In this document: positions 1-64,000 of the stretch, piece by piece
Layout of the letters: each line of letters opens with the position of its first letter
Numbering within the stretch: the first letter of the stretch is position 1
DNA from: Candidatus Multivorans sp.
GTDB taxonomy: Bacteria > Acidobacteriota > Thermoanaerobaculia > Multivoradales > Multivoraceae
Length of the DNA: 64,000 bases
NCBI GenBank assembly: GCA_965247095.1
Contig: OZ251997.1
Span: forward strand, 1,952,001-2,016,000
Direction of reading: 5' to 3'
Program-made: the position numbers and the translations under genes
The notes under the pieces: model-generated
Seen by the model: only the letters and a program-made list of their open reading frames with translations
The model's database searches: none
Told to the model about the DNA's origin: nothing

Positions 1-259
1 CGAGATCCTGAGAGTCGATGCAAAGGAGATCCGGTTTCCTTCTCACCGAGCTGCGTTGGAGTTTCTCTCCAAGCGTGCCCGCACGGGTGTCGTCTTAGTG
101 CTGACAGTCAGGAGAGGGGGGGTGCTACGGGAGACGAGAATCGTCCCCGAGGAACCGCCCCCGTCGCTTGCATCCCAGAACGAACTGGCACTCCGCTGCG
201 CCGACGGAGAAGATCGACCCGAGGCAGCTTGGTCTCGCGCGTTCGAGTCGGTTCCGTAG
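1..259 (+). CDS. Partial CDS (3' end), probable PDZ-domain protein
   Basis: Frame open from position 2: EILRVDAKEI...VLVLTVRRGGVLRETRIVP, resembling the C-terminal half of a PDZ domain (EILxVD ... LxVxRxG); stop at 257-259. Confidence 0.5.
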   Translation, partial: EILRVDAKEIRFPSHRAALEFLSKRARTGVVLVLTVRRGGVLRETRIVPEEPPPSLASQNELALRCADGEDRPEAAWSRAFESVP

Positions 260-404
260 CAGTCCAGTCGCGAGAGTGCGGCGATGGGGCCATGAAGGGT
301 CTCGAGCAACCGTCGCGTTCCTGACTCTGTTCGCCGGCACGGCCGCCTTCGCGGGAGGCGACGACCTGCCGCCATCGCACAGGACGGTGCTACGATCCCG
401 GCTC

Positions 405-659
405 TTGAGCAGTCAATCCGAGCAGTCCGCCTACTGGCGAGCGAACCTGCGACTGATGGCGACCCTCCTCGCCGTCTGGTTCTTCTGCTCCTACGTGCTC
501 GGCATCTTCCTGGTTGAGCCGCTGAACGGCGCCCGCATCGGCGGCTTCCCGCTCGGATTCTGGTTCGCGCACCAGGGATCGATCTACGTCTTCATCGCGC
601 TGATCCTGGTCTACGCGACGGTCATGGACCGCCTCGACCGCCGCTACGGAGTCGACTGA
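405..659 (+). CDS. DUF4212-family small membrane subunit of a sodium:solute symporter
   Basis: AYWRANLRL...GFPLGFWFAHQGSIYVF...MDRLDRRYGV signature, two TM helices, directly upstream of an SSS permease; start (TTG 405) uncertain. Confidence 0.85.
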   Translation: MSSQSEQSAYWRANLRLMATLLAVWFFCSYVLGIFLVEPLNGARIGGFPLGFWFAHQGSIYVFIALILVYATVMDRLDRRYGVD

Positions 660-738
660 ACCGCTCAGGCGACCTGCCCGGCGCTTCCCGAGACCCGACT
701 GACCGCACGCGAATGACGACAGAGGGGAGCAGCAGCCG

Positions 739-2442
739 ATGAACGTCCAGGCCTGGACCTACGTCATCGTCTCCGCGACCTTCGCGCTCTACATCGGCAT
801 CGCCTGGTGGAGCCGGGTCAAGTCGACCTCCGGCTTCTACGTCGCCGGTCGCGGCGTTCCGGCGATCGCCAACGGCATGGCAACCGGCGCCGACTGGATG
901 AGCGCCGCCTCCTTCATCTCGATGGCGGGCCTCGTCTCCTTCATGGGCTACACCGGCACCATCTACCTGATGGGCTGGACCGGCGGCTACGTGCTGCTGG
1001 CGCTCCTGCTAGCGCCCTATCTGCGCAAGTACGGCAAGTTCACGACCTCCGAGTTCGTCGGCGACCGCTACTACTCGGACGCCGCCCGGCTGGTGGCCGC
1101 GGGCTGCACGATCTTCGTTTCCTTCACCTACATCGCCGGCCAGATGCGGGGCGTCGGCGTCGTGTTCTCGCGCTTCCTGGAGGTCGAGATCTACTGGGGC
1201 GTGGTGATCGGCGTGGTGATCGTCTTCTTCTACGCCGTGGTCGGCGGCATGAAGGGAATCACCTACACCCAGGTCGCCCAGTACTGCGTCCTGATCGTCG
1301 CCTATCTCATTCCGGCCGCGGCGATCTCGTGGAAGATCACCGGCAACCCCATCCCGCAGTTCGGGTTCGGCGGCGCGGTCCAGGAGGGCCAGGCGGCGGG
1401 CGTCTTCCTGCTCGAGACCCTGGACGCCCTGCACCGGGAGCTGCGGCTGCCCGAGTACACCGCCGCCTTCGTGCCGGGCAAGAAGAGCATGATCGACGTC
1501 ACTGCGATCACGCTCGCCCTGATGGTCGGCACCGCCGGCCTGCCGCACGTGCTGGTCCGCTTCTACACCGTGCGCAGCGCCAGAGCCGCGCGCTGGAGCG
1601 CGCTGTGGGCGCTGGTCTTCATCGGCCTTCTCTACACCACCGCGCCCGCGGTCGCCGCCTTCGCCCGGGTGAACCTGATCTCCACCCTCCACGGCGCGAG
1701 CTACAGCGAGGTCCCGGAGTGGTTCCGGAGCTGGGAAACGACCGGCCTGATCGCCTTCGACGACAAGAACGGCGACGGCATGATCGACATGGCCGACGGC
1801 GCCAACGAACTGACCGTCGACCCCGACATCATGGTCCTGGCCAATCCGGAGATCGCGGAGCTTCCCGCCTGGGTCGTTGCCCTCGTCGCCGCCGGCGGGC
1901 TCGCGGCGGCGCTCTCCACCGCCGCCGGCCTGCTGCTCGTGATCGCCTCGGCGATCTCTCACGACGTCGGCAAATCGGTCCTGTGGAAGGACATGAGCTC
2001 GCGCAAGGAACTCCTGCTGGCGCGGAGCACCGCGGCCGCCGCCGTGGTCGTGGCCGCCTACTTCGGCATCTCGCCGCCGGGCTTCGTCGCCCAGGTCGTC
2101 GCCTTCGCCTTCGGCCTGGCCGCGGCGAGCTTCTTCCCCATCCTCGTTCTCGGCATCTTCACCCGCAGCACGACGAAGGAGGGCGCGATTGCCGGCATGA
2201 GCACCGGCATCCTGTTCACCGGCACCTACATCGTCTACTTCCGCCTGATCCGGCCCGAAGCCACCGCCGAGGACTGGCTGTTCGGCATCAGCCCGGAGGG
2301 CATCGGCGCCGTCGGCATGCTGATCAACTTCTCCCTGGCGCTGATCGTGAGCCGCTTCACCAAGCCGCCGCCGGACGAAGTGCAGCGCCTGGTGAGTGAG
2401 ATCCGCCTGCCGCGCGAGCGGGCGGCCGACGCTGCGCCGTAG
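739..2442 (+). CDS. actP: Sodium:solute symporter, ActP-like cation/monocarboxylate symporter
   Basis: NGMATGADWMSAASF, MVGTAGLPHVLVRFYT, AGGLAAALSTAAGLL motifs; many TM segments; DUF4212 partner upstream. Confidence 0.9.
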   Translation: MNVQAWTYVIVSATFALYIGIAWWSRVKSTSGFYVAGRGVPAIANGMATGADWMSAASFISMAGLVSFMGYTGTIYLMGWTGGYVLLALLLAPYLRKYGKFTTSEFVGDRYYSDAARLVAAGCTIFVSFTYIAGQMRGVGVVFSRFLEVEIYWGVVIGVVIVFFYAVVGGMKGITYTQVAQYCVLIVAYLIPAAAISWKITGNPIPQFGFGGAVQEGQAAGVFLLETLDALHRELRLPEYTAAFVPGKKSMIDVTAITLALMVGTAGLPHVLVRFYTVRSARAARWSALWALVFIGLLYTTAPAVAAFARVNLISTLHGASYSEVPEWFRSWETTGLIAFDDKNGDGMIDMADGANELTVDPDIMVLANPEIAELPAWVVALVAAGGLAAALSTAAGLLLVIASAISHDVGKSVLWKDMSSRKELLLARSTAAAAVVVAAYFGISPPGFVAQVVAFAFGLAAASFFPILVLGIFTRSTTKEGAIAGMSTGILFTGTYIVYFRLIRPEATAEDWLFGISPEGIGAVGMLINFSLALIVSRFTKPPPDEVQRLVSEIRLPRERAADAAP

Positions 2443-2479
2443 CGCGCGACGGCGTTGGACGCACCCGCCCGTCTTGGGC

Positions 2480-2699
2480 CAGGAGGGGTCAGCTCCCAGG
2501 TGACGTGCCATTCGTGCGCCCGCTGACGGGCGCACGGACTGGTTCACGGGTGGCGCGGATCGCGCCACCCGGGTTCGCGCTTGAGAGGAAATGTAGGGGG
2601 TTGCGCTCACTCCGCTTCACTCGCTCCGGTTGGGCGTCGGTCAGTGCGATGTCGTTGAGCGTCGCTCGTTCAGAGGCACCTGGGAGCTGACCCCTCCTG
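2480..2699. mobile_element. 220-bp non-coding element with perfect 23-bp terminal inverted repeats (MITE/REPIN-like)
   Basis: CAGGAGGGGTCAGCTCCCAGGTG (2480-2502) and its exact reverse complement (2677-2699); internal perfect hairpins. Confidence 0.65.
2513..2579 (+). repeat. Two-hairpin repeat, copy 1 (REP-like)
   Basis: 10-bp stem CGTGCGCCCG-ctga-CGGGCGCACG, then 11-bp stem CGGGTGGCGCG-gat-CGCGCCACCCG; second copy at 52166-52231 (minus strand). Confidence 0.75.
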
Positions 2700-2820
2700 C
2701 CCCGACTGGGCTGGCGGCCGACCCACGGTCCCGATCTGCGACCCCTCAACGGGGCCGCTACCGCCGCCCAAGGACTAAGGTATCCTCCAAGCCGACAACC
2801 CACTCCGGAAGGAGGAGACC

Positions 2821-3009
2821 ATGCGCAACAAGAATGCGGGCCAGAAGCCTGCTACTACAGTGACGAGCCGACCGGCGCAAGACCGCCCCCCTACGGTCCA
2901 CGTTCCTTCTCGTCCTGTGGCGCGCCCCGCTTCCAGGAAGTCTGAGGCAATCATCAAAGAGGTCTCGGTCCGGCGACGTACGGCGATGAAGGTCTTGGCA
3001 AATCGCTGA
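2821..3009 (+). CDS. Small putative antitoxin upstream of a Doc/Fic toxin
   Basis: 62 aa, RBS GGAGGAG; C-terminal helix (IIKEVSVRRRTAMKVLANR) of the kind ending Doc antitoxins; overlaps the start of the toxin frame. Confidence 0.6.
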   Translation: MRNKNAGQKPATTVTSRPAQDRPPTVHVPSRPVARPASRKSEAIIKEVSVRRRTAMKVLANR

Positions 3010-3391
3010 CGGCCACTACCAAGTCACTTGGGCAGACGCGATCCGCGCCCATGAGGAGGCGCTGCGAGATGGTGGTGCCGCCGGCATCCTCAACCGTTCC
3101 GCCATTGAGTCCGCTATCGCCCGGCCATATCATGGCTACCATCAGCACGTCCACCAGAAGGCTGCGGCTCTGGTCCACGGTATCGTCTCCAATCACGGCT
3201 TTGTGGATGGCAACAAGCGCACGGCGCTCTACTTGGTAGAACTCTTGGCAGTCCGAAGCGGATACCGTCTAGCAGTGGACGACCTCCTTCTAGCAGACGT
3301 CATAACGGCTGTGGCCCGTCGAAAAATGGGCTACGACCCACTTGAAACTTGGTTCAAGGAGCGGCTCAAGTCGGCTTGCGGCACCGCATAG
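3002..3391 (+). CDS. doc: Fic/Doc family toxin (no canonical start codon at the expected position)
   Basis: Frame from 3002 reads IADGHYQVTW...IESAIARP...KAAALVHGIVSNHGFVDGNKRTA, with the Fic motif HxFxDGNKR; in-frame TGA at 2987. Confidence 0.8.
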   Translation: MADGHYQVTWADAIRAHEEALRDGGAAGILNRSAIESAIARPYHGYHQHVHQKAAALVHGIVSNHGFVDGNKRTALYLVELLAVRSGYRLAVDDLLLADVITAVARRKMGYDPLETWFKERLKSACGTA

Positions 3392-3421
3392 CAAGCCCTC
3401 TACTTGGCCCTAGTTGGACCG

Positions 3422-4358
3422 ATGAAGAACAAGAGAGACACTGGAAAGCCCGAAGATCCCCTGCGGGAAATCAAGCAAGCCACTGTAGCGATCGGCACAG
3501 TGCCAAAAGCGCCGAGGCCCCCGAGCGACGGCCCTTTCTACGATGGAAACCTTGTGGACTTTGAACTAAAAGGGACGGGCCTCATCTATTCATACACCCC
3601 AATGGAGTACGCCCCCGTCAAATCTCCTCCCGATCCGAAAGACGGGAGCAGTCTACTACTGGGCCAGGATGTGGATCGTAACGTGTAAGCACTGCATCCA
3701 AGACACTCCTGTAGTCGCAGTCCGTGCGGACACGAATGATGGCACTCGCGTGTATCCGATCCGCGCATCAAAATGGAGCCGACACCCAAACGAAGACGTC
3801 GCAGTAACTCCCTTCGGGCTGGACGGAGAAGCGAAAGACACAGCCGACGATGTCGCCGCTGCTGCGTTTCGAGGTTTGGTCATTTCCAGCGTAGGAAGGG
3901 AACTCACTGCGACTAGGGACCAAATCATGAGAACCGGGTTCTGGGAGGGCACGCCTGTGTCGATGATCGGGTTTCCCGCCGGTATGATTGAAGGCGGGAA
4001 GAAGAACTATCCGGTCGTTCGCGGCGGGACGATCGCTCAAATTCAAGGCTATCTGGATCGTGACCCCGAACACCGCAACTTCCTCATCGACGGATCCGTC
4101 TTCGGCGGCAACAGCGGAGGCCCCATAGTAGTCCGAAAAGGCGTGATGAATTGTGAGAATCAGGCTCTTTCGCATACTGTCTTGATCGGCATGGTGTCTG
4201 CGACGGTTCGAGTGGAAACCGAACGGCACGACCAGTCCCCTCGCGATGTCTTCGAAAACGCAGGCCTCGTGCACGGAGTCAGCGTGGACGCGATTAACGA
4301 CACAATTCACCGATACTACGTCTCGAGTGCGAACTCGAAGGAGGATATCTCGAGCTGA
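3422..4358 (+). pseudogene. Trypsin-like serine protease split by a frameshift
   Basis: First frame has QATVAIG...KGTGL; second frame has WIVTCKH (catalytic His), EDVAV (Asp) and DGSVFGGNSGGP (Ser); shift lies between 3570 and 3686. Confidence 0.7.
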
Positions 4359-4474
4359 ACCCGGTAGCTCGCGGGTGGTAGTCGAGTTCCCGGCGGTAGT
4401 AGCCGTGCGGGGCGGAGAGCGAGGGCAAGAGGTTGCGACTCGAGGCGAGGCCAGAAGAGGGCAGGGTAAGGGCC

Positions 4475-6739
4475 CTAGGCCAGCTCCGCCAGTTGCTCGC
4501 GGAGAGTGGAGTAGCGGCGGAGGTCCGAGGCCTCATCAACAGCCTTTTGGAGCGCCCATTTCTGGCCGACGATTACCACCACCTGTCGGCCTCTGGTGAT
4601 CGCCGTGTAGAGGAGGTTGCGGCGCAGCATGACGTAGTGGTGCGTGGAAATCGGTATGACGACAGCGGGATACTCCGAACCCTGCGACTTGTGGACGGTG
4701 ACGGCGTAGGCGAGCATCACGCGGTCAAGATCGGGGAACGGGTAGCTGATGGGACGACCATCGAACTCGATCGTCATCTTCTGTTCCCCGGGGTCGATCG
4801 AGACCACCCGGCCGAGGTCGCCGTTGAAGACTTCGCGCCCGTAGTCGTTCTCGGTCTGCATCACTTTGTCGAGTGCGCGGTACTTCCAGCCGAAGCGTTC
4901 GACCTCGACCGCGCCGGACTTGGGCGCCGGATTCAGCACCTCCTGCAGGGTCGCGTTGAGCGCCCGGGCGCCGAGCGGTCCGCGGTTCATTGGCGACAAC
5001 ACCTGGACATCGCGCACCGGGTCGAGGCCGAAGCGCATGGGGATACGTCCCTTGACGATCCGAGCGATCTTCTTCTGCGCGTCCTCGGCATCCTCGGCGG
5101 GCACGAAGTAGAAGTCGCTCAGTTCGTCCGACCTCGACTCCAGTTCCGGTAGGTAACCCCGGTTCACGCGGTGGGCGTTCCTCACGATCCGGCTGTTGTC
5201 GGCCTGGCGGAAGATCTCCTTCAGACGCGCCACCGGGAGAGCGTCGGAATCGATCAGATCCCGCAGCACCTGGCCGGGGCCCACGGACGGCAGTTGGTCC
5301 GCGTCGCCGATCAGGAGCAGCGATCCTTCCGCCGGCAGCGCCTGGAGAAGCGCCGCCATCAGCTCCACGTCGACCATCGACGCCTCGTCGACCACCAGCA
5401 GGCCGCAGTCGATCGGTCGCAGGCGGCCGCGCCGGAAGGTCCCGTTCGACGGGTCGATTTCGAGCAGCCGGTGGATCGTCTTCGCGGTGTGGCCGGTGCT
5501 CTCGCCGAGCCGCTTCGCCGCGCGGCCGGTCGGGGCGCAGAGTGCGCAGCGCACGTCGCGGGTCCGCAGGATCCGCAGCACCGCGTTGACCAGGGTCGTC
5601 TTGCCGACGCCCGGGCCGCCGGTGATCACGGCAACCCGCGAGCGCAGGCTGGTCTCGACCGCGGCGCGCTGGGTCGGCGCCAGGGTCACGTCCAGCCGCT
5701 TCTCCACCCAGGTCAGGGCCTTGGCGGCGTCGATGTCCGCCCAGGGGGGCGGGTCGGCCCGGATGAGTTCACCCAGCCGGCGGGCGATGGCCCGCTCCGC
5801 CGACAGCAGCAGCAGCAGGAAGATCGCCTCCTCGCCGCCCAGACGCGTGGCAACCAGCCGCTCCGCGCGAAGGCCTGCAGCCGCCTCAGGATCTCGCCGA
5901 CCGGCACCTGGCGCGTGTCGGCGACGGTCAGGGCCTCTTCGAAGCTCATCCGCCAGGGCAGTGACGAGGATCTCCTCCGGGATCTTCAGCAGCTCCTGTG
6001 CCTGCTCGAGGAGTTCGCTTCGGGGCAGGCCGCAGTGTCCGGCGCCCCGGGCCTGCTCCAGGGTGTAGCGGAGGCCGGCGCGCGCCCGCGGCAAACCCTC
6101 GCGGTCCTTGCCCAGACTCGCGCCGATGCTGTCGGCGATCCGGAAGCCGATGCCCCGGATATCCCGCGCCAACCGGTAGGGGTCCTCGGTCAGCAGCGTC
6201 GCGGCGTCGGCGCCGTACCTGCGGTAGATCCGAGCCGCCCTCGACGATCGGAGTCCGTGGGTCTGCAGGAAGACCATGATGTCGCGTACCGCCTTCTGGT
6301 CCGCGAAGCCCTCGCTCAAACTCTTCGCGCGCTTCGGGCCGATGCCCGGTACCTCCGTCAGCCGCTCCGGCTCGTTCTCGATGACCTCGAAGACATCCTC
6401 GCCGAACGCCTTCACCAGCCGTCTCGCCATCTTGGGTCCGACGCCCTGCACCTTTCCCGACCCGAGGTAGCGCCGCATGCCTTCGAGCGAATCCGGCGGC
6501 GATACGGCGAGCCGTTGAGCCTGGAACTGGCGCCCGTGGCTCGGATCGTTGCGCCAGGAGCCGGACGCCTGGATCGTCTCCCCCTGCGAGACCACCGGCA
6601 GCCGCCCGACTACCGCCACAGGTTGACCGCGGCCGCGGACCCGTACGCGCATCACGGCGAACCCGTTCTCCGGATTGTGGAAGACGACCCGCTCAACGAC
6701 CCCGGAGAGAGCCTCCCGATCCTGGTCCGAAGCCGTCAT
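4475..6739 (-). CDS. recD2: ATP-dependent RecD-like DNA helicase (RecD2)
   Basis: N-terminal VERVVFHNPENGF, HhH motifs, GGPGVGKTT, VDEASM, GDADQLPSVG, AYAVTVHKSQGSE, LYTAITR. Confidence 0.96.
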   Translation of the reverse strand: MTASDQDREALSGVVERVVFHNPENGFAVMRVRVRGRGQPVAVVGRLPVVSQGETIQASGSWRNDPSHGRQFQAQRLAVSPPDSLEGMRRYLGSGKVQGVGPKMARRLVKAFGEDVFEVIENEPERLTEVPGIGPKRAKSLSEGFADQKAVRDIMVFLQTHGLRSSRAARIYRRYGADAATLLTEDPYRLARDIRGIGFRIADSIGASLGKDREGLPRARAGLRYTLEQARGAGHCGLPRSELLEQAQELLKIPEEILVTALADELRRGPDRRRHAPGAGRRDPEAAAGLRAERLVATRLGGEEAIFLLLLLSAERAIARRLGELIRADPPPWADIDAAKALTWVEKRLDVTLAPTQRAAVETSLRSRVAVITGGPGVGKTTLVNAVLRILRTRDVRCALCAPTGRAAKRLGESTGHTAKTIHRLLEIDPSNGTFRRGRLRPIDCGLLVVDEASMVDVELMAALLQALPAEGSLLLIGDADQLPSVGPGQVLRDLIDSDALPVARLKEIFRQADNSRIVRNAHRVNRGYLPELESRSDELSDFYFVPAEDAEDAQKKIARIVKGRIPMRFGLDPVRDVQVLSPMNRGPLGARALNATLQEVLNPAPKSGAVEVERFGWKYRALDKVMQTENDYGREVFNGDLGRVVSIDPGEQKMTIEFDGRPISYPFPDLDRVMLAYAVTVHKSQGSEYPAVVIPISTHHYVMLRRNLLYTAITRGRQVVVIVGQKWALQKAVDEASDLRRYSTLREQLAELA

Positions 6740-6837
6740 GGTGCCGAACTATGCCGCAAAGGCCACTCGCCACGACCCATCGGTGTCACAATCACGCGCC
6801 TTCCCTCCCGCGACCCAAACGCCCAGGAGCTCCACGA

Positions 6838-7503
6838 ATGACCGACGCCTGCCGATTCGACCACCTGGCGCTCAACGCCAACGACCCGGCTGCAGCGGCC
6901 GCCTGGTACGCGCGCCACTTCGGCGGTTCGCTGATCGACGAGGACTCGACGGAAGGCGGCGGCGGAATGGTTGCGGCCCGGTTCCAGGCCGGCGCCGGCA
7001 CGGCGCAACTTCGCTGGCGCGATGCTGAGGCCCCCGGCCCCAGCATCGGCACCGGGCTCGACCACTCGGGGTGGTCGGTCGACAACCTCGATGAGCTCCA
7101 CGCCGCAATGCTCGCCGATGGCGCGGAGGAGTTCTGGGAGCCGAGACACTTCAGACCGGCGAAGCTCTACATCTCCTTCGTCACCGATCCCTGGGGCGCA
7201 AAGATCGAACTCCTGGAGGACGAGCACCACCCCGGCTTCCACCACGTTCACATCCTCGGTCCCGATCCGGAGCAGGATCGGGCGTGGCTGCTGGAGCACG
7301 CGCCGGGCGAAGCCGAGACCTTCAAGGGCATGCTGCTCGCCGTCAACTACGGCACGATGAGGGTGCTGTTCCGCCAGACCGACGACGAACTGCAACCGAC
7401 CGCCGGGCGGGCAATCGACCACCTCGCCTGGAACTCCCCTGACATCAGCGGCGGCCTGCACACAAGCCCGACCGGCGTGAACATCCGGGTGGACGCTGTC
7501 TGA
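6838..7503 (+). CDS. VOC (glyoxalase-like) family protein
   Basis: FDHLAL...AWYARHFG, LDHSGWSVDNLD, FVTDPWGAKIEL; repeated VOC modules. Confidence 0.8.
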   Translation: MTDACRFDHLALNANDPAAAAAWYARHFGGSLIDEDSTEGGGGMVAARFQAGAGTAQLRWRDAEAPGPSIGTGLDHSGWSVDNLDELHAAMLADGAEEFWEPRHFRPAKLYISFVTDPWGAKIELLEDEHHPGFHHVHILGPDPEQDRAWLLEHAPGEAETFKGMLLAVNYGTMRVLFRQTDDELQPTAGRAIDHLAWNSPDISGGLHTSPTGVNIRVDAV

Positions 7504-7513
7504 CGGGCTGCCG

Positions 7514-9508
7514 ATGAGCCTCTGGCCGCCGCCGCGGCGGGTCGAGGAACCTGACGCCGCCCCTCCCCTGGTCGTCCCCGCGGGCGCGGCGGTTGGGCTC
7601 GCGATCACCGGGGCGGGAGGCGCGGCGGACCAGTACCCAATCGCGGAGGAACTGCGGCTCGCGGTTGCCGGTCTACAACGAGCTCTGGCGAGCGTCGAAC
7701 GGGAGTTGGTCGTTCCGGATGCCGAAGGCGACGCCGCCGGGAACGGAACCGACATCGCCTGCCGGGTCTCCGTCGACTCCGCCACCTCCGTAGGCGAAGC
7801 GCGAGCCGCCGTTCCCACGGACGAGAGCTACCGCCTGCGGATCGACCGCGACGGCATCGCGATTGAAGCCGCAACACCGGCCGGCCTGTTCCGAGCCGCC
7901 GCGACGCTGCGGCAGTGGCTCGCCTCGCACGGACGGCAGACCGACCGCGGACTCGAGGTCGCGGCGGTCGAGATCGAGGATCGGCCCGATTTCCCGGTCC
8001 GCGGCGCGATGCTGGACGTGAGCCGGAACCGGGTGCCCACGATGGCGTACCTGGAGCGTCTGATCGACCGTCTGGCGGAGTGGAAGGTCAACCACCTCCA
8101 GCTCTACGTCGAACACACCTACGCCTACGAAGGCCACGAGGATGTCTGGCGGCACGCCTCCCCCTTCACCGCCGCCGAGATCCGCTCACTCGACGCCTAC
8201 TGCCGCGAGCGGTTCATCGAACTGGCCCCGAACCAGAACAGCTTCGGCCACTTCCACCGCTGGCTCGTCCATGACCGGTACCGCCCGCTGGCGGAGGTGC
8301 CCGAAGGGTTCCGCCACCCCTTCTCCGTCGACCCCGAACCGTTCAGCCTGTGCGCGACCGATCCGAGGGTTATCGAGCTCCTCGGCGGCCTCTACGACGA
8401 GTTGCTGCCGCAGTTTGTGAGCCGTCGCTTCAACGTCGGCCTGGACGAGACCTTCGACCTGGGTCGCGGCCGCTCGGCGGAAGCCTGCGCCGAGCGCGGC
8501 AAGCCGGCCGTCTACCTGGACTTCCTGCGCCAGGTCCACGGCCTCGTCACGGACCGCGACAGGCAGATGCTGTTCTGGGGCGACATCATCCTTGAGCACC
8601 CCGAGGTGATCGATCAGATCCCCGAGGACGCGGTCGCGCTGTGCTGGGGTTACGAGGCCGACCACCCCTACGCTGACCAGTGCGCCCGTCTGGCCGCGTC
8701 CGGCCGGGAGTTCTGGGTGTGTCCGGGCACCAGCAGTTGGCACAGCTTCGGCGGCCGGCTACAGAATGCCGTCTCAAACTTGGCTTCCGCCGCGACGGTG
8801 GGCTTCGACGCCGGCGCCCTCGGGCTCCTCGTCACCGACTGGGGCGACCACGGACACCTGCAACCCCCCACGATCGCCGAGCTGCCCCTTTCGATCGGCG
8901 CCGGCTTCGCCTGGTCCGTCGAGGCGGCACGGAAGGAATGCGGACGCGCCGCCGACCAAACCGAACGATGGCTCCAGCACGCCGTCCGCTTCGTCTACGA
9001 CGGCGACGAGGCGGTCGCGCGCACCGTCGTCGAACTCGGCGCCATCGACCTCGACTGCGGCGGCCCGGTCATGAACGGGACCACTCTCTTCTACCTGCTT
9101 CGGTTCATCGACGAGGACTTGACCCACCGCCGTTTCGCCCGGCTCAGCGTCGCCAAACTGCAACGGACGTACGCCCGTCTGGCCGAGATCCGCGACCGGC
9201 TGGCAGGCGCCCACGACTACACCGCGCTGGAGTGGACCTGCCGGATCATGACGTGGTGCTGCCGCCTGGGGATGGAGCGCCTCGGCGCCGGCCGAGGCCA
9301 ACGGGTTGAGCAACTCGCCTCGACCGTCCGCTCCGCCCTCGGCACCGAGCTGCGCCAGATCGCCGACGACCTGCCGCCCGTCTGGCTCGCCACCAGCCGC
9401 GAAGGCGGTCTGCAAGAATCCCGCGCGCTGCTGCTGCGTGCCGCCGCAAGGTTCGAGAACGCCGATGCCGGGCCGGCCACGGAGAGCGGCGCCGCAATCG
9501 GTGGTTGA
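7514..9508 (+). CDS. Beta-N-acetylhexosaminidase, glycoside hydrolase family 20
   Basis: ESYRLRI...IEDRPDFPVRGAMLDVSR, catalytic NVGLDE, FWGD, VTDWGD. Confidence 0.88.
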   Translation: MSLWPPPRRVEEPDAAPPLVVPAGAAVGLAITGAGGAADQYPIAEELRLAVAGLQRALASVERELVVPDAEGDAAGNGTDIACRVSVDSATSVGEARAAVPTDESYRLRIDRDGIAIEAATPAGLFRAAATLRQWLASHGRQTDRGLEVAAVEIEDRPDFPVRGAMLDVSRNRVPTMAYLERLIDRLAEWKVNHLQLYVEHTYAYEGHEDVWRHASPFTAAEIRSLDAYCRERFIELAPNQNSFGHFHRWLVHDRYRPLAEVPEGFRHPFSVDPEPFSLCATDPRVIELLGGLYDELLPQFVSRRFNVGLDETFDLGRGRSAEACAERGKPAVYLDFLRQVHGLVTDRDRQMLFWGDIILEHPEVIDQIPEDAVALCWGYEADHPYADQCARLAASGREFWVCPGTSSWHSFGGRLQNAVSNLASAATVGFDAGALGLLVTDWGDHGHLQPPTIAELPLSIGAGFAWSVEAARKECGRAADQTERWLQHAVRFVYDGDEAVARTVVELGAIDLDCGGPVMNGTTLFYLLRFIDEDLTHRRFARLSVAKLQRTYARLAEIRDRLAGAHDYTALEWTCRIMTWCCRLGMERLGAGRGQRVEQLASTVRSALGTELRQIADDLPPVWLATSREGGLQESRALLLRAAARFENADAGPATESGAAIGG

Positions 9509-9533
9509 TTGCAATGCAATCACAGCGTAGGCT
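9505..9533 (+). promoter_or_regulatory. Putative promoter and operator of the fitAB/vapBC pair
   Basis: TTGATT-17 bp-TAGGCT; perfect inverted repeat TGATTGCA-A-TGCAATCA (9506-9522), half-site similar to the FitA operator half-site TGATAGCA. Confidence 0.6.
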
Positions 9534-9565
9534 CACAGGAGCTTTGATCGGAGGGACAGAGAGCA

Positions 9566-9811
9566 ATGGCGAGCATTACAGTCCGCAATCTCGATGAGGA
9601 CGTCAAGAGTCGCCTACGGCTGAAGGCGGCCGGGAACGGCCGTTCGATGGAGGAGGAAGCGCGGATCATCCTGCGCGAGGCTGTCGCTGACGATGGAGTC
9701 CCCGAGAAAGGGCTGGGAACGGCGTTGCACGAACTCTTCAAGCGCTTCGGCGGCGTGGAACTCGAGTTGCCTCCGAGGGAGCCCATGCGTGAGCCACCCC
9801 GTTTCGACTGA
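9566..9811 (+). CDS. FitA/StbC-like ribbon-helix-helix antitoxin
   Basis: MASITVRNLDEDVKSRLRLKAAGNGRSMEEEARIIL signature. Confidence 0.92.
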   Translation: MASITVRNLDEDVKSRLRLKAAGNGRSMEEEARIILREAVADDGVPEKGLGTALHELFKRFGGVELELPPREPMREPPRFD

Positions 9812-10247
9812 ATCACCGGCCGCCGTCATCGTCGACACCAACGTCGTGTCGGAGTTGATGCGCAGCAGGCCGGAGGCCACGGTCATTGCTTGGCTGGACG
9901 ACCATTTCAGGCGCAATCTCTTCGTGACCGCCGTAACCGAAGCTGAGATCAGAGCCGGCATCGCCTATCTGCCTCAGGGCGAACGCCGGCGGCAACTCGC
10001 CCGAGCAGCCGAACGGGCCTTCGCCTCCCTGTTCGCCGGCCGCGTGCTGCCCTTCGACACGGAAGCGGCGCGCGCATATGCCGTGATCGCCGCTCGATGT
10101 CGTGAAGCTGGACGCCCGATCTCACAAGCCGACTGCCAGATCGCTGCAATCGCACGCACGCAAGACACGACCCTGGCAACGAGGAACGTTCGGGACTTCG
10201 AGCTGGCGGACGTGAAGGTCGTCGATCCATGGGCGTTCGCGGAGTGA
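9789..10247 (+). CDS. vapC: VapC/FitB PIN-domain toxin
   Basis: IVDTNVVSE, TEAEI, ADCQIAAIA, LATRNVRDF, VVDPW; start uncertain. Confidence 0.92.
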   Translation: MSHPVSTESPAAVIVDTNVVSELMRSRPEATVIAWLDDHFRRNLFVTAVTEAEIRAGIAYLPQGERRRQLARAAERAFASLFAGRVLPFDTEAARAYAVIAARCREAGRPISQADCQIAAIARTQDTTLATRNVRDFELADVKVVDPWAFAE

Positions 10248-11422
10248 AGGTCGACGATCTCGCCGGCGCCTTCCGCGATCGCTTCGGAGCCGAACCCGAG
10301 GTCGTCGCGCGCGCTCCGGGGCGGGTCAACCTGCTCGGCGCCCACGTCGACTACAGCGACGGGTGGGTCCTGCCGGCGGCGATTGACCGGTCGGTCTGGG
10401 TCGCGGCGCGGCGCGCGCCGGGCGAACGGACGCGCCTCGTGGCAAGCGACTTCAGCGAAGAGGCGTCCTTCGACGCGGCCGACATCGAGCCGCCCGTTGC
10501 GGAGCGCGGCGGAGAGACGTCCTGGAGCGACTACCCGCAGGGCCTGGCCTGGGCGCTCGCACAGCGCGGCATTGAGGCGCCGGCGATCGAAGCCGCCTTC
10601 GGCGGCGATCTGCCGATCGGCGCCGGCGTCAGCTCTTCGGCGGCGGTCGAGATGGCGTTCCTGCTCGCCTGGGAGCAGCTTGCCGGCTTCCATCTCTCAG
10701 GCATCGAATGCGCCCAGGTCGGACGCCTGGTCGAGAACGGCTACGTCGGCGTCCAGTCCGGGATCATGGACCAGTTCGCCTCGGTTCACGGCCGCCAGGG
10801 ACATGCCCTGCTGCTCGACTGCCGGTCGCTCGAACACGAGCTCATCCCGACGCCGGAGGACCTGGTCTTCCTGGTCGCCGACACGGGCGTCCGCCGCGCC
10901 CTCGCCGCCGGCACCGGCTTCAACGACCGCAAGAGCGAGTGCGCCCGGGCCGCGGACCTGCTGCGGCCGTACCTGCCTGGCCTCTCCACCCTCCGCGACC
11001 TGGCGCCCGCCGACCTCGACCGGCTGCAGCACGTCCTCGAGCCGCCGCTCGACGGCCGCGCCCGCCACGTCGTCACCGAGTGCCGGCGCGTCCTTGACGG
11101 CGCGGAGGCCCTACGCCACGGCGACCTGCACACGCTCGGCGACCTGATGGGCCAATCGCACCGGAGCTCCCGCGACGACTACGACGTCAGCATCGAGGAA
11201 CTCGACGTGCTCGCCGAAGCCGCCGCCGGCGCCGACGGCTGCTTCGGCGCCCGGCTCACCGGCGCCGGTTTCGGCGGCTGCGTCACCGCGATCACCAGCG
11301 AAGACGCCGCCGACCGTGTGCGCGAGCAGACCGCCGTCGCCTTCGAACGGCGCTTCGGCCGCCGGCCGGAGATTCACACCTGCCGGGTCGGGGACGGGGC
11401 GGGCGTGGTGGAGACCGGTTAA
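10244..11422 (+). CDS. galK: Galactokinase
   Basis: APGRVNLLGAHVDY, PIGAGVSSSAA, GIMDQ, GARLTGAGFGGC; GTGA overlap with vapC stop. Confidence 0.92.
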   Translation: MKVDDLAGAFRDRFGAEPEVVARAPGRVNLLGAHVDYSDGWVLPAAIDRSVWVAARRAPGERTRLVASDFSEEASFDAADIEPPVAERGGETSWSDYPQGLAWALAQRGIEAPAIEAAFGGDLPIGAGVSSSAAVEMAFLLAWEQLAGFHLSGIECAQVGRLVENGYVGVQSGIMDQFASVHGRQGHALLLDCRSLEHELIPTPEDLVFLVADTGVRRALAAGTGFNDRKSECARAADLLRPYLPGLSTLRDLAPADLDRLQHVLEPPLDGRARHVVTECRRVLDGAEALRHGDLHTLGDLMGQSHRSSRDDYDVSIEELDVLAEAAAGADGCFGARLTGAGFGGCVTAITSEDAADRVREQTAVAFERRFGRRPEIHTCRVGDGAGVVETG

Positions 11423-11581
11423 GTCGCCGCCGGCCATGTCCTTCCGATGAACAAGACGCGGTTCCGACCAACTAGTTGCGCCAGGGCACCCCACTCGAAG
11501 CGACGACGTCTCTCTGGGTGCGCGGGCCTTCTGGCCCGCATCAAGTGCGAGGCCGCGAAGCGGCCGGCGCGAGTCGCCCCG

Positions 11582-11986
11582 CTAGGCCGAGACGAGCGAG
11601 TGCGCCAAGTCCCGCACTCGACGAGGGTTCCCATCCTCCGGCCGCCACCCTGCCGAAAGCAGGCCGGCGGGTGAACGACCGTCGAGCAGCGCCCGAGGGC
11701 GATCGAACCAACGCCGCACGCCGGTCTCGCTGTAGGCGCCCAAGAGATCGTCCACCACCAAGGCGAGGAAGCGCAGCCGCGCCGCCAAGTCATCCGGCAT
11801 CTCGCCGCCCTGCGACAGGTAGCGGTGCAGACTAGTCGATGAGACCCCAAGCAGACGGGCCAACAGTTCAACGCCAAGGAGACCGTTCAGTTCCTTTCCC
11901 TTAGACGATGCAGGCGACGAAACCATGCTGGAAACGTACTCCCAAAGGTCCCGCCCGGTCAAGGGGGTCGGCAGGATAGGGATCAT
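11582..11986 (-). CDS. Xre/MbcA/ParS-type antitoxin (HTH plus toxin-binding domain), no intact cognate toxin
   Basis: HTH LLARLLGVSSTSLHRY and C-terminal VRRWFDRPRALLDGRSPAGLL; no recognisable RES ORF downstream. Confidence 0.75.
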   Translation of the reverse strand: MIPILPTPLTGRDLWEYVSSMVSSPASSKGKELNGLLGVELLARLLGVSSTSLHRYLSQGGEMPDDLAARLRFLALVVDDLLGAYSETGVRRWFDRPRALLDGRSPAGLLSAGWRPEDGNPRRVRDLAHSLVSA

Positions 11987-12063
11987 TCAGGACCATTGAG
12001 GGCGACCGGTTCCGCCTACGGACTTAGCCCATCATGGAGAGTCAGTCCGCCGGGGCCAGGACG

Positions 12064-12097
12064 GACCCTAAGATGTCAAGATCGTCACTACCACTAA
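12064..12097 (+). pseudogene. higB: Remnant of the higB toxin 3' end
   Basis: GGA CCC TAA GAT GTC AAG ATC GTC -AC TAC CAC TAA reads GP*DVKIV(D)YH*, a decayed version of the HigB C-terminus (xVEIVDYH*), directly before the higA RBS. Confidence 0.6.
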
Positions 12098-12111
12098 GGA
12101 GGCCTACCGAG

Positions 12112-12417
12112 ATGACCGCCAGAAACGGCATGAGACCCGTACATCCCGGCGAGATTCTGCGTGAAGAACTGGACGAACTCGGTCTGTCGGCCAACGCACT
12201 GTCGAAGGCCCTGGGCGTGCCTGTGCATCGCCTCACGGCCATCCTTAACGGGCAGCGCGGGGTTACAGCGAACACCGCGCTGCGTCTGGCCCGCTACTTC
12301 GGCACGACGCCCGAGCTCTGGCTGAACCTCCAGAAGACGTGGGAGCTCCGCTGTGCCAAGATCGAAGCAGGCCGCCAGAGCGCCGATCAGATCGAGCCCC
12401 GGCCGACTGTTGCGTAG
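12112..12417 (+). CDS. higA: HigA family addiction-module antitoxin
   Basis: MRPVHPGEILREE, LTAILNGQRGVTANTALRLARYFGTTPELWLNLQ; RBS AAGGAGG. Confidence 0.93.
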   Translation: MTARNGMRPVHPGEILREELDELGLSANALSKALGVPVHRLTAILNGQRGVTANTALRLARYFGTTPELWLNLQKTWELRCAKIEAGRQSADQIEPRPTVA

Positions 12418-12446
12418 GGGAAAGGAGGAGGCTCTCCCTAGGTACA

Positions 12447-12490
12447 CAACACGGCTGCGTGTTGACTTTTCCGTGTATCACGGCTACGGT
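12447..12490 (+). promoter_or_regulatory. Putative promoter of the type I R-M operon with two palindromes
   Basis: TTGACT (12462)-17 bp-TACGGT (12485); ATG 8 nt later with no RBS (leaderless?); inverted repeats CAACACG-n4-CGTGTTG and CCGTG-n3-CACGG. Confidence 0.5.
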
Positions 12491-12498
12491 ACCCAGAC

Positions 12499-13107
12499 AT
12501 GGAGAGATTGATTGACGTGGCCCGAGTCAGCCAGGGTCTAGCCCGCTCGGGCCGCGGGGCCGGCAACCAGACCGGAAATTGGAAGCTCCGAGTTGTCGAG
12601 AGTGCCAACGTGGCCCATGACGGATGGCTCTGCCTCGAGGGTCTACCGGAAATCGAGGTCGCGCAGAACACCCGCACGGAGCGCCACCTGCTTCGGCCCT
12701 TTGATGTACTCGTCACGGCCCGCTCTCTGCACGCACACGTGGCGCTGGTCCCACCGATCGTCTCGCGGACCGTGGCCAGCATCACCCTGCTGGTCGTGCG
12801 CCCCAACCGCCCTGAGGCGGGCATGGGCCACTACCTCTACTACTACCTGAGTTCGACTTTCGGCCGGAGGCAAATCGCCAGGCACCTGACGGTCGGCACC
12901 AGGTTCCCACTGATCTCAGCCAGGAGCCTCGGAGAGATCCAGGTGCCGTTGCCGTCTGCACGAGAACTCGACCTGATTGCTCAACTTGTGGAGGCATCAG
13001 AGGCTGCCCACACTTCAGCAATCACAGCCGCCCGGCTACGCCGCGAATCGCTCCGCGACTCCATCATCCACACTATCGGCGCCAAGACGGCCTCGATTTC
13101 TCCATAG
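12499..13107 (+). CDS. Single-TRD (half) type I restriction specificity subunit-like protein
   Basis: LRPFDVLVTAR, YLYYYLSS, ISARSLGEIQVPLPS...IAQLV followed by a helical coiled coil, i.e. one HsdS repeat unit. Confidence 0.7.
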   Translation: MERLIDVARVSQGLARSGRGAGNQTGNWKLRVVESANVAHDGWLCLEGLPEIEVAQNTRTERHLLRPFDVLVTARSLHAHVALVPPIVSRTVASITLLVVRPNRPEAGMGHYLYYYLSSTFGRRQIARHLTVGTRFPLISARSLGEIQVPLPSARELDLIAQLVEASEAAHTSAITAARLRRESLRDSIIHTIGAKTASISP

Positions 13108-13115
13108 GACAGCGC

Positions 13116-14645
13116 ATGCCACTAACAAGCCAGGAACTCCAATCCAAGCTGTGGCAGGCCGCGGACATCCTCCGTGGCCAGATCGACGCCGCCGACTACA
13201 AGAACTACATCTTCTCAGTGCTGTTCCTGAAACGGCTCGCAGACCGATTCGACGAGGAGGTGGGGGCCGCCATCTCGGCAGGCGTACCGCACGACGCAGC
13301 GTTGACCGACGCCGACGAGCATGAGTTCTTCGTCCCGGCGTCCGCACGCTGGGCGGCGCTCACCGCGGCCTCGATGAATCTCGGCGAGGCGCTCAACGTC
13401 GCCGGCCAAGAAATTGAGGATGCGAACACACCCAGGCTGGACGGCGTACTGACGAACACGAACTGGAACGACGAGTCCAAACTCGGCAGCCCGGCCAACC
13501 GCGAACGCATCATCCGCAGCCTGTTGAACCACTTCGCTGCTCTCGATCTGCGCGACGCAAACCTGCGAGACCCGGACGGTGGCGTCGACAACGTGCTGGG
13601 CGATGCCTACGAGTACTTGATCAATCAGTTCGCCGACGACGCCGGCAAGAAAGGCGGCGAGTTCTACACGCCGCGCCCGATCGTGCAACTGATCGTCGAA
13701 CTGCTCCAGCCGAAAGAGGGAATGCGGATCTGCGACCCCACGGCGGGTTCGGGCGGCATGCTCATCTTCACCGCGCAGTTCGTGCAGAAGAACGGTGGCG
13801 ACCGGCGGAACCTCGTGCTCCATGGGCAAGAGCGCAACCTGGGAACACTCGCCGCAGGCAAGCTGAACCTCCTGCTCCACGGTCTGTCCGCGGCCAGGCT
13901 GGAGGCCGGCGACGTGATCGCAGAGCCCGGCCTAGTCGACTCCAAGGGCCGCCTGCTCTCGTATGATCGCGTGGTCGCCAATCCTCCCTTCAGCCTCAAG
14001 AACTGGGGTCACGACTTCGCGCCAAACGACCCACACCGCCGCTTCAACCGCTTCAAAGCGATCCCGCCGCGAACGAGGGGTGACCTAGGCTTCCTGCTCC
14101 ACATGCTGGCGGTGACCAATGCGAAGGGCATGGTGGGCGTGGTGATGCCCCACGGCATCCTGTTTCGTGGCGGGGCCGAAGGGAAGATCCGCCAGGGCAT
14201 CGTCGAGGCGGACCTCTTCGAAGCGATCATCGGATTGGCACCCAACCTCTTCTTCGGCGCCTCCATACCCGTGTCCATCTGCGTCCTGAACAAGGCGAAG
14301 CCGCCGGGCCGCCGAGGCAAGGTCTTGTTCGTGGACGCGGCGCAAGAGGGCTGCTTCCGGCAAGGAAAGGGCCAGAACTTCCTGGATCCCGAGCACATCG
14401 ACAAGATCGCCAAGGCGTACCACGCCTTTTCGGACATCGAACGGTTCGCCCATGTCGCCGACTTGGCCGAGATTGAGGCCAACGACTTCAACCTGAACAT
14501 CAGCCGCTACGTCGACACGACGGAAGTGGAGGAAGTGTTGAGTGTCGAGGAAGCGCTCACGCAGTTGCGGCACGCGGAGCAAGAGCGCGAAGAAGCCGTG
14601 GCAACGATGGATGGGCTGCTGAGGGAGCTGGGCTATGACCGATGA
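13116..14645 (+). CDS. hsdM: Type I R-M methyltransferase subunit M (m6A)
   Basis: LWQAADILRG, GEFYTPR, DPTAGSGGML, NPPF, PHGILFRG. Confidence 0.97.
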   Translation: MPLTSQELQSKLWQAADILRGQIDAADYKNYIFSVLFLKRLADRFDEEVGAAISAGVPHDAALTDADEHEFFVPASARWAALTAASMNLGEALNVAGQEIEDANTPRLDGVLTNTNWNDESKLGSPANRERIIRSLLNHFAALDLRDANLRDPDGGVDNVLGDAYEYLINQFADDAGKKGGEFYTPRPIVQLIVELLQPKEGMRICDPTAGSGGMLIFTAQFVQKNGGDRRNLVLHGQERNLGTLAAGKLNLLLHGLSAARLEAGDVIAEPGLVDSKGRLLSYDRVVANPPFSLKNWGHDFAPNDPHRRFNRFKAIPPRTRGDLGFLLHMLAVTNAKGMVGVVMPHGILFRGGAEGKIRQGIVEADLFEAIIGLAPNLFFGASIPVSICVLNKAKPPGRRGKVLFVDAAQEGCFRQGKGQNFLDPEHIDKIAKAYHAFSDIERFAHVADLAEIEANDFNLNISRYVDTTEVEEVLSVEEALTQLRHAEQEREEAVATMDGLLRELGYDR

Positions 14646-14690
14646 AGGGCAGCACCTAGGCGACGATCGGGCGATTCCCGAGGCGCGCGC

Positions 14691-15929
14691 ATGACGGAAC
14701 GAAGACCAGTCCCGGACGGCTGGAACCGGGTGCCGCTCAGTGCCGTTGCGACCGTAGTGATGGGCCAGTCGCCGCCCGGCAACACCGTGTCTGACCTCAG
14801 AGAAGCCACCCCTGAGGATGGTGGGCTGCCCTTCCTTCAAGGCAACGCTGAGTTCGGGCGCAGTTCCCCCGCTCCAACGAAGTGGTGCTACCGACCTGCC
14901 AAGGTGAGCGCCGCTGGGGACCTCCTGATCAGCGTGAGGGCACCTGTCGGCCATACGAATCGGGCTGACCAGCCACTCGCCATCGGCCGTGGCCTCGCCG
15001 CCGTTAGGTTCCTCCATGTGTCCCCGGATTTCGGATGGCATGCCGTGAATCGCGCGAAGAAAGCTCTCCAGCGGCTCGCGCAAGGCAGCACTTTCGGAGC
15101 TATCAACGGGAAAGAACTGCGTCAACTGACCTTTCCCCTCCCTCCCCTCCACGAACAACAAGCCATCGCTACGACGCTCAACGCCATCGATGAAGCGATC
15201 GGGCGAGCCGAGAACATCATCTCCGTCACTGAGAACCTGCTCGATGCCCTCCGCCAGGAACTCCTCACCCGCGGCCTCCCCGGCCGCCACACGGGGTGGC
15301 GAGAAGTACCGAAGCTCGGCACGATCCCCTGTTCTTGGAGAACCGCCAAGGTCGAGGATGTCGCCGAAATCGTGGGCGGAAGCACTCCGGCTAGAAGCAA
15401 GCCAGAGAATTGGGGTGGCGACATCCCATGGCTGACACCTTCGGAGATCTCTGAGAACACTGGAATGTACATTTCCCGTTCCCGCGAGAAACTCACGGCG
15501 GCCGGCCGTAGAACCGCCGGACTCTCACTCCTGCCCAAGGGATCCGTACTCCTCACGAGCCGGGCCACGATCGGGGCCACGGCTGTCGCGACGATGGCAA
15601 CCACAACGAACCAAGGCTTTCAGAACCTCGTACCGCGGGAACGCACAGACCCGCTGTGGCTCTACTACGAGATGACCCACAGCAAGCAGCGTCTGAAGGC
15701 ACTCGCTGCCGGCAGTACGTTTCGGGAAGTCTCCCGCAGAGCCGTCGCCACCCTCGACATTCCGTACCCTCCTTTGCAAGAGCAGAAAGCGATAGCCGGG
15801 GTCCTAAGTCGCGTCGACGGGGCGATCGAGCAGGCCGCGAATCAACTGCAAGCGATGGTCGGGCTGCGAACGGCGATGGCCGATGCACTGCTGACCGGCC
15901 GCCTTCGAGTCGTGAGCGCACGTGGCTAG
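14691..15929 (+). CDS. hsdS: Type I R-M specificity subunit S
   Basis: Two TRD repeats (GQSPP...; GGSTP...) each ending GSTF...PPLxEQxAI; RQELLT conserved region. Confidence 0.95.
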   Translation: MTERRPVPDGWNRVPLSAVATVVMGQSPPGNTVSDLREATPEDGGLPFLQGNAEFGRSSPAPTKWCYRPAKVSAAGDLLISVRAPVGHTNRADQPLAIGRGLAAVRFLHVSPDFGWHAVNRAKKALQRLAQGSTFGAINGKELRQLTFPLPPLHEQQAIATTLNAIDEAIGRAENIISVTENLLDALRQELLTRGLPGRHTGWREVPKLGTIPCSWRTAKVEDVAEIVGGSTPARSKPENWGGDIPWLTPSEISENTGMYISRSREKLTAAGRRTAGLSLLPKGSVLLTSRATIGATAVATMATTTNQGFQNLVPRERTDPLWLYYEMTHSKQRLKALAAGSTFREVSRRAVATLDIPYPPLQEQKAIAGVLSRVDGAIEQAANQLQAMVGLRTAMADALLTGRLRVVSARG

Positions 15930-16905
15930 GCCCACCCGATCCACGTCCATGGCAAAGTGTGCTGAGTCCGCCCTTCTTGCAGCGATCGACGTCTACAACA
16001 AGCCCTTGGCCGAGCACCGGGAGCAGACTCTCGCGTTGCTCCTCATCAACGCCTGGGAGGTCCTGCTCAAGGCCCGCGTACTGCAGCTCAACGACAACAA
16101 GCTGCCTTCAATCTACCAACGCCAGAAGGGGTCGCGTCGCTACCGGCGCACCCGGACGGGTGAACCCTGGACAATCGATATCTGGGATGCGCTCAATAGG
16201 GTCGCCGCGCCCCAGCCGATTCGCTCGAACCTTGACGGCCTGAACCTGGTCCGAAACCAAGCCGCGCACGAAGGCCTTCTAGCGAACCCACTAAAGCGGA
16301 GTGTTCTCGACTACGGGACGGCGGCTGTTCAGAACTTCGCCCACTACGCCGAGTCCTGGTTCGAACTCACTGTGCGAGTCCCCTACCTGCTTCCGATCGG
16401 CTTTCTCGGTGCCGCTGCGGCTGCGGGGCCGCCTCCGAACCAGAGCCAAAGACAGCTACTCAGAAATCTCAAAGAGATCGCATCGGACCATGGGGACCCA
16501 GATTCGCAGTACGCAGTCACCATTAGACTCAGGATCGAGCTGAATCCCGGATTCTCAGGCGGCGGCAGCATCGGCCCAACCACCGACCCCCTTGCCCCCA
16601 AAGTGCGGTTGTCGGACGATCAAGCGCTTGAGATATTCCCCGCCACCTACGGGCAAATCCTTGAGGAGTGCAGGACGCGTTACCCGCAGTTCAAGCAGAA
16701 CAGGCGCTTCAACCACGCGATGAAGGCGGTGAAGGAGGATCCTGAATGCGCCTACAAACGCAAACTTGATCCTCGACAAAAGGGCGGCACCGAACGGACA
16801 TTCTACAATTCATGCACGACCCTGGCGCGCCTCGACCGTGAGTATCGAACACACGCCGCGAAGACGGGACGAGCCGTACAGATGAACAAGGGGACGCCGC
16901 GGTGA
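15922..16905 (+). CDS. DUF3644-like protein with HEPN-type RxxxxH motif (putative RNase effector)
   Basis: ALLAAIDVYNKP...LLINAWEVLLKA N-terminus; RNQAAH motif; lies between hsdS and hsdR. Confidence 0.7.
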   Translation: MARPTRSTSMAKCAESALLAAIDVYNKPLAEHREQTLALLLINAWEVLLKARVLQLNDNKLPSIYQRQKGSRRYRRTRTGEPWTIDIWDALNRVAAPQPIRSNLDGLNLVRNQAAHEGLLANPLKRSVLDYGTAAVQNFAHYAESWFELTVRVPYLLPIGFLGAAAAAGPPPNQSQRQLLRNLKEIASDHGDPDSQYAVTIRLRIELNPGFSGGGSIGPTTDPLAPKVRLSDDQALEIFPATYGQILEECRTRYPQFKQNRRFNHAMKAVKEDPECAYKRKLDPRQKGGTERTFYNSCTTLARLDREYRTHAAKTGRAVQMNKGTPR

Positions 16906-17765
16906 CCACGAAGCGAATAGCCCTCACATTCGAGGGGCCCGACGTCAATGAACGCGGCGTTCCTCTGGACGACCTCCAAAGAGCGCTAGGGCACGTTCAA
17001 CGGGCGCTGGAACTCACCGTGCGGCACCTGGCGGGCCTCCACGAGGCCGATCCGCTGCCGGAGGCCCTCAAGGCCCAGTGCGAGCTCAGGGTGGTGGGCA
17101 TCTACCGAGGTTCTCTGACCGTGGAACTGGAACTGAAGTCGGAGGGGGCTCTGCCACCGGACTCCGACGACCTCGGCGCTCAAGCCCTCAATGCCGTCCT
17201 GAACTGGTGCAGTGGCGGAGCCCAGGGTGGCACGCGCCTGCAACCGGCCGCGGCCGCGGAGCTTGCCGCAGTCCGCGAGGACGTGTCGTCGAACCTGACC
17301 GCCGTGAAACTCGAGGGGATGTCGCTCCCTCCTTCTTCCGGTCCGAAGCGCCCCCTGCCGCCACGGACCGCAGAATCGAGACCGAACGGAGAGAAGCTCA
17401 AGGCACACCTGCATGGAACCCTCTCGGAGGTCGACTGGGGGCGCCGTACTGCCCGGCTTCGCCAACACGGCGGCACGCCCGTGCCACTCAGCTTTGGAGC
17501 GGACCTCGACGAGGACATGCTGCGGCTGGCAACGCAGTACGTTGAGGTAGAGGGCGAGGGTTGTATCGAGGCGGACGACGAACGGTGGACGAGCGTCGAC
17601 GTCAGGAGGATTACGGGGACGCGATCCTGCTTTGAACCCTTCGATCTCGGAGAGCTGGATGGGAGAGCAGGCTTCGTATTCGGGCGTGACGCGAGCGTCA
17701 CGGTGAGCGATCCCTACGACCACGATGAGTTCATGCTCGTCATCCGGGAAGCGCGGGGAGCGTAG
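16902..17765 (+). CDS. Hypothetical protein, putative antitoxin/sensor partner of the downstream PIN toxin
   Basis: 287 aa; OB-fold-like C-terminal region (HGTLSEVD...VEVEGEG) and acidic VapB-like terminal helix (DHDEFMLVIREAR); stop abuts the PIN start. Confidence 0.65.
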   Translation: MTTKRIALTFEGPDVNERGVPLDDLQRALGHVQRALELTVRHLAGLHEADPLPEALKAQCELRVVGIYRGSLTVELELKSEGALPPDSDDLGAQALNAVLNWCSGGAQGGTRLQPAAAAELAAVREDVSSNLTAVKLEGMSLPPSSGPKRPLPPRTAESRPNGEKLKAHLHGTLSEVDWGRRTARLRQHGGTPVPLSFGADLDEDMLRLATQYVEVEGEGCIEADDERWTSVDVRRITGTRSCFEPFDLGELDGRAGFVFGRDASVTVSDPYDHDEFMLVIREARGA

Positions 17766-18175
17766 TGGATGCCAAGGGCCAGACGAACGCCGTGCTCGAC
17801 ACCAGTGTCGTCTCCATACTGTTCGGCGACACCAGCAAATCTCCGCTCTACAGCAAGGAACTTGTTGGCCTTAGAGGGGTCATCTCGTTCCAGACGTTGG
17901 AAGAAGTGTGGTTCGGAGCGTTCTTGGCAGGCTGGGGAACGCGCCGAAGAGCCGAACTGGCGGCACACCTGAACCAGTACCTCGTGATCTGGCCCAATCC
18001 AGCCCTCGTTGATCGATGCGCTCGCCTCCGTACGGCGAGGCGCGCCGCCGGGAAGGAGCTGAGTACTGCTGACGCATGGATCGCCGCCACCGCCATCATG
18101 CTGGGGTGCCCATTGGCGTCGGACGACGGCGACTTCGACCGCATACCAGGGCTTGAAGTGATCCGGATCGAATGA
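17765..18175 (+). CDS. PIN-domain (VapC-like) nuclease
   Basis: VLDTSVVS, QTLEE, ADAWIAATA, LASDDGDF. Confidence 0.9.
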   Translation: MDAKGQTNAVLDTSVVSILFGDTSKSPLYSKELVGLRGVISFQTLEEVWFGAFLAGWGTRRRAELAAHLNQYLVIWPNPALVDRCARLRTARRAAGKELSTADAWIAATAIMLGCPLASDDGDFDRIPGLEVIRIE

Positions 18176-21100
18176 CCCGCATCGACAACTTCAACGAGTT
18201 CACGCAAGCCGAAGACCCTGCCCGCAGGTTGCTTGAGCGGCTCGGTTGGACCTATGTGCCTCCGGATGCGCTGGCTCAGGAGCGCAGCGACTACGGGCAG
18301 GTACTACTGAAAGCGCGACTACAAGCCGCATTGAGGCGGTTGAACGAGTGGATGTCCGAGGATCAGGCGGCCCGCGTCATCTTCGAGCTGGAGCACATCG
18401 ATGCCGTCGGCATGGGGCGCAACCAGAGAGTCCATGAGTACTTGACCTACGGCATGCCGCTCAACGTCGACGGTTCGAGCGGGCAGCGCTCCCGTGTCGT
18501 ACGCTTCTTCGACTTCGACCGACCCGAAGGCGGCTTGAACGACTTCGTCGTCACAACTCAGTTCCGGGCCCACCGCGGCGTCAGACCCGGCGAGGCCGGA
18601 GCGGGGAAGCGGGTCGTCATACCGGATCTGGTGCTGTTCGTGAACGGCATCCCCGTGGTGGTCATGGAGGCGAAGTCACCGACGCTCTTTGGCGAGTGGA
18701 AGGCCAAGGCTGTGGACCAGCTTCGCCGCTACCAGGAGGCCGATCCGGAGTGGCGCGGAACGGGCGCCCCCGCGCTCTTCCACTACAACCTCCTCTGCGT
18801 CGCCCACTGCGGCGCCGCAGCGGCCTACGCGCCCCTCGGCGCACCCGAGAACGCCTACCGCGAATGGAAGTCCGTCCTGCCGTTCACCGAGGACGAGGTT
18901 CGGCATCGTTTCGGCTGCGAACCGTCCGGCCAGGCCCAACTCATCGTCGGGATCCTCAAGCCCGTGACCCTGCTCGACATCCTCCGCGACTACGTCGTCT
19001 ACGAACCGGAGCGCGGCCGGCTGGTCAAGAAACTGCCCCGCTACCAGCAGTTTCGCGCCGTCGGGGCGGCGCTGACGCGCATCGCGGAAGGCCGGCGGCC
19101 CGAACAGCGTGGCGGCGTCGTCTGGCACACACAGGGGTCGGGCAAGTCGCTGACCATGCTCTGGTTGGCGACCAAACTGCGTCGCGACGCGCGTTTGTCC
19201 AACCCGACCATCGCGATCGTGACCGATAGGCGGCAACTCGACCGCCAGATTGCGGGCACGTTCGAACGCTGTGGTTTCCCCGCACCGGAGCGCGCAGTCA
19301 ACACAGCGGACCTGCGCCGGCTGCTCACCGCCGGACCGGGGCGCACCGTGCTGAGCACGATCCAGAAATTCGAGGACGCATTGGAAGCCGCCGAAGGTGA
19401 ACTCGACGCGCTCGACTCGTCCGGGAACGTCATCGTCATGGTGGACGAGGCGCATCGGACCCAGTACGGAATCTTGGGGGCTCGATTGTCGAAGGCTCTT
19501 CCCAATGCGGCACTCATCGGCTTCACGGGCACGCCCATCGACAAGGGGTTCCGGCGCAGCACGATGCGGCGTTTCGGCGCCCTCATCGACTCCTACACGA
19601 TTCCCCAGTCGGTGGCCGACGGCGCCACGGTGCCGATCCTCTACGAGGCGCGGCTACCCGAGTTGGCCGTCGAGGGCGCGGGAACGCTCGACCGCCTCTT
19701 CGACGCCCTGTTCGGCGACGAGACTCAGGAGGCTCAGGTTCGGATACGCAGGCGCTACGCCAACAAGGAAACCGTGGCCACCGCGGATCGACGCATCGAG
19801 ATGGTCGCCCTAGACATCGCAGAACACTTCAAGGACAGAGTGCGGCCGAATGGCTTCAAGGCGCAGGTCGTGGCGCCGAGCCGGGCGGCTGCTCTGCGCT
19901 ACGCAAAGCACCTGAGCGGCTTCGGCGTAAGCGCCTACCCCATCATCACGACCGGACCGAACGACGGAGCCGAATTCCAGGCAGCACGCGAACTCGACCA
20001 GGAACAGATCACGAACGCCTTCGTCGACCCTGAGGGAGAACCGGAGATTCTTGCCGTGGTGGACATGCTCCTGACCGGCTTCGACGCGCCCGTCGAGCAG
20101 GTGCTCTATCTGGACCGCTCACTCCGTGAACACGGCCTGCTGCAGGCCATAGCCCGGGTGAACCGTCGATTCTCGCACGCGAAGAACGGCGTTCCCACCG
20201 AGAAGGAGTACGGCCTGGTCGTGGACTATCACGGCGTGTCGGGAAATCTGGAACAAGTCCTATCGACATTCGACTGGCAGGATGTTCAGCAAGCATTGGA
20301 GCAGATCGAGGACGATCCCGCGCCCTCCATCGACGCAGCCGCCGTCCAGGCTGAATCGCACTTCGAGGGCCGGAGCCTGAGCGACACGTGGGCCTGCGTC
20401 AGCGTGTTCGCGCCCGACGCCGAAACGGAAGGTAACTACAAGGCCGACCTGTTCGAGCGGTTCAACACGGACTACCGCCTGTTCTCACGGCTGATGGACC
20501 GCTTCCTACCTGATCCCCGGGCGCTCGACTACACCGACCGTCTCGCGCGCCTGACAGAGATTCGCGCCTACGTGCGCGCTCAGTTCCTTCGCGAGGATGC
20601 CGACGTGAACTGGACCGACATCGGCGCCAAGGTCAAGAAATTGATCGACGAGCGGATCAGCGCCGAAGTCCGACGGCTGATGAAGCCAGTCTCGATCCTC
20701 GACAGCGACTTTGATGAGAAGGTTGCATCCCTGCCCAACGAGGAAGCGCGCGCATCCTTGATGGAACACGCGATCCGGGCGCAACTGCACGAGCGGCTCC
20801 ACGACAATCCGGCCTACTTCGGGAAGCTCTCGGAGCAACTCGAGCTGATCATCGAAGACCTCCGCAACCGATTGATCGACTCGGCTGAGGCCAGCAAGCG
20901 ATTTGCCGAACTCAGGCAGCAGATTCGGAGCGAAACTGACATAGCAGGACATTACGGGCTCTCCCCCGTCTCCTTTGCCATCTATGAGTTGCTGGACGGC
21001 GACCCGGCGAACAATTCCGGAACAGGACATGGTCAGACCCTCCACGAAGCTCGGAGCGTCGTGCCCGACTGGCTGTCGCGGGACAAGACCAGTCCCCGAC

Positions 21101-21315
21101 TGGACCAGGAGATGAAGAGCGTCGCGTCGCTGCTCGACGCCGTCCTGAAAGCCCACACCACCGTTATCGACTGGCAATCCAACCTCGAAGTCCAGCGCGA
21201 AATGCGGCGAGACATCAAGCGGCAACTGCGGAAGACCGGGGCCCGCCCCGACGACCAACTCGACAAGCTGGCAAACCAGATCGTCGAAGTGGCGAGACGG
21301 CGGTACACGATGTGA
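18172..21315 (+). CDS. hsdR: Type I R-M restriction subunit R
   Basis: PDLVLFVNGIPVVVMEAK nuclease motif, HTQGSGKS, DEAHR, GFTGTP, MLLTGFD, QAIARVNR. Confidence 0.97.
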   Translation: MTRIDNFNEFTQAEDPARRLLERLGWTYVPPDALAQERSDYGQVLLKARLQAALRRLNEWMSEDQAARVIFELEHIDAVGMGRNQRVHEYLTYGMPLNVDGSSGQRSRVVRFFDFDRPEGGLNDFVVTTQFRAHRGVRPGEAGAGKRVVIPDLVLFVNGIPVVVMEAKSPTLFGEWKAKAVDQLRRYQEADPEWRGTGAPALFHYNLLCVAHCGAAAAYAPLGAPENAYREWKSVLPFTEDEVRHRFGCEPSGQAQLIVGILKPVTLLDILRDYVVYEPERGRLVKKLPRYQQFRAVGAALTRIAEGRRPEQRGGVVWHTQGSGKSLTMLWLATKLRRDARLSNPTIAIVTDRRQLDRQIAGTFERCGFPAPERAVNTADLRRLLTAGPGRTVLSTIQKFEDALEAAEGELDALDSSGNVIVMVDEAHRTQYGILGARLSKALPNAALIGFTGTPIDKGFRRSTMRRFGALIDSYTIPQSVADGATVPILYEARLPELAVEGAGTLDRLFDALFGDETQEAQVRIRRRYANKETVATADRRIEMVALDIAEHFKDRVRPNGFKAQVVAPSRAAALRYAKHLSGFGVSAYPIITTGPNDGAEFQAARELDQEQITNAFVDPEGEPEILAVVDMLLTGFDAPVEQVLYLDRSLREHGLLQAIARVNRRFSHAKNGVPTEKEYGLVVDYHGVSGNLEQVLSTFDWQDVQQALEQIEDDPAPSIDAAAVQAESHFEGRSLSDTWACVSVFAPDAETEGNYKADLFERFNTDYRLFSRLMDRFLPDPRALDYTDRLARLTEIRAYVRAQFLREDADVNWTDIGAKVKKLIDERISAEVRRLMKPVSILDSDFDEKVASLPNEEARASLMEHAIRAQLHERLHDNPAYFGKLSEQLELIIEDLRNRLIDSAEASKRFAELRQQIRSETDIAGHYGLSPVSFAIYELLDGDPANNSGTGHGQTLHEARSVVPDWLSRDKTSPRLDQEMKSVASLLDAVLKAHTTVIDWQSNLEVQREMRRDIKRQLRKTGARPDDQLDKLANQIVEVARRRYTM

Positions 21316-22040
21316 CCTCGCGCGACGAAGTCCGCTTCGGCGAGACCACGATCGAGTACCAGGTGCGGCGGAGCCAGCGCCGTCGGAAGACGGTCCAGAT
21401 CACAGTCGACGGCAACGGCGTGCATGTCACCGCCCCCGCAACTACGCCGGACCGCGAACTGCGCTCCATTGTCCGTAAACGAGCTGCCTGGATAGTCCGG
21501 CATGCTCACGGCGCACCCCTCTCCGTCCCCCAGAAGCGCTTCGTCAGCGGCGAGACGCTCCCCTACCTGGGCCGCAACGTCCGCATGGTCTTTGAGTCAG
21601 CGAAGACTCGGCGCGCCCTGCTCCGGTTCGACCACTGGCGCTTCCGCATCACAGTACCGGAAGGCCTATCCGACCAACAGCGCTATCAGCGAATCCGCCA
21701 CGTCGTCATCGATTGGTACCGCAACCGGGCTGCACAGCGCCTACCCGAAACCGTCGACCGCTGGTGGCCACAACTCGGACGCGGCGACCGCCCGCAGATA
21801 CTGATCCGGGACCAGCGCCGCCGCTGGGGAAGCTGCGCCGCCGACGGCACCCTGCGCTTCAACTGGCGGGCCATGATGCTGGAGCCTTCGCTCATCGACT
21901 ACATCGTGGTCCATGAGTTGGCCCACCTGACGATCAGGAATCACTCGGAGGCGTTCTGGGCATTGGTGTACGACGCGATGCCGGACTCACAGGTCCGGCG
22001 CCGGCGGCTTCGAGAGGCAGGGTGCTCGCTGCCCCTCTAG
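21312..22040 (+). CDS. YgjP/SprT-like (DUF45) zinc metallopeptidase-fold protein
   Basis: QRRRWGSC, LRFNW, YIVVHELAHL...NHS; usual position after hsdR. Confidence 0.9.
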   Translation: MTSRDEVRFGETTIEYQVRRSQRRRKTVQITVDGNGVHVTAPATTPDRELRSIVRKRAAWIVRHAHGAPLSVPQKRFVSGETLPYLGRNVRMVFESAKTRRALLRFDHWRFRITVPEGLSDQQRYQRIRHVVIDWYRNRAAQRLPETVDRWWPQLGRGDRPQILIRDQRRRWGSCAADGTLRFNWRAMMLEPSLIDYIVVHELAHLTIRNHSEAFWALVYDAMPDSQVRRRRLREAGCSLPL

Positions 22041-22165
22041 CCATCATCGGGATATCGGCTTGTCCGCCTGCTCCGTTCGACACCCAGACTGACGTCAGCG
22101 GCCGGCGCGGTGGGTCGCAGCACGATTCGAGGACTCGGAACCGACTCCGACGCTCGCCCATCACT

Positions 22166-22236
22166 ACACAACCTGTTGTGCCAGACCAACCTTAAAACCA
22201 CTACATGTTGACACCGCGGCAAACCTGGGACACCAT
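22166..22236 (+). promoter_or_regulatory. Tandem NrdR-box-like operators overlapping a sigma70-type promoter
   Basis: ACACAACCTGTTGTGC (22166-22181) and CCACTACATGTTGACA (22198-22213), 32 bp start to start; NrdR consensus acaCwAtATaTwGtgt; box 2 overlaps TTGACA (22208-22213)-17 bp-CACCAT. Confidence 0.65.
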
Positions 22237-22337
22237 TTGCGGCTCCCCGGCCCGCGAACGACGAACGACTCTCACTGACTCGTCCGATGCCGCTCGTAAA
22301 GGCTGAACTACAAGACGAGAACCAGGAGGAAACCACG

Positions 22338-22535
22338 ATGCCCAAGAAGACGAGCGGACTCAGACCCGGCCAGAAGGCCCCTGTTTCCGGTCAGTTCCAG
22401 AGGATCGGCCCCCGAGGCGGCAAGGGCCCAGAGGTCACTGCGGTCAAAGGCAAGCCGTTACCGCCCAACCCGAAGAGTGGCAGCACGTACACGCTCGCCG
22501 ACCCCACCAACAATGACTCGGGACGGCGAAGATGA
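22338..22535 (+). CDS. YjzC-like small protein
   Basis: RPGQKAPVSGQF...GPRGG...EVTAVKGKPLPP motif; RBS AGGAGG. Confidence 0.75.
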   Translation: MPKKTSGLRPGQKAPVSGQFQRIGPRGGKGPEVTAVKGKPLPPNPKSGSTYTLADPTNNDSGRRR

Positions 22536-22551
22536 ACGGAGGAATACAGCC

Positions 22552-23322
22552 ATGAGATTTTCCCACTACAGCCTCGGCCACAAGCAGGCCGGGGAAGTCG
22601 TCGAAGTCAACCTCTCCGGCAACGCTGCCAACGTGCGACTCCTGGACAGCGCGAACTTCTCCAACTACAAGAACGGCCGGCGACACAAATTCTATGGCGG
22701 TCTAGCGAAGAAGTCTCCGGTGCATCTCCCAATCCCACACTCCGGCACTTGGCACGTCACGGTAGACATGACGGGGCTGCGCGGCAGCACTCGCTCAGGC
22801 GTCCGGATGATGCCCAGGCCACTTGCGCCAATCAAAGAACCATCGCTTTCGTCGGTGCCTTCGCTCGTACGTGATCAACCACCCGAAGTGGACCAATCCG
22901 GCGACGCCTTCGATGTCTTCATCTCGCACGCGTCCGATGACAAGGATGACGTCGTGCGTCCGCTCGCGAGCGCACTGAAGGAGAAGGGTCTTCGTGTCTG
23001 GTACGACGAATTCGAGTTACAGATCGGATCCAGTCTAAGGCAGACGATCGACCGGGGCATCGCGCGGAGTCGGTTCGGCGTGGTGGTACTCTCTGGCCCG
23101 TTCTTCGAGAAGGGCTGGCCAGCCTACGAGCTCGACGGGCTCGTGACGCAAACCGTCAGTGGCCAACAAGTCCTTTTGCCGATCTGGCACGGTGTCACAA
23201 AGCAACAAGTGATGGACTTTAGTCCCTCGCTCGCCGACAAGCTTGCGCGGAGCACGGCGACTCACACCGTGGCCGAGATCGCGGCTGAAATCGCGACGGT
23301 CGTACAGGACCGAGGGTTCTGA
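22552..23322 (+). CDS. DUF1883-TIR domain fusion protein
   Basis: N-terminal ANVRLLDSANFSNYKNGR...IPHSGTWHV (DUF1883-like); TIR motifs DVFISHASDDK, VWYDEF, WPAYEL (catalytic Glu), LLPIWH; RBS GGAGG. Confidence 0.88.
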   Translation: MRFSHYSLGHKQAGEVVEVNLSGNAANVRLLDSANFSNYKNGRRHKFYGGLAKKSPVHLPIPHSGTWHVTVDMTGLRGSTRSGVRMMPRPLAPIKEPSLSSVPSLVRDQPPEVDQSGDAFDVFISHASDDKDDVVRPLASALKEKGLRVWYDEFELQIGSSLRQTIDRGIARSRFGVVVLSGPFFEKGWPAYELDGLVTQTVSGQQVLLPIWHGVTKQQVMDFSPSLADKLARSTATHTVAEIAAEIATVVQDRGF

Positions 23323-23444
23323 GCCCTTGCCTCCACTGTTCCGCCCGAGAGAACCGCCGCTGTGCGTGCCACCCATGGCATAACGCCACCTGCCGTCACT
23401 GGCCCAACCCGCACCCAACGGACAGAGTATGACCAGGAGACGGA

Positions 23445-24176
23445 ATGGACAAGGTAGCCCTCGTCGTCGGCGCCGGCGACTACATCGGATCGGCGATCGC
23501 CAAGCGCTTCGCCAAGGGCGGCTTCACGATCGTGGCCGGGCGGCGGAACGGCGACAAGCTGCAGCCTCTCATCGAGGAGATCGAGTCTTCCGGCGGCCGC
23601 TGCTACGGCTACTCACTCGACGCCCGGCAGGAGGAGCAGATTACAGGCCGGTTCGCCCAGGTCGAGCGGGACATCGGACCGATCGAGGTCTGCGTCTTCA
23701 ACGTCGGCGGCAACGTCCGGTTCCCGATTCTCGACACGACGACCCGGGTGTTCACCAAGGTCTGGCAGATGGCCTGCCTGGCCGGGTTCCTGGCCGGCCG
23801 GGAGGCGGCGAAGTACATGGTCCCGCGCCAACGCGGAGCGATCTTCTTCACCGGCGCCACCGCGAGCATGCGCGGCGGCAGCGGCTTCTCGGCCTTTGCG
23901 GCCGGCAAGTTCGGGCTGCGGGCGGTGGCGCAGAGCATGGCCCGGGAACTCGGGCCGAAGAACATCCATGTCGCACACCTAGTCATCGACGCCGGTGTCG
24001 ACACGGAGTGGGTGCGCGGCATGATCGCCCGCGGCGGCCGCGATCCGGACGAACTGCCGCCGGACACCCTGATGAACCCCGCTTCCGTCGGCGAGGCGTA
24101 CTGGCAGCTCTACAACCAGAGCCGCGACGCCTGGACCTTCGAGCTCGATCTCAGGCCCTTCCGGGAGAGCTGGTGA
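23445..24176 (+). CDS. SDR family NAD(P)-dependent oxidoreductase
   Basis: VVGAGDYIG, FTGATAS, FAAGKFGLR, HVAHLVIDA. Confidence 0.9.
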   Translation: MDKVALVVGAGDYIGSAIAKRFAKGGFTIVAGRRNGDKLQPLIEEIESSGGRCYGYSLDARQEEQITGRFAQVERDIGPIEVCVFNVGGNVRFPILDTTTRVFTKVWQMACLAGFLAGREAAKYMVPRQRGAIFFTGATASMRGGSGFSAFAAGKFGLRAVAQSMARELGPKNIHVAHLVIDAGVDTEWVRGMIARGGRDPDELPPDTLMNPASVGEAYWQLYNQSRDAWTFELDLRPFRESW

Positions 24177-25027
24177 TGGCCGCGATCGACACCGGCACGA
24201 ACGAACTGCTGTGCGACCTGGAGGACGGCGTCGCCACGGTGACGCTGAACAAGCCGGAGAAGCGCAACGCCCTCGGCGACATCCTGACCCCGGCACTGCG
24301 GAGCATCCTGCTGGAGCTCGAAGCGGATCGGCGCTGTGGCGCGATCCTGCTCACCGGCGCCGGCAAAGCGTTCTGCGCCGGCGGCGACGTGTCGGGAATG
24401 GGGTCGAACCGCGGCAAGGGCAACGGCACCCGCGCCGGCAGCAGCGACACCCCGAGCGAACCGCCCAGCCATGACCAGGCCGTCCGTAACCTGATCGAGA
24501 AGCAGGAGTCGCTGACTCTTCGCATGGCGGAACTGGACAAACCGATCGTGGCCGCCCTGCCCGGCCCGGCCGCGGGCGCAGGGCTATCGATCGCGCTCGC
24601 CGCCGACCTGCGGATCATGGCCGACGACACCTTCGTCACCACCGCCTTCCGCCGTATCGGCCTGTCCGGCGACTACGGCTCGAGCTGGTTCCTGACCCGT
24701 CTGGTCGGACCGGCGGTGGCCAAGGAGCTGCTGATGACCGGCCGGCGCATCCCGGCCGAGGAGTGCCTGCGCCTGGGGATCGTGAACCGGATCGTGCCGT
24801 TCGACGACCTGGCCGCGGAGGGGAGGAACCTGGCACTGGAGCTGGCGAACGGCCCCAGGAACGCGCTCCGGTTGATGAAGGAGAACGTGAACCGGGCCGT
24901 GCTCGGCGATCTGCGCGCGTGTCTGGCCGGCGAAGCCGAGGGCATGGTCGCGTCGGTGCGGACGGCCGACCACAGGGAGGCGGTGCGGGCGTTCATGGAG
25001 AAAAGGGAGCCGCGGTTCGGGGGGTGA
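24176..25027 (+). CDS. Enoyl-CoA hydratase/isomerase family protein
   Basis: TLNKPEKRNAL, AFCAGGD, AAGAGLSIALAADLR, HREAVRAFMEKR. Confidence 0.9.
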   Translation: MAAIDTGTNELLCDLEDGVATVTLNKPEKRNALGDILTPALRSILLELEADRRCGAILLTGAGKAFCAGGDVSGMGSNRGKGNGTRAGSSDTPSEPPSHDQAVRNLIEKQESLTLRMAELDKPIVAALPGPAAGAGLSIALAADLRIMADDTFVTTAFRRIGLSGDYGSSWFLTRLVGPAVAKELLMTGRRIPAEECLRLGIVNRIVPFDDLAAEGRNLALELANGPRNALRLMKENVNRAVLGDLRACLAGEAEGMVASVRTADHREAVRAFMEKREPRFGG

Positions 25028-25028
25028 C

Positions 25029-26531
25029 TCAGTCTCCGTCGACGACGCTGGACCGGATCCCGCTGCCCGGCAGGGCGCCTTCGACCAGTTCGCCGTCCCG
25101 CACCACAAACACCCCGTCGACGAGGACGTGGGGAATCCCCGCCGAGGGCACGGCCGGCTCGGCGAAGGTGGCCCGGTCGGCCACGGTCTCCGGGTCGAAG
25201 ACGGTGATGTCCGCGTCCGCGCCGACCGCTACCCGGCCCTTCTTCGCCATCGCCGGCGCCACCGCTTCGAGGCGCTGAGCCGGCGCCAGGGTCATCTTGC
25301 GGATCGCCTCCATCAGGCTGAGCCGTCTCTGGTCCCGTACGTAACGTCCCAGCACGCGCGCGAACGTTCCGGCGCCGCGGGGGTGGGCGCGGCCGTCGAT
25401 GTAGCCGACGCCGTCGCTCGCGATCATCACCTCGGGGTGCGCGATCGCGTCCCCGAGTTCCTGCTCGGGGATGATGTGGGCGATGACGATCGCGGGCGCC
25501 GTGTCCGGAGTTTCCATTCGCCGGTGCATGAAGGCCGCTTCATCCAGCCGTTCGCCGGTGGCGACCCATTCGATGTCGCGGTAGTTCGCGCCCATGCGCT
25601 CGCGCCAGCCCGGGTCGAAGATGGCCGAGCGGATATCCGTCGACGCGGCGGTGTATGGATAGACCTCGGTCGTCACGTCGATCCCGGCCGAGGCGGCATT
25701 GCTGATCATGTCGATGACCACGGGCATCTGCTCCAGCCCGGTCGAGCCGATGTGGACGATGTGAACCGAGCCGCCCGAGCCCGCGGCGTCGGCGATCATC
25801 TCCTGGACCGCGGAGATCGCGCTCTCCGGCTCCTTCATCCCCGCGTAGCGGATATGGGCGAAGACGGTCACGCCGGCTTCCGCCGCGGTCTGGAACATGC
25901 GGAAGATCTCGGTGCGCGAGGCGCCGGGCTGGTACTGGAGCGGCAAACCGACTCCGAGAGCGCCGTCGGCGAGCCCCTCCCGCAGCGTTTCCTGAATGGC
26001 TTCGATCCGCTCGGGACTCGCCTCCTCGTTTCGCGCGGCCTGCTCGTCTTCGCCGAATGCCAGCACCCGCGCTGCCCCGTACGCCGTTGTGGCGCCGAAG
26101 TGGATGCGCCAGGAACCCTCGCGCTCCGCGTACCACTCGTCGACCGGGAACGCTCCCCCTTCGAGCTCGAAAGCGGCGGTCACGCCGTCGCGCACCTGCA
26201 GGTCGCGGCTGAAGGGATCATGGCCGTGGGCATGCAGATCGATGAACCCGGGCGCCACGACCAGGCCCGAAACATCGATCACTTCCGAACCACTCAAGGG
26301 CTCGGCCGAGATCGCCGCGATCGCCGCCCCGCTGACGCCGACGTCCATCACCGCGTCCAGGCTCGATTCCGGATCCATGACCCGGCCGCCGCGAAGCACG
26401 ACGTCGTACAGAACCGGCTCGGGCGCGCAGGCGATCAGCAGGAGGACCGCGAGCGGAAGTGCTGCAACCGCCCAACGCCCGGAGGCCGGCGCCGCGCGCC
26501 GAATGCACACAGTCCGCTGCTCAGACTGCAT
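25029..26531 (-). CDS. Amidohydrolase of the D-aminoacylase / N-acyl-D-amino-acid deacylase family, lipoprotein
   Basis: APGFIDLHAH, IASDG, HPRGAGTFARVLG, GADADITVFDP; lipobox LLIAC. Confidence 0.85.
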   Translation of the reverse strand: MQSEQRTVCIRRAAPASGRWAVAALPLAVLLLIACAPEPVLYDVVLRGGRVMDPESSLDAVMDVGVSGAAIAAISAEPLSGSEVIDVSGLVVAPGFIDLHAHGHDPFSRDLQVRDGVTAAFELEGGAFPVDEWYAEREGSWRIHFGATTAYGAARVLAFGEDEQAARNEEASPERIEAIQETLREGLADGALGVGLPLQYQPGASRTEIFRMFQTAAEAGVTVFAHIRYAGMKEPESAISAVQEMIADAAGSGGSVHIVHIGSTGLEQMPVVIDMISNAASAGIDVTTEVYPYTAASTDIRSAIFDPGWRERMGANYRDIEWVATGERLDEAAFMHRRMETPDTAPAIVIAHIIPEQELGDAIAHPEVMIASDGVGYIDGRAHPRGAGTFARVLGRYVRDQRRLSLMEAIRKMTLAPAQRLEAVAPAMAKKGRVAVGADADITVFDPETVADRATFAEPAVPSAGIPHVLVDGVFVVRDGELVEGALPGSGIRSSVVDGD

Positions 26532-29500
26532 CGAAAACCTCCTCCATCGCGGCCTCGGCAGGCTCGGGCGGCGGCTTCACACCGTGGACCGCGAGTTGAG
26601 ACCGGAAGTCGTTCAGGATCGCGTAGAGCGACGGCACGAGCACCAGCGTGATCGCCGTCGCGAACAGGACGCCGAAGGCGAGCGAGACGGCCATGGGCAC
26701 CAGGAACTGCGCCTGGAAACTCCGCTCCAGGAGCAGCGGCAGCAGGCCGACGAAGGTGGTCAGCGAGGTCAGGACGATGGGCCGGAAGCGGGCGGCGCCG
26801 GCATCGCGGATCGCCTCGTGGACCATCATGCCGCTCGCAAGCCGCCGGTTGATGAAGTCGACCATGACCAGCGAGTCGTTGACGACCACACCAGTCAGGG
26901 CGATCAGGCCGAGGAGCGACAGCATGGTCAGGTTCAGACCGACCACCCGGTGGCCGACCACGGCGCCGATCAGGCCGAACGGGATCGCACTCATCACGAT
27001 CATCGGCTGCAGGTAGGAACGGAACGGAATCGCAAGCAGGGCGTAGATGACGATCAGCGCCACTCCCAGCGCTTCGAACAGCCCCTGGAAGGTCTGACGC
27101 TGCTCCTCCTGTTCGCCCGCGAACGAGGAATTGACACCGGGGTAGCCGGCCAGGATCTCGGGCAGCACGTTGGCTTCGAGGTCGCCGACGACTTCGTTCG
27201 CGGTCACGGCCCCCGGATCGACATCCGCCGTGATGTTGAGCACCCGCCGCCGGTCGATGCGCCCTATGGTCGCGAAACCGCGGCCGAAATCGGCGCGGCC
27301 CGCGAACGAGAACGGGACCTCGGCCCCGGTCGGCGTCCGGATCCGCATGTCCTCGAGCGACGCCAGGGTCTCCCGTTCCTCCAACGGATAGCGAACCATC
27401 ACCCTCACGTCGTCGCGCCCGCGCTGGATCCGCTGCGCCTCGGCGCCGTAGAAGCCCTGTCGCACCTGACGGCCGAGAGCCTCGAGGCTCAGGCCCAGGG
27501 CTTCGGCCCGCGGATCGAGCTCCAGCCGGATTTCCCGCTTGCCGGCACGGAAGGAGTCCGAGATGTCGAAGACGCCGGGGTAGTCGGCCAGGCGGGTCTT
27601 GATCTCCTCCCCCGCCGCCCGAAGCTGGTCGAGATCCGCACCGGTGAGCTGCACATCGACCGGCGAACCGAAGCTGACCAGACTCGCGGTGTACGCGACG
27701 CGGACCGCGTCGGGCACGCTGCCCACCTTCTCGCGCCACCGTCGGACGACCTCGGTGGCCCGGATCGTCCGCTCCCGGGACGACATGAGTTCGATGTTCA
27801 CCTCGCCCTGATGCGGCGCCGCGACCGCCACCTGGAAGCTGGCGGTCGGTCCGCTCGCCTGCTGCAGCGCCGCGTAGGGCTGCGAGCCAACCGTCGCCAT
27901 CACATGGCGGAATACGTCGCCGTGACCCTCGCGCCGCAGTTCCTCTCCGAGTTCGAAGGCCGCCGCTTCGATGCGCCCGACAGCCGCGAGGGTGGTCTCC
28001 GCCGGCGTTCCCTGCGGCATGGTCAGCAGCACGACCGCGTTGTCCGCCTCGACGTCCGGGAAGAACTCGAACTTCATCCGACCGGAGAAGATGTACCCGG
28101 CCACAATCATGAACACCGCCACTGCGATGGCCACGGTGGTGTACCGCCACTCGATCGCCCGTTCGATCAAGGGCCGGTAGGCGCGTTCGATCGCCCACTT
28201 CATCCCCTCGCCGAAGAAGCCCTGAAAACGGTACCAACCACGCGAGATGCCGTGCCGCTCCCGGTCTTCGCGCCGGTGCGACAGGTGGGACAGGTGATTC
28301 GGCAGCACCAGCATGGACTCGATCAACGAGAACGCCAGACAGCCGATGACCACCAGGGGAATCGTCCGCGCGATGGCGCCCGAGGGGCCTTCCATCGAGT
28401 AGATCAACGGCGAGAAGGCGGCCACGGTGGTGAGGATCGAGAACGTGACCGGCGTCGCCACCTGGCGCGCGCCGTCGATCGCCGCACGCATGCCCCGCTT
28501 GCCCATCTCGAAGTGGCGGTAGATGTTCTCGCCGACCACGATCGCGTCGTCGACCACGATCCCGAGCACCAGGATGAACGCGAACAGCGACATCACGTTG
28601 ATCGACACGTTGACGTACGGCAGCACGGCGAGCGCGCCCAGGAACGAGACCGCGATGCCGACCGACACCCACAGGGCCAAGCGGAGTTTCAGGAACAGGG
28701 CCAGCACCAGGAACACGAGCAGCAGACCCAACCGTCCGCTCTCGAGCAGGACCCGCAACCGGTCCTGCAGCGGCACCGTGTCGTCGAGCCAGGTGGTCAT
28801 CTGCAGGCCGGGCGGCAGGGCCGCCGACCTCTCCGCGATGAAGTCCTTGACCTGGCGGGCAATGCGGAGAGCGCTCTGATCGCCGACCCGGTAGACCTGG
28901 ACCAGGGCCACGGGCTGCCCGTCGAAGCGCGACGTCACGTCAGTCTCGGCGAAGCCGTCCGTCACCCGCGCGATGTCGCCTAGTACGAGCCGGCTGCCGT
29001 CAGCCCGCGCCCGCAGCACGATGCCGCCGAACTCGGCGCCCCGGTACGCCTGCCCCATCGTGCGCAGGAGGATCTCGCCCTCGCGCGCTCTGACCGCGCC
29101 GCCCGGAAGATCGAGCGATGACCGCCGCACCGCCAGCACGACCTCGTCGAAGGTCAGGCCGTACTGCCGGAGCGTGTCCTCCGAGACCTCGATCGAGATC
29201 TCGTAGGGCCGCACCGCGTCGAGTTCCACCTGGGTGATGTCGGGAAGTTCCGACAGGCCCTCGCGCACCTGCTCCGCGACCGCCTTGAGCGCCCGCTCCT
29301 CGACATCGCCGTAGACCGCCACCGTGATCACGCGGCGACGGATGAGCGCCTCCTGGATGATCGGCTTCTCGGTCTCTTCGGGAAAGGTCGTGATCGCGTC
29401 GATCCGCGACTTGACCTGGTCCAGCACCTCGCGGGTGTCGGCGCCGCTCTCCAGTTCGATGACCACGGTGGCGACTCCCTCCGCCGCCGTGGAGCGGACC

Positions 29501-29739
29501 TTGCCTATGCCCTCCAGGTCCTGCACCGCCTCCTCCACACGCAGGCAGACACCCTGCTCGACCTCTTCCGGCGCCGCACCCAGGTAGGGCACGGTCACCG
29601 TGATGCTCTGCGTCTCCAGGCTCGGGAAGACCTCGATCGGCATGCCGGTCATGGCGAGCAGACCCCAGACCACGACAAAGACCATCAACAGGTTCGCCGC
29701 CACGCCGTTGCGGGCGAACCAACCGATCACTCCGCTCAT
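26521..29739 (-). CDS. RND efflux transporter permease subunit
   Basis: 1072 aa; GIVVDDAIVVGEN, GVVVNDSLV, RFRPIVLTSLTT. Confidence 0.95.
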   Translation of the reverse strand: MSGVIGWFARNGVAANLLMVFVVVWGLLAMTGMPIEVFPSLETQSITVTVPYLGAAPEEVEQGVCLRVEEAVQDLEGIGKVRSTAAEGVATVVIELESGADTREVLDQVKSRIDAITTFPEETEKPIIQEALIRRRVITVAVYGDVEERALKAVAEQVREGLSELPDITQVELDAVRPYEISIEVSEDTLRQYGLTFDEVVLAVRRSSLDLPGGAVRAREGEILLRTMGQAYRGAEFGGIVLRARADGSRLVLGDIARVTDGFAETDVTSRFDGQPVALVQVYRVGDQSALRIARQVKDFIAERSAALPPGLQMTTWLDDTVPLQDRLRVLLESGRLGLLLVFLVLALFLKLRLALWVSVGIAVSFLGALAVLPYVNVSINVMSLFAFILVLGIVVDDAIVVGENIYRHFEMGKRGMRAAIDGARQVATPVTFSILTTVAAFSPLIYSMEGPSGAIARTIPLVVIGCLAFSLIESMLVLPNHLSHLSHRREDRERHGISRGWYRFQGFFGEGMKWAIERAYRPLIERAIEWRYTTVAIAVAVFMIVAGYIFSGRMKFEFFPDVEADNAVVLLTMPQGTPAETTLAAVGRIEAAAFELGEELRREGHGDVFRHVMATVGSQPYAALQQASGPTASFQVAVAAPHQGEVNIELMSSRERTIRATEVVRRWREKVGSVPDAVRVAYTASLVSFGSPVDVQLTGADLDQLRAAGEEIKTRLADYPGVFDISDSFRAGKREIRLELDPRAEALGLSLEALGRQVRQGFYGAEAQRIQRGRDDVRVMVRYPLEERETLASLEDMRIRTPTGAEVPFSFAGRADFGRGFATIGRIDRRRVLNITADVDPGAVTANEVVGDLEANVLPEILAGYPGVNSSFAGEQEEQRQTFQGLFEALGVALIVIYALLAIPFRSYLQPMIVMSAIPFGLIGAVVGHRVVGLNLTMLSLLGLIALTGVVVNDSLVMVDFINRRLASGMMVHEAIRDAGAARFRPIVLTSLTTFVGLLPLLLERSFQAQFLVPMAVSLAFGVLFATAITLVLVPSLYAILNDFRSQLAVHGVKPPPEPAEAAMEEVFDAV

Positions 29740-31328
29740 GGCGCGCCGCCGCGCAGACGCAGACGCAGCCCCGCACGATCCGCGATCGGCTCCACGTCGC
29801 CCGCGGCGGCGCCGTCGATGACCACGCGGGTGACCGGGTCGGCGCCGCCGCGGAACTGGGCGACACGGACAGAGCGTGCCGGCGAGCCGCCGGTTGAACC
29901 TCCGTCACCCTCCTGGTCCACGGCGACCAGGGTGTTCGAGACCCGCATCACGCAACCCGAAAGGTCGACCACGTAGCGCGGCGGATCGTCCAGCCAGAAT
30001 GTCCGGTAGACGGGTTCGCCGCCGGCGCGGAGCAGCACGTCGACGTACCCGGCGCCGCGCTCCAGTTCGACGCCGGTGAGGGTCAATCGCCGGGTCTTGA
30101 GCGGGTCGGCGGCGGCGGCGCCGCGGGCAGCCGGGGCCGCGGGTGTCGGCTCCTCGGCGCCGGTCGCAGGCGCAGCGGGCGCGGGCACAGGCTCCAACTC
30201 CGGCGTCACCGCCATGCCGTCCATGGCCGTTTCGAGAATCGTCAAACTGATCCGATCGCCGCTTACAAGGCCGTCGGAGACGATCGCCACCTCCGGATCC
30301 GAGCGCAGGACCCCGACCTGCCGCAGGGCCAGCCGGCCGTCCTCTACCAACCACAGCCGGTCCGCGCCCACCAGCGCGCCGCGCGGCACCTCGAACACGG
30401 AGTCGACCGAACGCCCGACCACTTCCGCGTCCACGAACAGACCCACCGACAGCGGCGGGCGTTCCCCAACCGCCCGGTAAGGGTCCTCCACGCGGGCGAT
30501 CAAGTTCACCATGCGCGTCGCCGGGTCGATCTCGCCGCCGACGCGGACGATCCGGGCCTCCCATTCGTGCCGCCCGCCGGCGAACTGCGCCCGCAACAGC
30601 ACCCGCGGCCCGCCGCCCCCCAGTGCCGTGCCCAGCGGCAGGTCGAGGAAGGCGAGCTCCGAGTCGGGTACCGGCAGGGTGACCTCGGCCGCGTCCACGG
30701 AGTAGATCGTCGCCAGGGGCGCGCCGCGGTTCACGAACTCGCCGCGGTCTACCCGCTTGGCGCGCAGGCGGCCGGCAAACGGCGCCCGGATCGCCGTTCG
30801 CTCCAGATCCAGGTCGGCGCGAGCCTGGTTCGCCAGGGCGGCCTCGAGACGGGCCCTGGCCTCGTCCAACTGAGGCTCGCGGAGCACCAGGGGCCCCGGC
30901 TCGCCAGACTCGCCCAGATCCTCCCACTCCTCCCGCGCGACCTCGGCCTCCGCCTCCTCCCGCGTCAGCGCGACCCGCGCCTGCGCCACCGACGCCCGGG
31001 CGCTGGCGACCGCCAGCTCGTAGTCGCGGCGGTCCAGCCGCAGCAACACGTCACCGGCGTCGAAGAACCCGCCGACCTCGAAGCTCGCAGCCACCCAGAC
31101 GATGTTGCCGGCGACCTCCGAGACCAGGCCGGCCTCGGTCACAGGAACCACCGATCCCTGAGAGCGCACGCTGAGTTCGAGCGAGGTCGGCGCCACAGTC
31201 AGGACCCGGACAGGAGGCGGCACGACCTGCCGCGGCGCGGTCTCCACCACCGGCCGCGATATCACCAGACCCACGACGATCACCACGGTAAGCGCCACGA
31301 CCGCGACGGGCAGAATCCACTTCAGCAC
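29736..31328 (-). CDS. RND periplasmic adaptor (MFP) fused to a C-terminal AMIN domain
   Basis: Lipoyl/coiled-coil MFP core (SEVAG...DLERTAIRAPFAG), Ala/Pro linker, then YRTFWLDDPPRYVVDL...VRVAQF...TRVVID (AMIN). Confidence 0.85.
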   Translation of the reverse strand: MLKWILPVAVVALTVVIVVGLVISRPVVETAPRQVVPPPVRVLTVAPTSLELSVRSQGSVVPVTEAGLVSEVAGNIVWVAASFEVGGFFDAGDVLLRLDRRDYELAVASARASVAQARVALTREEAEAEVAREEWEDLGESGEPGPLVLREPQLDEARARLEAALANQARADLDLERTAIRAPFAGRLRAKRVDRGEFVNRGAPLATIYSVDAAEVTLPVPDSELAFLDLPLGTALGGGGPRVLLRAQFAGGRHEWEARIVRVGGEIDPATRMVNLIARVEDPYRAVGERPPLSVGLFVDAEVVGRSVDSVFEVPRGALVGADRLWLVEDGRLALRQVGVLRSDPEVAIVSDGLVSGDRISLTILETAMDGMAVTPELEPVPAPAAPATGAEEPTPAAPAARGAAAADPLKTRRLTLTGVELERGAGYVDVLLRAGGEPVYRTFWLDDPPRYVVDLSGCVMRVSNTLVAVDQEGDGGSTGGSPARSVRVAQFRGGADPVTRVVIDGAAAGDVEPIADRAGLRLRLRGGAP

Positions 31329-31330
31329 GT

Positions 31331-32839
31331 TCAGTCTCCGCCTCCAGCGACCGGGGCGCCCAGACCGCCATAGACGCCCCCACCCAACGCCAGGATCAGA
31401 TCCGTCCGCGATTCGAGTTGCTGCCGACGGGCGGCAAGCAATTGGCGCTCCGATTCGAACGACGTGCGCTGACTGTCGAGCACCTGCAGGTAGCCCACCA
31501 GTCCCTGCCGGTACCGGCCCTCGGCCAGGCGTTCCGCCTCCCGGCTCTCGGTAGCCGCCCGCTCCAGCGCCCCTGTCCGCTCCGCCAGCATCCGTTCCGC
31601 CACGAGACCCGACTCGACTTCCGCGAAGGCCGCGAGAGCCGTCTGCAACCAGTTCGCCTCCGCCGCGTCCAGGCCCGCCAGCACCAGATCCCGCCCGGCG
31701 CGGAGCCGGCCACCCGAAAGCAGGGGCTGCAGCAGGCCGGCGGCCACACTCCAGACCGAGAAGTCTCCGTCCAGCAGGTCGCTGAGCTCTCCGCTCGACG
31801 TGCCCGACGAGCCGTTGAGCCTGAAGGTCGGGTACAGAGCCCGGCGGGCGGCGCGGAGCCGTTCGGACGAGGCGACCGCGCGGTACTCTGCCGCCCGCAG
31901 GTCCGGCCGGCGCGCGAGCAGATCCGCCGGCACGCCGGTCGCGGGCAGCGGCGGCAATTCGGGCAGGCCCTCGGCCGCCTCGATCTCGCCCGCCGGATAG
32001 CGCCCCAGCAGGACCTCCATCTGGCGGCGCAGCCCGTCGAGCGCCTGCCTCTGCGCCGCCAGCGAGGCCTCGACCGTCGCAATCTGGGCGCGCGCCTGCC
32101 GCACCTCGAGCGCGGTCGCCACACCCCGCCGGTAGCGGGCCCCGATCCGGTCGCGTGTCCGCTCGCGGCTCGCCAGAGTGCGTCGGAGGAGTTCCTCCTG
32201 CTGCACCGCCTCGACGACCCCGAAGTACACCTTCGCGAGCTGGCCGGCGATCGAGAGGCGCGCCCCGTCGAAGTCGGCCTCGCCCGCCGCCGCCTCGGTC
32301 AGGGAGGCCGCCGTCACGGCGCGGAGCCGGCCCCACAGGTCGACCTCCCAGCGGACGTTCAGCGCCAGACCGTAGCTGGTGAAGGCGAAGCTGCGCACGC
32401 CACCCGGCTCGAAGCCCGGAATCGGGATCGGAATCGCCTTGGTCAGGCCGCTCTGGGCGGTGTTCTGCTTGCGCCGGCCGGGGTCGAGCGCCGCCTCCAA
32501 CTCCGGATTCCCCGCCGCCCCGTCGATCCGGGCCTGGGCAAAGGCCGTCTCGACATTCGCGGCCGCGGCGCGCAGGCTCGCGTTGTGCTCCAAACCCTCG
32601 ACGATCAACTGCGACAGCAGCGGATCGCCGAAATCGCTCCACCAGTCCGACGCGACCTGCGAGGAGCCGGCCGACGCCTCCGCCGAGGCCGCCGCATCGC
32701 CGAACTCGGCCGCCACAGGCGCTTCCAGAGCCGGCGGACCAGGGCCCACAGCACTGCAACCGAGCCAGAGGATCGGAGCGGCGACTAGCGACCAGCGCAG
32801 CCGGCCCAGGACGCCACCATGAAGGTGAACCATCATCAT
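31331..32839 (-). CDS. TolC/NodT-family outer-membrane efflux lipoprotein
   Basis: Lipobox LWLGC, WWSDFGDP, WEVDLWG, LLARRPDL, LALGGG. Confidence 0.92.
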   Translation of the reverse strand: MMMVHLHGGVLGRLRWSLVAAPILWLGCSAVGPGPPALEAPVAAEFGDAAASAEASAGSSQVASDWWSDFGDPLLSQLIVEGLEHNASLRAAAANVETAFAQARIDGAAGNPELEAALDPGRRKQNTAQSGLTKAIPIPIPGFEPGGVRSFAFTSYGLALNVRWEVDLWGRLRAVTAASLTEAAAGEADFDGARLSIAGQLAKVYFGVVEAVQQEELLRRTLASRERTRDRIGARYRRGVATALEVRQARAQIATVEASLAAQRQALDGLRRQMEVLLGRYPAGEIEAAEGLPELPPLPATGVPADLLARRPDLRAAEYRAVASSERLRAARRALYPTFRLNGSSGTSSGELSDLLDGDFSVWSVAAGLLQPLLSGGRLRAGRDLVLAGLDAAEANWLQTALAAFAEVESGLVAERMLAERTGALERAATESREAERLAEGRYRQGLVGYLQVLDSQRTSFESERQLLAARRQQLESRTDLILALGGGVYGGLGAPVAGGGD

Positions 32840-32846
32840 GAAGGGG

Positions 32847-32864
32847 AACCAACGTAGGTTGGTT
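32847..32864. promoter_or_regulatory. Palindromic operator-like site between the divergent RND and amidase operons
   Basis: AACCAAC-gtag-GTTGGTT perfect 7-bp inverted repeat just upstream of the tolC-like start. Confidence 0.4.
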
Positions 32865-32977
32865 GTCGGGTACGGACGATCGACTCGAGAGTTCGACGCC
32901 GAGCCGAGACTACTAGCCGCCGAGGGCCGGGAATCAGTTAGCGTCATCCCGATGGCACCCGACCCGGAGCAGGTTCC

Positions 32978-34066
32978 GTGACCCCGGAGGATCGCGGCGC
33001 CAACCCGCCTTCCGGACACCGCCGCGTCGACCGGCAGCTCAAGCTCGACCTGATCGAGGCCGCCGTGCGCGAGAACGAGGCCGAGCTTGGCCGGCAAGGT
33101 TCCGACCCCGCCGGGAGCGACGGTCCGAAACGCCGACGGCGACGCCGTTTCTCACCCTGGAGCCTGCTCCTGCTGGCGCCGATCGCCGCCGCCGCCGGAC
33201 TCGGCTACCTGGAGCTGAAGCGCCCGGGAGCGGAGATCCAACCCGACCCGCCCGTCGAGGCGGCGCCGCCGGCGCCCGAAGTCCGTTTCACCGAGCCGCC
33301 GGAATCCCTCAACCTCAGCGTCTTCCCGCTGCCCATCAAGAGAATCGTGCTCGATCCGGGTCACGGTGGCGCCGCCTCCGGTACGGTGGCCGGAGGACTG
33401 GCCGAAAAGGACCTCGCGCTCGACATCGCCCGTCGGGTACGCGAGTTGCTGTCCGACCGGTACCGGGTCGCAATGACCCGCGAGGCGGACTTCGAAGTCG
33501 AACTCGATCGTCGTTCCGGCATCGCCAACCGGGCCGGGGCCGATCTGTTCGTCTCGATTCACGTGAACTGGTTGACGCGGAACCAGGCCTGCGGCGTCGA
33601 GACCTACTACCTCGGCCCCACCGACGACCCCGAGCTGACCGCACTCGCCGAACGGGAGAATGCCGAGGCGCACAGCTACTCCCTGGCCGATCTGCGCCGC
33701 CTCCTCGACGGCGTCTACGCACAGGCCATGCAGGACGAAAGCCGCACTCTCGCCAACGCGGTTCAGGACGCCCTGTTCGCACAACTGCAGACATCGAATC
33801 CGGAGCTACGGAATCGCGGCGTGAAGACGGCGCCCTTCGTGGTCCTGATCGACGCCGAGATGCCGGCCATCCTGGCCGAGGTGTCCTGCCTTTCGGACGC
33901 CGAGGAGATCGACCGGCTGCGCGAGGCCGACTACCTCCAGTCGATTGCCGAAGCCCTCGATGCGGGCATCCGGAGCTACGCCGACTCGCTTCTCTTGTCG
34001 GCCGAGCCGCCGGCAGCAGATCCGGCGCTAAGCTCCGCGACTTTGGAGATCAAGGAAGAGCAGTGA
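32978..34066 (+). CDS. N-acetylmuramoyl-L-alanine amidase (Amidase_3) with N-terminal membrane anchor
   Basis: Zn and catalytic residues in LDPGHGG, EKDLAL, FVSIHVN, AILAEV; poly-Arg followed by a TM helix at aa ~51-80. Confidence 0.93.
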   Translation: MTPEDRGANPPSGHRRVDRQLKLDLIEAAVRENEAELGRQGSDPAGSDGPKRRRRRRFSPWSLLLLAPIAAAAGLGYLELKRPGAEIQPDPPVEAAPPAPEVRFTEPPESLNLSVFPLPIKRIVLDPGHGGAASGTVAGGLAEKDLALDIARRVRELLSDRYRVAMTREADFEVELDRRSGIANRAGADLFVSIHVNWLTRNQACGVETYYLGPTDDPELTALAERENAEAHSYSLADLRRLLDGVYAQAMQDESRTLANAVQDALFAQLQTSNPELRNRGVKTAPFVVLIDAEMPAILAEVSCLSDAEEIDRLREADYLQSIAEALDAGIRSYADSLLLSAEPPAADPALSSATLEIKEEQ

Positions 34067-35097
34067 GCAACACCACATCCAACGGGGAAGTCCTCAAGGT
34101 CGGCATCGACCTGGGGACCTCGCGGAGTTCGATCTCGGCCGCGAACGGCCAGCGCCACATGGTGCAGAGCTACGTCGGCTGGCCCCGGGACATGGTGGCG
34201 AGGAAGGTGCTCGGGCGCGACGTGCTGATCGGCGCCGAAGCACTGGAGCACCGCCCCATGCTCAACCTGCGCCGGCCGCTGGAGCGGGGTCTGATCAAGG
34301 AGGGATCGGTCCAGGACGAGAAGGCCGTCCGCGAACTGGTTCGCCGGCTGCTGGAACTGGCGGCGCCGCCAGGACCCGGGCCGGCGCCCGCGATCCACGC
34401 CGTCGTCGGCGTTCCCGCCGAAACGCTCAGGGTCAACCGCCAGAACCTGCGGCGCATCCTGACCGGCCTGGTCGCGAACACGATCATCGTCTCCGAACCG
34501 TTCGCCGTTGCCTACGGACTGGATGCCCTGCTTCACACGATGGTCATCGACGTCGGCGCCGGCACGACCGACTTCTGCGTCCTGATGGGCCGCTTCCCGA
34601 CAGAGGACGATCAGCGCACCCTGAGCGCCGCCGGCGACGCCGTGGACCGTCACCTGTACGGCCTGATCGAAGAGCGCTACCCCGACGCCTCGGTGTCCAT
34701 CCACATGGTGCGGGCCTGGAAGGAACGTCACTCCTTCGTCGGCGAGAGCGACCCGGTCGTGGTCGACGTGCCGGTGCGCGGCAAGCCGACCCGGATCGAC
34801 ATCACCGAGCCCATGCGGCGCGCCTGCGAGAGCCTGCTGGAGCCCCTGCGCGAGACGATGCTGGACCTGATCGCGAAGGTCGAACCCGAGTACCAGAGCC
34901 GGATCCGCAGCAACCTGATCCTCACGGGCGGCTCCGGCCTGATCCGGGGCCTCGGCGCCGAGCTGCAGCAGGCCCTCGGCGAACTCGGCGGCGGCCACGT
35001 GCGCGTGGTCAAGGACCCTGTCTTCGTCGGCTCCGACGGCGGCCTGAGCCTGGCCAGGGACGCCAACGACGAGTACTGGAAGCGCCTCGCCGGCTAG
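34063..35097 (+). CDS. Actin-like ATPase of the MamK type
   Basis: GIDLGTS, YVGWPRD, AVVGVPA, VSEPFAVAYGL, IDVGAGTTD, EPEYQ, GGSGLIRGL, VKDPVF, EYWKRL; follows MamK rather than MreB motifs; GTGA overlap with amidase. Confidence 0.88.
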   Translation: MSNTTSNGEVLKVGIDLGTSRSSISAANGQRHMVQSYVGWPRDMVARKVLGRDVLIGAEALEHRPMLNLRRPLERGLIKEGSVQDEKAVRELVRRLLELAAPPGPGPAPAIHAVVGVPAETLRVNRQNLRRILTGLVANTIIVSEPFAVAYGLDALLHTMVIDVGAGTTDFCVLMGRFPTEDDQRTLSAAGDAVDRHLYGLIEERYPDASVSIHMVRAWKERHSFVGESDPVVVDVPVRGKPTRIDITEPMRRACESLLEPLRETMLDLIAKVEPEYQSRIRSNLILTGGSGLIRGLGAELQQALGELGGGHVRVVKDPVFVGSDGGLSLARDANDEYWKRLAG

Positions 35098-35119
35098 CAG
35101 CGCAGGTGGGTTGATGCTC

Positions 35120-35944
35120 CTACCGCCGGGCAACCAGATAGACGACCCAACTGCCGTCGTTGGCGAGCCTGGTGCGGTGCCGGAAGACGCCGTTGGGCTC
35201 GTCGGTGTCGGTGTCCCATCCCTCGCCGTAGACCTCGACTTTGCCGAAGCCGGCCTCGGCCAGGAGTTCGCGGATCTCGGGCAGGGTCCACATCCGCCAC
35301 GCGTAGCGGAACAGGTTGCGGACACGCTCGCTGCCCTCCGGCGTGAAGTGCATCGCGCACTTCATCCAGTGATCGACAGCGTTGAAGGACGCCTGGTCCC
35401 AGGTGTAGGTGAACGCCGGCAACGCCACGCCGTCGACGCCGACGGAGGCCTCGACCGCGGTGTCCTCCGTCGCGGTCTGGAACGAGTCCGTGCCGCCGAA
35501 GGCATCGAGTACGAACAGGCCGTCGACCGCGAGGGAGCTTCGGGCGGCGCCGAAGTACTCCAGCATGTCGGCCCGCTTCGGGAACAGGAAGTACGAGAAG
35601 TTGAACGCGACCTGCAGATCGACCGGCGGGCCGCCAACCGACCGCACGTCTCTGCATTCGAGTTCGACCCGGTCTTCGACGAAGTTCGCCTCCACCCTGT
35701 TGCGCCAACCCCAGTCCAGGGTCGGCCGGTCGAGATCGACGCCCCACGCGCGGTTCACGGACCGTCGCGATGCGAACGCGCTCGCGAGCGAGGCCGTGCC
35801 GCAGAAGTCCTCCCGCAGGGTCACCGGTCGCCGGCCGTTCAGCCGGCGGTAGACCCGGTCGAGGAAGTCGAGGTCCACCTCCACGTTCTGGACCGCCGCC
35901 TCGTAGAACCGATGGCGGTGGCGGCGAACTTCGGACGGCTTCAC
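35120..35944 (-). CDS. Class I SAM-dependent methyltransferase
   Basis: FYEAAVQ, LREDFCGTA, GVDLD, AFNFSY, GLFVLD. Confidence 0.85.
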   Translation of the reverse strand: MKPSEVRRHRHRFYEAAVQNVEVDLDFLDRVYRRLNGRRPVTLREDFCGTASLASAFASRRSVNRAWGVDLDRPTLDWGWRNRVEANFVEDRVELECRDVRSVGGPPVDLQVAFNFSYFLFPKRADMLEYFGAARSSLAVDGLFVLDAFGGTDSFQTATEDTAVEASVGVDGVALPAFTYTWDQASFNAVDHWMKCAMHFTPEGSERVRNLFRYAWRMWTLPEIRELLAEAGFGKVEVYGEGWDTDTDEPNGVFRHRTRLANDGSWVVYLVARR

Positions 35945-36735
35945 GCGGCCGCGCCGTTCGCCCCGTGGCCCGGGGGCCCCGGCAGCAGAGCCGCCAGCTC
36001 GGCCAGGTCGGCGACCTTCGGGCAGTCGACCTCCGGCCAGTCGTCCCACGGGTCGAGCAGGACGGCGTGAACGCCAGCGGCCCGAGCGCCGGCTACGTCG
36101 GCCGCATAGAGGTCGCCGACGTGAACGGTGCGCTCCGGCCGGGCGCCGATCGTCTTGAGAGCGGCCTCGAAGATTCGCGGATCGGGCTTCTCGAAACCGA
36201 CCGTCTCCGAGTCGATCAGGGCGTCGAAGAGCTGGCCGAGCCCGATCGACTCCACGTTCCGCTTCATGCTGCCGTCGGAGTTGCTGACCACGACCATGCG
36301 ATAGCCGAGCGAGCGGATCCGTTCCAGCGCCTCCTTCCTGCCGGGCAGGCGCCGGTTCCAGAGCAGATCGTTCCGGCCGGGCACGTAGAGGCGCTCCGCA
36401 AGCCCGGAGGCCATGCCGGCAAGCTCGACGCCATTCAAGCAGGCAGCAGGCAGCCGGGCGAGAATCGCCTCTACGTAGAAGCGGAACGTGGACCCGCCCT
36501 CGGTCGACTGCAACTCCGCCGACAGGGCCGCCGAGAGATCGGGCCGGGCCGCCGCCTCCGCGCGCTCCAACTGGCGCCCGGAGCAATCGAGGCCCAGGTC
36601 CGACGCGACCTCGGCGACGCGCTCGAAGTTCATCGACAGGAAGGTGTTTCCCGCGTCGAAGAAGATCGTGTCCAGTTCTCCCCAGGGCACGTCGCGCGGC
36701 GGCGTCATGGTCGTCACGGCGTCGTAGTCTGCCAT
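35941..36735 (-). CDS. HAD-superfamily hydrolase
   Basis: FFDAGNT (motif I), VVSNSD, EKPDPRIF, HVGD...ADVAGA. Confidence 0.9.
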   Translation of the reverse strand: MADYDAVTTMTPPRDVPWGELDTIFFDAGNTFLSMNFERVAEVASDLGLDCSGRQLERAEAAARPDLSAALSAELQSTEGGSTFRFYVEAILARLPAACLNGVELAGMASGLAERLYVPGRNDLLWNRRLPGRKEALERIRSLGYRMVVVSNSDGSMKRNVESIGLGQLFDALIDSETVGFEKPDPRIFEAALKTIGARPERTVHVGDLYAADVAGARAAGVHAVLLDPWDDWPEVDCPKVADLAELAALLPGPPGHGANGAAA

Positions 36736-36812
36736 CAGGCGCGATCGTCTATTCTCAGCACCCACATGGGCGGGACGCGCGTGCCGCCGGACCGGCACAT
36801 CGGAGGACGATC

Positions 36813-37949
36813 ATGAAGGAAAGAAGGGTCACGCGAAGGACGGCGTTGGCTGCCGCCGGGGCACTCCTTTTCGGGACGGCAGCAGCCGCGCAGGACCAAC
36901 CGGAAGCGCTGGAGCGGCTCGGCGCCGACCTGTTCGCCGAACTCCTGTTCAACAACCAGGGCACCGACTACGCGATCGCGTGCTCGGTATGCCACGCCCT
37001 CGGCGAGTCGGTGGCCGGCAAGGCGGAGCGCTTCTACGCCGACTACACGCCGACCAGCCTGACCGCCGGCCGTGAGACCACCGCCCGCAACGCCCAGACC
37101 TTGGCCGGCGTCCACCGGGCCGATGTGTTCGGCTGGGACGGCGCCTACGACTCGATGGAGGACATGATCCTCGAGAAGCTGATCGGCAAGCAGTACGGCT
37201 GGAACCCCGAGGCCCGCGACGAGGCGATCGACAACGCGGCCTACGTGCTGCTGGACGAAGGCCACAATGCGATCTCGGGCGTGCCCTACGTCGAACAGTT
37301 CCAGGAGGTCTACGGCCTCGACCTGGAGTCGCTGGAACGGCCGGAAGTAGCGACCGCGGCCGCACGCGCCCTGGCCGACTACACGCGCACTTTCGATTTC
37401 TCGATGACCTCGCGCTGGGACGCGTTCACCGAACAGAACCGCTTTCGCACGGCGCCGAACGCGGACGAAGACATCATGAACTACGCCGCAAGCATCGAGA
37501 GTCGGATCTACAACCAGGAAGGCCGCGGCCTGATCCGGCGGCCGGAAGGGTTCACCGAAACCGCGTACGAAGGCTTCAAGACCTTCTTCCGGGTGTTCGA
37601 CGTGGAGTCGGTGGGAAACTGCGTCCGCTGCCATGTACCGCCGACCTTCACCGACTACGCCCTCCACGGCACCGGCAGCGGCCGCGGCCGCTTCAAGACG
37701 CCGCCGCTGCGGAACCTGCCGCGCACCGACCCGTACCTCCACGACGGCAGCGCCGCCACGCTGGAGGAGGTACTCCAGGGCCACATGGCACTGGCCGAGG
37801 CGGCCCGTGGCGAAGAGGAAGGCGTCGACCCGTTGTTCGGCGAAATCCGGATCTCGGAGGCCGACATTGAAGCCCTGGTCCAGTACCTGCTGGTGCTGGA
37901 CGAGGTGGATCCCGCGAACTTCCGCTACTACCTGATCAACTTCGAGTGA
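36813..37949 (+). CDS. Di-heme cytochrome c peroxidase/MauG-family protein
   Basis: Two CxxCH motifs (CSVCH, CVRCH), RNAQTL, FGWDG, FKTPPLRNL...PYLHDG; N-terminal signal with RR. Confidence 0.85.
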   Translation: MKERRVTRRTALAAAGALLFGTAAAAQDQPEALERLGADLFAELLFNNQGTDYAIACSVCHALGESVAGKAERFYADYTPTSLTAGRETTARNAQTLAGVHRADVFGWDGAYDSMEDMILEKLIGKQYGWNPEARDEAIDNAAYVLLDEGHNAISGVPYVEQFQEVYGLDLESLERPEVATAAARALADYTRTFDFSMTSRWDAFTEQNRFRTAPNADEDIMNYAASIESRIYNQEGRGLIRRPEGFTETAYEGFKTFFRVFDVESVGNCVRCHVPPTFTDYALHGTGSGRGRFKTPPLRNLPRTDPYLHDGSAATLEEVLQGHMALAEAARGEEEGVDPLFGEIRISEADIEALVQYLLVLDEVDPANFRYYLINFE

Positions 37950-38629
37950 GCACGCCGGAATCTCGCCCGCATCCGGTTGGCCTGCTCCTCGCCGCGCTGG
38001 TTCTCGCCGCGCCGCTCCTCGCCGCGCCGCTAGCCGCCGACCCGACGCTGGAACGCACGGACGGCCTGCCGCCCGGCCTGCCGGAGTGGCTGTCGCCGTT
38101 GCTCGATCCGTCCGGCTACCGGGTGGTCCGGGATGAAGGCGAGCCGATCGAGTTCTGGTTCCCGCCCGCGCTGCCGATGCAGGACCCCTCCGCCGAACTC
38201 GGCGTCGAGTACCCCACCCTGCCGCCCGGCGGTCTGATCGGGATCATCCGCACGACCGGGGGGTGGAGCACCTACAAGGCGCAGGTCGTGCCGCCGGGCA
38301 CCTACACGCTCCGCTACGCGGTGCAGCCCGCCGACGGCGATCACACCGGGCAGACCTGGTTCCGCGACTTCCTGCTGCTCATTCCGCTCGCGCTCGACAG
38401 TTTCGATCCCTATGGCGTTCCCGAGCAGGAACCCCTGGTCGAAACCAGCAACACGATCATCGAGGGCGGCACCCATCCGATGACCATGGCGCTGTTCCAG
38501 AACTACGACGGCATCGACGCCGCGGCGATGTTCTGGAACGACCTCGACCAGCCCACCCTGGCCGTGCCCCTGGGCGATGTCACCCTGGGCCTGGTCATCG
38601 AGGGCCAGGGCGAAGAAGTGCCCATGTAG
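37946..38629 (+). CDS. Hypothetical exported protein
   Basis: Signal peptide; GTYTLRY...QPADGDH...RDFLLL; GTGA overlap with the cytochrome gene. Confidence 0.7.
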   Translation: MSTPESRPHPVGLLLAALVLAAPLLAAPLAADPTLERTDGLPPGLPEWLSPLLDPSGYRVVRDEGEPIEFWFPPALPMQDPSAELGVEYPTLPPGGLIGIIRTTGGWSTYKAQVVPPGTYTLRYAVQPADGDHTGQTWFRDFLLLIPLALDSFDPYGVPEQEPLVETSNTIIEGGTHPMTMALFQNYDGIDAAAMFWNDLDQPTLAVPLGDVTLGLVIEGQGEEVPM

Positions 38630-40018
38630 CGGATTTCGGACAGCCGGCGCTCGGCGCCGGATGCGGCGCGTTACGTTTGTCGCTGCACGCGCCGCCGGCG
38701 GCGCGCCAACCATCAGCCCTCGTCCGCGGGGCGACGGTGGATGAGCTGTCCCCTGCGCTGGTCCACGCTTCTCCTCGTGGCGTAGAAGGTCCAGGCTACC
38801 GGCCCAGTTCGGGCGCGCTTCGACGACAACGAGGCTGTTCCTCTCGTCGGCGAAGGAACCTGGCTTCACGCAAGCGGCGCTTCCCACTATCGCCTAAGCT
38901 CACCGCTGCAGAGGACCCACGACCGCCGATGACAACGACGACCGCGAAACTGGCCACAGCGGCGGAGGCCTTTGCCTGAGCGAGCTTGCCGATCAGGGCG
39001 CGGGCCACCCCGACACCATGAAGCTATCCCGGCTCTCTGCACACCATTACAGGAGTGTGAGAGAGGACACGATCGACCTGGGCCCCTGAATCTCCTCATC
39101 GGCGCCAACGCCGCAGGAAAGAGCACCGTGCTTGATGCGCTGCGCTTTCTTCACGAAGGAGCTGTGGCCCGCGATTTCCGCACCCCTGTGTTCACCAGGG
39201 GCGGAATCATCCATCTGGCCTGGAAGGGTGACGAAGCAAAGCGCGCCGAGTTGACCGCCAGCGTTGTCGACGGTGACACGACCTACGAGTGGTTTGTCGG
39301 GCTGGTCCGGGACGGATACGACTTCCGTGTCGAAGAGCACGTCGACATGGTGCGCTCCCAGGCTCCGCCAACCAGAGTCCTTGAAGCCAGCGCCGGCAGC
39401 GGCTGGTGGTGGTCGGGCGACGAGCGCAAGAAGGTGCCGCTCCGCCAGGAACCTACCGCATGTGCGCTGGCCTTGGCTGCGGCTGATGCCTCATTTCCAG
39501 CTCGGGCTGTCGCCGAGTTTGTCCGGCTTGGGGTTTCTTCGACCCGCACCCCTTTCTTCTCCGCCGAGACTGGTCCGGGCTTGACGCCGGCAGGTTCGAC
39601 CCCTACGGCAGGAATTTGGCCGAGACGCTCTATACCCTCCACCGCTCCTCGCCCGACATCTTCGACGCCGTCGTGGAAGCGACACAGTCCGTTCTCGGCC
39701 TCCCTTCCAGCATTCAACCACGGGAGTCAGACGACCGGTTTTACTTCGTCCAGAACGAGCCGGGGCTGAGGTTCCCCGTGCATCAGATGGGCGTCTCCAG
39801 CGGCACGTTGCGCATGCTCGCCCTCATGACCGCGCTCCTGGCGGAGCCGGAAACCAACCTCGTCGGGACCGAAGAACCGGAGAACTACCTCGGGCGGTCT
39901 CCAGGCAACGTGGATACGTCCAAGCCCGACGCGATACACAATCCGAAGTTGCACCTGAAACACCTACTCGGAAAGCGGGTCTACACCGCGCGGCTTTCGG
40001 AGGAGATCGCGCAGAGGC

Positions 40019-41241
40019 TAGTGCCGTGTCACTCGTCAAAAGTCGGATAGAGGCGCTTGAGTTTGACGCGAGCGTCGTCGGTGGTGAAGTGCCAGTTGAC
40101 CTTGGCTTGGATCCGGTCTCTGGCGGCCTGCCAGGCGCCGACTTCGGCGCGTAGGGTGTCGATGGAGTCGATGCGGCGGTTGAGGCACTGGCGGATCATC
40201 ACGCTGAGTTCGACCTCGGCGACGTTCAGCCAACTGCCGTGCTTGGGGGTATAGACGAACTCGAAGCGGTCCCACAGCGCCTTGGCCCGGGCCGGGTCGA
40301 AGGTCTCGTAAAGCGCGCCGGGGCGGTGCGTGTTGAGGTTGTCCATCACCAGCGTGATTCGGGTGGCGTCGGGATACTGCCCGGCGATGTCTTCCAGGAA
40401 ACGCGCCCAGTCGGTCTTGGTCCTGCGCTCGGTGACCTTGGTCAGACGCCGCCCGGCCAGCGGTTCGGTCGCCATGAACACGTTGCAGGCGCCGCAGCGT
40501 CGGTACTCGTAGTCTTCGCGGACCTCCCGTCCAGGGGCCGGCGGGATGGGCGCCCGTGTCTCGGCGATCAACTGCCGCGGCGTCTCGTCCATGCACACCA
40601 CCGGGAAGCTCGCGTCGTGCGGACGCCGATAGACGTCGAGCACCCGCTCCATGTTCGCCGCGAAGTCGGCGTTGCATTGCGGCGGAATCACCCAGCCGAC
40701 GCGGCGCCACGGTTTGAGAGCGTTTTTTTTAGCACCCGCCGCACCGTCTCGTGCGAGACGCTGTCGATATAGCCGAGCTCCACCGCACGGTCCGCCAACA
40801 GACGCAGAGACCACTGCGAATGCCCTTCGGGCGGCTCTCCGCAACTGAGCGCGATCAGCCGCGCCTCGAACTCGCCATCCGCCTTGCGCAGGTACTTGGG
40901 ACGACGCCCCTGCCGACTCCCGAGCGCCGCCTCCAGACCGTCCTCCACAAACCGCCTCTTCACACGATCCACCTTGCGCGCACTGATCCGCAAGACCCCG
41001 GCGATCGTCTCGCCGGTCGTCCGACGCCCGTTGAACTCGCCCTCGTCGCAGTTGAGCAGAATCAAGGCGTTGATCACCTTCTGCGACCGATGCGAACCCT
41101 TGCGCGTAGTCGTCGCCAACGCCTCGCGCTCCTGCTCCTCCAACTCCACCACATACCGCTTCATGCCAGACTCCTTGCCGTCGTCGAACGGCAAGGAACC
41201 TACTACGATTCATGCGACATAGGACGTGTGACATGACACTA
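40019..41241 (-). mobile_element. IS630-family insertion sequence
   Basis: CTAG at both ends (40018-40021, 41239-41242) with TA duplication; imperfect IR CTAGTGCCGTGTCAC / GTGACATGACACTAG; empty site restores the host reading frame. Confidence 0.93.
40029..41164 (-). CDS. IS630 transposase (orfA/orfB joined by frameshift at an A8 run, 40723-40730)
   Basis: orfA HTH (WSLRLLAD...SHETVRRVLKK); orfB DDE motifs CMDE, MDNLNTH, SWLNVAE. Confidence 0.92.
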
Positions 41242-41452
41242 GACCCGCAGAGCATCGAGCAGACGAGCCCGAGCTTCAGGGGCTTTGTCGACGCGGTCAG
41301 GAACGGCGCTTCGCGTCCAGCATAGTCCGGTCGTCAGCTTCACTATCCGCCGTTGCCAGCCGCGCGCCCGACACTGCCGGCTTGCTACTCGCAGCGTCGA
41401 GTACCAACGCTAGAACAGACCGCGATGGCGATCATCGCGTTCGTCGCGCCCC

Positions 41453-42253
41453 TCAGCGATTCCGCGTCAGCGGCACAAATCGCACCGGGATCACACGCGT
41501 TCGCTCCACCGTCCCGTCGGTCTGCTTCTCCAGCACAACGAGCTCCTGCCGGCCGCCCCGCGGCCCCACCGGCAGCACCAGCCGGCCGCCGGTCGCCAAC
41601 TGCTCGATCAACGGCTGCGGCACGTGGTCCGGCGCCGCGGTGACGACGATGGCGTCGAACGGCGCCTCCTCGGGCCAACCGGCGTAGCCGTCGCCGATCC
41701 GGGTCGTCACGTTCTCGTAGCCTGCCATATCGAGCGCAGCCGCTGCCCGCAGCCCCAGCGGTTCGACGATCTCGATCGTGTAGACGTGCTCGACGATCTC
41801 GGCCAGCACGGCCGCCTGATAGCCCGAACCGGTTCCGATCTCCAGCACCTTGTGCGCCGGATCCGGCTCGGCGAGTTCCGTCATCAGCGCCACGATGTAG
41901 GGCTGCGAGATGGTCTGCTGCCAGCCAATCCCCAGCGGCGAGTCGTAGTAGGCCCAGACCCGCATCTCCTCCGGCACGAACAAGTGGCGCTCCACCTTCT
42001 CCATCGCTTCGATCACGTGAACGTCGCGCACCGGCGGCCGGCCGTCCCGGGGCTCGGCGATCGTGTCGCGCACCATGCGCCGCCGCAGCTCCGCGAAGTC
42101 GACCGGCTCCTGGGCCGAAGCCGTGCAGCCGGCGAAGCCAAGCGCGGCAGCGGCGACGGCGACGGCGCGTTGGGGAATCGGACCGCGCCGGAAACCGGCG
42201 TGTAGCCTTCGCAGGCTCTTCCCGACACTGTCTCCAACCGAGATCCGCGTCAT
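41453..42253 (-). CDS. pcm: Protein-L-isoaspartate O-methyltransferase with lipoprotein-like signal
   Basis: QTISQPYIVALM, VLEIGTGSGYQAA, GDGYAGWPEEAPFDAI, VRFVPL; N-terminal AAALGFAGC; start uncertain. Confidence 0.92.
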   Translation of the reverse strand: MTRISVGDSVGKSLRRLHAGFRRGPIPQRAVAVAAAALGFAGCTASAQEPVDFAELRRRMVRDTIAEPRDGRPPVRDVHVIEAMEKVERHLFVPEEMRVWAYYDSPLGIGWQQTISQPYIVALMTELAEPDPAHKVLEIGTGSGYQAAVLAEIVEHVYTIEIVEPLGLRAAAALDMAGYENVTTRIGDGYAGWPEEAPFDAIVVTAAPDHVPQPLIEQLATGGRLVLPVGPRGGRQELVVLEKQTDGTVERTRVIPVRFVPLTRNR

Positions 42254-42311
42254 CGTCTCTCCCGCCACTCCAGCCGTCAGCCTGTGGAGCCGACCGGGCC
42301 TCCAAGCGTAC

Positions 42312-43475
42312 ATGGTGTCGCTGGCCTGCTCGAGCGCCGGCTTCGCCATGCAGCAGCTCCTGCTGGCGTGGCTGCTGATGACCGTGCTCGGCCTGCCAGC
42401 CGGCCGCGTTGGCACCCTGCAGGCGGCGGTCGGCCTTCCGGGCGTGATCATCATGCTCTGGGGCGGCGCCAGCGCGGACCGCACGGATGCGAGGACGACG
42501 CTGACCCGCGTGTTCGGCGCCGCCGCGCTCGTCCCCCTCGGTCTGGCGCTGGCGCTGGAATTCGGCGAACTCAACGTGTGGACCGTCACCGCCTGGGGTC
42601 TCGGCCTGAGCGCCGCGCTGTCGTTCTTGAGCCCGGCCCAGCAGGCCGTGCTGAACCGGATCGCCGGGCGCGACCTGCAGCGGGGCGTCACCGCAACCAC
42701 CGCAATTACCATGTTCACCTACATGGTCGGCCTGGCCGCGGCCGGCCAGCTCGACCGCATCGGCCTGCGGCAGGTGTTGCTGGCACAGTGCCTGTGCCTG
42801 GCCCTCGCCGCACTCTGGATCCGGCGGATCGGACCGCAGGCGTTGAACGACGGCGAATCCGCCGAGCCCGCCTGGCGCCAGATCCTCGAGGGCTTCCGGG
42901 CTTCCTATCGCCAGCGACCGGTCTTCGACGCGATGACGGTGAACTTCGTCTCCAGCATCTTCAACGCCGGCGCCTTCCTGACCGCGTTCCCCTTCATCGT
43001 TCGGCAGGTCTACAACGGCGACGCGGAGCTGCTGTCCTGGCTGATGATCGTCTTCTTCGCCGGCGCCGTCATCTCGAACCTGATCATGCTCCGGTTCATG
43101 CCGTTCCAGCATCCCGGCCGCTGGTTCGTCGTGCTGCAACTCTCCCGGATCGTCGTCCTGTTCCTGATCTGGATCGAGCCCGCGTGGTGGTTGGTCGTGG
43201 TCGCCTTGATTGCCTGGGGCCTGAACATGGGCGTCACGACCACCCTGGCCCGGGCGATCGTCCAGGAAGCCGCCGAACCCCAGACCCGCGGCCGCGTCAT
43301 GTCCGTCTTCGGCCTCGGCCTGCTCGGCAGCCCGCTGATCGGCGCCCTCATTCTCGGCGCGATCGTCGAGCGCTACGGCGCCCTCGCCGGCCTCGTCCCC
43401 GGCATGGTCGCGTCGGTGCTGCTGTTTGCGTACAGCATGGCGGCAACCGGGCTGTGGCGGTACCGGTCCACCTAG
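42312..43475 (+). CDS. MFS transporter
   Basis: Many TM helices, GGASADRTDAR loop, RGRVMS; true start may be slightly upstream. Confidence 0.85.
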   Translation: MVSLACSSAGFAMQQLLLAWLLMTVLGLPAGRVGTLQAAVGLPGVIIMLWGGASADRTDARTTLTRVFGAAALVPLGLALALEFGELNVWTVTAWGLGLSAALSFLSPAQQAVLNRIAGRDLQRGVTATTAITMFTYMVGLAAAGQLDRIGLRQVLLAQCLCLALAALWIRRIGPQALNDGESAEPAWRQILEGFRASYRQRPVFDAMTVNFVSSIFNAGAFLTAFPFIVRQVYNGDAELLSWLMIVFFAGAVISNLIMLRFMPFQHPGRWFVVLQLSRIVVLFLIWIEPAWWLVVVALIAWGLNMGVTTTLARAIVQEAAEPQTRGRVMSVFGLGLLGSPLIGALILGAIVERYGALAGLVPGMVASVLLFAYSMAATGLWRYRST

Positions 43476-44317
43476 CGTCGGTCCCCGGTCAGCGGCGGGA
43501 GGTGCACCTGCAGCACGGAAGTCCGCTCGACAGAACCGTCGGCCCGCTTCTCCAGGACCTGGAGTTCCTGCATTCCATCCGGAGGCCCCACCGGCGCCAC
43601 GAGCTTCCCGCCCACTGCAAGCTGATCGATCAGCGGCTGCGGCACGCGCTCCACTGGCTCCTTGACGACGATCGAGTCAAATGGCGCATGCTCAGGCCAA
43701 CCCTTAAAGGCATCGCCGATCCGGATCGTCACGTTGCCGTAGCCGAGGTCACCGAGGGTGGTCGCCGCCTGCTCCGCTAGCGCTTCGACGGGCTCGATCG
43801 TGTAGACGTGGTCCACCATCTCGGACAGCACGGCAGCCAAGTAGCCGGAGCCGGTACCGACCTCCAGCACCTTGTGGCCGGGAACAGGCACCGTGGGTAC
43901 GGTAAACGCTGTCGCCTCTTCGCTGGCCCCGAGTTCCACCTCGTGGGTGAGGACGGGCACCGCAAGTTCGGCCATCAGCGCCACCAGAGCCGCATCAGGA
44001 ATCGTCCGCCCCCAGCCGATCGGCAGCGCAGGGCCGCGATAGGCATTCTCTCGCTGCGTCTCCGGAACGAAGAGGTGCCGCGGCACCCCTGCCATCACGT
44101 TGACTGCACGGGTCACATCGTGCTCGCGGCAACGGTCGAAGATGTACGGGATCAGCGACCACTGCCGTTCTTCCTGACCTTCGTAGCGAGTTCCCCAAGC
44201 GACGAGGGCCGCCACGAGGACCGCGAAGTTGGCCACCGCCAAGAGGGTGTAGACGCCAGCCGCCCACACCACAACTGGGCCAAAGGCAACAGGGTGAGCC
44301 GACGAGCGGTCCTCCAT
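43472..44317 (-). CDS. Divergent L-isoaspartyl methyltransferase paralogue with N-terminal TM anchor
   Basis: VPRHLFVP, VLEVGTGSGY, GWPEHAPFD; TISQP replaced by TIPDA; ~20-aa insertion. Confidence 0.8.
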   Translation of the reverse strand: MEDRSSAHPVAFGPVVVWAAGVYTLLAVANFAVLVAALVAWGTRYEGQEERQWSLIPYIFDRCREHDVTRAVNVMAGVPRHLFVPETQRENAYRGPALPIGWGRTIPDAALVALMAELAVPVLTHEVELGASEEATAFTVPTVPVPGHKVLEVGTGSGYLAAVLSEMVDHVYTIEPVEALAEQAATTLGDLGYGNVTIRIGDAFKGWPEHAPFDSIVVKEPVERVPQPLIDQLAVGGKLVAPVGPPDGMQELQVLEKRADGSVERTSVLQVHLPPLTGDRR

Positions 44318-44447
44318 TCGCCGCCTCAGCACCGCCGCCAGCGGACGGTCAAGCCGAACCGCCTGCAACCTGAACGGCCCATGGCCTCGACCCTCGTCGC
44401 CGACTCTCCTCCGGGACGCCAGGGGCCGCCAGATCTTCACGTCCGTC

Positions 44448-45290
44448 CTAACCGGTCCTCTGACCCGCCGTCCCGCCCCGCCGGCGCAGCCACTCCACCG
44501 TGGTGAGCGCCAGCAGCGCAAACACGATCAGGAACGTGGCGACGGCCAGCAGCGTGGGACTGATCTCCTCCCTGATGCCGGACCACATCTGGCGCGGCAG
44601 GGTGCGCTGCTCCAGGCCGCCCATGAAGAGGACGATCACGAGTTCGTCGAACGACGCGGCGAACGCGAACAGCGAGCCCGAGATGACGCCGGGCAGAATC
44701 AAGGGCAGTTGCACCCGTCGGAACGCGACCAGGGGGTTCGCTCCCAGGTTCGCGGCGGCGCGCATGACGGTCCAGTCGAAGCCGGCCAGGGTCGCACTCA
44801 CGGTGATGACCACGAAGGGCGCCCCGAACACGGCGTGCGCGAGGATGATCCCGATGTAGGTCTGCGAGAGACCGAGGCTCGAGTAGAAGAAGAACATGCC
44901 GACGCCGGCGATGATCACCGGCGTGATCATGGGCGAGATCAGAAGCGCCGAGACCATTCGGCGACCCGGCATCGCCGGATGGGCCAGGCCCAAGGCCGCT
45001 GCCGCGCCCAGCACGGTGGCGACGACGGTCGCCGAGATGCCGATGATCAGACTGTTCAGGATCGGGCGCGTCCACTCGTCGCCGTCGAAGATGCTCCGGT
45101 ACCAGCGGAGCGAGTAGGCCTCCCGGTCGAGCCGCAGCATGCCCTCGGTGAATGTGAAGTAAGGCTCGGCGTTGAAGCTGAGCGGGATGAGAACCAGGAT
45201 CGGCGCGATCAGGAAGACGAATGCCGCGACGCAGAACGCCAGGTAGCCCCACCGCGCAACGCGATACCCCGGACTCAGGGCAGCCGTCAC
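44448..45290 (-). CDS. Polyamine-type ABC transporter permease (PotC-like)
   Basis: AAANLGA loop, FAASFDE, TLPRQMW. Confidence 0.92.
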   Translation of the reverse strand: MTAALSPGYRVARWGYLAFCVAAFVFLIAPILVLIPLSFNAEPYFTFTEGMLRLDREAYSLRWYRSIFDGDEWTRPILNSLIIGISATVVATVLGAAAALGLAHPAMPGRRMVSALLISPMITPVIIAGVGMFFFYSSLGLSQTYIGIILAHAVFGAPFVVITVSATLAGFDWTVMRAAANLGANPLVAFRRVQLPLILPGVISGSLFAFAASFDELVIVLFMGGLEQRTLPRQMWSGIREEISPTLLAVATFLIVFALLALTTVEWLRRRGGTAGQRTG

Positions 45291-46549
45291 GACCCGAGTC
45301 CGATCCGGTCGATGCCGACCAGCCGGTCGTAGACAACGTACAGAGTAGTAACACCGGCCAACAGCAGCGCCGCCAACGCCGCCGCCAGACCCCAGTTCAG
45401 GGAGGTCTGTACGTGGTAAGCGATCATGTTCGAGATCAACTGCCCGCTCTGACCGCCGACCAGGGCCGGGGTGATGTAGTAGCCGATCGCCAGGATGAAG
45501 GTCAGCAGGCAGCCGGCGCCGACTCCGGGCAGCGTCTGCGGCCAGTAGACCCGCCGCAGCGCCTGAATCGGATTCGCGCCCAAGGACGCCGCCGCGTTCA
45601 TGTAGGCGGGCGGGATGGACCGCATCACCGAGTAGAGCGGCAGCACAAGGAAGGGCAACAGCACGTGCGTCATCGCGATGAACGTGCCGGTCATGTTGTA
45701 GATCATCGCGATCCGGCCGTCGTCACCGACCAGACCGACGGCAACCAGCAGATCGTTGACCACTCCCTGGGTCTGGAGCAGAACGATCCACGATGTCGTG
45801 CGTACGAGCAGCGACGTCCAGAATGGCAGGAGGACCAGCACGAGCAGAACGTTCCCGCGGCGCGGCGGCGAGTTGGCGATCAGGTGCGCGACGGGATAGC
45901 CGATCACCAGGCACAGCAGCGTGACGCCGAGACTCACCTTCAGGGTGCGCCAGAACAGGGGCACGTAGATCCGCCACTCCTCGGCCTGACGGACGTAGCC
46001 CCCGTCGGGACTCCGCTCGAAGTCGAGCGCCTTCATGTAGTGACGTGCCGTCAGGCGCTGGCCGGCGTCCCGAAGCGCGCGCCACGGCTCGGGGCCACCC
46101 CAACGCGGGTCGATGCCGATCATCGTTTCGCGCCAGAAAGAACCGTCCGTCACGACGCCGGCAGCCTCCGCTGCGGCGGCCGCCTCAACCATCTCCCCGG
46201 AGGTGCCCATGATCGTGCTTCGCATTCCGCTGAAGACGCGATTCACCCGGTGCGCCGTACGGCCAAGGGTGCGCTCGGCTCGCGCCACGACGAACTCGCG
46301 GCCGGCGGCCGCAAACGTCTCGTCGGATGGCGCGCCCTCGCCGTCCCACTGCCGCAAGGCGGCGATTGTCTCCGGCAGGGCGTCGGCGACATCGGGGTCG
46401 TAGAAGCTCTTGGTCAGCAAGCTGACCATGGGACCGATGAAGGTGACGGTCACGAACGCGATGAGGGGCAGGGCCAGACCGGCGGCACGCAACCGCGGCA
46501 CCAGAGCCCGCCGCCACAGTGGCGGGTTCGTTGGTCCCTGCAATGTCAC
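45287..46549 (-). CDS. Polyamine-type ABC transporter permease (PotB-like)
   Basis: LLPFWTSLLVR, AAASLGA, GYYITPALVGG. Confidence 0.92.
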   Translation of the reverse strand: MTLQGPTNPPLWRRALVPRLRAAGLALPLIAFVTVTFIGPMVSLLTKSFYDPDVADALPETIAALRQWDGEGAPSDETFAAAGREFVVARAERTLGRTAHRVNRVFSGMRSTIMGTSGEMVEAAAAAEAAGVVTDGSFWRETMIGIDPRWGGPEPWRALRDAGQRLTARHYMKALDFERSPDGGYVRQAEEWRIYVPLFWRTLKVSLGVTLLCLVIGYPVAHLIANSPPRRGNVLLVLVLLPFWTSLLVRTTSWIVLLQTQGVVNDLLVAVGLVGDDGRIAMIYNMTGTFIAMTHVLLPFLVLPLYSVMRSIPPAYMNAAASLGANPIQALRRVYWPQTLPGVGAGCLLTFILAIGYYITPALVGGQSGQLISNMIAYHVQTSLNWGLAAALAALLLAGVTTLYVVYDRLVGIDRIGLGS

Positions 46550-46565
46550 CGCTCCGCCTCGCCGC

Positions 46566-47717
46566 TCATCGCGCCAGCCAGGCGGCAAAGCGCTCCTGCA
46601 TCTCGTCGCTGTGGTCCGCCCACCACTCCCAGTCGGCCATCAGGAAGTTCTTCATGTTCTCGGGGTTGGTCGGCATGTGCGGCCACATTTCCGTACCGGT
46701 CTCGGCGTGCCGATCGATCAGTGCCTGCCCCGAGCGGCGCGCCGGGCTGTAGGCGATATAGCGGCCCACGCCCGCCATCGCCTCGGCCCGGGCGGCATAG
46801 CTGATGAAGCGCAGCGAATCCTCCAGCCGCCGCGTACCGGCCACGACAGCGAGCTGACCCCGGTCCATGACCTGGCCGTCCCAGACGATCACGAAGGGCT
46901 GGTCCTCCAGGATCTGGGCGTTGAAGATGCGCCCGTTGTAGGCCGTGCTCATCACCACCTCGCCGTCGGCGAGAAGCTGCGGCGGCTGCGCGCCGGTTTC
47001 CCACCAAACGACCTGGTCCTTGATCGTGTCCAGCTTGCGGAACGCCCGGTCCAGGCCCTCCGGGGTGGACAGCACTTCGTAGACCCGCTCATTCGGCACC
47101 CCGTCGGCCAACAGCGCGAACTCCAGGTTTGCGGAGGGCACCCGCCTCATGCCCCGCCGACCCGGAAACCGCTCGAGGTCGAAGAAGTCCGCGATCGTCG
47201 TCGGCGCAGGACCGCGCAGGCTCTCCAGGTTGTAAGCGTAGATCGTCGAGTAGAGCAGGGTGCCGACGCCGCAGTCGGTGTTCGCCTCGGGCAGGAAATC
47301 CTCTGCGGCGGCCTCTCCGTTCGGACCCGGCGGCAGGATCGCGGGATCGATCAGCTCCAGGATGCCCTCGTCACACCCGGTCACGGAGTCGGCGACATCC
47401 AGATCGACGACGTCCCAATGGACGGAGCCGGCCTCGACCTGGGCCCGGATCTGAGCGAGGCCGCCGTTGTAGTCCTCCATGTTCACCTCGAGGCCGGTCT
47501 CGGCGGTGAAGGACTCGTGGTAGCCCTTGACGCAGGCGCGGGCATAGGAGCCACCCCACGAAACGACGGTGATCGACCCGGAGCCGGAAGTCCGGCCATC
47601 GGTAGCGGACTGAGCGCTCCCATCCGTGGCCGGCGGTGCGCAGCCGGCCAGCAGGACGATGTACGCGGCGCAGATTACGACAGGTAGAGAACGGCCCAAC
47701 GCCGACTTTCTCACCAC
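46566..47717 (-). CDS. Polyamine-type ABC substrate-binding lipoprotein (PotD/PotF-like)
   Basis: Lipobox LLAGC, VVSWGGSY, WDVVD, AYNGRI. Confidence 0.9.
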   Translation of the reverse strand: MVRKSALGRSLPVVICAAYIVLLAGCAPPATDGSAQSATDGRTSGSGSITVVSWGGSYARACVKGYHESFTAETGLEVNMEDYNGGLAQIRAQVEAGSVHWDVVDLDVADSVTGCDEGILELIDPAILPPGPNGEAAAEDFLPEANTDCGVGTLLYSTIYAYNLESLRGPAPTTIADFFDLERFPGRRGMRRVPSANLEFALLADGVPNERVYEVLSTPEGLDRAFRKLDTIKDQVVWWETGAQPPQLLADGEVVMSTAYNGRIFNAQILEDQPFVIVWDGQVMDRGQLAVVAGTRRLEDSLRFISYAARAEAMAGVGRYIAYSPARRSGQALIDRHAETGTEMWPHMPTNPENMKNFLMADWEWWADHSDEMQERFAAWLAR

Positions 47718-48853
47718 TCCTCCTCGCCCTCGGCGAGCTCCTCCGGCACCAGCGCCCGGCAGTCGAGCGCCGCCCAGCCGATCGTCACCGTATCCCCCGG
47801 CAGCACCGCCCCGTGACCGACGATGTTCGGGATCTTCGCAATGAAGTCCGTGCAGCCACTCACATCCATGCGCACGCGCAGGTGGTCGCCGAGGAAGATC
47901 ATGTCGTCGATGCGGGTCTCGACCTCGTTCCGGTAGCGGCCGGGCCGCGGCGAGACCGCCACCCGCTCGGGGCGGACGACGACCGTCGCGGGCGCACCCG
48001 GAGGACACAGGCCGAGACTCATCGCCCTGATCTTCAGACCTCCGACATCGACGTCGCAGACGCCGTCGCCCTCGCTCACAACGACTCCGTTCAGGCGGTT
48101 GTTCTCGCCGATGAACCGGGCGACGAAGGCCCGCTCGGGTTCCTCGTAGAGGACCTCCGGCGGCGCCGCCTGCTCGATCATTCCGTTGTGGAACACTGCC
48201 ACCCGGTCGGACAGCGTCATCGCCTCCTGCTGGTCGTGGGTGACGTAGACGACGGTCACCCCCAGGGCCGAGTGAATGCGCCGGATCTCGTACTGCATCT
48301 CCTCGCGCAACCGCCGGTCCAACGCTCCCAGAGGTTCGTCCATCAGCACCAACTCCGGTTCGAAGACGAGCGCCCGGGCGATCGCCACGCGCTGCTGCTG
48401 GCCGCCCGAGAGTTGCGCGGGTCTCCTATCCTCCAGGCCCTCGAGTTGCACCAGGCTGAGCGCCCGCTCGACGCGCTCCCGGCGCAGCGCCGGCTCGACG
48501 CCCCGAACCTCGAGCGGAAAGGCGAGGTTGCCGCCCACCGTCATATGAGGGAACAGCGCGTAGTTCTGGAACACCATCCCGATCCCGCGCTTGTGCGGTG
48601 GCTGATCCTGAATCGGCCGGCCGGCAATGAGGATCGTGCCCGCGGTCGTCGCTTCGAATCCCGCGAGCATCATCAGGCAGGTCGTCTTGCCCGAGCCGGA
48701 CGGCCCGAGCAGGGTCAGGAACTCGCCCCTCTCGACCGCAAGCTCCAAGCCCCGCACGACCAGGTTGCGGCCGTCGTAGCTCTTGTCTACGCCAACGAAC
48801 TCAACGTGGGGTACGGCGTTCTCGCCGCGCTCGTCAGGGTCCGGGACGTCCAC
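47711..48853 (-). CDS. Polyamine-type ABC ATP-binding protein (PotA-like)
   Basis: GPSGSGKT, FQNYALFPH, LSGGQQQR, MDEP, TOBE-like tail; start uncertain. Confidence 0.94.
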   Translation of the reverse strand: MDVPDPDERGENAVPHVEFVGVDKSYDGRNLVVRGLELAVERGEFLTLLGPSGSGKTTCLMMLAGFEATTAGTILIAGRPIQDQPPHKRGIGMVFQNYALFPHMTVGGNLAFPLEVRGVEPALRRERVERALSLVQLEGLEDRRPAQLSGGQQQRVAIARALVFEPELVLMDEPLGALDRRLREEMQYEIRRIHSALGVTVVYVTHDQQEAMTLSDRVAVFHNGMIEQAAPPEVLYEEPERAFVARFIGENNRLNGVVVSEGDGVCDVDVGGLKIRAMSLGLCPPGAPATVVVRPERVAVSPRPGRYRNEVETRIDDMIFLGDHLRVRMDVSGCTDFIAKIPNIVGHGAVLPGDTVTIGWAALDCRALVPEELAEGEEEW

Positions 48854-48904
48854 GGGGTCGTCACTATACTTGCCGCATGCCATTCCAGTCCGTCACATGA
48901 GCAG

Positions 48905-50608
48905 ATGACCACGCAGGCCACCGCGGGCGAGCCCTCCGGAACCGAGAAACCCACGGACGAGGCCATCGACTTCCGCACGGCGCCGGCGCGGTACCGGCAC
49001 TGGCGACTCGAGATCGCACCGCCGCTCGCCTTCCTGACGCTCGAAGTGGACGAGCAGGCAGGGCTCCGGCCCGGGTACCAGCTCAAGCAGAACTCCTACG
49101 ACCTCGGCGTCGACTTCGAGCTCTACGACGCGACCCAGCGGCTGCGTTTCGAGCATCCCGAGGTCCACGCCGTGGTGCTGCGGTCCGGCAGGGACCGGAT
49201 CTTCTGCGCCGGCGCGAACATCGGCATGCTCGGCGGCTCCTCCCACCAGTTGAAGGTCAACTTCTGCAAGTTCACGAACGAGACCCGCCTGGGGATCGAG
49301 GACGCAAGCCGGCACTCGGGCCAGCGCTACCTGTGCGCAGTCAAAGGCACGGCGGCCGGCGGCGGCTACGAGTTGGCGCTCGCCTGCGACCGCATCCTGC
49401 TCGCCGACGACGGCAGCTCCGCGGTCTCGCTGCCCGAGGTGCCGCTGCTCGGCGTCCTGCCCGGCACCGGCGGACTGACTCGTCTGCTCGACAAACGCCG
49501 TGTCCGACGCGACCTGGCCGACCTCTTCTGCACGCTCGAAGAGGGCGTGAAGGGCCGGCGCGCGGTGGACTGGAACCTGGTCGACGAGCTGCTTCCGCGG
49601 TCCTCCTTCGACGACGACGCTGCGGCACGCGCGCAGGATATGGCCGCAGAGAGCGACCGCCCCACAGAGGCCGGCGGGGCGGCTTGGCCCGCGATCGAAC
49701 CGGCGTTGGGAACCGACACGCTCACCTACTCCACACTGAGAGTCGAGTTCGACCGCGCGCTCGGCGTGGCCCACCTGACCGTCCTCGGGCCGACCGCGCC
49801 GCCGCCCGCGGGCGGCTCCGCCGCACTCGCCGAGGGCGCCGTCTTCTGGCCCCTCACCCTGGCCCGCGAACTCGACGACGCCCTGCTCCACCTGCGGCTG
49901 AACGAGACCCGGATCGGGCAGGTCGTGATCCGCTCCCAGGGCAAGCTGGCCGCGGTCGCCGCTTTCGACACGCTCCTACAGCTCGACCGCGAGCACTGGT
50001 TCCTGCGCGAAGTCCTGCTGTACTGGAAGCGGGTCCTCAAGCGGCTCGATCTCACTGCGCGCAGCGTCTTCACGCTGATTGAGCCCGGAAGCTGCTTCGC
50101 AGGCTTCCTGCTGGAACTGGCGCTGGCCGCGGACCGCTCCTACATGTTCGAAGACGAGGCCGAGGACGCCACACCGGCGCCGTGCATCCAGCTCGGCGAG
50201 TTGAGCTTCGACGCGCTCCCGATGCCGAACGGCCTGAGCCGGCTCGAGACCCGCTTCCTTGGCCGACCGGACGCCGTAGATCACCTTCGCGAGCTGGTCG
50301 GCAAGCCGCTGGACGCCGAGGCCGCCGAACGCGCCGGCCTGGTCACCGAGGTGCTCGACGACCTGGACTGGGACGACGAGGTCCGCATCGCGCTCGAGGA
50401 GCGGGCCAGCTTCTCTCCCGACGCGCTGACCGCGATGGAAGCCAACCTCCGATTCCCTGGTCCCGAGACCATGGAGAGCAAGATCTTCGGCCGCCTGAGC
50501 GCGTGGCAGAACTGGATCTTCCAGCGTCCGAACGCGGTCGGCGAGGAGGGAGCGCTCCGCCTCTACGGCACCGGCCGCCGGCCCCGCTTCGACCGCGAGC
50601 GCGTCTGA
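48905..50608 (+). CDS. boxC: 2,3-epoxybenzoyl-CoA dihydrolase
   Basis: YRHWRL, NSYDLGVD, LRFEHPEV, KVNFCKFTNETR, LSAWQNWIFQRPNAVGE. Confidence 0.95.
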   Translation: MTTQATAGEPSGTEKPTDEAIDFRTAPARYRHWRLEIAPPLAFLTLEVDEQAGLRPGYQLKQNSYDLGVDFELYDATQRLRFEHPEVHAVVLRSGRDRIFCAGANIGMLGGSSHQLKVNFCKFTNETRLGIEDASRHSGQRYLCAVKGTAAGGGYELALACDRILLADDGSSAVSLPEVPLLGVLPGTGGLTRLLDKRRVRRDLADLFCTLEEGVKGRRAVDWNLVDELLPRSSFDDDAAARAQDMAAESDRPTEAGGAAWPAIEPALGTDTLTYSTLRVEFDRALGVAHLTVLGPTAPPPAGGSAALAEGAVFWPLTLARELDDALLHLRLNETRIGQVVIRSQGKLAAVAAFDTLLQLDREHWFLREVLLYWKRVLKRLDLTARSVFTLIEPGSCFAGFLLELALAADRSYMFEDEAEDATPAPCIQLGELSFDALPMPNGLSRLETRFLGRPDAVDHLRELVGKPLDAEAAERAGLVTEVLDDLDWDDEVRIALEERASFSPDALTAMEANLRFPGPETMESKIFGRLSAWQNWIFQRPNAVGEEGALRLYGTGRRPRFDRERV

Positions 50609-50646
50609 TTCGACCGCCGACCCTCACGAACGGAGTACCCAAACCG

Positions 50647-52110
50647 ATGACGACCCTCGACAGCACTGTCGACTACGACGTTCTGATTCCGAACAACGTC
50701 GCCCTCGCGTCGGACGCCCGCGTCCGCCGCGGCCTCGAGCGCTGGCATCCCGGCTACATCGACTGGTGGATGGACATGGGGCCCGACGGCTTCCAGACCT
50801 CCAACGTCTACCTGCGGACCGCGGTTCGGGTCGAGTCGAAGGGCAGCGACAAGTGGGCGGTGTTCGACTACGTGAAGATGCCCGAGTACCGCTGGGGCAT
50901 CCTGCTGGCGCCCCAGGCCGAAGAGCGGAAGATCCCCTTTGGCCGGCACTGCGGCGAACCGGCCTGGCAGGAGATCCCGGGCGAATACCGGGCCATGCTG
51001 CGGCGCCTGATCGTGATTCAGGGCGACACCGAGCCGGCATCCGTCGAGCAGCAGCGCTACCTGGGCAAGACGGCGCCCTCGCTCTACGACATGCGGAACC
51101 TGTTCCAGGTCAACGTCGAAGAGGGCCGGCACCTCTGGGCGATGGTCTACCTGCTGCAGAAGTACTTCGGCCGCGACGGCCGGGAGGAGGCTGGCGAACT
51201 GCTGCGCCGGCGCTCCGGCTCGGACGATGCCCCGCGCATGCTCGGCGCCTTCAACGAGGAGACGCCGGACTGGCTCTCCTTCTTCCTGTTCACCTTCTTC
51301 ACCGACCGCGACGGCAGGATGCAGCTTGAGTCACTCGCCCAGTCCGGCTTCGACCCGCTTTCCCGCACCTGCCGTTTCATGCTCACCGAGGAGGCGTTCC
51401 ACATGTTCGTCGGTGAGACCGGCGTCACCCGCATCTTGCAGCGCACCTGCGAGGCGATGACGGAGGCCGGCATCGACGACCCGACCGATATCGAGGCGGT
51501 GCGGGCCCTGGGCGTGATCGACCTGCCCACGATCCAGAAGAAGGTGAACCTGCACTACTCGCTCACCCTCGACCTCTTCGGCTCCGAGCTTTCGACCAAC
51601 TCCGCCAACTTCTTCAACGCCGGCCTCAAGGGCCGCTTCCGCGAGCACCGGCTGGAGGACGATCACCGGCTGCACGAAGACACCTACGGCATCCCTGAAC
51701 CGGGGAATGGCGACTGGACCGTCGCCCAGCATCCGGCGCTCAACGCGCTCAACGCGCGCCTGCGAGACGACTTCACCGACGACTGCAACCTCGGCGTCGG
51801 GCGATGGAACAAGGCGATCAGCCAGTCCGGAGTCGACTACGAGATCAAGCTGCCCCACGTCGCCTTCCACCGCCAGATCGGGGTCTACCGCGACCTGCAC
51901 ACGACGCCCGAGGGCGAGCTCGTGACCGAGGACGAGTGGGAAGGGCGCCGCGGCGACTGGCTTCCCGACAACAGCGACCGCGCCTTCATCGAATCGCTGA
52001 TGAAGGCCGAGTTCCGGCCCGGCCGCTACGCCTCCTGGATCGCGGAACCGAGGATCCGGATCAACCACAAGCCCGGCGACTTCGAGTGGGTCAAGCTGGC
52101 TGAGGCGTAG
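50647..52110 (+). CDS. boxB: Benzoyl-CoA 2,3-epoxidase subunit B (di-iron)
   Basis: IPNNVAL, QGDTEPASVEQQ, NVEEGRHLWAM, TDRDG, LTEEAFH. Confidence 0.95.
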   Translation: MTTLDSTVDYDVLIPNNVALASDARVRRGLERWHPGYIDWWMDMGPDGFQTSNVYLRTAVRVESKGSDKWAVFDYVKMPEYRWGILLAPQAEERKIPFGRHCGEPAWQEIPGEYRAMLRRLIVIQGDTEPASVEQQRYLGKTAPSLYDMRNLFQVNVEEGRHLWAMVYLLQKYFGRDGREEAGELLRRRSGSDDAPRMLGAFNEETPDWLSFFLFTFFTDRDGRMQLESLAQSGFDPLSRTCRFMLTEEAFHMFVGETGVTRILQRTCEAMTEAGIDDPTDIEAVRALGVIDLPTIQKKVNLHYSLTLDLFGSELSTNSANFFNAGLKGRFREHRLEDDHRLHEDTYGIPEPGNGDWTVAQHPALNALNARLRDDFTDDCNLGVGRWNKAISQSGVDYEIKLPHVAFHRQIGVYRDLHTTPEGELVTEDEWEGRRGDWLPDNSDRAFIESLMKAEFRPGRYASWIAEPRIRINHKPGDFEWVKLAEA

Positions 52111-52165
52111 CAGGTCGCGCCGCCGGCGCTGACCACGGCGTCCCGATCTACCGCCTGCAGGCGTC

Positions 52166-52231
52166 CGCGAACCCGGCTGGCGCTCCGGGCGCCAGCCGCG
52201 AACCATGCGTGCGCCCGTCAGCGGGCGCACG
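52166..52231 (-). repeat. Two-hairpin repeat, copy 2
   Basis: Minus strand CGTGCGCCCGCTGACGGGCGCACG-ca-TGGTTC-GCGGCTGGCGC...GCGCCAGCCG-GGTTCGCG, homologous to 2513-2579; contains the stop codon of the upstream minus-strand gene. Confidence 0.75.
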
Positions 52232-53466
52232 CACGAAACGCGGTGCTGTCGGTGATCGCCGGCGCCGGCACACCGGGCTCGTGCCCGTACACGCTGGCCC
52301 GACCCGTCACCGTGTCCGTCACCGCAATCCGGTAGCCGAGGTCCGTCGTCGCCGCGCCGAAGACCCAGAAGTGTCCGTTCGTCGAACAGCCATCCAGCAC
52401 CTTGACCAGGATCTCCCAGTTGCTGAGATCGAAGAACCAGAACAGAGCGGAGTCGTTCGTTCCCGCATGAGCCACCCGGGCGGACCCGCTCCGACCGTCC
52501 CTCCCCCACCACGCAGCCCGCACTTCGTACCGGGAATCCTGCAGGCAGCGCGTTTCCGCATCCGGCTTGCAGGTGCCGGCCGGGTCGCTCGCCTCGACCA
52601 GCACGTCATGGAACGCGGTTGACGACGTCTCGCCGTCCGACACGGTCAACGAGACGCGGTAGAAGCCGGGGACAGCCCAGTCGTGCCGGGGCCGCTCGGC
52701 CGACGATGTCGCGCCGTCGCCGAAGTCCCAGTGTCGAGTCGTCACTGTGCCCGTGCTGGTGTCGGTGAAGGCGACTTCAACTCCCGTCCGTTCGCGGTAG
52801 AGGCCATCCTCACACTTCGCCCCCGTCGTGAAGCCGGCCGTCGGCGGTCCGCTGGACGGCGGCTCCTGGCCGGAAGGCTGGATCCTCAGACAGGTGTCAC
52901 TGCCGCGCACCTTCCGGTTGGGGTCGTCATGGACGGCCATGTGGTTCAGGACGGCATCCGTCACTCCGTCGACCAACCGTATTGCGCCGCCATTCAGGCG
53001 AAGCGCATTGGCGGAAATGCTCACGCCGTCCTCATCCCGGTCACCCGGTTGCACCGTGTAGCCAAAAGAAAGCGCTGGAGACGGTTGCGGACCGGGGAAG
53101 TACGTCGCAAGCCTTGTCGCGCCACCGATGGTCAGCGCCACCTGCGGTCCACCTTCCACGGTCACGGCCTTGTCGAAGTGAAAGACCAGTTGGATGTCCT
53201 CGCCGAGTTCGTAGGTGGAACCCTGCAAGGGGTAGCCGCTGAAGGAGAGGCTGCTCACCTTCGGCGGTGTGTACCGGCCGCCATCGACCTTGCGGCTGGG
53301 GTCGGGGGCTATCCCGGCGTGTGTCAGCAGCGCGTCGACCGACCGGTCGACAGCCGCCACGATAACTCCGTCGTCGCCGAGGCGAAACGCATTGGCCGGA
53401 ACGCTGATTCCGTCGGCGTCCCGATCACCAGTCACTACCATGTACTCGAAGTACTGGGTATAGAAC

Positions 53467-54742
53467 CAGTGCTGTCCCACAAACGGAGGGTCAGGATGGG
53501 TCTGAATCGTGCCCTGTCGTATGATTGGTTTTCACACAAAGCCAATGACGGCAAGGAGATCCAGACCCATGGCGCACAATGGTACCGTACTCGGTCAGTT
53601 CCTCAAGCTGGTGTCGAGACATGAGTTCGAGCGGGAGGCGGGAAGGCACCACAGGGGACGCAAGCTGCGCTCGATGAGCCGCTGGAGCCAGTTCGTAGCG
53701 ATGGCGACGGCCCAGCTTTCCGGGCGGTGCAGCCTGCGCGACATCGTGTCGAACCTGGACGCGCAGGCTCACAAGCTCTACCACCTTGGCGTGGGCCGGG
53801 TGGCCCGGTCGTCGCTGGCGCGCGTCAACGAGAAGCAGCCCTCCGGTCTCTACGAGGCGTTGTTCGGTCGTTTGCTGGCGCGATGCCGTACGACGGCGCC
53901 GGGGCACGGGTTCCGGTTCCACAACAAGCTGTTCTCGCTGGATGCGACGTACGTGGACCTGTGCCTGGAGCTGTTTCCGTGGGCGCAGTACCGCACGACG
54001 AAGGGGGCGCTGAAGCTCCACGTGGGGCTGGACCACGAAGGCTTTCTGCCGGCGTTCCTGCAAGTCACGGACGGCAAGGGGTCGGACGTTGAGGTGGCGC
54101 GGTCCCTTCGTCTGCCGAAGGGAAGCATCGTCGCTGCGGACCGGCTGTACCTCGACTTCGAGTGGCTGAAATCCCTTGATGCACAAGGGGTTTTCCTGGT
54201 CACTCGGCTGAAGCGCAAGATCAAGTACGCGGTTCGAGAGCGGCGGTCGTTCGCGCCTGGGACGGGCGTGACCTCGGACCAGATCATTGAGTTGACCAGC
54301 GTCAGAGGCCGCGCCCGGTGTCCGATTCCGCTGCGTCGAGTCGGCTATCGCGACCCCGACACGAAGAAGTTCTACGCGTTCCTCACCAACAACTTCAGGC
54401 TCGCTCCGAAGACCATCGCGGCCATCTACAAGCAGCGTTGGCAGATCGAGACCTTCTTCAAGTGGATCAAGCAGAACCTGCGCATCAAGAGCTTCGTCGG
54501 CACTTCGCGCAATGCCGTCATGACCCAGATCTGGATCGCCATGTGCGTGCATCTCCTGCTCGCCTACCTGAAGTTCGTCAACAAGATGTCCTGGACCATG
54601 AGCGAAATCCTGCGCCTCCTGCAACTCAACCTGTTCGCGCGAAGACCGCTCCTGGACCTGTTCGAACCCCGGAACGGACCCCCTGATCCCAGAAACGCAC
54701 AGACTCAACTCGCACTGCGCTGAAGTTTGTGGGACAGCACTG
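53467..54742 (+). mobile_element. IS4-family insertion sequence
   Basis: Perfect 18-bp TIR CAGTGCTGTCCCACAAAC; 9-bp target duplication GTATAGAAC (53458-53466, 54743-54751). Confidence 0.96.
53569..54723 (+). CDS. IS4-family DDE transposase
   Basis: SLRDI, LDAT, ADRLY, YREK motif YKQRWQIETFFK. Confidence 0.95.
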   Translation: MAHNGTVLGQFLKLVSRHEFEREAGRHHRGRKLRSMSRWSQFVAMATAQLSGRCSLRDIVSNLDAQAHKLYHLGVGRVARSSLARVNEKQPSGLYEALFGRLLARCRTTAPGHGFRFHNKLFSLDATYVDLCLELFPWAQYRTTKGALKLHVGLDHEGFLPAFLQVTDGKGSDVEVARSLRLPKGSIVAADRLYLDFEWLKSLDAQGVFLVTRLKRKIKYAVRERRSFAPGTGVTSDQIIELTSVRGRARCPIPLRRVGYRDPDTKKFYAFLTNNFRLAPKTIAAIYKQRWQIETFFKWIKQNLRIKSFVGTSRNAVMTQIWIAMCVHLLLAYLKFVNKMSWTMSEILRLLQLNLFARRPLLDLFEPRNGPPDPRNAQTQLALR

Positions 54743-55497
54743 GTATAGAACCCACAAGGGGGGCATCGCGGAATGTCGTATCGCGGGGAGTAGTCCGCGA
54801 ATCTGGTCTGACGGCCGATAGCCAGGGCCAAGCGTACGCCCGGGGACGCGACCACAGTCCTGTTGAACTCGACCGCAAGCCGAATCTGCTCGCCGAACTC
54901 GTAGGTGTCGCCATTCCCGGGCGAGCTTTCGAAGGAAATGCTGCGTACTTCCGGCGCCGTGAAGCGACCGCCGTCGACCCTGTGGGTTGCGCTGTCACCT
55001 AGGCCGACATTGGTCAGCACCGCATCGATGACGCCCTCAGGCGACGCCCTGATGGACCCACCGTTGAGTCGAATGCCGTCGGCCGGAATGCCGATCCCGT
55101 TCGTATCCTGGTCTGCGGCCTGCACCATGTAGCGGAAAGACAACTTATTCGTCCAGATAATGTTGTGAGAGTAGGTGGCCCACCTGGTCTGATCGCCGAC
55201 GATCAGCGCCAGTTGCGGACTGCCGGTAACCTTACACGCGCGCGGTGAAGTCGACCGCCACTTCGACCGTCTCGCCGCGTTCGTAAGTACCATTGACTTC
55301 CGGGTAGCTGCGGAATGAGATGCTGCTCACCATCGGCGGCTCGTCCCCGGCCGAAGTCGGAAGCCGGAGCGCATCCTGAGCGGCCGCCGATGCGCCGCCA
55401 GCCAAGCCGCCCAGCACCAAGGCGCAGGCAACCAGCCCTTCGACGAACTTGGCTGCTTGAGTCATCGACGACTCCAGGGTAGGCCTTCGGAGGCCCA

Positions 55498-56118
55498 CTA
55501 AGGATACAGCCTGCCCGCCTGCCAGGAATCAGCATCCCGCTGGTAGAAGGTCCGGTCGTGCAACCGGTGTTCGCGGGCGACCCAGAACTCGAACCGCCGG
55601 GGCACCACCCGGAGGCCCGTCCAGTGCCGCGGCCGCGGCACGTCGCGGCCTTCGAAGCGCTGCTTCACGTGCTCGAAGTCGGCGAGAAGCTGCTCGCGGC
55701 TTTCGAGCCGGCGGCTCTGCTGGGAGGCCCAGGCGCCGAGCTGGCTGTTCCGGCTGCGGGTCGCGAAGTATGCGTCTGCCTCGGCGTCGCCTACCAGTTC
55801 GGCACAGCCGAAGATCGACACCTGCTCCTTCGGCTCGCGCCAGAAGAAGTTCAGGCTCACGTCCGGCCGAGCCAGGATCTCCCTGCCCTTTCGGCTCTCG
55901 AGATTGGTGTAGAAGACGAAGCCCTCGCGGTCGAAGTGCTTAAGCAGCACGACACGCGACGACGGGCGGCCTGAAGCGTCGGCGCTTGATACGACCATCG
56001 CGTTCGGCTCGGCAATGCCGGTCGCCGCAGCCCGCTCGTAGAGGTCGCGGAATCGTTCGAGCGGGTCGTGCCCACCGAGTGCGCCGGCCTTCTGGCCGGC
56101 ATCAGGTGCTGCAGTCAC
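55498..56118 (-). CDS. pdxH: Pyridoxamine 5'-phosphate oxidase
   Basis: PSSRVVLLK, FYTNLESRKG, GAWASQQS, FEFW...RLHDR, RLYP. Confidence 0.95.
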   Translation of the reverse strand: MTAAPDAGQKAGALGGHDPLERFRDLYERAAATGIAEPNAMVVSSADASGRPSSRVVLLKHFDREGFVFYTNLESRKGREILARPDVSLNFFWREPKEQVSIFGCAELVGDAEADAYFATRSRNSQLGAWASQQSRRLESREQLLADFEHVKQRFEGRDVPRPRHWTGLRVVPRRFEFWVAREHRLHDRTFYQRDADSWQAGRLYP

Positions 56119-56164
56119 GACTGCACTCTGACCGATCCGGCGCCGGGAGCCAACAAGCGCCTGC

Positions 56165-57199
56165 TCAGATGCGTGGCAGGACCTCGTCCGTGAACAGCAC
56201 GAACGAGCTGTGACTGAGCGGAGCGCAAAGAAGATAGTCGAGGTGGATCTCCTCCTTGAGGCGCGTGATCTCGTCGACCAGTCCGTCCGGAGTGCCGTAC
56301 AGGATCACTCCGTTCAGGTAGCGGTCGACTGCCGACTCGTCGACCCTGTCGATGAACACCTCGTCCATCGACAGTTCTCCAAGCTCCCGGTTGAGCTTGC
56401 TCTCGACCCGGGCCGCGCGCACGCCCTTCTTCTGGTGCGAACCGACGGTCCATTCGGCGCCCTGCCGCGCGATCCGCTCCGCTTCGGCGCGGGTCGGCGC
56501 GCAGGCGATCAGGCGCGCCATCGGGATCTCCCGGCCCTCGATCGCGTGTCCGTGCCGGTCCAGGATCTGGCGGTAGAGTTCCCGCTTCTCGCCGATCCGG
56601 CTGTGCGTCGAGTGGGGGTCGAGCATGATTGAGAAGCCGTTCTCGGCCGCCCAGGTCATCGACTCCGGCGACGACGAAGCCAGCCACACGGGCGGATGCG
56701 GCTTCTGCGCCGGCTTCGGCAGCACCTCAACGTCGTGGCAGCGAAAGTGCTCGCCTTCGAAAGTAAAACGTTCCTCGGTCCAGGCGCCGATCACCGCCTG
56801 CACGTGCTCGCGGAAGACCTCGTAGCTCTGCTGCGGATCGACACCGAAAGCTCTGAACTCGCCTTCCTGGTAGCCGCGGCCGACACCCCAGTTGACCCGG
56901 CCGTTCGACAGCACGTCGAGCAACGCGACCTCTTCCGCCAACCGCAGCGGGTTGTAGAAGGGCGCCAGGGAAACACCGGTGCCGATGCGGAGGTTCTTCG
57001 TCCTCGCGGCGACGTGCGTGCCCATGATGTGGATCGACGGGCAGATGCTGAACGAGCTGAAGTGGTGCTCCGCAAGCCACACCGCGTCGTAGCCGTTCTG
57101 GTCCATGATGTCGATGCGCTGGAACGCACGGTGGTAGACGTCTTCCAGCGCGATACGCCGGTCGGGCCACGAGAAGAACTGGAGGACCGCGACCTTCAT
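56165..57199 (-). CDS. LLM-class (luciferase-like) flavin-dependent oxidoreductase
   Basis: WLAEHHF, PLRLAEEVALLDVLSNGRVNWGVGRG, PKPAQKPHPP. Confidence 0.92.
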   Translation of the reverse strand: MKVAVLQFFSWPDRRIALEDVYHRAFQRIDIMDQNGYDAVWLAEHHFSSFSICPSIHIMGTHVAARTKNLRIGTGVSLAPFYNPLRLAEEVALLDVLSNGRVNWGVGRGYQEGEFRAFGVDPQQSYEVFREHVQAVIGAWTEERFTFEGEHFRCHDVEVLPKPAQKPHPPVWLASSSPESMTWAAENGFSIMLDPHSTHSRIGEKRELYRQILDRHGHAIEGREIPMARLIACAPTRAEAERIARQGAEWTVGSHQKKGVRAARVESKLNRELGELSMDEVFIDRVDESAVDRYLNGVILYGTPDGLVDEITRLKEEIHLDYLLCAPLSHSSFVLFTDEVLPRI

Positions 57200-57232
57200 C
57201 GGCCGGCTATCGTCTCACAGATCGGCGAACGA

Positions 57233-57544
57233 CTATTTCGGCCGCCGCTTGTAAACGTAGGACAACCCCTCCTCGGCGAACGCCCGGCAGGCTTTGTCCT
57301 TGAACTCGACCGCCTTGTCCCACTCCTCGATGTCGTAATAGTCGCGCTCGGCGACAACCCGGATTTCGCGTACCGTCCGCTCGTCGAGGTCGAGCCGTTC
57401 GGCGATCTCGCGATCGGACAGTCCGCGGCGCCGCTTCTCTCTCGGCAGGTGCTCGTGGATGTCGACCTGGATCGAGTTCGACAACTCCAGGATCTCCTCC
57501 CGGTGCCGGCGGTAGGTCTCCGGATCGATGAAGAAGAAAGCCAT
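57233..57544 (-). CDS. Small hypothetical protein with HTH-like segment
   Basis: GLSDREIAERLDLDERTVREI; RBS GAGGT; third gene of the Fe-S operon. Confidence 0.75.
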   Translation of the reverse strand: MAFFFIDPETYRRHREEILELSNSIQVDIHEHLPREKRRRGLSDREIAERLDLDERTVREIRVVAERDYYDIEEWDKAVEFKDKACRAFAEEGLSYVYKRRPK

Positions 57545-57562
57545 CGTCTACACCTCGCTCGC

Positions 57563-58447
57563 CTATGCCTTCTGCCGATGCTCGGCGCCGACCGGACACA
57601 CACGCATGCATTCCCAGCACTGCCCCTGGCTCTGGGCGGCATAGGTCATCGACCACAGGGTCTTCGTAAAATGGCTGGAGTAAAGGACCATCTTGCGGGC
57701 TTCGGGATCGTCCTGGTCGAGGGCCAGTTCGAGCCCCTTCTGAAACCCTGGAATCCAGTGCGTGTAAACCCGGGAAGTGCAGCGCGCCGCGTCGTACCGG
57801 CGCTCGACGAGCCGGCCGTTCTCGATCCGCCCGTCGAGGCAGCCGCCGTCGCCGAGTGGGCAGACCTTGGTGCATGGAGTGGCGCCCTCCGCTTCCCACA
57901 TCTCGACGCAGGCCGGCGCCGGGCAGGCCGGTTCGGCCGGTTGGGGCGTGACCGGAAAGGGGTACGTGGTGATGATCGCCGAGTAGAAGAGCAGGCCGTA
58001 CTCCGGGTGCAGCACCGGCCCGGCCAGGCTGCGGGAGCCGCAACCGGCGAGTTCCGCCGCCAGCGCCACGCTCAAGAAAGGCTGGTTGCCGCGACGAACT
58101 CCAGGCGGCACGAACAGCGCGTAGTAGCCGAACTCCGCCTCGATGAACTTCGCCGTCTTGAGGCCGAGGGAGTTGATCCGGTCGCTGGTGCCCATCGTCT
58201 CCAGGTGCTCGTGGACCGGGCTCGCCCAGTCGGCGGCCCGCGGCGGACTGCCGCCGACAACCACGACCCGGCGGGCGCCGGGCAGCAGGTCACCGGGCCG
58301 GAAGCCCTCCGGCGCCTCGTCGAACGCCTCGGCATCGGCGACCCCCCAGGCCAGCGCGCCGCCCCGCCCGGCCATCGCCGCAAGGCGGTTCAGGGCCGCC
58401 GCGGCTTCGTCCGCCGTCGGCTTGGGGGCCACCCTCGAGACCGTCAC
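57563..58447 (-). CDS. QueG/reductive-dehalogenase-like Fe-S protein, paralogue B
   Basis: PEGFRPGDLLPGARRVVV, AAELAGCG, LHPEYG, CPAPAC...PCTKVCP, CWECMRVCPVG. Confidence 0.75.
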   Translation of the reverse strand: MTVSRVAPKPTADEAAAALNRLAAMAGRGGALAWGVADAEAFDEAPEGFRPGDLLPGARRVVVVGGSPPRAADWASPVHEHLETMGTSDRINSLGLKTAKFIEAEFGYYALFVPPGVRRGNQPFLSVALAAELAGCGSRSLAGPVLHPEYGLLFYSAIITTYPFPVTPQPAEPACPAPACVEMWEAEGATPCTKVCPLGDGGCLDGRIENGRLVERRYDAARCTSRVYTHWIPGFQKGLELALDQDDPEARKMVLYSSHFTKTLWSMTYAAQSQGQCWECMRVCPVGAEHRQKA

Positions 58448-59307
58448 TGGAGACGCCTCTCGCCCATGCCGACCGGACACACCCGCATGCACTCGAAGCA
58501 CTGCGCCACGCTCTCCTTGTAGTAGCTGAGCGACGACAGCGACTGGGTGAAGAAGTCCGAATAGATCATCGAACGGCGCCGTTCCCGGTCCTCCTCCGTG
58601 GTGATCTGCACCAGGGACTTCTGGATTGAACCGATGCCGAAGTTCATCGCCCGGGAAGTGCAGCGCTCGCGGTCGTAGTACGAATAGCTGATCCGGCCGT
58701 TCTCGTCGATCGCGCCGTCGAGACAGCCGCCGTCGTCCTTCGGGCACGCCGCGAGGCACGGCGTCGTCCCCAGCTTCTCCATCATCTGGATGCAGGGCTT
58801 GGAGGGGCAAACGTCCTCCTCCAGGGGATGGTCCGGTTCGAGGTCCAGCGTCGTGACCAGGGCGGCGTAGTACAGAAGGCCGTAGCGGGGATGGAGGATG
58901 ATGTTCGCCGCCAGCGACCGGGTGCCGAGTCCCGCGAGCACCGCGGCCAGCATCATGCTCATCGGCGGGTTGTGCCCGGCGGTGGGCAGGGACGGCGCCT
59001 GCAGTGCACGGTGGCCGTGCTCGCGCTCGATGTAGTCGCACATGACGTGGATCGCGACGTTCTCCCGGAAGTCGTAGCCCGTGATCTCCATCACCCGGTG
59101 ATCGGGACTGCGCCAGGCGCCCGCCGTCGGTCCCTGGTTGCCGGCGACGACGACGCTCCGGGCGCCGGGCAGCACGTCCTCGGGCCGATGCCCCTCCGGC
59201 ACGAACTCGTTGAAGGCGCTCGCCGCCGCCACGCCGACCACGAGGGCCCCGGCACCGGCGCCCACATCGTGCACTGCCGCCGTTCTCTGCTGTCGCGCAT
59301 CCGCCAT
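58444..59307 (-). CDS. QueG/reductive-dehalogenase-like Fe-S protein, paralogue A
   Basis: PEGHRPEDVLPGARSVVV, AAVLAGLG, LHPRYG, CPSKPC...PCLAACP, CFECMRVCPVG. Confidence 0.75.
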   Translation of the reverse strand: MADARQQRTAAVHDVGAGAGALVVGVAAASAFNEFVPEGHRPEDVLPGARSVVVAGNQGPTAGAWRSPDHRVMEITGYDFRENVAIHVMCDYIEREHGHRALQAPSLPTAGHNPPMSMMLAAVLAGLGTRSLAANIILHPRYGLLYYAALVTTLDLEPDHPLEEDVCPSKPCIQMMEKLGTTPCLAACPKDDGGCLDGAIDENGRISYSYYDRERCTSRAMNFGIGSIQKSLVQITTEEDRERRRSMIYSDFFTQSLSSLSYYKESVAQCFECMRVCPVGMGERRLQ

Positions 59308-59335
59308 CGGGGATCGCTCCGGTAGTCTGCTGTCA

Positions 59336-60070
59336 GTGAACTTGGGGGACGATAGCACCGGCGCGCCGGGAGCGGCTGAAACCTCCAACCCGTGGCAGGA
59401 ACGGAAGGACCGCGGTCTTGCGGCAGCTCTGTTCGCATCGCTGGGCCTCCTCGCCACCTCTCCCCGGAAGTTCTTTGAGGGGACCCGGGTCGATGCAGGG
59501 ATTTGGGGTCCGCTGCTGTTCGCCGGTCTAGTGACCGCGCTATCGGCCCTGCTGAACGTCCTGATCCTCGCGATCCTCGCCGTGACGCTGCCCGAGCCGG
59601 CGCTCGATCTGGTTCACCGCATGGAAATCTGGGGCGACCCCATTGGTTTTGGATCCGCCCCAGACGGAACGGGTCTTTCGGCCAACCTACGCGCCTTCCT
59701 TGGACTTCAGGCGACGCTGCTCCTCCTGCCCGTCATCTTCGTGTTCTCGCTGGCCAGCGTGCTGATCAGCGGCGGCGTCGGCCACGTCCTGCTGGTCCTC
59801 ACCCGCACGCCGAGGCCACGTGGGTTCCGGGGCACCCTTACCGCGGCCTGCTACGCAAACAGCGCCGCCCTCCTGGCCGCCCTCCCCCTGGCCGGCGACA
59901 TTCTCAGCGGCCTCGGCACCGCGGTGCTGTTCGCGCTCGGCCTTTACGTCCTGCAGGGAGCCACAGCCGTCAGAGCGGCCGTGGTCGCCACGATCCTGGC
60001 ATTGCTGCTGACCCTGCTGGCGCTGTCGACTCTGTTGCTCCTTAGCGGCATCGACGGCTCGACCTTCTGA
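59336..60070 (+). CDS. YIP1-like membrane protein
   Basis: PWQER...SPRKFF, PLLFA, GFRGTL...CYA; about five TM helices. Confidence 0.65.
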   Translation: MNLGDDSTGAPGAAETSNPWQERKDRGLAAALFASLGLLATSPRKFFEGTRVDAGIWGPLLFAGLVTALSALLNVLILAILAVTLPEPALDLVHRMEIWGDPIGFGSAPDGTGLSANLRAFLGLQATLLLLPVIFVFSLASVLISGGVGHVLLVLTRTPRPRGFRGTLTAACYANSAALLAALPLAGDILSGLGTAVLFALGLYVLQGATAVRAAVVATILALLLTLLALSTLLLLSGIDGSTF

Positions 60071-60179
60071 CGTACGACCCGCGGTCGGTGCCGTCCCGCG
60101 GTGCAGACTCTTAGTAGAGTCGGGCGCCCGTGGCGGCCCCGAGCCAGGGCCTCGCACGAAGACTCGCCTCAACGCCGCC

Positions 60180-61216
<1,037 letters not shown>

Positions 61217-61217
<1 letters not shown>

Positions 61218-63763
61218 TGCGCGTTCCGCTCAGTTGGCTCGGCGACTTCGTCGAGTTCGAAGGCTCACCCGAGGAACTCGCCGAGCTGCTCACCAACGCC
61301 GGCCTGGAGGTCAAGGCGATCGAGCGCTTCGGCGTCGACGGGGCTGAGCTGCCGTGGCCGGAGGATCTGGTCATGGCCGCGAAGGTCCTCCGCGTCGATC
61401 CGGTGCCGGACGCCGACCGCCTGGTCCTGGCAACGGTCGACTACGGTGCGGGCTCGACGCGCCAGGTGGTCACCGGAGCGCCCAACCTGTTCGCGTACAA
61501 GGGGCGTGATCTGGGCGACGCGGACCTCTGGGGCACCCTCCTGCTCGCCGGCGCCAGCTACCGCAACCCCTACCGCGACTACAAGGTCACGCGGCTCAAG
61601 GCGAAGAAACTGCGCGGCATCACCAGCGACGCGATGCTGTGTTCGGCGGCGGAACTCGGGCTCGGCGACGATCACGAAGGCATCATCCTGTTCGAGCCAG
61701 CGGCCGAACTCCCGGAACTGCGGCCAGGACGACCGCTGGCCGAAGTGCTCGGCGATGTCGTGCTCGACATCGACGTGATCCCGAACATCGCCCGCTGCGC
61801 CTCGATCATGGGCACCGCCCGCGAGGTCGCCGCGCTCACCCGCGTCGACTTTGTGCCGCCGTCCGACGCGCTTCAGATGGACGGTCCGCCGATCGACGGC
61901 CGGGTCGAGATCGCAGCCGAGAACCCGGAGCTCAATCCCCGCTTCGTCACCCTGCTGATCGAGGGCATCGAACAGGGGCCGTCGCCCTACTGGATGCAGC
62001 ACCGGTTGCACCTCGCCGGGCAGCGGCCCATCGGCAACGTGGTCGACGTCAGCAACTACGTGATGCTCGAGGTCGGTCAACCGAACCACACCTTCGACTA
62101 CGACCTTCTGCGGCAGCGCGCCGATGGGTATGCCGACGGCGGTCCGGTGCGCATCGTCACCCGTCTCGCCCACGAGGGCGAACGACTGACCACGCTCGAC
62201 GGCGCCGAACAGAAACTGCGGACGAACCAGATCCTGGTCACCGACCCGGCCGGCGCCCTGAGCGTCGGCGGCGTGATGGGCGGCCGGGACAGCGAGATAA
62301 GTGCTGAGACCAGCAACGTCCTGCTCGAAGCGGCGGCCTGGGAACCGCGGAGCATCCGGCGCACCCAGCGCCAGCTCGGTGTCCACACCGAGTCGGGCTT
62401 CCGCTTCAGCCGCGGCGTCCACCCCAGCCAGGCCCTGCTCGGCGGCAGGCGCGCGGCCGAGCTGCTGCGGCGCCACGCCGGCGGCGCCGTCGCCCACGGC
62501 ATCGTCGACCACCACCCGCAACCGGCGCCGGCCGTCACCGTCGACTTTGATCTCGCCTACCTGCGCCGGATCAGCGGCCTGGACCTCGGCGCAGCAGAGA
62601 CTGCGGATTTGTTGCGGCGCCTGGAGTTCGAGGTCGAGGCGACGGACGACTCCACCGCCCTGCGCGTCATCGTTCCGGCCCACCGTCTCGACATCGAGGG
62701 TCCGCACGACCTGGTCGAGGAGGTCTGTCGCATCTACGGCTACGACCGCATCCCCTCTACCGTGCTCAGCGACGTGCTGCCACCCCAGCGCGGCAACCGC
62801 GAACAGGCGTTCGAGGACAGGGTCAAGGACACCCTTGCCGACCTGGGGCTGCAGGAGGTCGTCAACTACCGGCTGACCACGCCGGAGGCGGAAGACCGGA
62901 TGAGTCCTGAGACGGGATATCCACCGCCCTACGTCCGGCTCGCCAACCCCTCGACCCTCGACCGGGTCGTCATGCGGCGGAGCCTGCTTGCGTCCGTGCT
63001 GGAAGCGGCGGCGTCGAACAGCCGCTTCGAGGACCGGCTCGCCCTATTCGAGGTCGGCCGCGTGTTTCCGCTGGACGAAGGCGCCTCACTTCCCGAAGAG
63101 CGGCAGTGGGCCGCCGTCGTCCTTACCGGCCCCCGTCGGAGCAGCCACTGGCAGGCCGACACCGACAGCGACGACTGCTTCGACTTCTCCGACGTCAAGG
63201 GCGTGGTCGAGGCGGTCCTGGACCGACTCGGCGTGGACGTCGAGTTCACCGCGCCGTCGGAGGAAGAGTCAGCGGCTGCCTTCCAACCCGGCCGCGTCGC
63301 CGCGGTAAGGCTCGCCGGCGACCCGGAACCGATCGGTTGGCTGGGCGAAGTCCACCCGGCCGTCGCCGCCAACTTCGACCTTGAACCCGCGCCCGGGCAA
63401 TCCGTCCTGGCCGCCGAACTCGAACTTGACCGCATCCTCGGACACATCCCGGACTCCCTCAAGGTCGACCCCGTGCCCGTCTATCCCGAAGTACGCGAAG
63501 ACCTGGCCCTGATCGTCGACGAAGCGACGCCGGCCGCGGCGGTCGAGGCCGCCCTGCTCGCCGCCGGCAAGCCCCTGCTCTGCGCGGTCGAGTTGTTCGA
63601 TGTCTTCCGCGGCGTTGGCGTAGGCGAGGGATCGAAGAGCCTCGCCTACCACCTCACCTTCAGAGCGCCGAACCGCACCCTGCGCGACCGGGATGTCAAG
63701 AAGCTCCGCAGGCGCATCCTGGGTCAAGTCGAACGGGCCGTCGGCGCCAAGTTGCGGGAGTAG
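61217..63763 (+). CDS. pheT: Phenylalanyl-tRNA synthetase beta subunit
   Basis: MRVPLSWL, tRNA-binding OB domain, VDVSNYVMLE, DLVEEVCRIYGYD, ferredoxin-fold anticodon domain (KSLAY...RTL). Confidence 0.98.
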
Positions 63764-63778
63764 CTGGCGCGGGCGGCC

Positions 63779-64000
63779 TCAAGCTCCGAGGCGGGACAGC
63801 AACGCCACGACTGCGTGCTCGACCCGGAGTGCCCGCGGTCCGAGGTTGACCGTTCGAGCACCGGCCTGGTCAAACAGAGCGAGTTCCTCATCGAGAAGGC
63901 CACCTTCGGGGCCGACGAGCAGCGCTGTCGGACCATCGACGCCGAGCGGGCAAGGCTCAGCGCCCGCCGCGTCGGCGACCAGCACGTCATCGTGGTTCCG
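63779..64000 (-). CDS. rsmE: 16S rRNA m3U1498 methyltransferase, partial (3' end)
   Basis: LLVGPEGG...LGPRALRVEHA SPOUT signature; runs off the window end. Confidence 0.85.
   Translation of the reverse strand, partial: RNHDDVLVADAAGAEPCPLGVDGPTALLVGPEGGLLDEELALFDQAGARTVNLGPRALRVEHAVVALLSRLGA

Follow-up and report, generated by a model that had tools for sequence, protein, structure and literature searches.

A predicted tandem NrdR operator in front of YjzC-family and DUF1883-TIR genes in a defence hot spot of Candidatus Multivorans sp.

NrdR is treated in the literature, including PMC9110341, as a repressor specific to the genes of ribonucleotide reductase (RNR). It leaves DNA when dATP is low (PMC9110341); its mechanism is described in the same paper, and tables of Kd values are given in PMC12051234. 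Its operators at RNR promoters, for which S. coelicolor nrdRJ, L. monocytogenes nrdDG and E. coli nrdHIEF serve here as the comparison set, usually have an inter-box spacer of 15-16 bp, and in S. pneumoniae nrdDG the -35 element is included in box 2, the same geometry as at the locus described below (PMC12051234). Within an NrdR box, C4 and G13 are critical, A6 and T11 are important, and at least 63% A/T is found between C4 and G13, these criteria having an experimentally derived basis (PMC13584703). In the part of the literature covered, topA of Pseudomonas is the only NrdR target outside the RNR genes that we found. It is documented in P. aeruginosa as a core replication-related gene with a single, activating NrdR box (PMC4409342).

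We analysed a stretch of 64,000 nucleotides of the Candidatus Multivorans sp. genome (hereafter the window, in which all coordinates are given). The best predicted NrdR operator of this genome fronts accessory genes located in a defence hot spot; a phage and an ICE-like element show the same wiring. A search for papers linking NrdR to the control of defence genes returned none, and the supplements of PMC12051234, PMC13584703 and PMC9110341 may list non-RNR sites.

Layout of the operator and of the two-gene operon

Two putative NrdR boxes, read from the sequence without assignment to a strand, lie at 22166-22181 (box 1, ACACAACCTGTTGTGC) and 22198-22213 (box 2, CCACTACATGTTGACA), and are separated by a 16-bp spacer at 22182-22197. 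A sequence-only reading of this DNA had reported tandem 16-bp motifs starting 32 bp apart, matching the consensus acaCwAtATaTwGtgt at 12/16 and 10/16 positions; both the distance and the counts were reproduced. Box 1 keeps C4, A6, T11 and G13, with A/T at 5/8 positions between C4 and G13, and box 2 keeps C4, A6, A8, T9, T11 and G13, with A/T at 6/8. Both boxes satisfy the published rule of C4/G13/A6/T11 and at least 63% A/T (PMC13584703), and the spacer falls within the range given in PMC12051234. Box 2 is also close to box B of nrdJ in near relatives, e.g. CCACTACATATTGGAC. A contig from run X5 carries, among the differences listed, a 1-base deletion at 22194 that would leave a 15-bp spacer.

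On the plus strand, a -35-like TTGACA (22207-22212) lies within box 2 and is followed after 17 bp by a weak -10-like CACCAT (22230-22235), which together may form the promoter. The promoter proposed earlier thus stands as far as these two elements and their spacing are concerned, whereas a strict sigma-70 scan called 0 promoters at the locus because CACCAT matches the -10 consensus TATAAT at 3/6 positions only. The leader from box 2 to the first ATG measures 124 nt, with the operator 124-172 bp ahead of an operon made up of a YjzC-like and a DUF1883-TIR gene; the promoter is not that of an RNR operon. No Rfam match was obtained for 11000-24000 and no tRNA was found in 9000-26000. A minus-strand gene over the operator (ORFs 22037-22345 and 21934-22164) was considered and rejected, GC being flat across the codon positions.

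The first gene (22338-22535, plus strand) encodes a 65-aa YjzC-family protein, as judged from its ORF, homologues and atlas placement, and is preceded by the ribosome-binding site (RBS) AGGAGG (22324-22329), which leaves 8 nt to the start codon ATG (22338). Its GC3 of 0.76 follows a coding-type pattern. Against the Pfam YjzC profile PF14168 the protein reaches 14 bits (E 0.065), below the cut-off of 25; the YjzC-like assignment made earlier nevertheless holds, with PF14168 carried by 10 of 23 homologue clusters (63-81% identity) and the protein grouped with YjzC clusters in a protein atlas (score 0.93; 29 of 30 matches in YjzC sets). In P0146 and P0210 the homologous module passes the YjzC cut-off. 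An AlphaFold2 model (mean pLDDT 75.8) contains three beta strands, and no solved fold in the PDB matched it at E <= 0.001. A literature search on YjzC returned nothing on its function. At another locus (L217), YjzC has a gene for a HigB-like toxin in its vicinity.

The second gene (22552-23322, plus strand; RBS GGAGGAA at 22538-22544) encodes 256 aa, with DUF1883 at residues 1-89 and TIR at about 119-252 (Pfam E-values of 8.5e-34 for DUF1883, 2.5e-19 for TIR_2 and 1.2e-14 for TIR). The fusion and the retained glutamate noted from the sequence alone were confirmed, since Glu193 (codon 23128-23130), catalytic by sequence, is invariant within a YELDG motif in 17/17 aligned homologues. The PADLOC profile PDC-S66 matches the TIR part only (E 7.4e-67), and PDB profile searches gave AbTIR 8g83 as the best match (E 3.8e-61) and 2b1y for the DUF1883 part (E 4.2e-21). 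The protein is a putative NADase of the AbTir-like type. DUF1883 is rare: in a sample of 351 genomes of one class it was present in one, which is the search centre itself.

A gap of 16 bp separates the two genes, each of which has its own RBS, and a scan for terminator-like sites on the plus strand gave none in the gap. In metatranscriptome run X14, a 272-nt contig covers 22319-22589, which takes in all of yjzC and the first part of the TIR gene; as DNA carry-over is possible, this is weak evidence. The two genes are thus presumably co-transcribed.

Type I restriction-modification genes lie upstream of the operon, as the sequence-only reading had stated, and the relative G441 carries BREX and Iet at the same chromosomal site. 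None of 41 other genomes of the genus contains the island DNA, its GC is lower than that of the flanks and its GC3 is lower than that of a host gene. The defence hot spot that holds the module is variable and was acquired horizontally. When the cargo of relatives at this site was scanned with the weight matrix described below, no pair above 7.2 was found at spacings of 31-33 bp. The G441 island holds one box pair with a score of 18.1 at a spacing of 30 bp.

Genome-wide scoring of the operator and its predicted regulator

A position weight matrix (PWM) was built from 31 unique NrdR boxes upstream of nrdJ, taken from 29 of 30 genus and order loci. The training boxes were chosen by their best match to the generic consensus, so that the matrix is independent of this locus and not of that consensus. 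Box 1 scores 14.0 bits and box 2 15.1 bits, ranking 26 and 14 among 4,617,194 genome positions, and both belong to the 26 positions at or above 14.0 bits. Together they score 29.09, the top tandem pair of the genome over all spacings of 10-60 bp; the operator pair of nrdJ itself reaches 27.63, and the YjzC-TIR pair remains first (29.14) with a PWM from which the genome's own nrdJ is left out. Scoring with a matrix from nrd promoters had been suggested as a check on the earlier claim, and it places the pair far above background. The four best pairs at spacings of 10-60 bp all have a spacing of exactly 32 bp and are found at the YjzC-TIR locus, nrdJ, the topA/dprA intergenic region and pyrR, the pyrR pair being conserved at -80 in 29/30 same-genus loci. 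Within this set, nrdJ and pyrR are real members of the NrdR regulon.

The regulator itself is present: nrdR was found with TIGR00244 at 193.8 bits (cut-off 124.65), in an intact ORF that retains D15, R17 and the RRRR motif. The sole RNR catalytic gene of the genome, nrdJ, lies 1.7 Mb from the locus, in agreement with the earlier statement that no nrd gene is nearby. A second ATP-cone protein was considered as an NrdR-like sensor or an RNR and rejected, as it is a phosphoglycerate-mutase-like protein. Judged from these sequence data, NrdR probably binds the predicted operator and, somewhat less probably, controls the YjzC-TIR operon.

Recurrence of the operator and what it may control

The sequence-only reading had looked to conservation of the motif pair upstream of DUF1883-TIR homologues, and in this it failed: a tandem NrdR pair was found at 0/80 such loci. 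There is also no NrdR operator at the other loci combining YjzC with DUF1883-TIR (L082, L096, L151), and none near the YjzC genes of L082, L096 and L138. In 2 of 80 other unique YjzC loci, a strong NrdR operator lies within 300 bp upstream, at -107 with a score of 36.1 (L161=L164) and at -87 with a score of 25.8 (L269=L270), and neither locus has a TIR gene; off-phase controls for the YjzC-locus operators gave 1 hit in total over 25 spacings. The former belongs to an ICE-like element unrelated to the phage moron that carries the latter, a monocistronic unit between portal and terminase genes. One further locus (L160) has a single strong box (16.6). A strong operator is missing at 78 of the 80 YjzC loci, of which about 45 have, by a crude ORF test that mis-flags L269, a co-directional ORF ending at most 70 bp upstream, so that their promoters are likely to lie beyond the sequence scanned. 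Since canonical operators precede YjzC-family genes that lack TIR and are found at 0/80 DUF1883-TIR loci, the NrdR link seems to belong to YjzC and not to TIR, which rides in the operon. As the operator is missing at all 80 DUF1883-TIR loci and rare at other YjzC loci, it does not define the module.

Adjacency of YjzC and DUF1883 was seen at 2 of the 80 TIR loci (L082, L096) and at 4 of the 80 YjzC loci (L151, L144, L198, L199), in both gene orders, and in P0016 the N-terminus of YjzC reads through in frame into a DUF1883-TIR part that is 79% identical to the 256-aa protein studied here. In the homologues P0001-P0022, P0016 among them, TIR identity is 77-94%. Domain searches of the 65-aa protein returned no HTH or other DNA-binding domain; in the YjzC family such domains occur only in fused relatives, of which 89 longer proteins with a YjzC module were surveyed: 32 have an XRE/HigA-type HTH, and others have MazE_antitoxin or Xre_MbcA_ParS_C domains. 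Because of these fusions to antitoxin-type DNA-binding domains, YjzC looks like an antitoxin-like partner, and it might well turn out to bind the DUF1883-TIR protein as a partner or to serve as its antitoxin, a claim we put slightly short of an even chance. The role of partner or inhibitor assigned to it earlier is thus favoured indirectly, by the DUF1883 adjacency and by the fusions, whereas the interaction itself we only infer.

The explanation that we favour, with moderate confidence as a whole, is an NrdR operator commanding a YjzC/DUF1883-TIR operon, with NrdR tied to it primarily via YjzC and the TIR protein carried as effector cargo. On the established mechanism of NrdR, its tetramer loaded with dATP and ATP would bind the operator and shut the promoter. 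A fall of dATP relative to ATP, as in dNTP drain or replication stress, would turn NrdR into its ATP-only, non-binding form and thereby allow transcription of the YjzC-TIR operon. YjzC would act as an antitoxin-type partner module and would accompany the TIR protein, the likely toxic or effector cargo. Binding, repression and derepression by NrdR at the locus, contact between YjzC and DUF1883, and NADase activity or any anti-phage role of the TIR protein are all presumed in this scheme. A toxin and its presumed antitoxin are co-induced here, and effector activation is not explained by that alone. The data suggest that a shortage of DNA precursors may turn the module on; that it exists to defend against phages in response to dNTP drain we hold to be doubtful. 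Bolder still, and quite improbable in its full extent, is the idea that the YjzC family represents widespread, unrecognised antitoxin-like partners for DUF1883 and other effectors, some of them under host NrdR, so that this dATP/ATP sensor would switch on a TIR NADase module for abortive infection upon infection or replication stress.

A different arrangement would make the TIR effector the point of the wiring, with NrdR as a phage sensor, dNTP imbalance derepressing an abortive-infection NADase, and YjzC as an accessory. This is close to the co-option of the nucleotide sensor that was first proposed, of which the operator proved real by PWM while the tie to TIR gave way to a tie to YjzC genes without TIR (L161/L164, L269/L270). 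The TIR part falls in an AbTir-like, defence-associated clade, as seen from the PDC-S66 and AbTIR matches, and preprint 10.64898/2026.10.06.757174 gives high defence scores for DUF1883-TIR proteins. The setting in a defence hot spot and the release of NrdR from DNA at low dATP (PMC9110341) would fit this arrangement as well. However, the lack of the box pair across DUF1883-TIR loci and its recurrence at TIR-less YjzC genes speak against this arrangement, in which a phage infection that lowers dATP enough in the host is an assumption. Most TIR defence proteins are moreover controlled post-translationally, which adds to the case against it, and we consider it unlikely.

We likewise consider it unlikely that the operator is functional and serves mobile-element housekeeping, with YjzC tied to the replication and dNTP state of the host, perhaps in the role of a small regulator or an antitoxin-like factor, and the TIR gene a mere co-transcribed neighbour. 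The phage moron, which lacks an effector gene but comes with an operator and a terminator of its own, would suit this idea, as would the XRE/M78, primase-type and TraG-like genes around L161 and the control of pyrR by NrdR boxes in the genus. At L191, a class II RNR gene is followed 300 bp further downstream by a YjzC gene, which points the same way. Against this idea stand the repeated YjzC-DUF1883 adjacency in both gene orders, the in-frame read-through in P0016 and the neighbours of YjzC, which are mostly of defence type (ThsB_TIR, SMODS, ApeA, Multi_ubiq/E2).

That the boxes are a chance or decaying resemblance and stay free of NrdR in vivo is very unlikely. The weak -10 element without a promoter call, the lack of conservation of the site across the TIR family and the single high-scoring boxes without partners found elsewhere in the genome would be compatible with it. 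Nevertheless, only 4.4e-4 such pairs are expected per genome at spacings of 31-33 bp, the best pair over 46 control spacings scores 22.92, 6 bits below the pair at the locus, and the three other top pairs have exactly this spacing. Furthermore, in the related copy of run X7 the non-coding stretch 22083-22427 shows no greater divergence than the coding part, with 7/345 differences against 48/963; for run X5 the counts are 12/532 and 16/894. Finally, a different regulator of CACAAC-N4-GTTGTG-type palindromes binding here and at pyrR is highly improbable: box 1 and the genus-wide pyrR box 1 do share CACAA..TTGTG arms around a variable, GC-richer centre, and pyrR box 1 scores just 6.1 on the nrdJ-derived PWM, but the partner box at 32 bp is near-perfectly of nrdJ type at both sites (15.1 and 16.9 bits), box 1 retains C4, A6, T11 and G13, and the module holds no candidate regulator gene.

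If NrdR binds this operator, mobile elements would read the dNTP status of their host via a universal sensor, and a testable link between nucleotide-pool sensing and TIR-based immunity would open up. Two families of unknown function, YjzC as a candidate antitoxin-like partner and DUF1883, would gain first functional clues. Should the bolder idea about the YjzC family be true, NrdR would be the earliest example of a housekeeping repressor of the nucleotide pool put to use in immune sensing, and YjzC and DUF1883 would gain a first function. The effects of NrdR-directed antimicrobials would reach beyond the RNR genes.

Comparison with known systems

Like the NrdR operators of RNR promoters, the locus has two partly palindromic 16-bp boxes, a spacer of 15-16 bp, C4/A6/T11/G13 with an A/T-rich centre, an overlap with a promoter element, and nrdR in the genome. 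Unlike them, it is followed by YjzC and DUF1883-TIR genes on an acquired island, with the nearest RNR gene at 1.7 Mb. It differs also from topA of P. aeruginosa in being a full tandem operator with repressor geometry in front of accessory genes.

With the AbTir-like DUF1883-TIR clade and PDC-S66, the 256-aa protein shares its architecture and, by sequence, the catalytic Glu, the PDC-S66 profile matching at its positions 141-281 of 282 only, which is the TIR part. Of the 80 other DUF1883-TIR members examined, none has an NrdR operator and only 2 have a YjzC neighbour. PADLOC ThsB profiles match the TIR part as well (4.6e-37); unlike in Thoeris, no ThsA-type domain was found in 12 neighbouring proteins.

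The arrangement of a small gene directly before a potential toxin gene, on the same strand and with a 16-bp gap, recalls type II toxin-antitoxin systems such as HigBA, as do the YjzC modules fused elsewhere to HigA-type HTH, MazE-type and ParS/MbcA-type parts. In contrast to these systems, the 65-aa protein is devoid of a DNA-binding domain, so that autoregulation by the antitoxin is not possible and repression would come from the host NrdR.

Some defence systems are under dedicated transcription factors, such as CapH/CapP with CBASS and BrxR/WYL-type regulators, and others, such as dCTP deaminase and dGTPase, deplete dNTPs during phage attack. The YjzC-TIR locus would share with the former a stress-gated immune transcription and with the latter the dNTP pools as a phage battleground. 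Unlike CapH/CapP and BrxR/WYL-type regulators, which are borne by the systems they control, the predicted regulator here would be a conserved housekeeping sensor of nucleotides whose gene lies at another site in the chromosome.

Tandem NrdR-type boxes in front of the YjzC and DUF1883-TIR genes

Two putative NrdR boxes (22166-22181 and 22198-22213) precede a YjzC-like gene and a DUF1883-TIR gene, and the details that the sequence-only reading had given for them were exact when the sequence was read again: the two motifs and their coordinates, the 32-bp start-to-start distance, a TTGACA within box 2 with CACCAT 17 bp further on, and 12/16 (box 1) and 10/16 (box 2) matches to the consensus. That reading depended on a resident regulator, and an intact nrdR (TIGR00244, 193.8 bits) was found in this genome (4.62 Mb, 67.7% GC, single contig), whose sole RNR catalytic gene is a class II nrdJ located 1.7 Mb from the operator. 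The window spans G000:C1:1952001-2016000 of this genome. A second ATP-cone protein was discarded, belonging to a phosphoglycerate-mutase-like protein.

Matches to nrdJ were obtained in 37 of 41 genomes of relatives, and 30 loci were kept; tandem NrdR-type boxes 31-32 bp apart lie upstream of nrdJ in 29 of them. One nrdJ locus (L129), without a convincing box pair, was left out. A symmetrised position weight matrix (PWM) built from 31 unique boxes of these genus and order nrdJ promoters was run over the whole genome (4,617,194 positions), where box 2 ranked 14th and box 1 26th. When pairs were scored at all spacings of 10-60 bp, with 5 bits as the minimum for each box, the top four all proved to be exactly 32 bp apart: the YjzC-TIR locus (summed score 29.09), nrdJ (27.63), a topA/dprA site (25.29) and the pyrR promoter (22.98). 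The two sites, which the sequence-only reading had proposed to score against such a matrix, are therefore the top pair genome-wide and not background, and they still came first (29.14) with the genome's own nrdJ boxes omitted. The best pair across 46 control spacings reached 22.92 and, since just 26 positions score at least 14 bits, only 4.4e-4 pairs of such quality are expected at three spacings.

Moreover, a 2026 mutational study (PMC13584703) describes C4 and G13 as critical, A6 and T11 as important and an A/T content of at least 63% over positions 4-13, all of which are present in both boxes. The promoter region is about 98% identical in related strains from two sequencing runs (X5 and X7); the X5 copy has a 1-base deletion inside the spacer that would leave 15 bp, still an allowed length. 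A strict sigma-70 scan of the upstream region called no promoter, the -10 being poor. The candidate NrdR operator is very probably real, and it probably controls the YjzC/DUF1883-TIR operon.

As for the other pairs, the one at pyrR (G000:C1:1461687-1461734, in the host genome) lies 80 bp upstream of the pyrR-pyrB operon with the same 32-bp spacing. It is kept in 29 of 30 same-genus loci (L221-L250), its box 1 having constant CACAA..TTGTG arms around a variable centre, and this conservation suggests that NrdR has pyrimidine synthesis in its regulon here, at the level of the genus. The third-best pair (G000:C1:3749341-3749388; locus L220, 1042-1089) lies where the convergent topA (+) and dprA (-) genes meet, in the 117 bp that separate their stop codons. 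In the host's own nrdJ operator (G000:C1:3683171-3683218; L106), the C-to-G distance of box B is 9 bp, not 8, so that G13 is missing and G14 present, and this box scores 11.3 bits only; a one-box exception of this kind is tolerated according to PMC13584703.

Distribution of the operator among homologous loci

DUF1883-TIR proteins form a known, defence-associated and uncharacterised clade of very large size (7347 matches among 8000 scored). Within one class sample DUF1883 itself is rare (1/351 genomes, that one being the search centre). Between the window gene and the homologues in L026-L105, the family is unusually conserved for a defence-type gene, with 62-68% identity between phyla (Bacteroidota, Cyanobacteria, Planctomycetota and Pseudomonadota) and a mean column identity of 69% over 17 sequences. 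No consensus box pair was found within 300 bp upstream in 80 DUF1883-TIR loci from named genomes. Across the 496,700 bases that these loci comprise, the PWM gave three weak pairs (maximum 17.5), and the 650 bp upstream of the DUF1883-TIR gene contained none of them. A YjzC-like neighbour was present in two of the loci only (L082 and L096), neither with an NrdR operator. The NrdR operator is not part of the make-up of the TIR family. Of the sequence-only reading, which saw an NrdR-controlled, dNTP-sensing anti-phage TIR module, the operator recognised by PWM and the presence of nrdR thus stand, whereas conservation of the tandem boxes upstream of DUF1883-TIR homologues does not (0/80).

The YjzC-like loci (80 metagenomic, nine from viral contigs, and L082, L096 and L138) gave 80 unique sequences, two of which have a strong tandem operator within 300 bp upstream. 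In L161, recovered also from another metagenome (L164), two perfect-core boxes 32 bp apart (36.1) sit 107 bp before the ATG, directly after a terminator, among XRE/M78, primase-type and TraG-like genes. In L269 (identical to L270), boxes 31 bp apart (25.8) sit 87 bp before the ATG of a solitary YjzC gene which, with its own terminator and on the opposite strand between phage portal and large-terminase genes, is a typical moron. A lone strong box occurs at L160. When the scan was repeated at 25 off-phase spacings, one match came up in total, and across the fetched loci, about 750 kb, no other pair scored above 17.7. In about half of the YjzC loci a co-directional ORF, often a Peptidase_S8 gene, ends just upstream, so that their promoters lie beyond the scanned sequence; the ORF test is crude and mis-flags L269. 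With the window included, a YjzC-family gene stands behind an NrdR operator in three independent mobile contexts, and the TIR gene in one only.

The 65-aa YjzC-like protein is basic and Gly/Pro-rich and is predicted to form a small three-stranded sheet (pLDDT 75.8), for which a fold search against solved structures returned no look-alike. The literature on YjzC yielded nothing on function. Its genes' neighbourhood is defence-type: among 125 of 144 picked ORFs (19 were omitted, at loci whose layout duplicates a neighbour's), we found Peptidase_S8 upstream in 18 loci, Multi_ubiq downstream in 10 (with Prok-E2 once) and ThsB_TIR downstream in three, as well as SMODS, ApeA-HEPN, integrases, XRE/M78 pairs, a HigB-like toxin and, once, a class II RNR. 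A DUF1883 gene lies directly upstream on the same strand in 4/80 metagenome loci, as a full DUF1883-TIR (L151) or as stand-alone proteins of 92-116 aa (the other three). An N-terminal XRE/HigA-type HTH is joined to a C-terminal YjzC in 32 of 89 longer YjzC-module proteins, and other fusions involve a MazE-type domain or a ParS/MbcA toxin-binding antitoxin domain. P0016 starts with the first 40 YjzC residues and, after a change of frame, continues as a DUF1883-TIR 79% identical to that of the window, which shows that the genes are ordered alike in a close relative. Such fusions and neighbours are what one would expect of an antitoxin-type partner-binding module, and it is conceivable, at somewhat short of even chances, that YjzC is the partner or antitoxin of the DUF1883-TIR protein.

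Three further arrangements were observed. A large Peptidase_S8 gene recurrently ends about 30 bp before the YjzC-like gene, with variable cargo following (L143, L145, L156, L167, L173-L176, L185, L189, L204, L206-L208, L210, L212, L213 and others), and the two genes may form a conserved pair, not previously described, next to a slot for cargo. In L191, a class II RNR gene with a TSCPD domain (55-2186) is followed 300 bp downstream, on the same strand, by a YjzC-like gene, with no NrdR pair in the gap. Protein P0144 (273 aa) contains about five tandem YjzC-like repeats.

The acquired module and its chromosomal site

The YjzC-like gene (22338-22535, 65 aa) and the DUF1883-TIR gene (22552-23322, 256 aa), 16 bp apart and each with its own Shine-Dalgarno sequence, are followed by a host-like SDR gene. 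A 297-bp non-coding stretch separates them from a type I R-M operon (13116-22040) in the order hsdM, hsdS, three inserted genes, hsdR and a YgjP-like gene. The inserts (15922-18175) encode a DUF3644 protein matching the PADLOC candidate PDC-S19 (6.9e-68), a 287-aa protein with no family match in the domain scan, and a PIN-domain protein.

The YjzC/DUF1883-TIR module is an acquisition. Its DNA was found in 0/41 other genomes of the genus, no full-length homologue was found in eight same-genus genomes or in the rest of a phylum sample of 401 genomes, and its GC and GC3 are lower than the host values. The flanks are syntenic in relatives, and the content between the YgjP-like gene and SDR varies from about 23 kb (G441) and 5 kb (G442) to almost none (G323, G419). 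At this same site, G441 carries a BREX system (BrxC, PglX, BrxHI, PglZ, BrxA) with IetA/IetS embedded (G441:C1:2162700-2187200; L260-L261), which marks the site as a defence-island hot spot in the genus. The island's left edge (11482-11583) has a repeat, about 60-100 bp long, that is scattered in tens of copies at 83-95% identity in these four relatives and looks REP/MITE-like; it is not a tRNA and matched no Rfam family.

Proposed regulation and comparison with known NrdR operators

According to PMC9110341 and the Kd tables of PMC12051234, a rise in dATP yields an NrdR tetramer loaded with dATP and ATP that binds both boxes and represses. Adequate dATP in growing cells would hold the operon low, and a fall of dATP relative to ATP, as might follow inhibition of RNR, phage replication or a heavy load of DNA synthesis, would allow both genes to be transcribed. 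A 272-nt metatranscriptome contig covering 22319-22589 would fit a joint transcript, as weak evidence. An anti-phage role of the module, based on dNTP sensing, seems to us rather unlikely.

Among the papers searched on NrdR with antiphage, TIR or phage defence, none linked it to a defence gene. In the available texts, NrdR is termed RNR-specific (PMC9110341 among others), with topA of P. aeruginosa as a documented non-RNR exception (PMC4409342). A 16-bp spacer is common among NrdR operators according to PMC12051234; the paper also reports a natural operator in which the -35 falls within box 2, a geometry shared by the YjzC-TIR site. The site is like a member of the NrdR operators in every sequence feature tested but differs in having no RNR gene downstream; a known sensor-repressor and operator type would here be wired to a new target class, which offers a starting point for two protein families whose function is unknown.

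Follow-up and report, generated by a model that had tools for sequence, protein, structure and literature searches.

Bacteria have to cut their cell wall where needed and yet avoid lysis; the known solutions are MreB-guided synthesis, amidases targeted through FtsEX-EnvC and AMIN domains, and the bactofilin-LmdC pair. In the Escherichia coli divisome, FtsN, a bitopic periplasmic wall protein, is bound through its short, basic N-terminal tail by FtsA, which has the actin fold and lies under the membrane. In Hyphomonas neptunium and Rhodospirillum rubrum, the bactofilin BacA is reported to bind LmdC, a bitopic enzyme encoded next to it, at its N-terminal cytoplasmic tail and to recruit it (PMC10945521). 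Among the actins, relatives of the magnetosome protein MamK include BeeR, a three-stranded tubular actin of Verrucomicrobiota (8r2n), for which PMC11929497 gives a disordered N-terminal extension of 30-50 aa as the family hallmark. A preprint on Thiomargarita places a mamK homologue beside a flotillin gene, and the other literature on MamK-like proteins since 2021, among the matches listed, concerns magnetotactic bacteria.

Here we describe a MamK-like actin encoded directly downstream of a peptidoglycan amidase, a pair of which we found no description in the literature searched (subscription journals and supplements lay outside the scope of this search). The pair also occurs in many non-magnetic bacteria. 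The short inner tail of the amidase resembles a docking peptide and hints at a mechanism, so far not described, by which wall cleavage could be directed from the cytoplasm.

Layout of the locus

The two genes lie on the forward strand of a 64-kb window, that is, the whole stretch of DNA analyzed. The first (32978..34066, +) starts with GTG and encodes a 362-aa N-acetylmuramoyl-L-alanine amidase of the Amidase_3 family, predicted to be bitopic, and the second (34063..35097, +), also with a GTG start, encodes a 344-aa actin-like ATPase of the MamK superfamily. The open reading frames and the DNA itself agree with the gene coordinates of the initial annotation and with the GTGA start/stop overlap that it had pointed out (34063..34066, +), where the amidase gene ends in cag tga and the gtg of the actin gene occupies 34063-34065; the identical 4-base overlap is present in 10 other loci of the genus. 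A Shine-Dalgarno-like AAGGAAG (34052..34058, +), recognized by reading the sequence, probably serves the actin start. Judging from the gene layout, the presumed promoter region is the interval (32840..32977, no strand given) that separates the amidase start from the divergently oriented gene for an outer-membrane efflux (OEP) protein. A promoter scan of 32600-35400 detected no sigma-70-like promoter, and the terminator scan of the same interval yielded one minus-strand terminator-like match, which is at chance level. Of the 20 entries from 9 studies listed in a search for sequencing runs, none was of RNA.

The actin belongs to a distinct clade of the MamK superfamily

The initial annotation assigned the actin to the relatives of MamK rather than to MreB, FtsA or ParM, and profile, sequence and fold comparisons all bear this out. 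The best NCBIfam family is MamK (360.5 bits), followed by BeeR (212.9), MreB (47.4) and FtsA (15.9), and there is no ParM model among the 13 NCBIfam families listed for this protein. The curated cut-offs of 400 bits for MamK (NF040964; 360.5 for the protein and 360.8 in the genome search), 530 bits for BeeR (NF053558) and 293 bits for MreB (PRK13927) were not reached; the Pfam models MreB_Mbl (56 bits) and Actin (40.9 bits) each matched above their cut-offs. The MamK scores of related representatives run continuously from ~170 to 508 bits, and hence the MamK cut-off separates the clades imperfectly. In databases, such actins are mostly labeled “rod shape-determining protein MreB”; the real MreB of this genome is encoded elsewhere (C1:3309162-3310112, 479.6 bits).

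The closest sequence in the PDB is MamK 5jyg (phmmer, E 1.5e-79, aa 11-342). All eight motifs named previously (GIDLGTS, VGWPRD, AVVGVPA, VSEPFAVAYGL, DVGAGTTD, PEYQ, VKDP.F and YW) are present in the translation and are collinear with those of 5jyg (GIDLGTS, VGYPKD, AVIGVPA, VSEPFMVGYGL, DIGAGTTD, PEYQ, VKDPTF and YW). The AF2 model (pLDDT 83, with residues 37-70 poorly modeled) has MamK 5ljv_A as its top Foldseek match (E 9.3e-36, TM 0.83/0.88, 39% identity), with BeeR as the second-best fold. The ATPase motifs are retained: D16, G18, D163 and G165 are invariant, and E145, which aligns with MamK residue 143, presumably the catalytic residue, is nearly so. From the family membership, the ATPase motifs and the fold, we infer that the protein forms filaments with ATP.

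In phylogenetic trees, the actins linked to amidases form one clade, with an SH-aLRT support of 97 in a tree with 32 labeled rows, and with UFBoot 98 / SH-aLRT 92 in a later tree, where the clade was recovered in 98% of 200 bootstrap trees. BeeR is a separate clade (support 99-100), and the protein studied here is not inside MreB. The four rows labeled as MamK of magnetotactic bacteria also fall outside the amidase-linked clade; two of these bear names from magnetotactic sources (P0195, the MamK-like protein of Paramagnetospirillum, and P0189, “Magnetosome protein MamK”), P0150 has no name and was picked by its top score against the MamK model, and P0155 is named only “MamK family”. The group next to the MreB root changes from the MamKs labeled as magnetotactic in tree 1 to BeeR in trees 2 and 3, and with 3.6-5.2 changes per column the branch to MreB is very long, so that we claim no direction of descent. 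The idea that this actin provides a clue to the origin of MamK is accordingly unsupported: the amidase-linked actins and the magnetotactic MamKs fall into different clades, and the position of the root varies from tree to tree.

The genomic context is not that of a magnetosome. In line with the reported absence of mamABEIMQ and mreCD from the window, none of its 41 scanned ORFs carried mam-like or mreCD-like domains in Pfam. The genome-wide search, which covered MamI, MamP and MamQ in a single contig of 4.6 Mb (98.96% complete), found none of the three: MamI had 0 matches (as it did in 14 control genomes, none of them magnetotactic), the best score for MamP was 32 bits against a cut-off of 300, and the best for MamQ was 74 bits against a cut-off of 250, from a distant LemA-like gene. 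Thus, with a score below the cut-off and a different clade and gene context, the actin is not a strict MamK; it is a MamK relative in a distinct clade.

The amidase: a conserved catalytic domain on a predicted membrane anchor

The amidase matches Amidase_3 (PF01520) over aa 123-332 with an E-value of 1.9e-44 and 152.2 bits, the gathering cut-off being 27. The predicted periplasmic catalytic domain (aa 121-341; codons 33338..34000, +), modeled with high confidence by AF2, is the best conserved part of the protein, and H129, E143, H195 and E301, which we take to be the zinc ligands and the catalytic glutamate, are invariant in all 25 aligned amidase sequences. Amidase activity is therefore under selection. 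The nearest folds are E. coli AmiA (8c2o) and AmiC (4bin), both with E-values of about 4e-18 in a Foldseek search of the AF2 model. AmiC, AmiA and AmiB align with the protein in a single stretch (122-338), through an insertion of ~44 residues (aa 213-256; codons 33614..33745, +) that the short amidases 5emi and CwlV skip. By alignment, this well conserved insertion (top-residue frequency 0.70) occupies the position where AmiA/B/C have their regulatory, autoinhibitory segment, and it may block the active site. No match to AMIN or TAT_signal was found in the amidase in Pfam and NCBIfam searches at E-values up to 0.01. The genome encodes two larger Amidase_3 paralogues besides the paired enzyme.

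The AF2 model of the N-terminal region contains two helices, at residues 19-36 and 61-80. The second corresponds to a single hydrophobic, predicted transmembrane helix (codons 33158..33217, +), which is preceded by a K-R-R-R-R-R-R run (aa 51-57; codons 33128..33148, +). Across 117 homologous tails, the 8 residues that precede the hydrophobic run carry a net charge of +3.8, compared with -0.4 behind the run, an asymmetry that fits an N-in topology. The previously described N-terminal segment, poly-Arg run (K51-R57) and single hydrophobic helix are thus present, and the predicted orientation with the N-terminus inside the cell agrees with the charge distribution across homologues.

The amidase and the actin form a conserved unit

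The actin gene is present in all 41 genomes of the order, including the one analyzed here. In each of 49 loci of relatives, an amidase gene immediately precedes the actin gene on the same strand, with a gap of -14 to +194 nt. The same arrangement is found in 78 of 80 named loci, all 80 of which come from MAGs, both misses being actin genes at contig ends; the synteny comparison therefore upholds the view of a two-gene unit conserved across taxa. Overall, the pair was identified in 127 other loci with at least 7 phylum-level labels, and every member of the amidase-linked clade with readable upstream DNA has Amidase_3 directly upstream. The carriers are mostly uncultured Acidobacteriota, Rokubacteria, Nitrospirota, Desulfobacterota, Gammaproteobacteria and Rhodothermales, along with Schekmanbacteria and others. 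The pair is chromosomal, and its tree follows the lineage labels.

The genes flanking the pair vary between lineages. A universal third gene downstream was considered and rejected: a same-strand downstream ORF is present in only 41 of 78 loci, and the families differ. SPOR-domain proteins account for 7 of 41 scanned ORFs downstream of the actin. SPOR domains recognize the denuded glycan that amidases produce.

Loss of the actin coincides with loss of the amidase tail. The tail motif described below is missing from all five genomes of the same class that lack the actin (four of four when one unpublished genome is left out), where the best amidase match has 37-42% identity, covers the catalytic domain only and has a long periplasmic N-terminus.

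A conserved motif in the cytoplasmic tail

The first predicted helix coincides with a conserved motif (aa 17-39; codons 33026..33094, +) that has the consensus R-x-K-R-x-L-L-x-x-A-V-x-E-N-L and the degenerate form [RK]-x-[KR]-R-x-[LV]-[LI]-x-x-A-V-x-E-N-[LV]. Five residues (K22, L25, I26, A29 and V30) are class-invariant in the amidase alignment, 24 of whose 25 rows also have N33. Within the tail, conservation is concentrated in the motif, where class conservation is 0.68; the value is 0.22 in aa 1-16 and 0.45 in aa 40-60. A first HMM, built from Acidobacteriota only, recognized 95 of the 117 tails at E-values up to 0.01 and missed most variants from other phyla; it was replaced by a regular expression, which matches 110 of the 117, and a second HMM. 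Among the 15,270 ORFs of the genome, this HMM identified no motif-bearing client other than the paired amidase (E 1.2e-5; next best 0.54). When the tail-motif HMM was run as a Rosetta-stone test against 150 actin representatives, including those with long N-terminal extensions, no match was significant (best E 0.77). An amphipathic helix followed by a basic stretch might also have the membrane or a chaperone, rather than actin, as its ligand.

In 27 of 58 loci of sister-clade actins that lack an amidase, the upstream frame carries the core h-h-x-x-h-[FY..]-x-x-N within its last 45 residues, compared with a background of 31 among 23,030 frames of the genome under study and 0 among 10 amidase C-termini. 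This shared core is short and degenerate. The 27 partners fall into 8 groups unrelated by BLAST, with 18 of the 27 belonging to one protein family, and GGDEF domains were identified in 5 of 18 motif-bearing partners scanned. Since the same core ends unrelated proteins upstream of the sister-clade actins, the motif appears to travel with the actin gene. We tentatively suggest, as a possibility somewhat short of probable, that this branch of the MamK superfamily, which extends over at least 7 phyla, uses a portable docking peptide (core h-h-x-x-h-aromatic/aliphatic-x-x-N-L), N-terminal in the amidase and C-terminal in other partners such as the GGDEF-type proteins, to load varied clients onto a cytoplasmic actin filament. 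If so, the amidase-linked clade would represent an unrecognized ancient system that steers peptidoglycan cleavage from inside the cell, and the same code might explain the adaptor choice of MamK-type filaments. Given this portability of the motif, a peptide and a single purified protein would suffice for a direct test of the docking idea.

A proposed mechanism and its alternatives

We propose that the actin filament docks the tail of the amidase and thereby places or switches the enzyme, and assign this reading a probability of roughly 0.55. The two genes would then constitute one operon encoding a cytoskeleton-guided cell-wall hydrolase. The amidase would span the inner membrane, placing the zinc amidase domain on the periplasmic side and ~58 residues in the cytoplasm, the latter predicted to comprise the conserved amphipathic helix followed by the basic stretch. 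Beneath the membrane, the MamK-like actin would polymerise with ATP and bind the amphipathic helix, and the filament would in this way set the position, clustering or activity of the amidase, which appears to carry an insertion of the kind that keeps AmiA/B/C-type enzymes switched off. The initial annotation had likewise suggested that a filament binds the tail and positions the amidase. Comparison supports this suggestion through the conservation of the motif, its absence together with the actin, and its occurrence on the partners of sister actins; binding, positioning and any effect on peptidoglycan cleavage themselves are predictions from sequence.

The polarity of this relationship could also be the reverse, with the amidase, perhaps of little catalytic importance, serving mainly as the membrane and wall anchor for a filament that organizes other cargo, cell polarity or the chromosome. 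Such an arrangement would suit the sister clade, where the actin is constant and the motif-bearing partner varies widely (GGDEF-type and others), and MamK filaments need adaptors for their cargo (PMC10653835). We nevertheless consider it unlikely, given the invariance of the four catalytic residues in 25 of 25 sequences and the superior conservation of the catalytic domain; furthermore, no other ORF of the genome carries the motif and no other conserved cargo gene is found nearby.

Distinctly unlikely, in our view, is control at the level of export, in which the hydrophobic segment would be a Tat-type signal with a long n-region, the actin or a chaperone would hold the helix before export, and the mature amidase would be free in the periplasm. 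E. coli AmiA and AmiC are indeed Tat substrates that are free in the periplasm. In 55 of the 117 tails, a twin-arginine is found no more than 4 residues away from the hydrophobic run, so that part of the family may carry a Tat-type export signal, and the amidase analyzed here reads R-R-R-F-S-P ahead of this run; however, the pair of arginines is absent from the other 62 tails, and TAT_signal was not matched, as noted above. The uncharged run, with a median of 21 aa and at least 20 aa in 97 of the 117 homologues, also fits an anchor better than the h-region of a signal.

Adjacency by itself does not show contact, and the two proteins might be merely co-expressed because they share a process such as division or elongation. 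We give this explanation little credence because it would leave unaccounted for the conservation of the tail motif across phyla, the joint loss of the motif and the actin, and the core motif on other proteins encoded upstream of sister actins.

A function in mobile elements was considered as well, be it DNA segregation of the ParM kind, lysis by a phage or defence against phages. Actin-like ATPases segregate plasmids, the Amidase_3 family includes endolysins (CD27L and PlyPSA are among the distant fold matches of the amidase), and transposases and a restriction system are located within the window. Yet the pair is chromosomal, universal in the order and follows the lineage labels in its tree, its flanking genes differ between lineages, and ParM is not among the NCBIfam families listed; a defence system was rejected, with PADLOC giving one generic 20-bit actin match and none for the amidase. 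We therefore regard such a function as very improbable. Finally, although MamK is the best-scoring family and fold, a true magnetosome MamK in a magnetotactic organism can practically be discounted, with a score below the MamK cut-off, a branch apart from the MamKs that bear names from magnetotactic bacteria, a gene that all 41 genomes of the order possess, and no match above the cut-off for MamI, MamP or MamQ.

Comparison with known systems

If the proposed docking is correct, an actin filament tied to an amidase by a docking peptide in the cytoplasm would add another, widespread solution to the problem of cutting the wall, and would provide the first function for a large uncharacterized branch of the MamK/BeeR actin superfamily. 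The actin is like MamK of Magnetospirillum (5ljv, 5ljw, 5jyg; NF040964) in its profile, sequence, fold, ATPase motifs and C-terminal YW, but scores below the cut-off of that family, belongs to a separate clade and has a peptidoglycan amidase, not mam genes, as its constant neighbor. With BeeR, as described in PMC11929497, it shares the status of a MamK relative in non-magnetotactic bacteria; unlike BeeR, it lacks an N-terminal extension, its actin core beginning at residue 11, forms a separate clade and scores far below 530 bits. The amidase has the same catalytic fold as the E. coli cell-separation amidases AmiA, AmiB and AmiC (8c2o, 4bin and 8c0j), which are subject to LytM activators, and shares with them the insertion at aa 213-256. 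In contrast to these enzymes, it lacks an AMIN domain and is apparently tethered to the membrane by an N-terminal helix that is accompanied by the conserved cytoplasmic motif; its gene is always paired with that of an actin.

As to the way of working, FtsA and FtsN offer a parallel in the combination of an actin-fold protein with a basic tail, and in the SPOR genes that trail the actin in some of the loci scanned here. FtsN, however, is not an enzyme, the FtsA and FtsN genes are no obligate pair, and the actin described here reaches just 15.9 bits with the FtsA model. By analogy, the closest known way of working is that of BacA and LmdC, which are not homologous to the actin and the amidase. 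Both systems display conserved adjacency of a gene for a polymer and a gene for a bitopic hydrolase with an N-terminal cytoplasmic tail; according to PMC10945521, BacA-LmdC combines a nucleotide-independent bactofilin with an M23 endopeptidase that has a beta-hairpin tail, whereas the pair described here combines an actin with an Amidase_3 enzyme whose tail is predicted to be a helix.

Organization of the locus

The initial annotation placed two overlapping plus-strand open reading frames (ORFs) here, an Amidase_3 gene followed by a MamK-like actin gene, and both were confirmed, at 32978..34066 (362 aa) and 34063..35097 (344 aa). The GTGA at 34063-34066 combines the TGA stop of the amidase ORF with the GTG start of the actin ORF, and an AAGGAAG stretch (34052-34058) lies ahead of the actin start. 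Given that the upstream RND efflux operon (OEP, HlyD-type and AcrB-type genes) is on the opposite strand and that the downstream genes, a weak methyltransferase-like ORF and a HAD hydrolase, are convergent, the pair is an isolated two-gene unit; a promoter scan recognised no sigma-70-like promoter at the pair. The outer-membrane efflux ORF, as listed (31331-33097, minus strand), extends 120 nt into the amidase gene because the ORF listing uses the first possible start. The actual start of the efflux gene is probably further downstream, and therefore the exact divergent intergenic region is uncertain.

Elsewhere, the window contains a type I restriction-modification block (13116-22040; HsdM, DUF3644, an unassigned ORF, a PIN-domain protein, HsdR and a YgjP-like metallopeptidase) and transposase-like genes at 40691-41194 and 53509-54723. 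Two overlapping ORFs in different frames at 38972-40050 match the N-terminal and C-terminal parts of AAA_21 (AbiEii-like ATPase), and look like a single gene split by a frameshift.

The reading we favor, with a probability of about 0.55 as judged from sequence comparison, is that the actin would polymerise beneath the membrane, that the filament would bind a helix in the cytoplasmic N-terminal tail of the amidase, and that this binding would place, cluster or switch the periplasmic enzyme.

The amidase and its membrane anchor

Pfam Amidase_3 matches residues 123-332 of the amidase (E 1.9e-44), and among solved structures its fold is closest to those of E. coli AmiA (8c2o) and AmiC (4bin), with E about 4e-18. 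The AlphaFold2 model, built from 25 orthologues (mean pLDDT 78.8), comprises a helix (19-36), a disordered basic stretch, a second helix (61-80), then a linker without order, and a catalytic domain (121-341) that is modelled with confidence. Alignments to AmiC, AmiA and AmiB run unbroken through residues 213-256, which have no counterpart in the short amidases (Nostoc AmiC2 catalytic domain, CwlV), indicating that the amidase has an insertion at the site of the AmiA/B/C regulatory segment. Two further Amidase_3 proteins are encoded in the same genome; at 592 and 597 aa they are larger, each has a long periplasmic N-terminal region, and one contains LysM.

The uncharged hydrophobic run was measured in 117 homologous N-termini: its median length is 21 residues (at least 20 in 97), and the net charge is +3.8 over the eight residues before the run and -0.4 after it; length and charge bias together fit a predicted N-in membrane anchor with the enzyme in the periplasm. 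That such a protein is a mere anchor for the filament is a minor possibility, to be set beside the invariance, in 25/25 orthologues, of H129, E143, H195 and E301, which we take to be the metal ligands and the catalytic residue. Tat-type export control of the amidase, which we consider quite unlikely, draws on a possible Tat-type signal in part of the family, a twin arginine directly before the run in 55 of the 117 N-termini.

Spread and tightness of the pairing

The actin was found in 41/41 sampled genomes of the same order, counting the genome under study, and, at E up to 1e-30, in 24 of 301 genomes drawn from the phylum as a whole. The amidase is directly upstream on the same strand in all 49 relatives' loci, with gaps of -14 to +194 nt. 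The coupling noted in the initial annotation also holds across taxa: a scan of named species genomes for the actin yielded 80 loci, every one from a MAG, and the amidase is directly upstream in 78, the two exceptions being actins at a contig end. The closest of these loci carry the labels Candidatus Multivorans sp. (94% identity) and Thermoanaerobaculia (92%), and the more distant labels include Holophagae, Aminicenantes, Rokubacteria, Nitrospiraceae, Ca. Sulfobium, Thermodesulfovibrio, Desulfobulbaceae, Syntrophobacteraceae, Gammaproteobacteria, Chromatiales, Rhodothermales and Schekmanbacteria. Co-expression without contact between the two proteins, which would be compatible with such adjacency, is improbable in our estimation; the proteins are also absent together, all five same-class genomes without the actin lacking the tailed amidase type (4/4 without the unpublished genome G063). 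In these actin-less genomes, the best amidase match aligns solely through its catalytic domain, at 37-42% identity, and has a long periplasmic N-terminus, and the tail motif described below is not present in any of the five best matches.

In three genomes, the actin gene is interrupted, by one in-frame TAA (G255, L051), by a frame change near residue 309 (G014, L026) or by a split across contigs C51/C54 (G008), possibly reflecting gene decay or assembly breaks.

No universal third gene was detected in the 78 loci examined. A same-strand ORF directly downstream of the actin is present in 41 of these (7 SPOR-domain, 1 PilZ, 5 DHFR, the remainder unrelated or unassigned); there is none in the window. 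Three of the seven SPOR proteins (L067, L085, L088, L112, L116, L117, L118) contain an N-terminal response-regulator receiver domain, and in Rhodothermales-type loci (L130, L131, L135, L136, L113), the DHFR gene overlaps or abuts the actin 3' end. A mobile-element function of the pair is very improbable alongside its constancy within the order.

A tail motif that accompanies the actin

The favored reading, a filament docking on the amidase tail, draws on the sole conserved tail element (residues 17-39), [RK]-x-[KR]-R-x-[LV]-[LI]-x-x-A-V-x-E-N-[LV]-x-x-[IL]-x-G, with five class-invariant positions and N33 in 24/25 sequences; on either side of it, residues 1-16 and 40-60 vary much more. The form seen in other phyla is K-x-x-I-L-[RK]-G-V-Y-E-[ED]-N-L. 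The nine-residue core pattern was found in 110/117 tails, the seven misses being six near variants by eye and one mis-set window, and a motif HMM matched the amidase alone among the 15,270 ORFs of its genome.

A metagenome scan seeded with a sister clade of MamK-like actins (P0127 group) provided 80 loci, in which an amidase is upstream in 12, only where the actin belongs to the amidase-linked clade. The core h-h-x-x-h-[FYVILH]-x-x-N lies within the last 45 residues of the upstream frame in 27 of the 58 non-amidase loci that have such a frame, compared to a background of 31 of 23,030 frames in the genome under study and 0/10 amidase C-termini. The 31 loci without a match include near variants and cases in which GC-rich DNA led to the wrong frame being picked. 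As the 27 motif-positive partners form eight groups without BLAST similarity outside the motif region (largest n=18), the motif goes with the actin gene regardless of partner. Judging from the sequences, the motif is predicted to sit at whichever partner end is cytoplasmic. Its travelling with the actin is the strongest comparative argument that this short, degenerate pattern would be an actin-docking peptide. In the sister-clade partners (L144-L177 and others), a conserved C-terminal segment, ...I-Y-R-x-V-Q-G-L..., precedes the core motif that these partners share with the amidase tail. Among the 18 upstream partners scanned for domains, five contain GGDEF and 13 have no Pfam match; the GGDEF partners and a PilZ neighbour in L097 hint that the actin family is tied to c-di-GMP signalling.

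Family assignment and phylogeny of the actin

NCBIfam models rank MamK first for the actin (360.5 bits, cut-off 400), followed by BeeR (212.9, cut-off 530), MreB (47.4) and FtsA (15.9), and matches to solved structures follow the same order (MamK E 1.5e-79 over residues 11-342, BeeR 2.3e-43, MreB 1.9e-10). The best structural match of the AlphaFold2 model (pLDDT 83.3, residues 37-70 poor) is the MamK filament subunit 5ljv_A (TM 0.83/0.88, 39% identity); BeeR is next and MreB first appears at rank 23. Each of its phosphate-binding and catalytic motifs is invariant or almost invariant. Over the MamK, amidase-linked and BeeR-like clades, MamK-model scores spread without a gap from about 170 to 508 bits, and the window's actin falls below the cut-off whereas some amidase-linked relatives pass, such as P0122 ('MamK family', Nitrospira MAG; 425 bits). 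Where source names are given for the amidase-linked proteins, they mostly read 'rod shape-determining protein MreB', a systematic mis-annotation of this clade.

Trees were built from locus-derived actins with known context and from representatives, at 50% identity, of the entire family (960 hits, E up to 0.001), with the genome's own MreB as the outgroup. The tree with 32 labelled rows left out 21 representatives for speed or long branches, more rows were thinned out for the 56-row tree, and L102, L105 and L115 were left out because of in-frame stops in the extracted sequences. The amidase-linked actins form one clade, with SH-aLRT 97 in the tree with 32 labelled rows and UFBoot 98 / SH-aLRT 92 in the 56-row tree (present in 98% of 200 bootstrap trees). 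All four rows labelled magnetotactic fall outside it, in another clade: P0195 (MamK-like protein, Paramagnetospirillum magneticum), P0189 ('Magnetosome protein MamK', uncultured bacterium), P0155 (named just 'MamK family actin-like protein', Deltaproteobacteria bacterium) and P0150 (nameless, picked for its top score on the MamK model). The BeeR-like proteins form a third clade. Because rooting is inconsistent among the trees and MreB sits on a very long branch, we draw no inference as to which group gave rise to which.

P0189 (768 aa; 'Magnetosome protein MamK (MreB-actin-like) [uncultured bacterium]') is a complete FtsZ (Tubulin and FtsZ_C; TIGR00065, 351 bits) fused to a MamK domain (446 bits), placing tubulin-like and actin-like polymer domains within one chain. 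One tight clade (P0132, P0134, P0136-P0141, P0143-P0145, P0151, P0153, P0154) consists of MamK-family actins extended at the N-terminus by about 190-900 aa; the extensions, in which neither a Pfam domain nor the tail motif was identified, look coiled-coil or low-complexity.

A true magnetosome function, to which the MamK resemblance might point, is exceedingly improbable: in the genome, a complete single contig (98.96% complete), a search without a positive control gave no match to MamI, the best MamP score was 32 of 300 bits, and the best MamQ score, 74 of 250 bits, came from a LemA-like gene elsewhere. The genome's own MreB (479.6 bits on the MreB model) is encoded 1.3 Mb from the actin gene.

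Comparison with known systems

MamK relatives outside magnetotactic bacteria are already in print, BeeR being described in non-magnetotactic bacteria (PMC11929497) and a mamK homologue in the non-magnetotactic Thiomargarita (preprint). No description of the amidase-MamK-like pairing or of the tail motif was found in the literature searched, with subscription journals and supplements outside the search. FtsA contacts the tail of FtsN, a second parallel to the proposed actin-tail contact. Mechanistically, the closest known counterpart is the bactofilin BacA with LmdC, a bitopic endopeptidase encoded next to it, the cytoplasmic tail of which, at the N-terminus, is described as binding the BacA polymer (PMC10945521).
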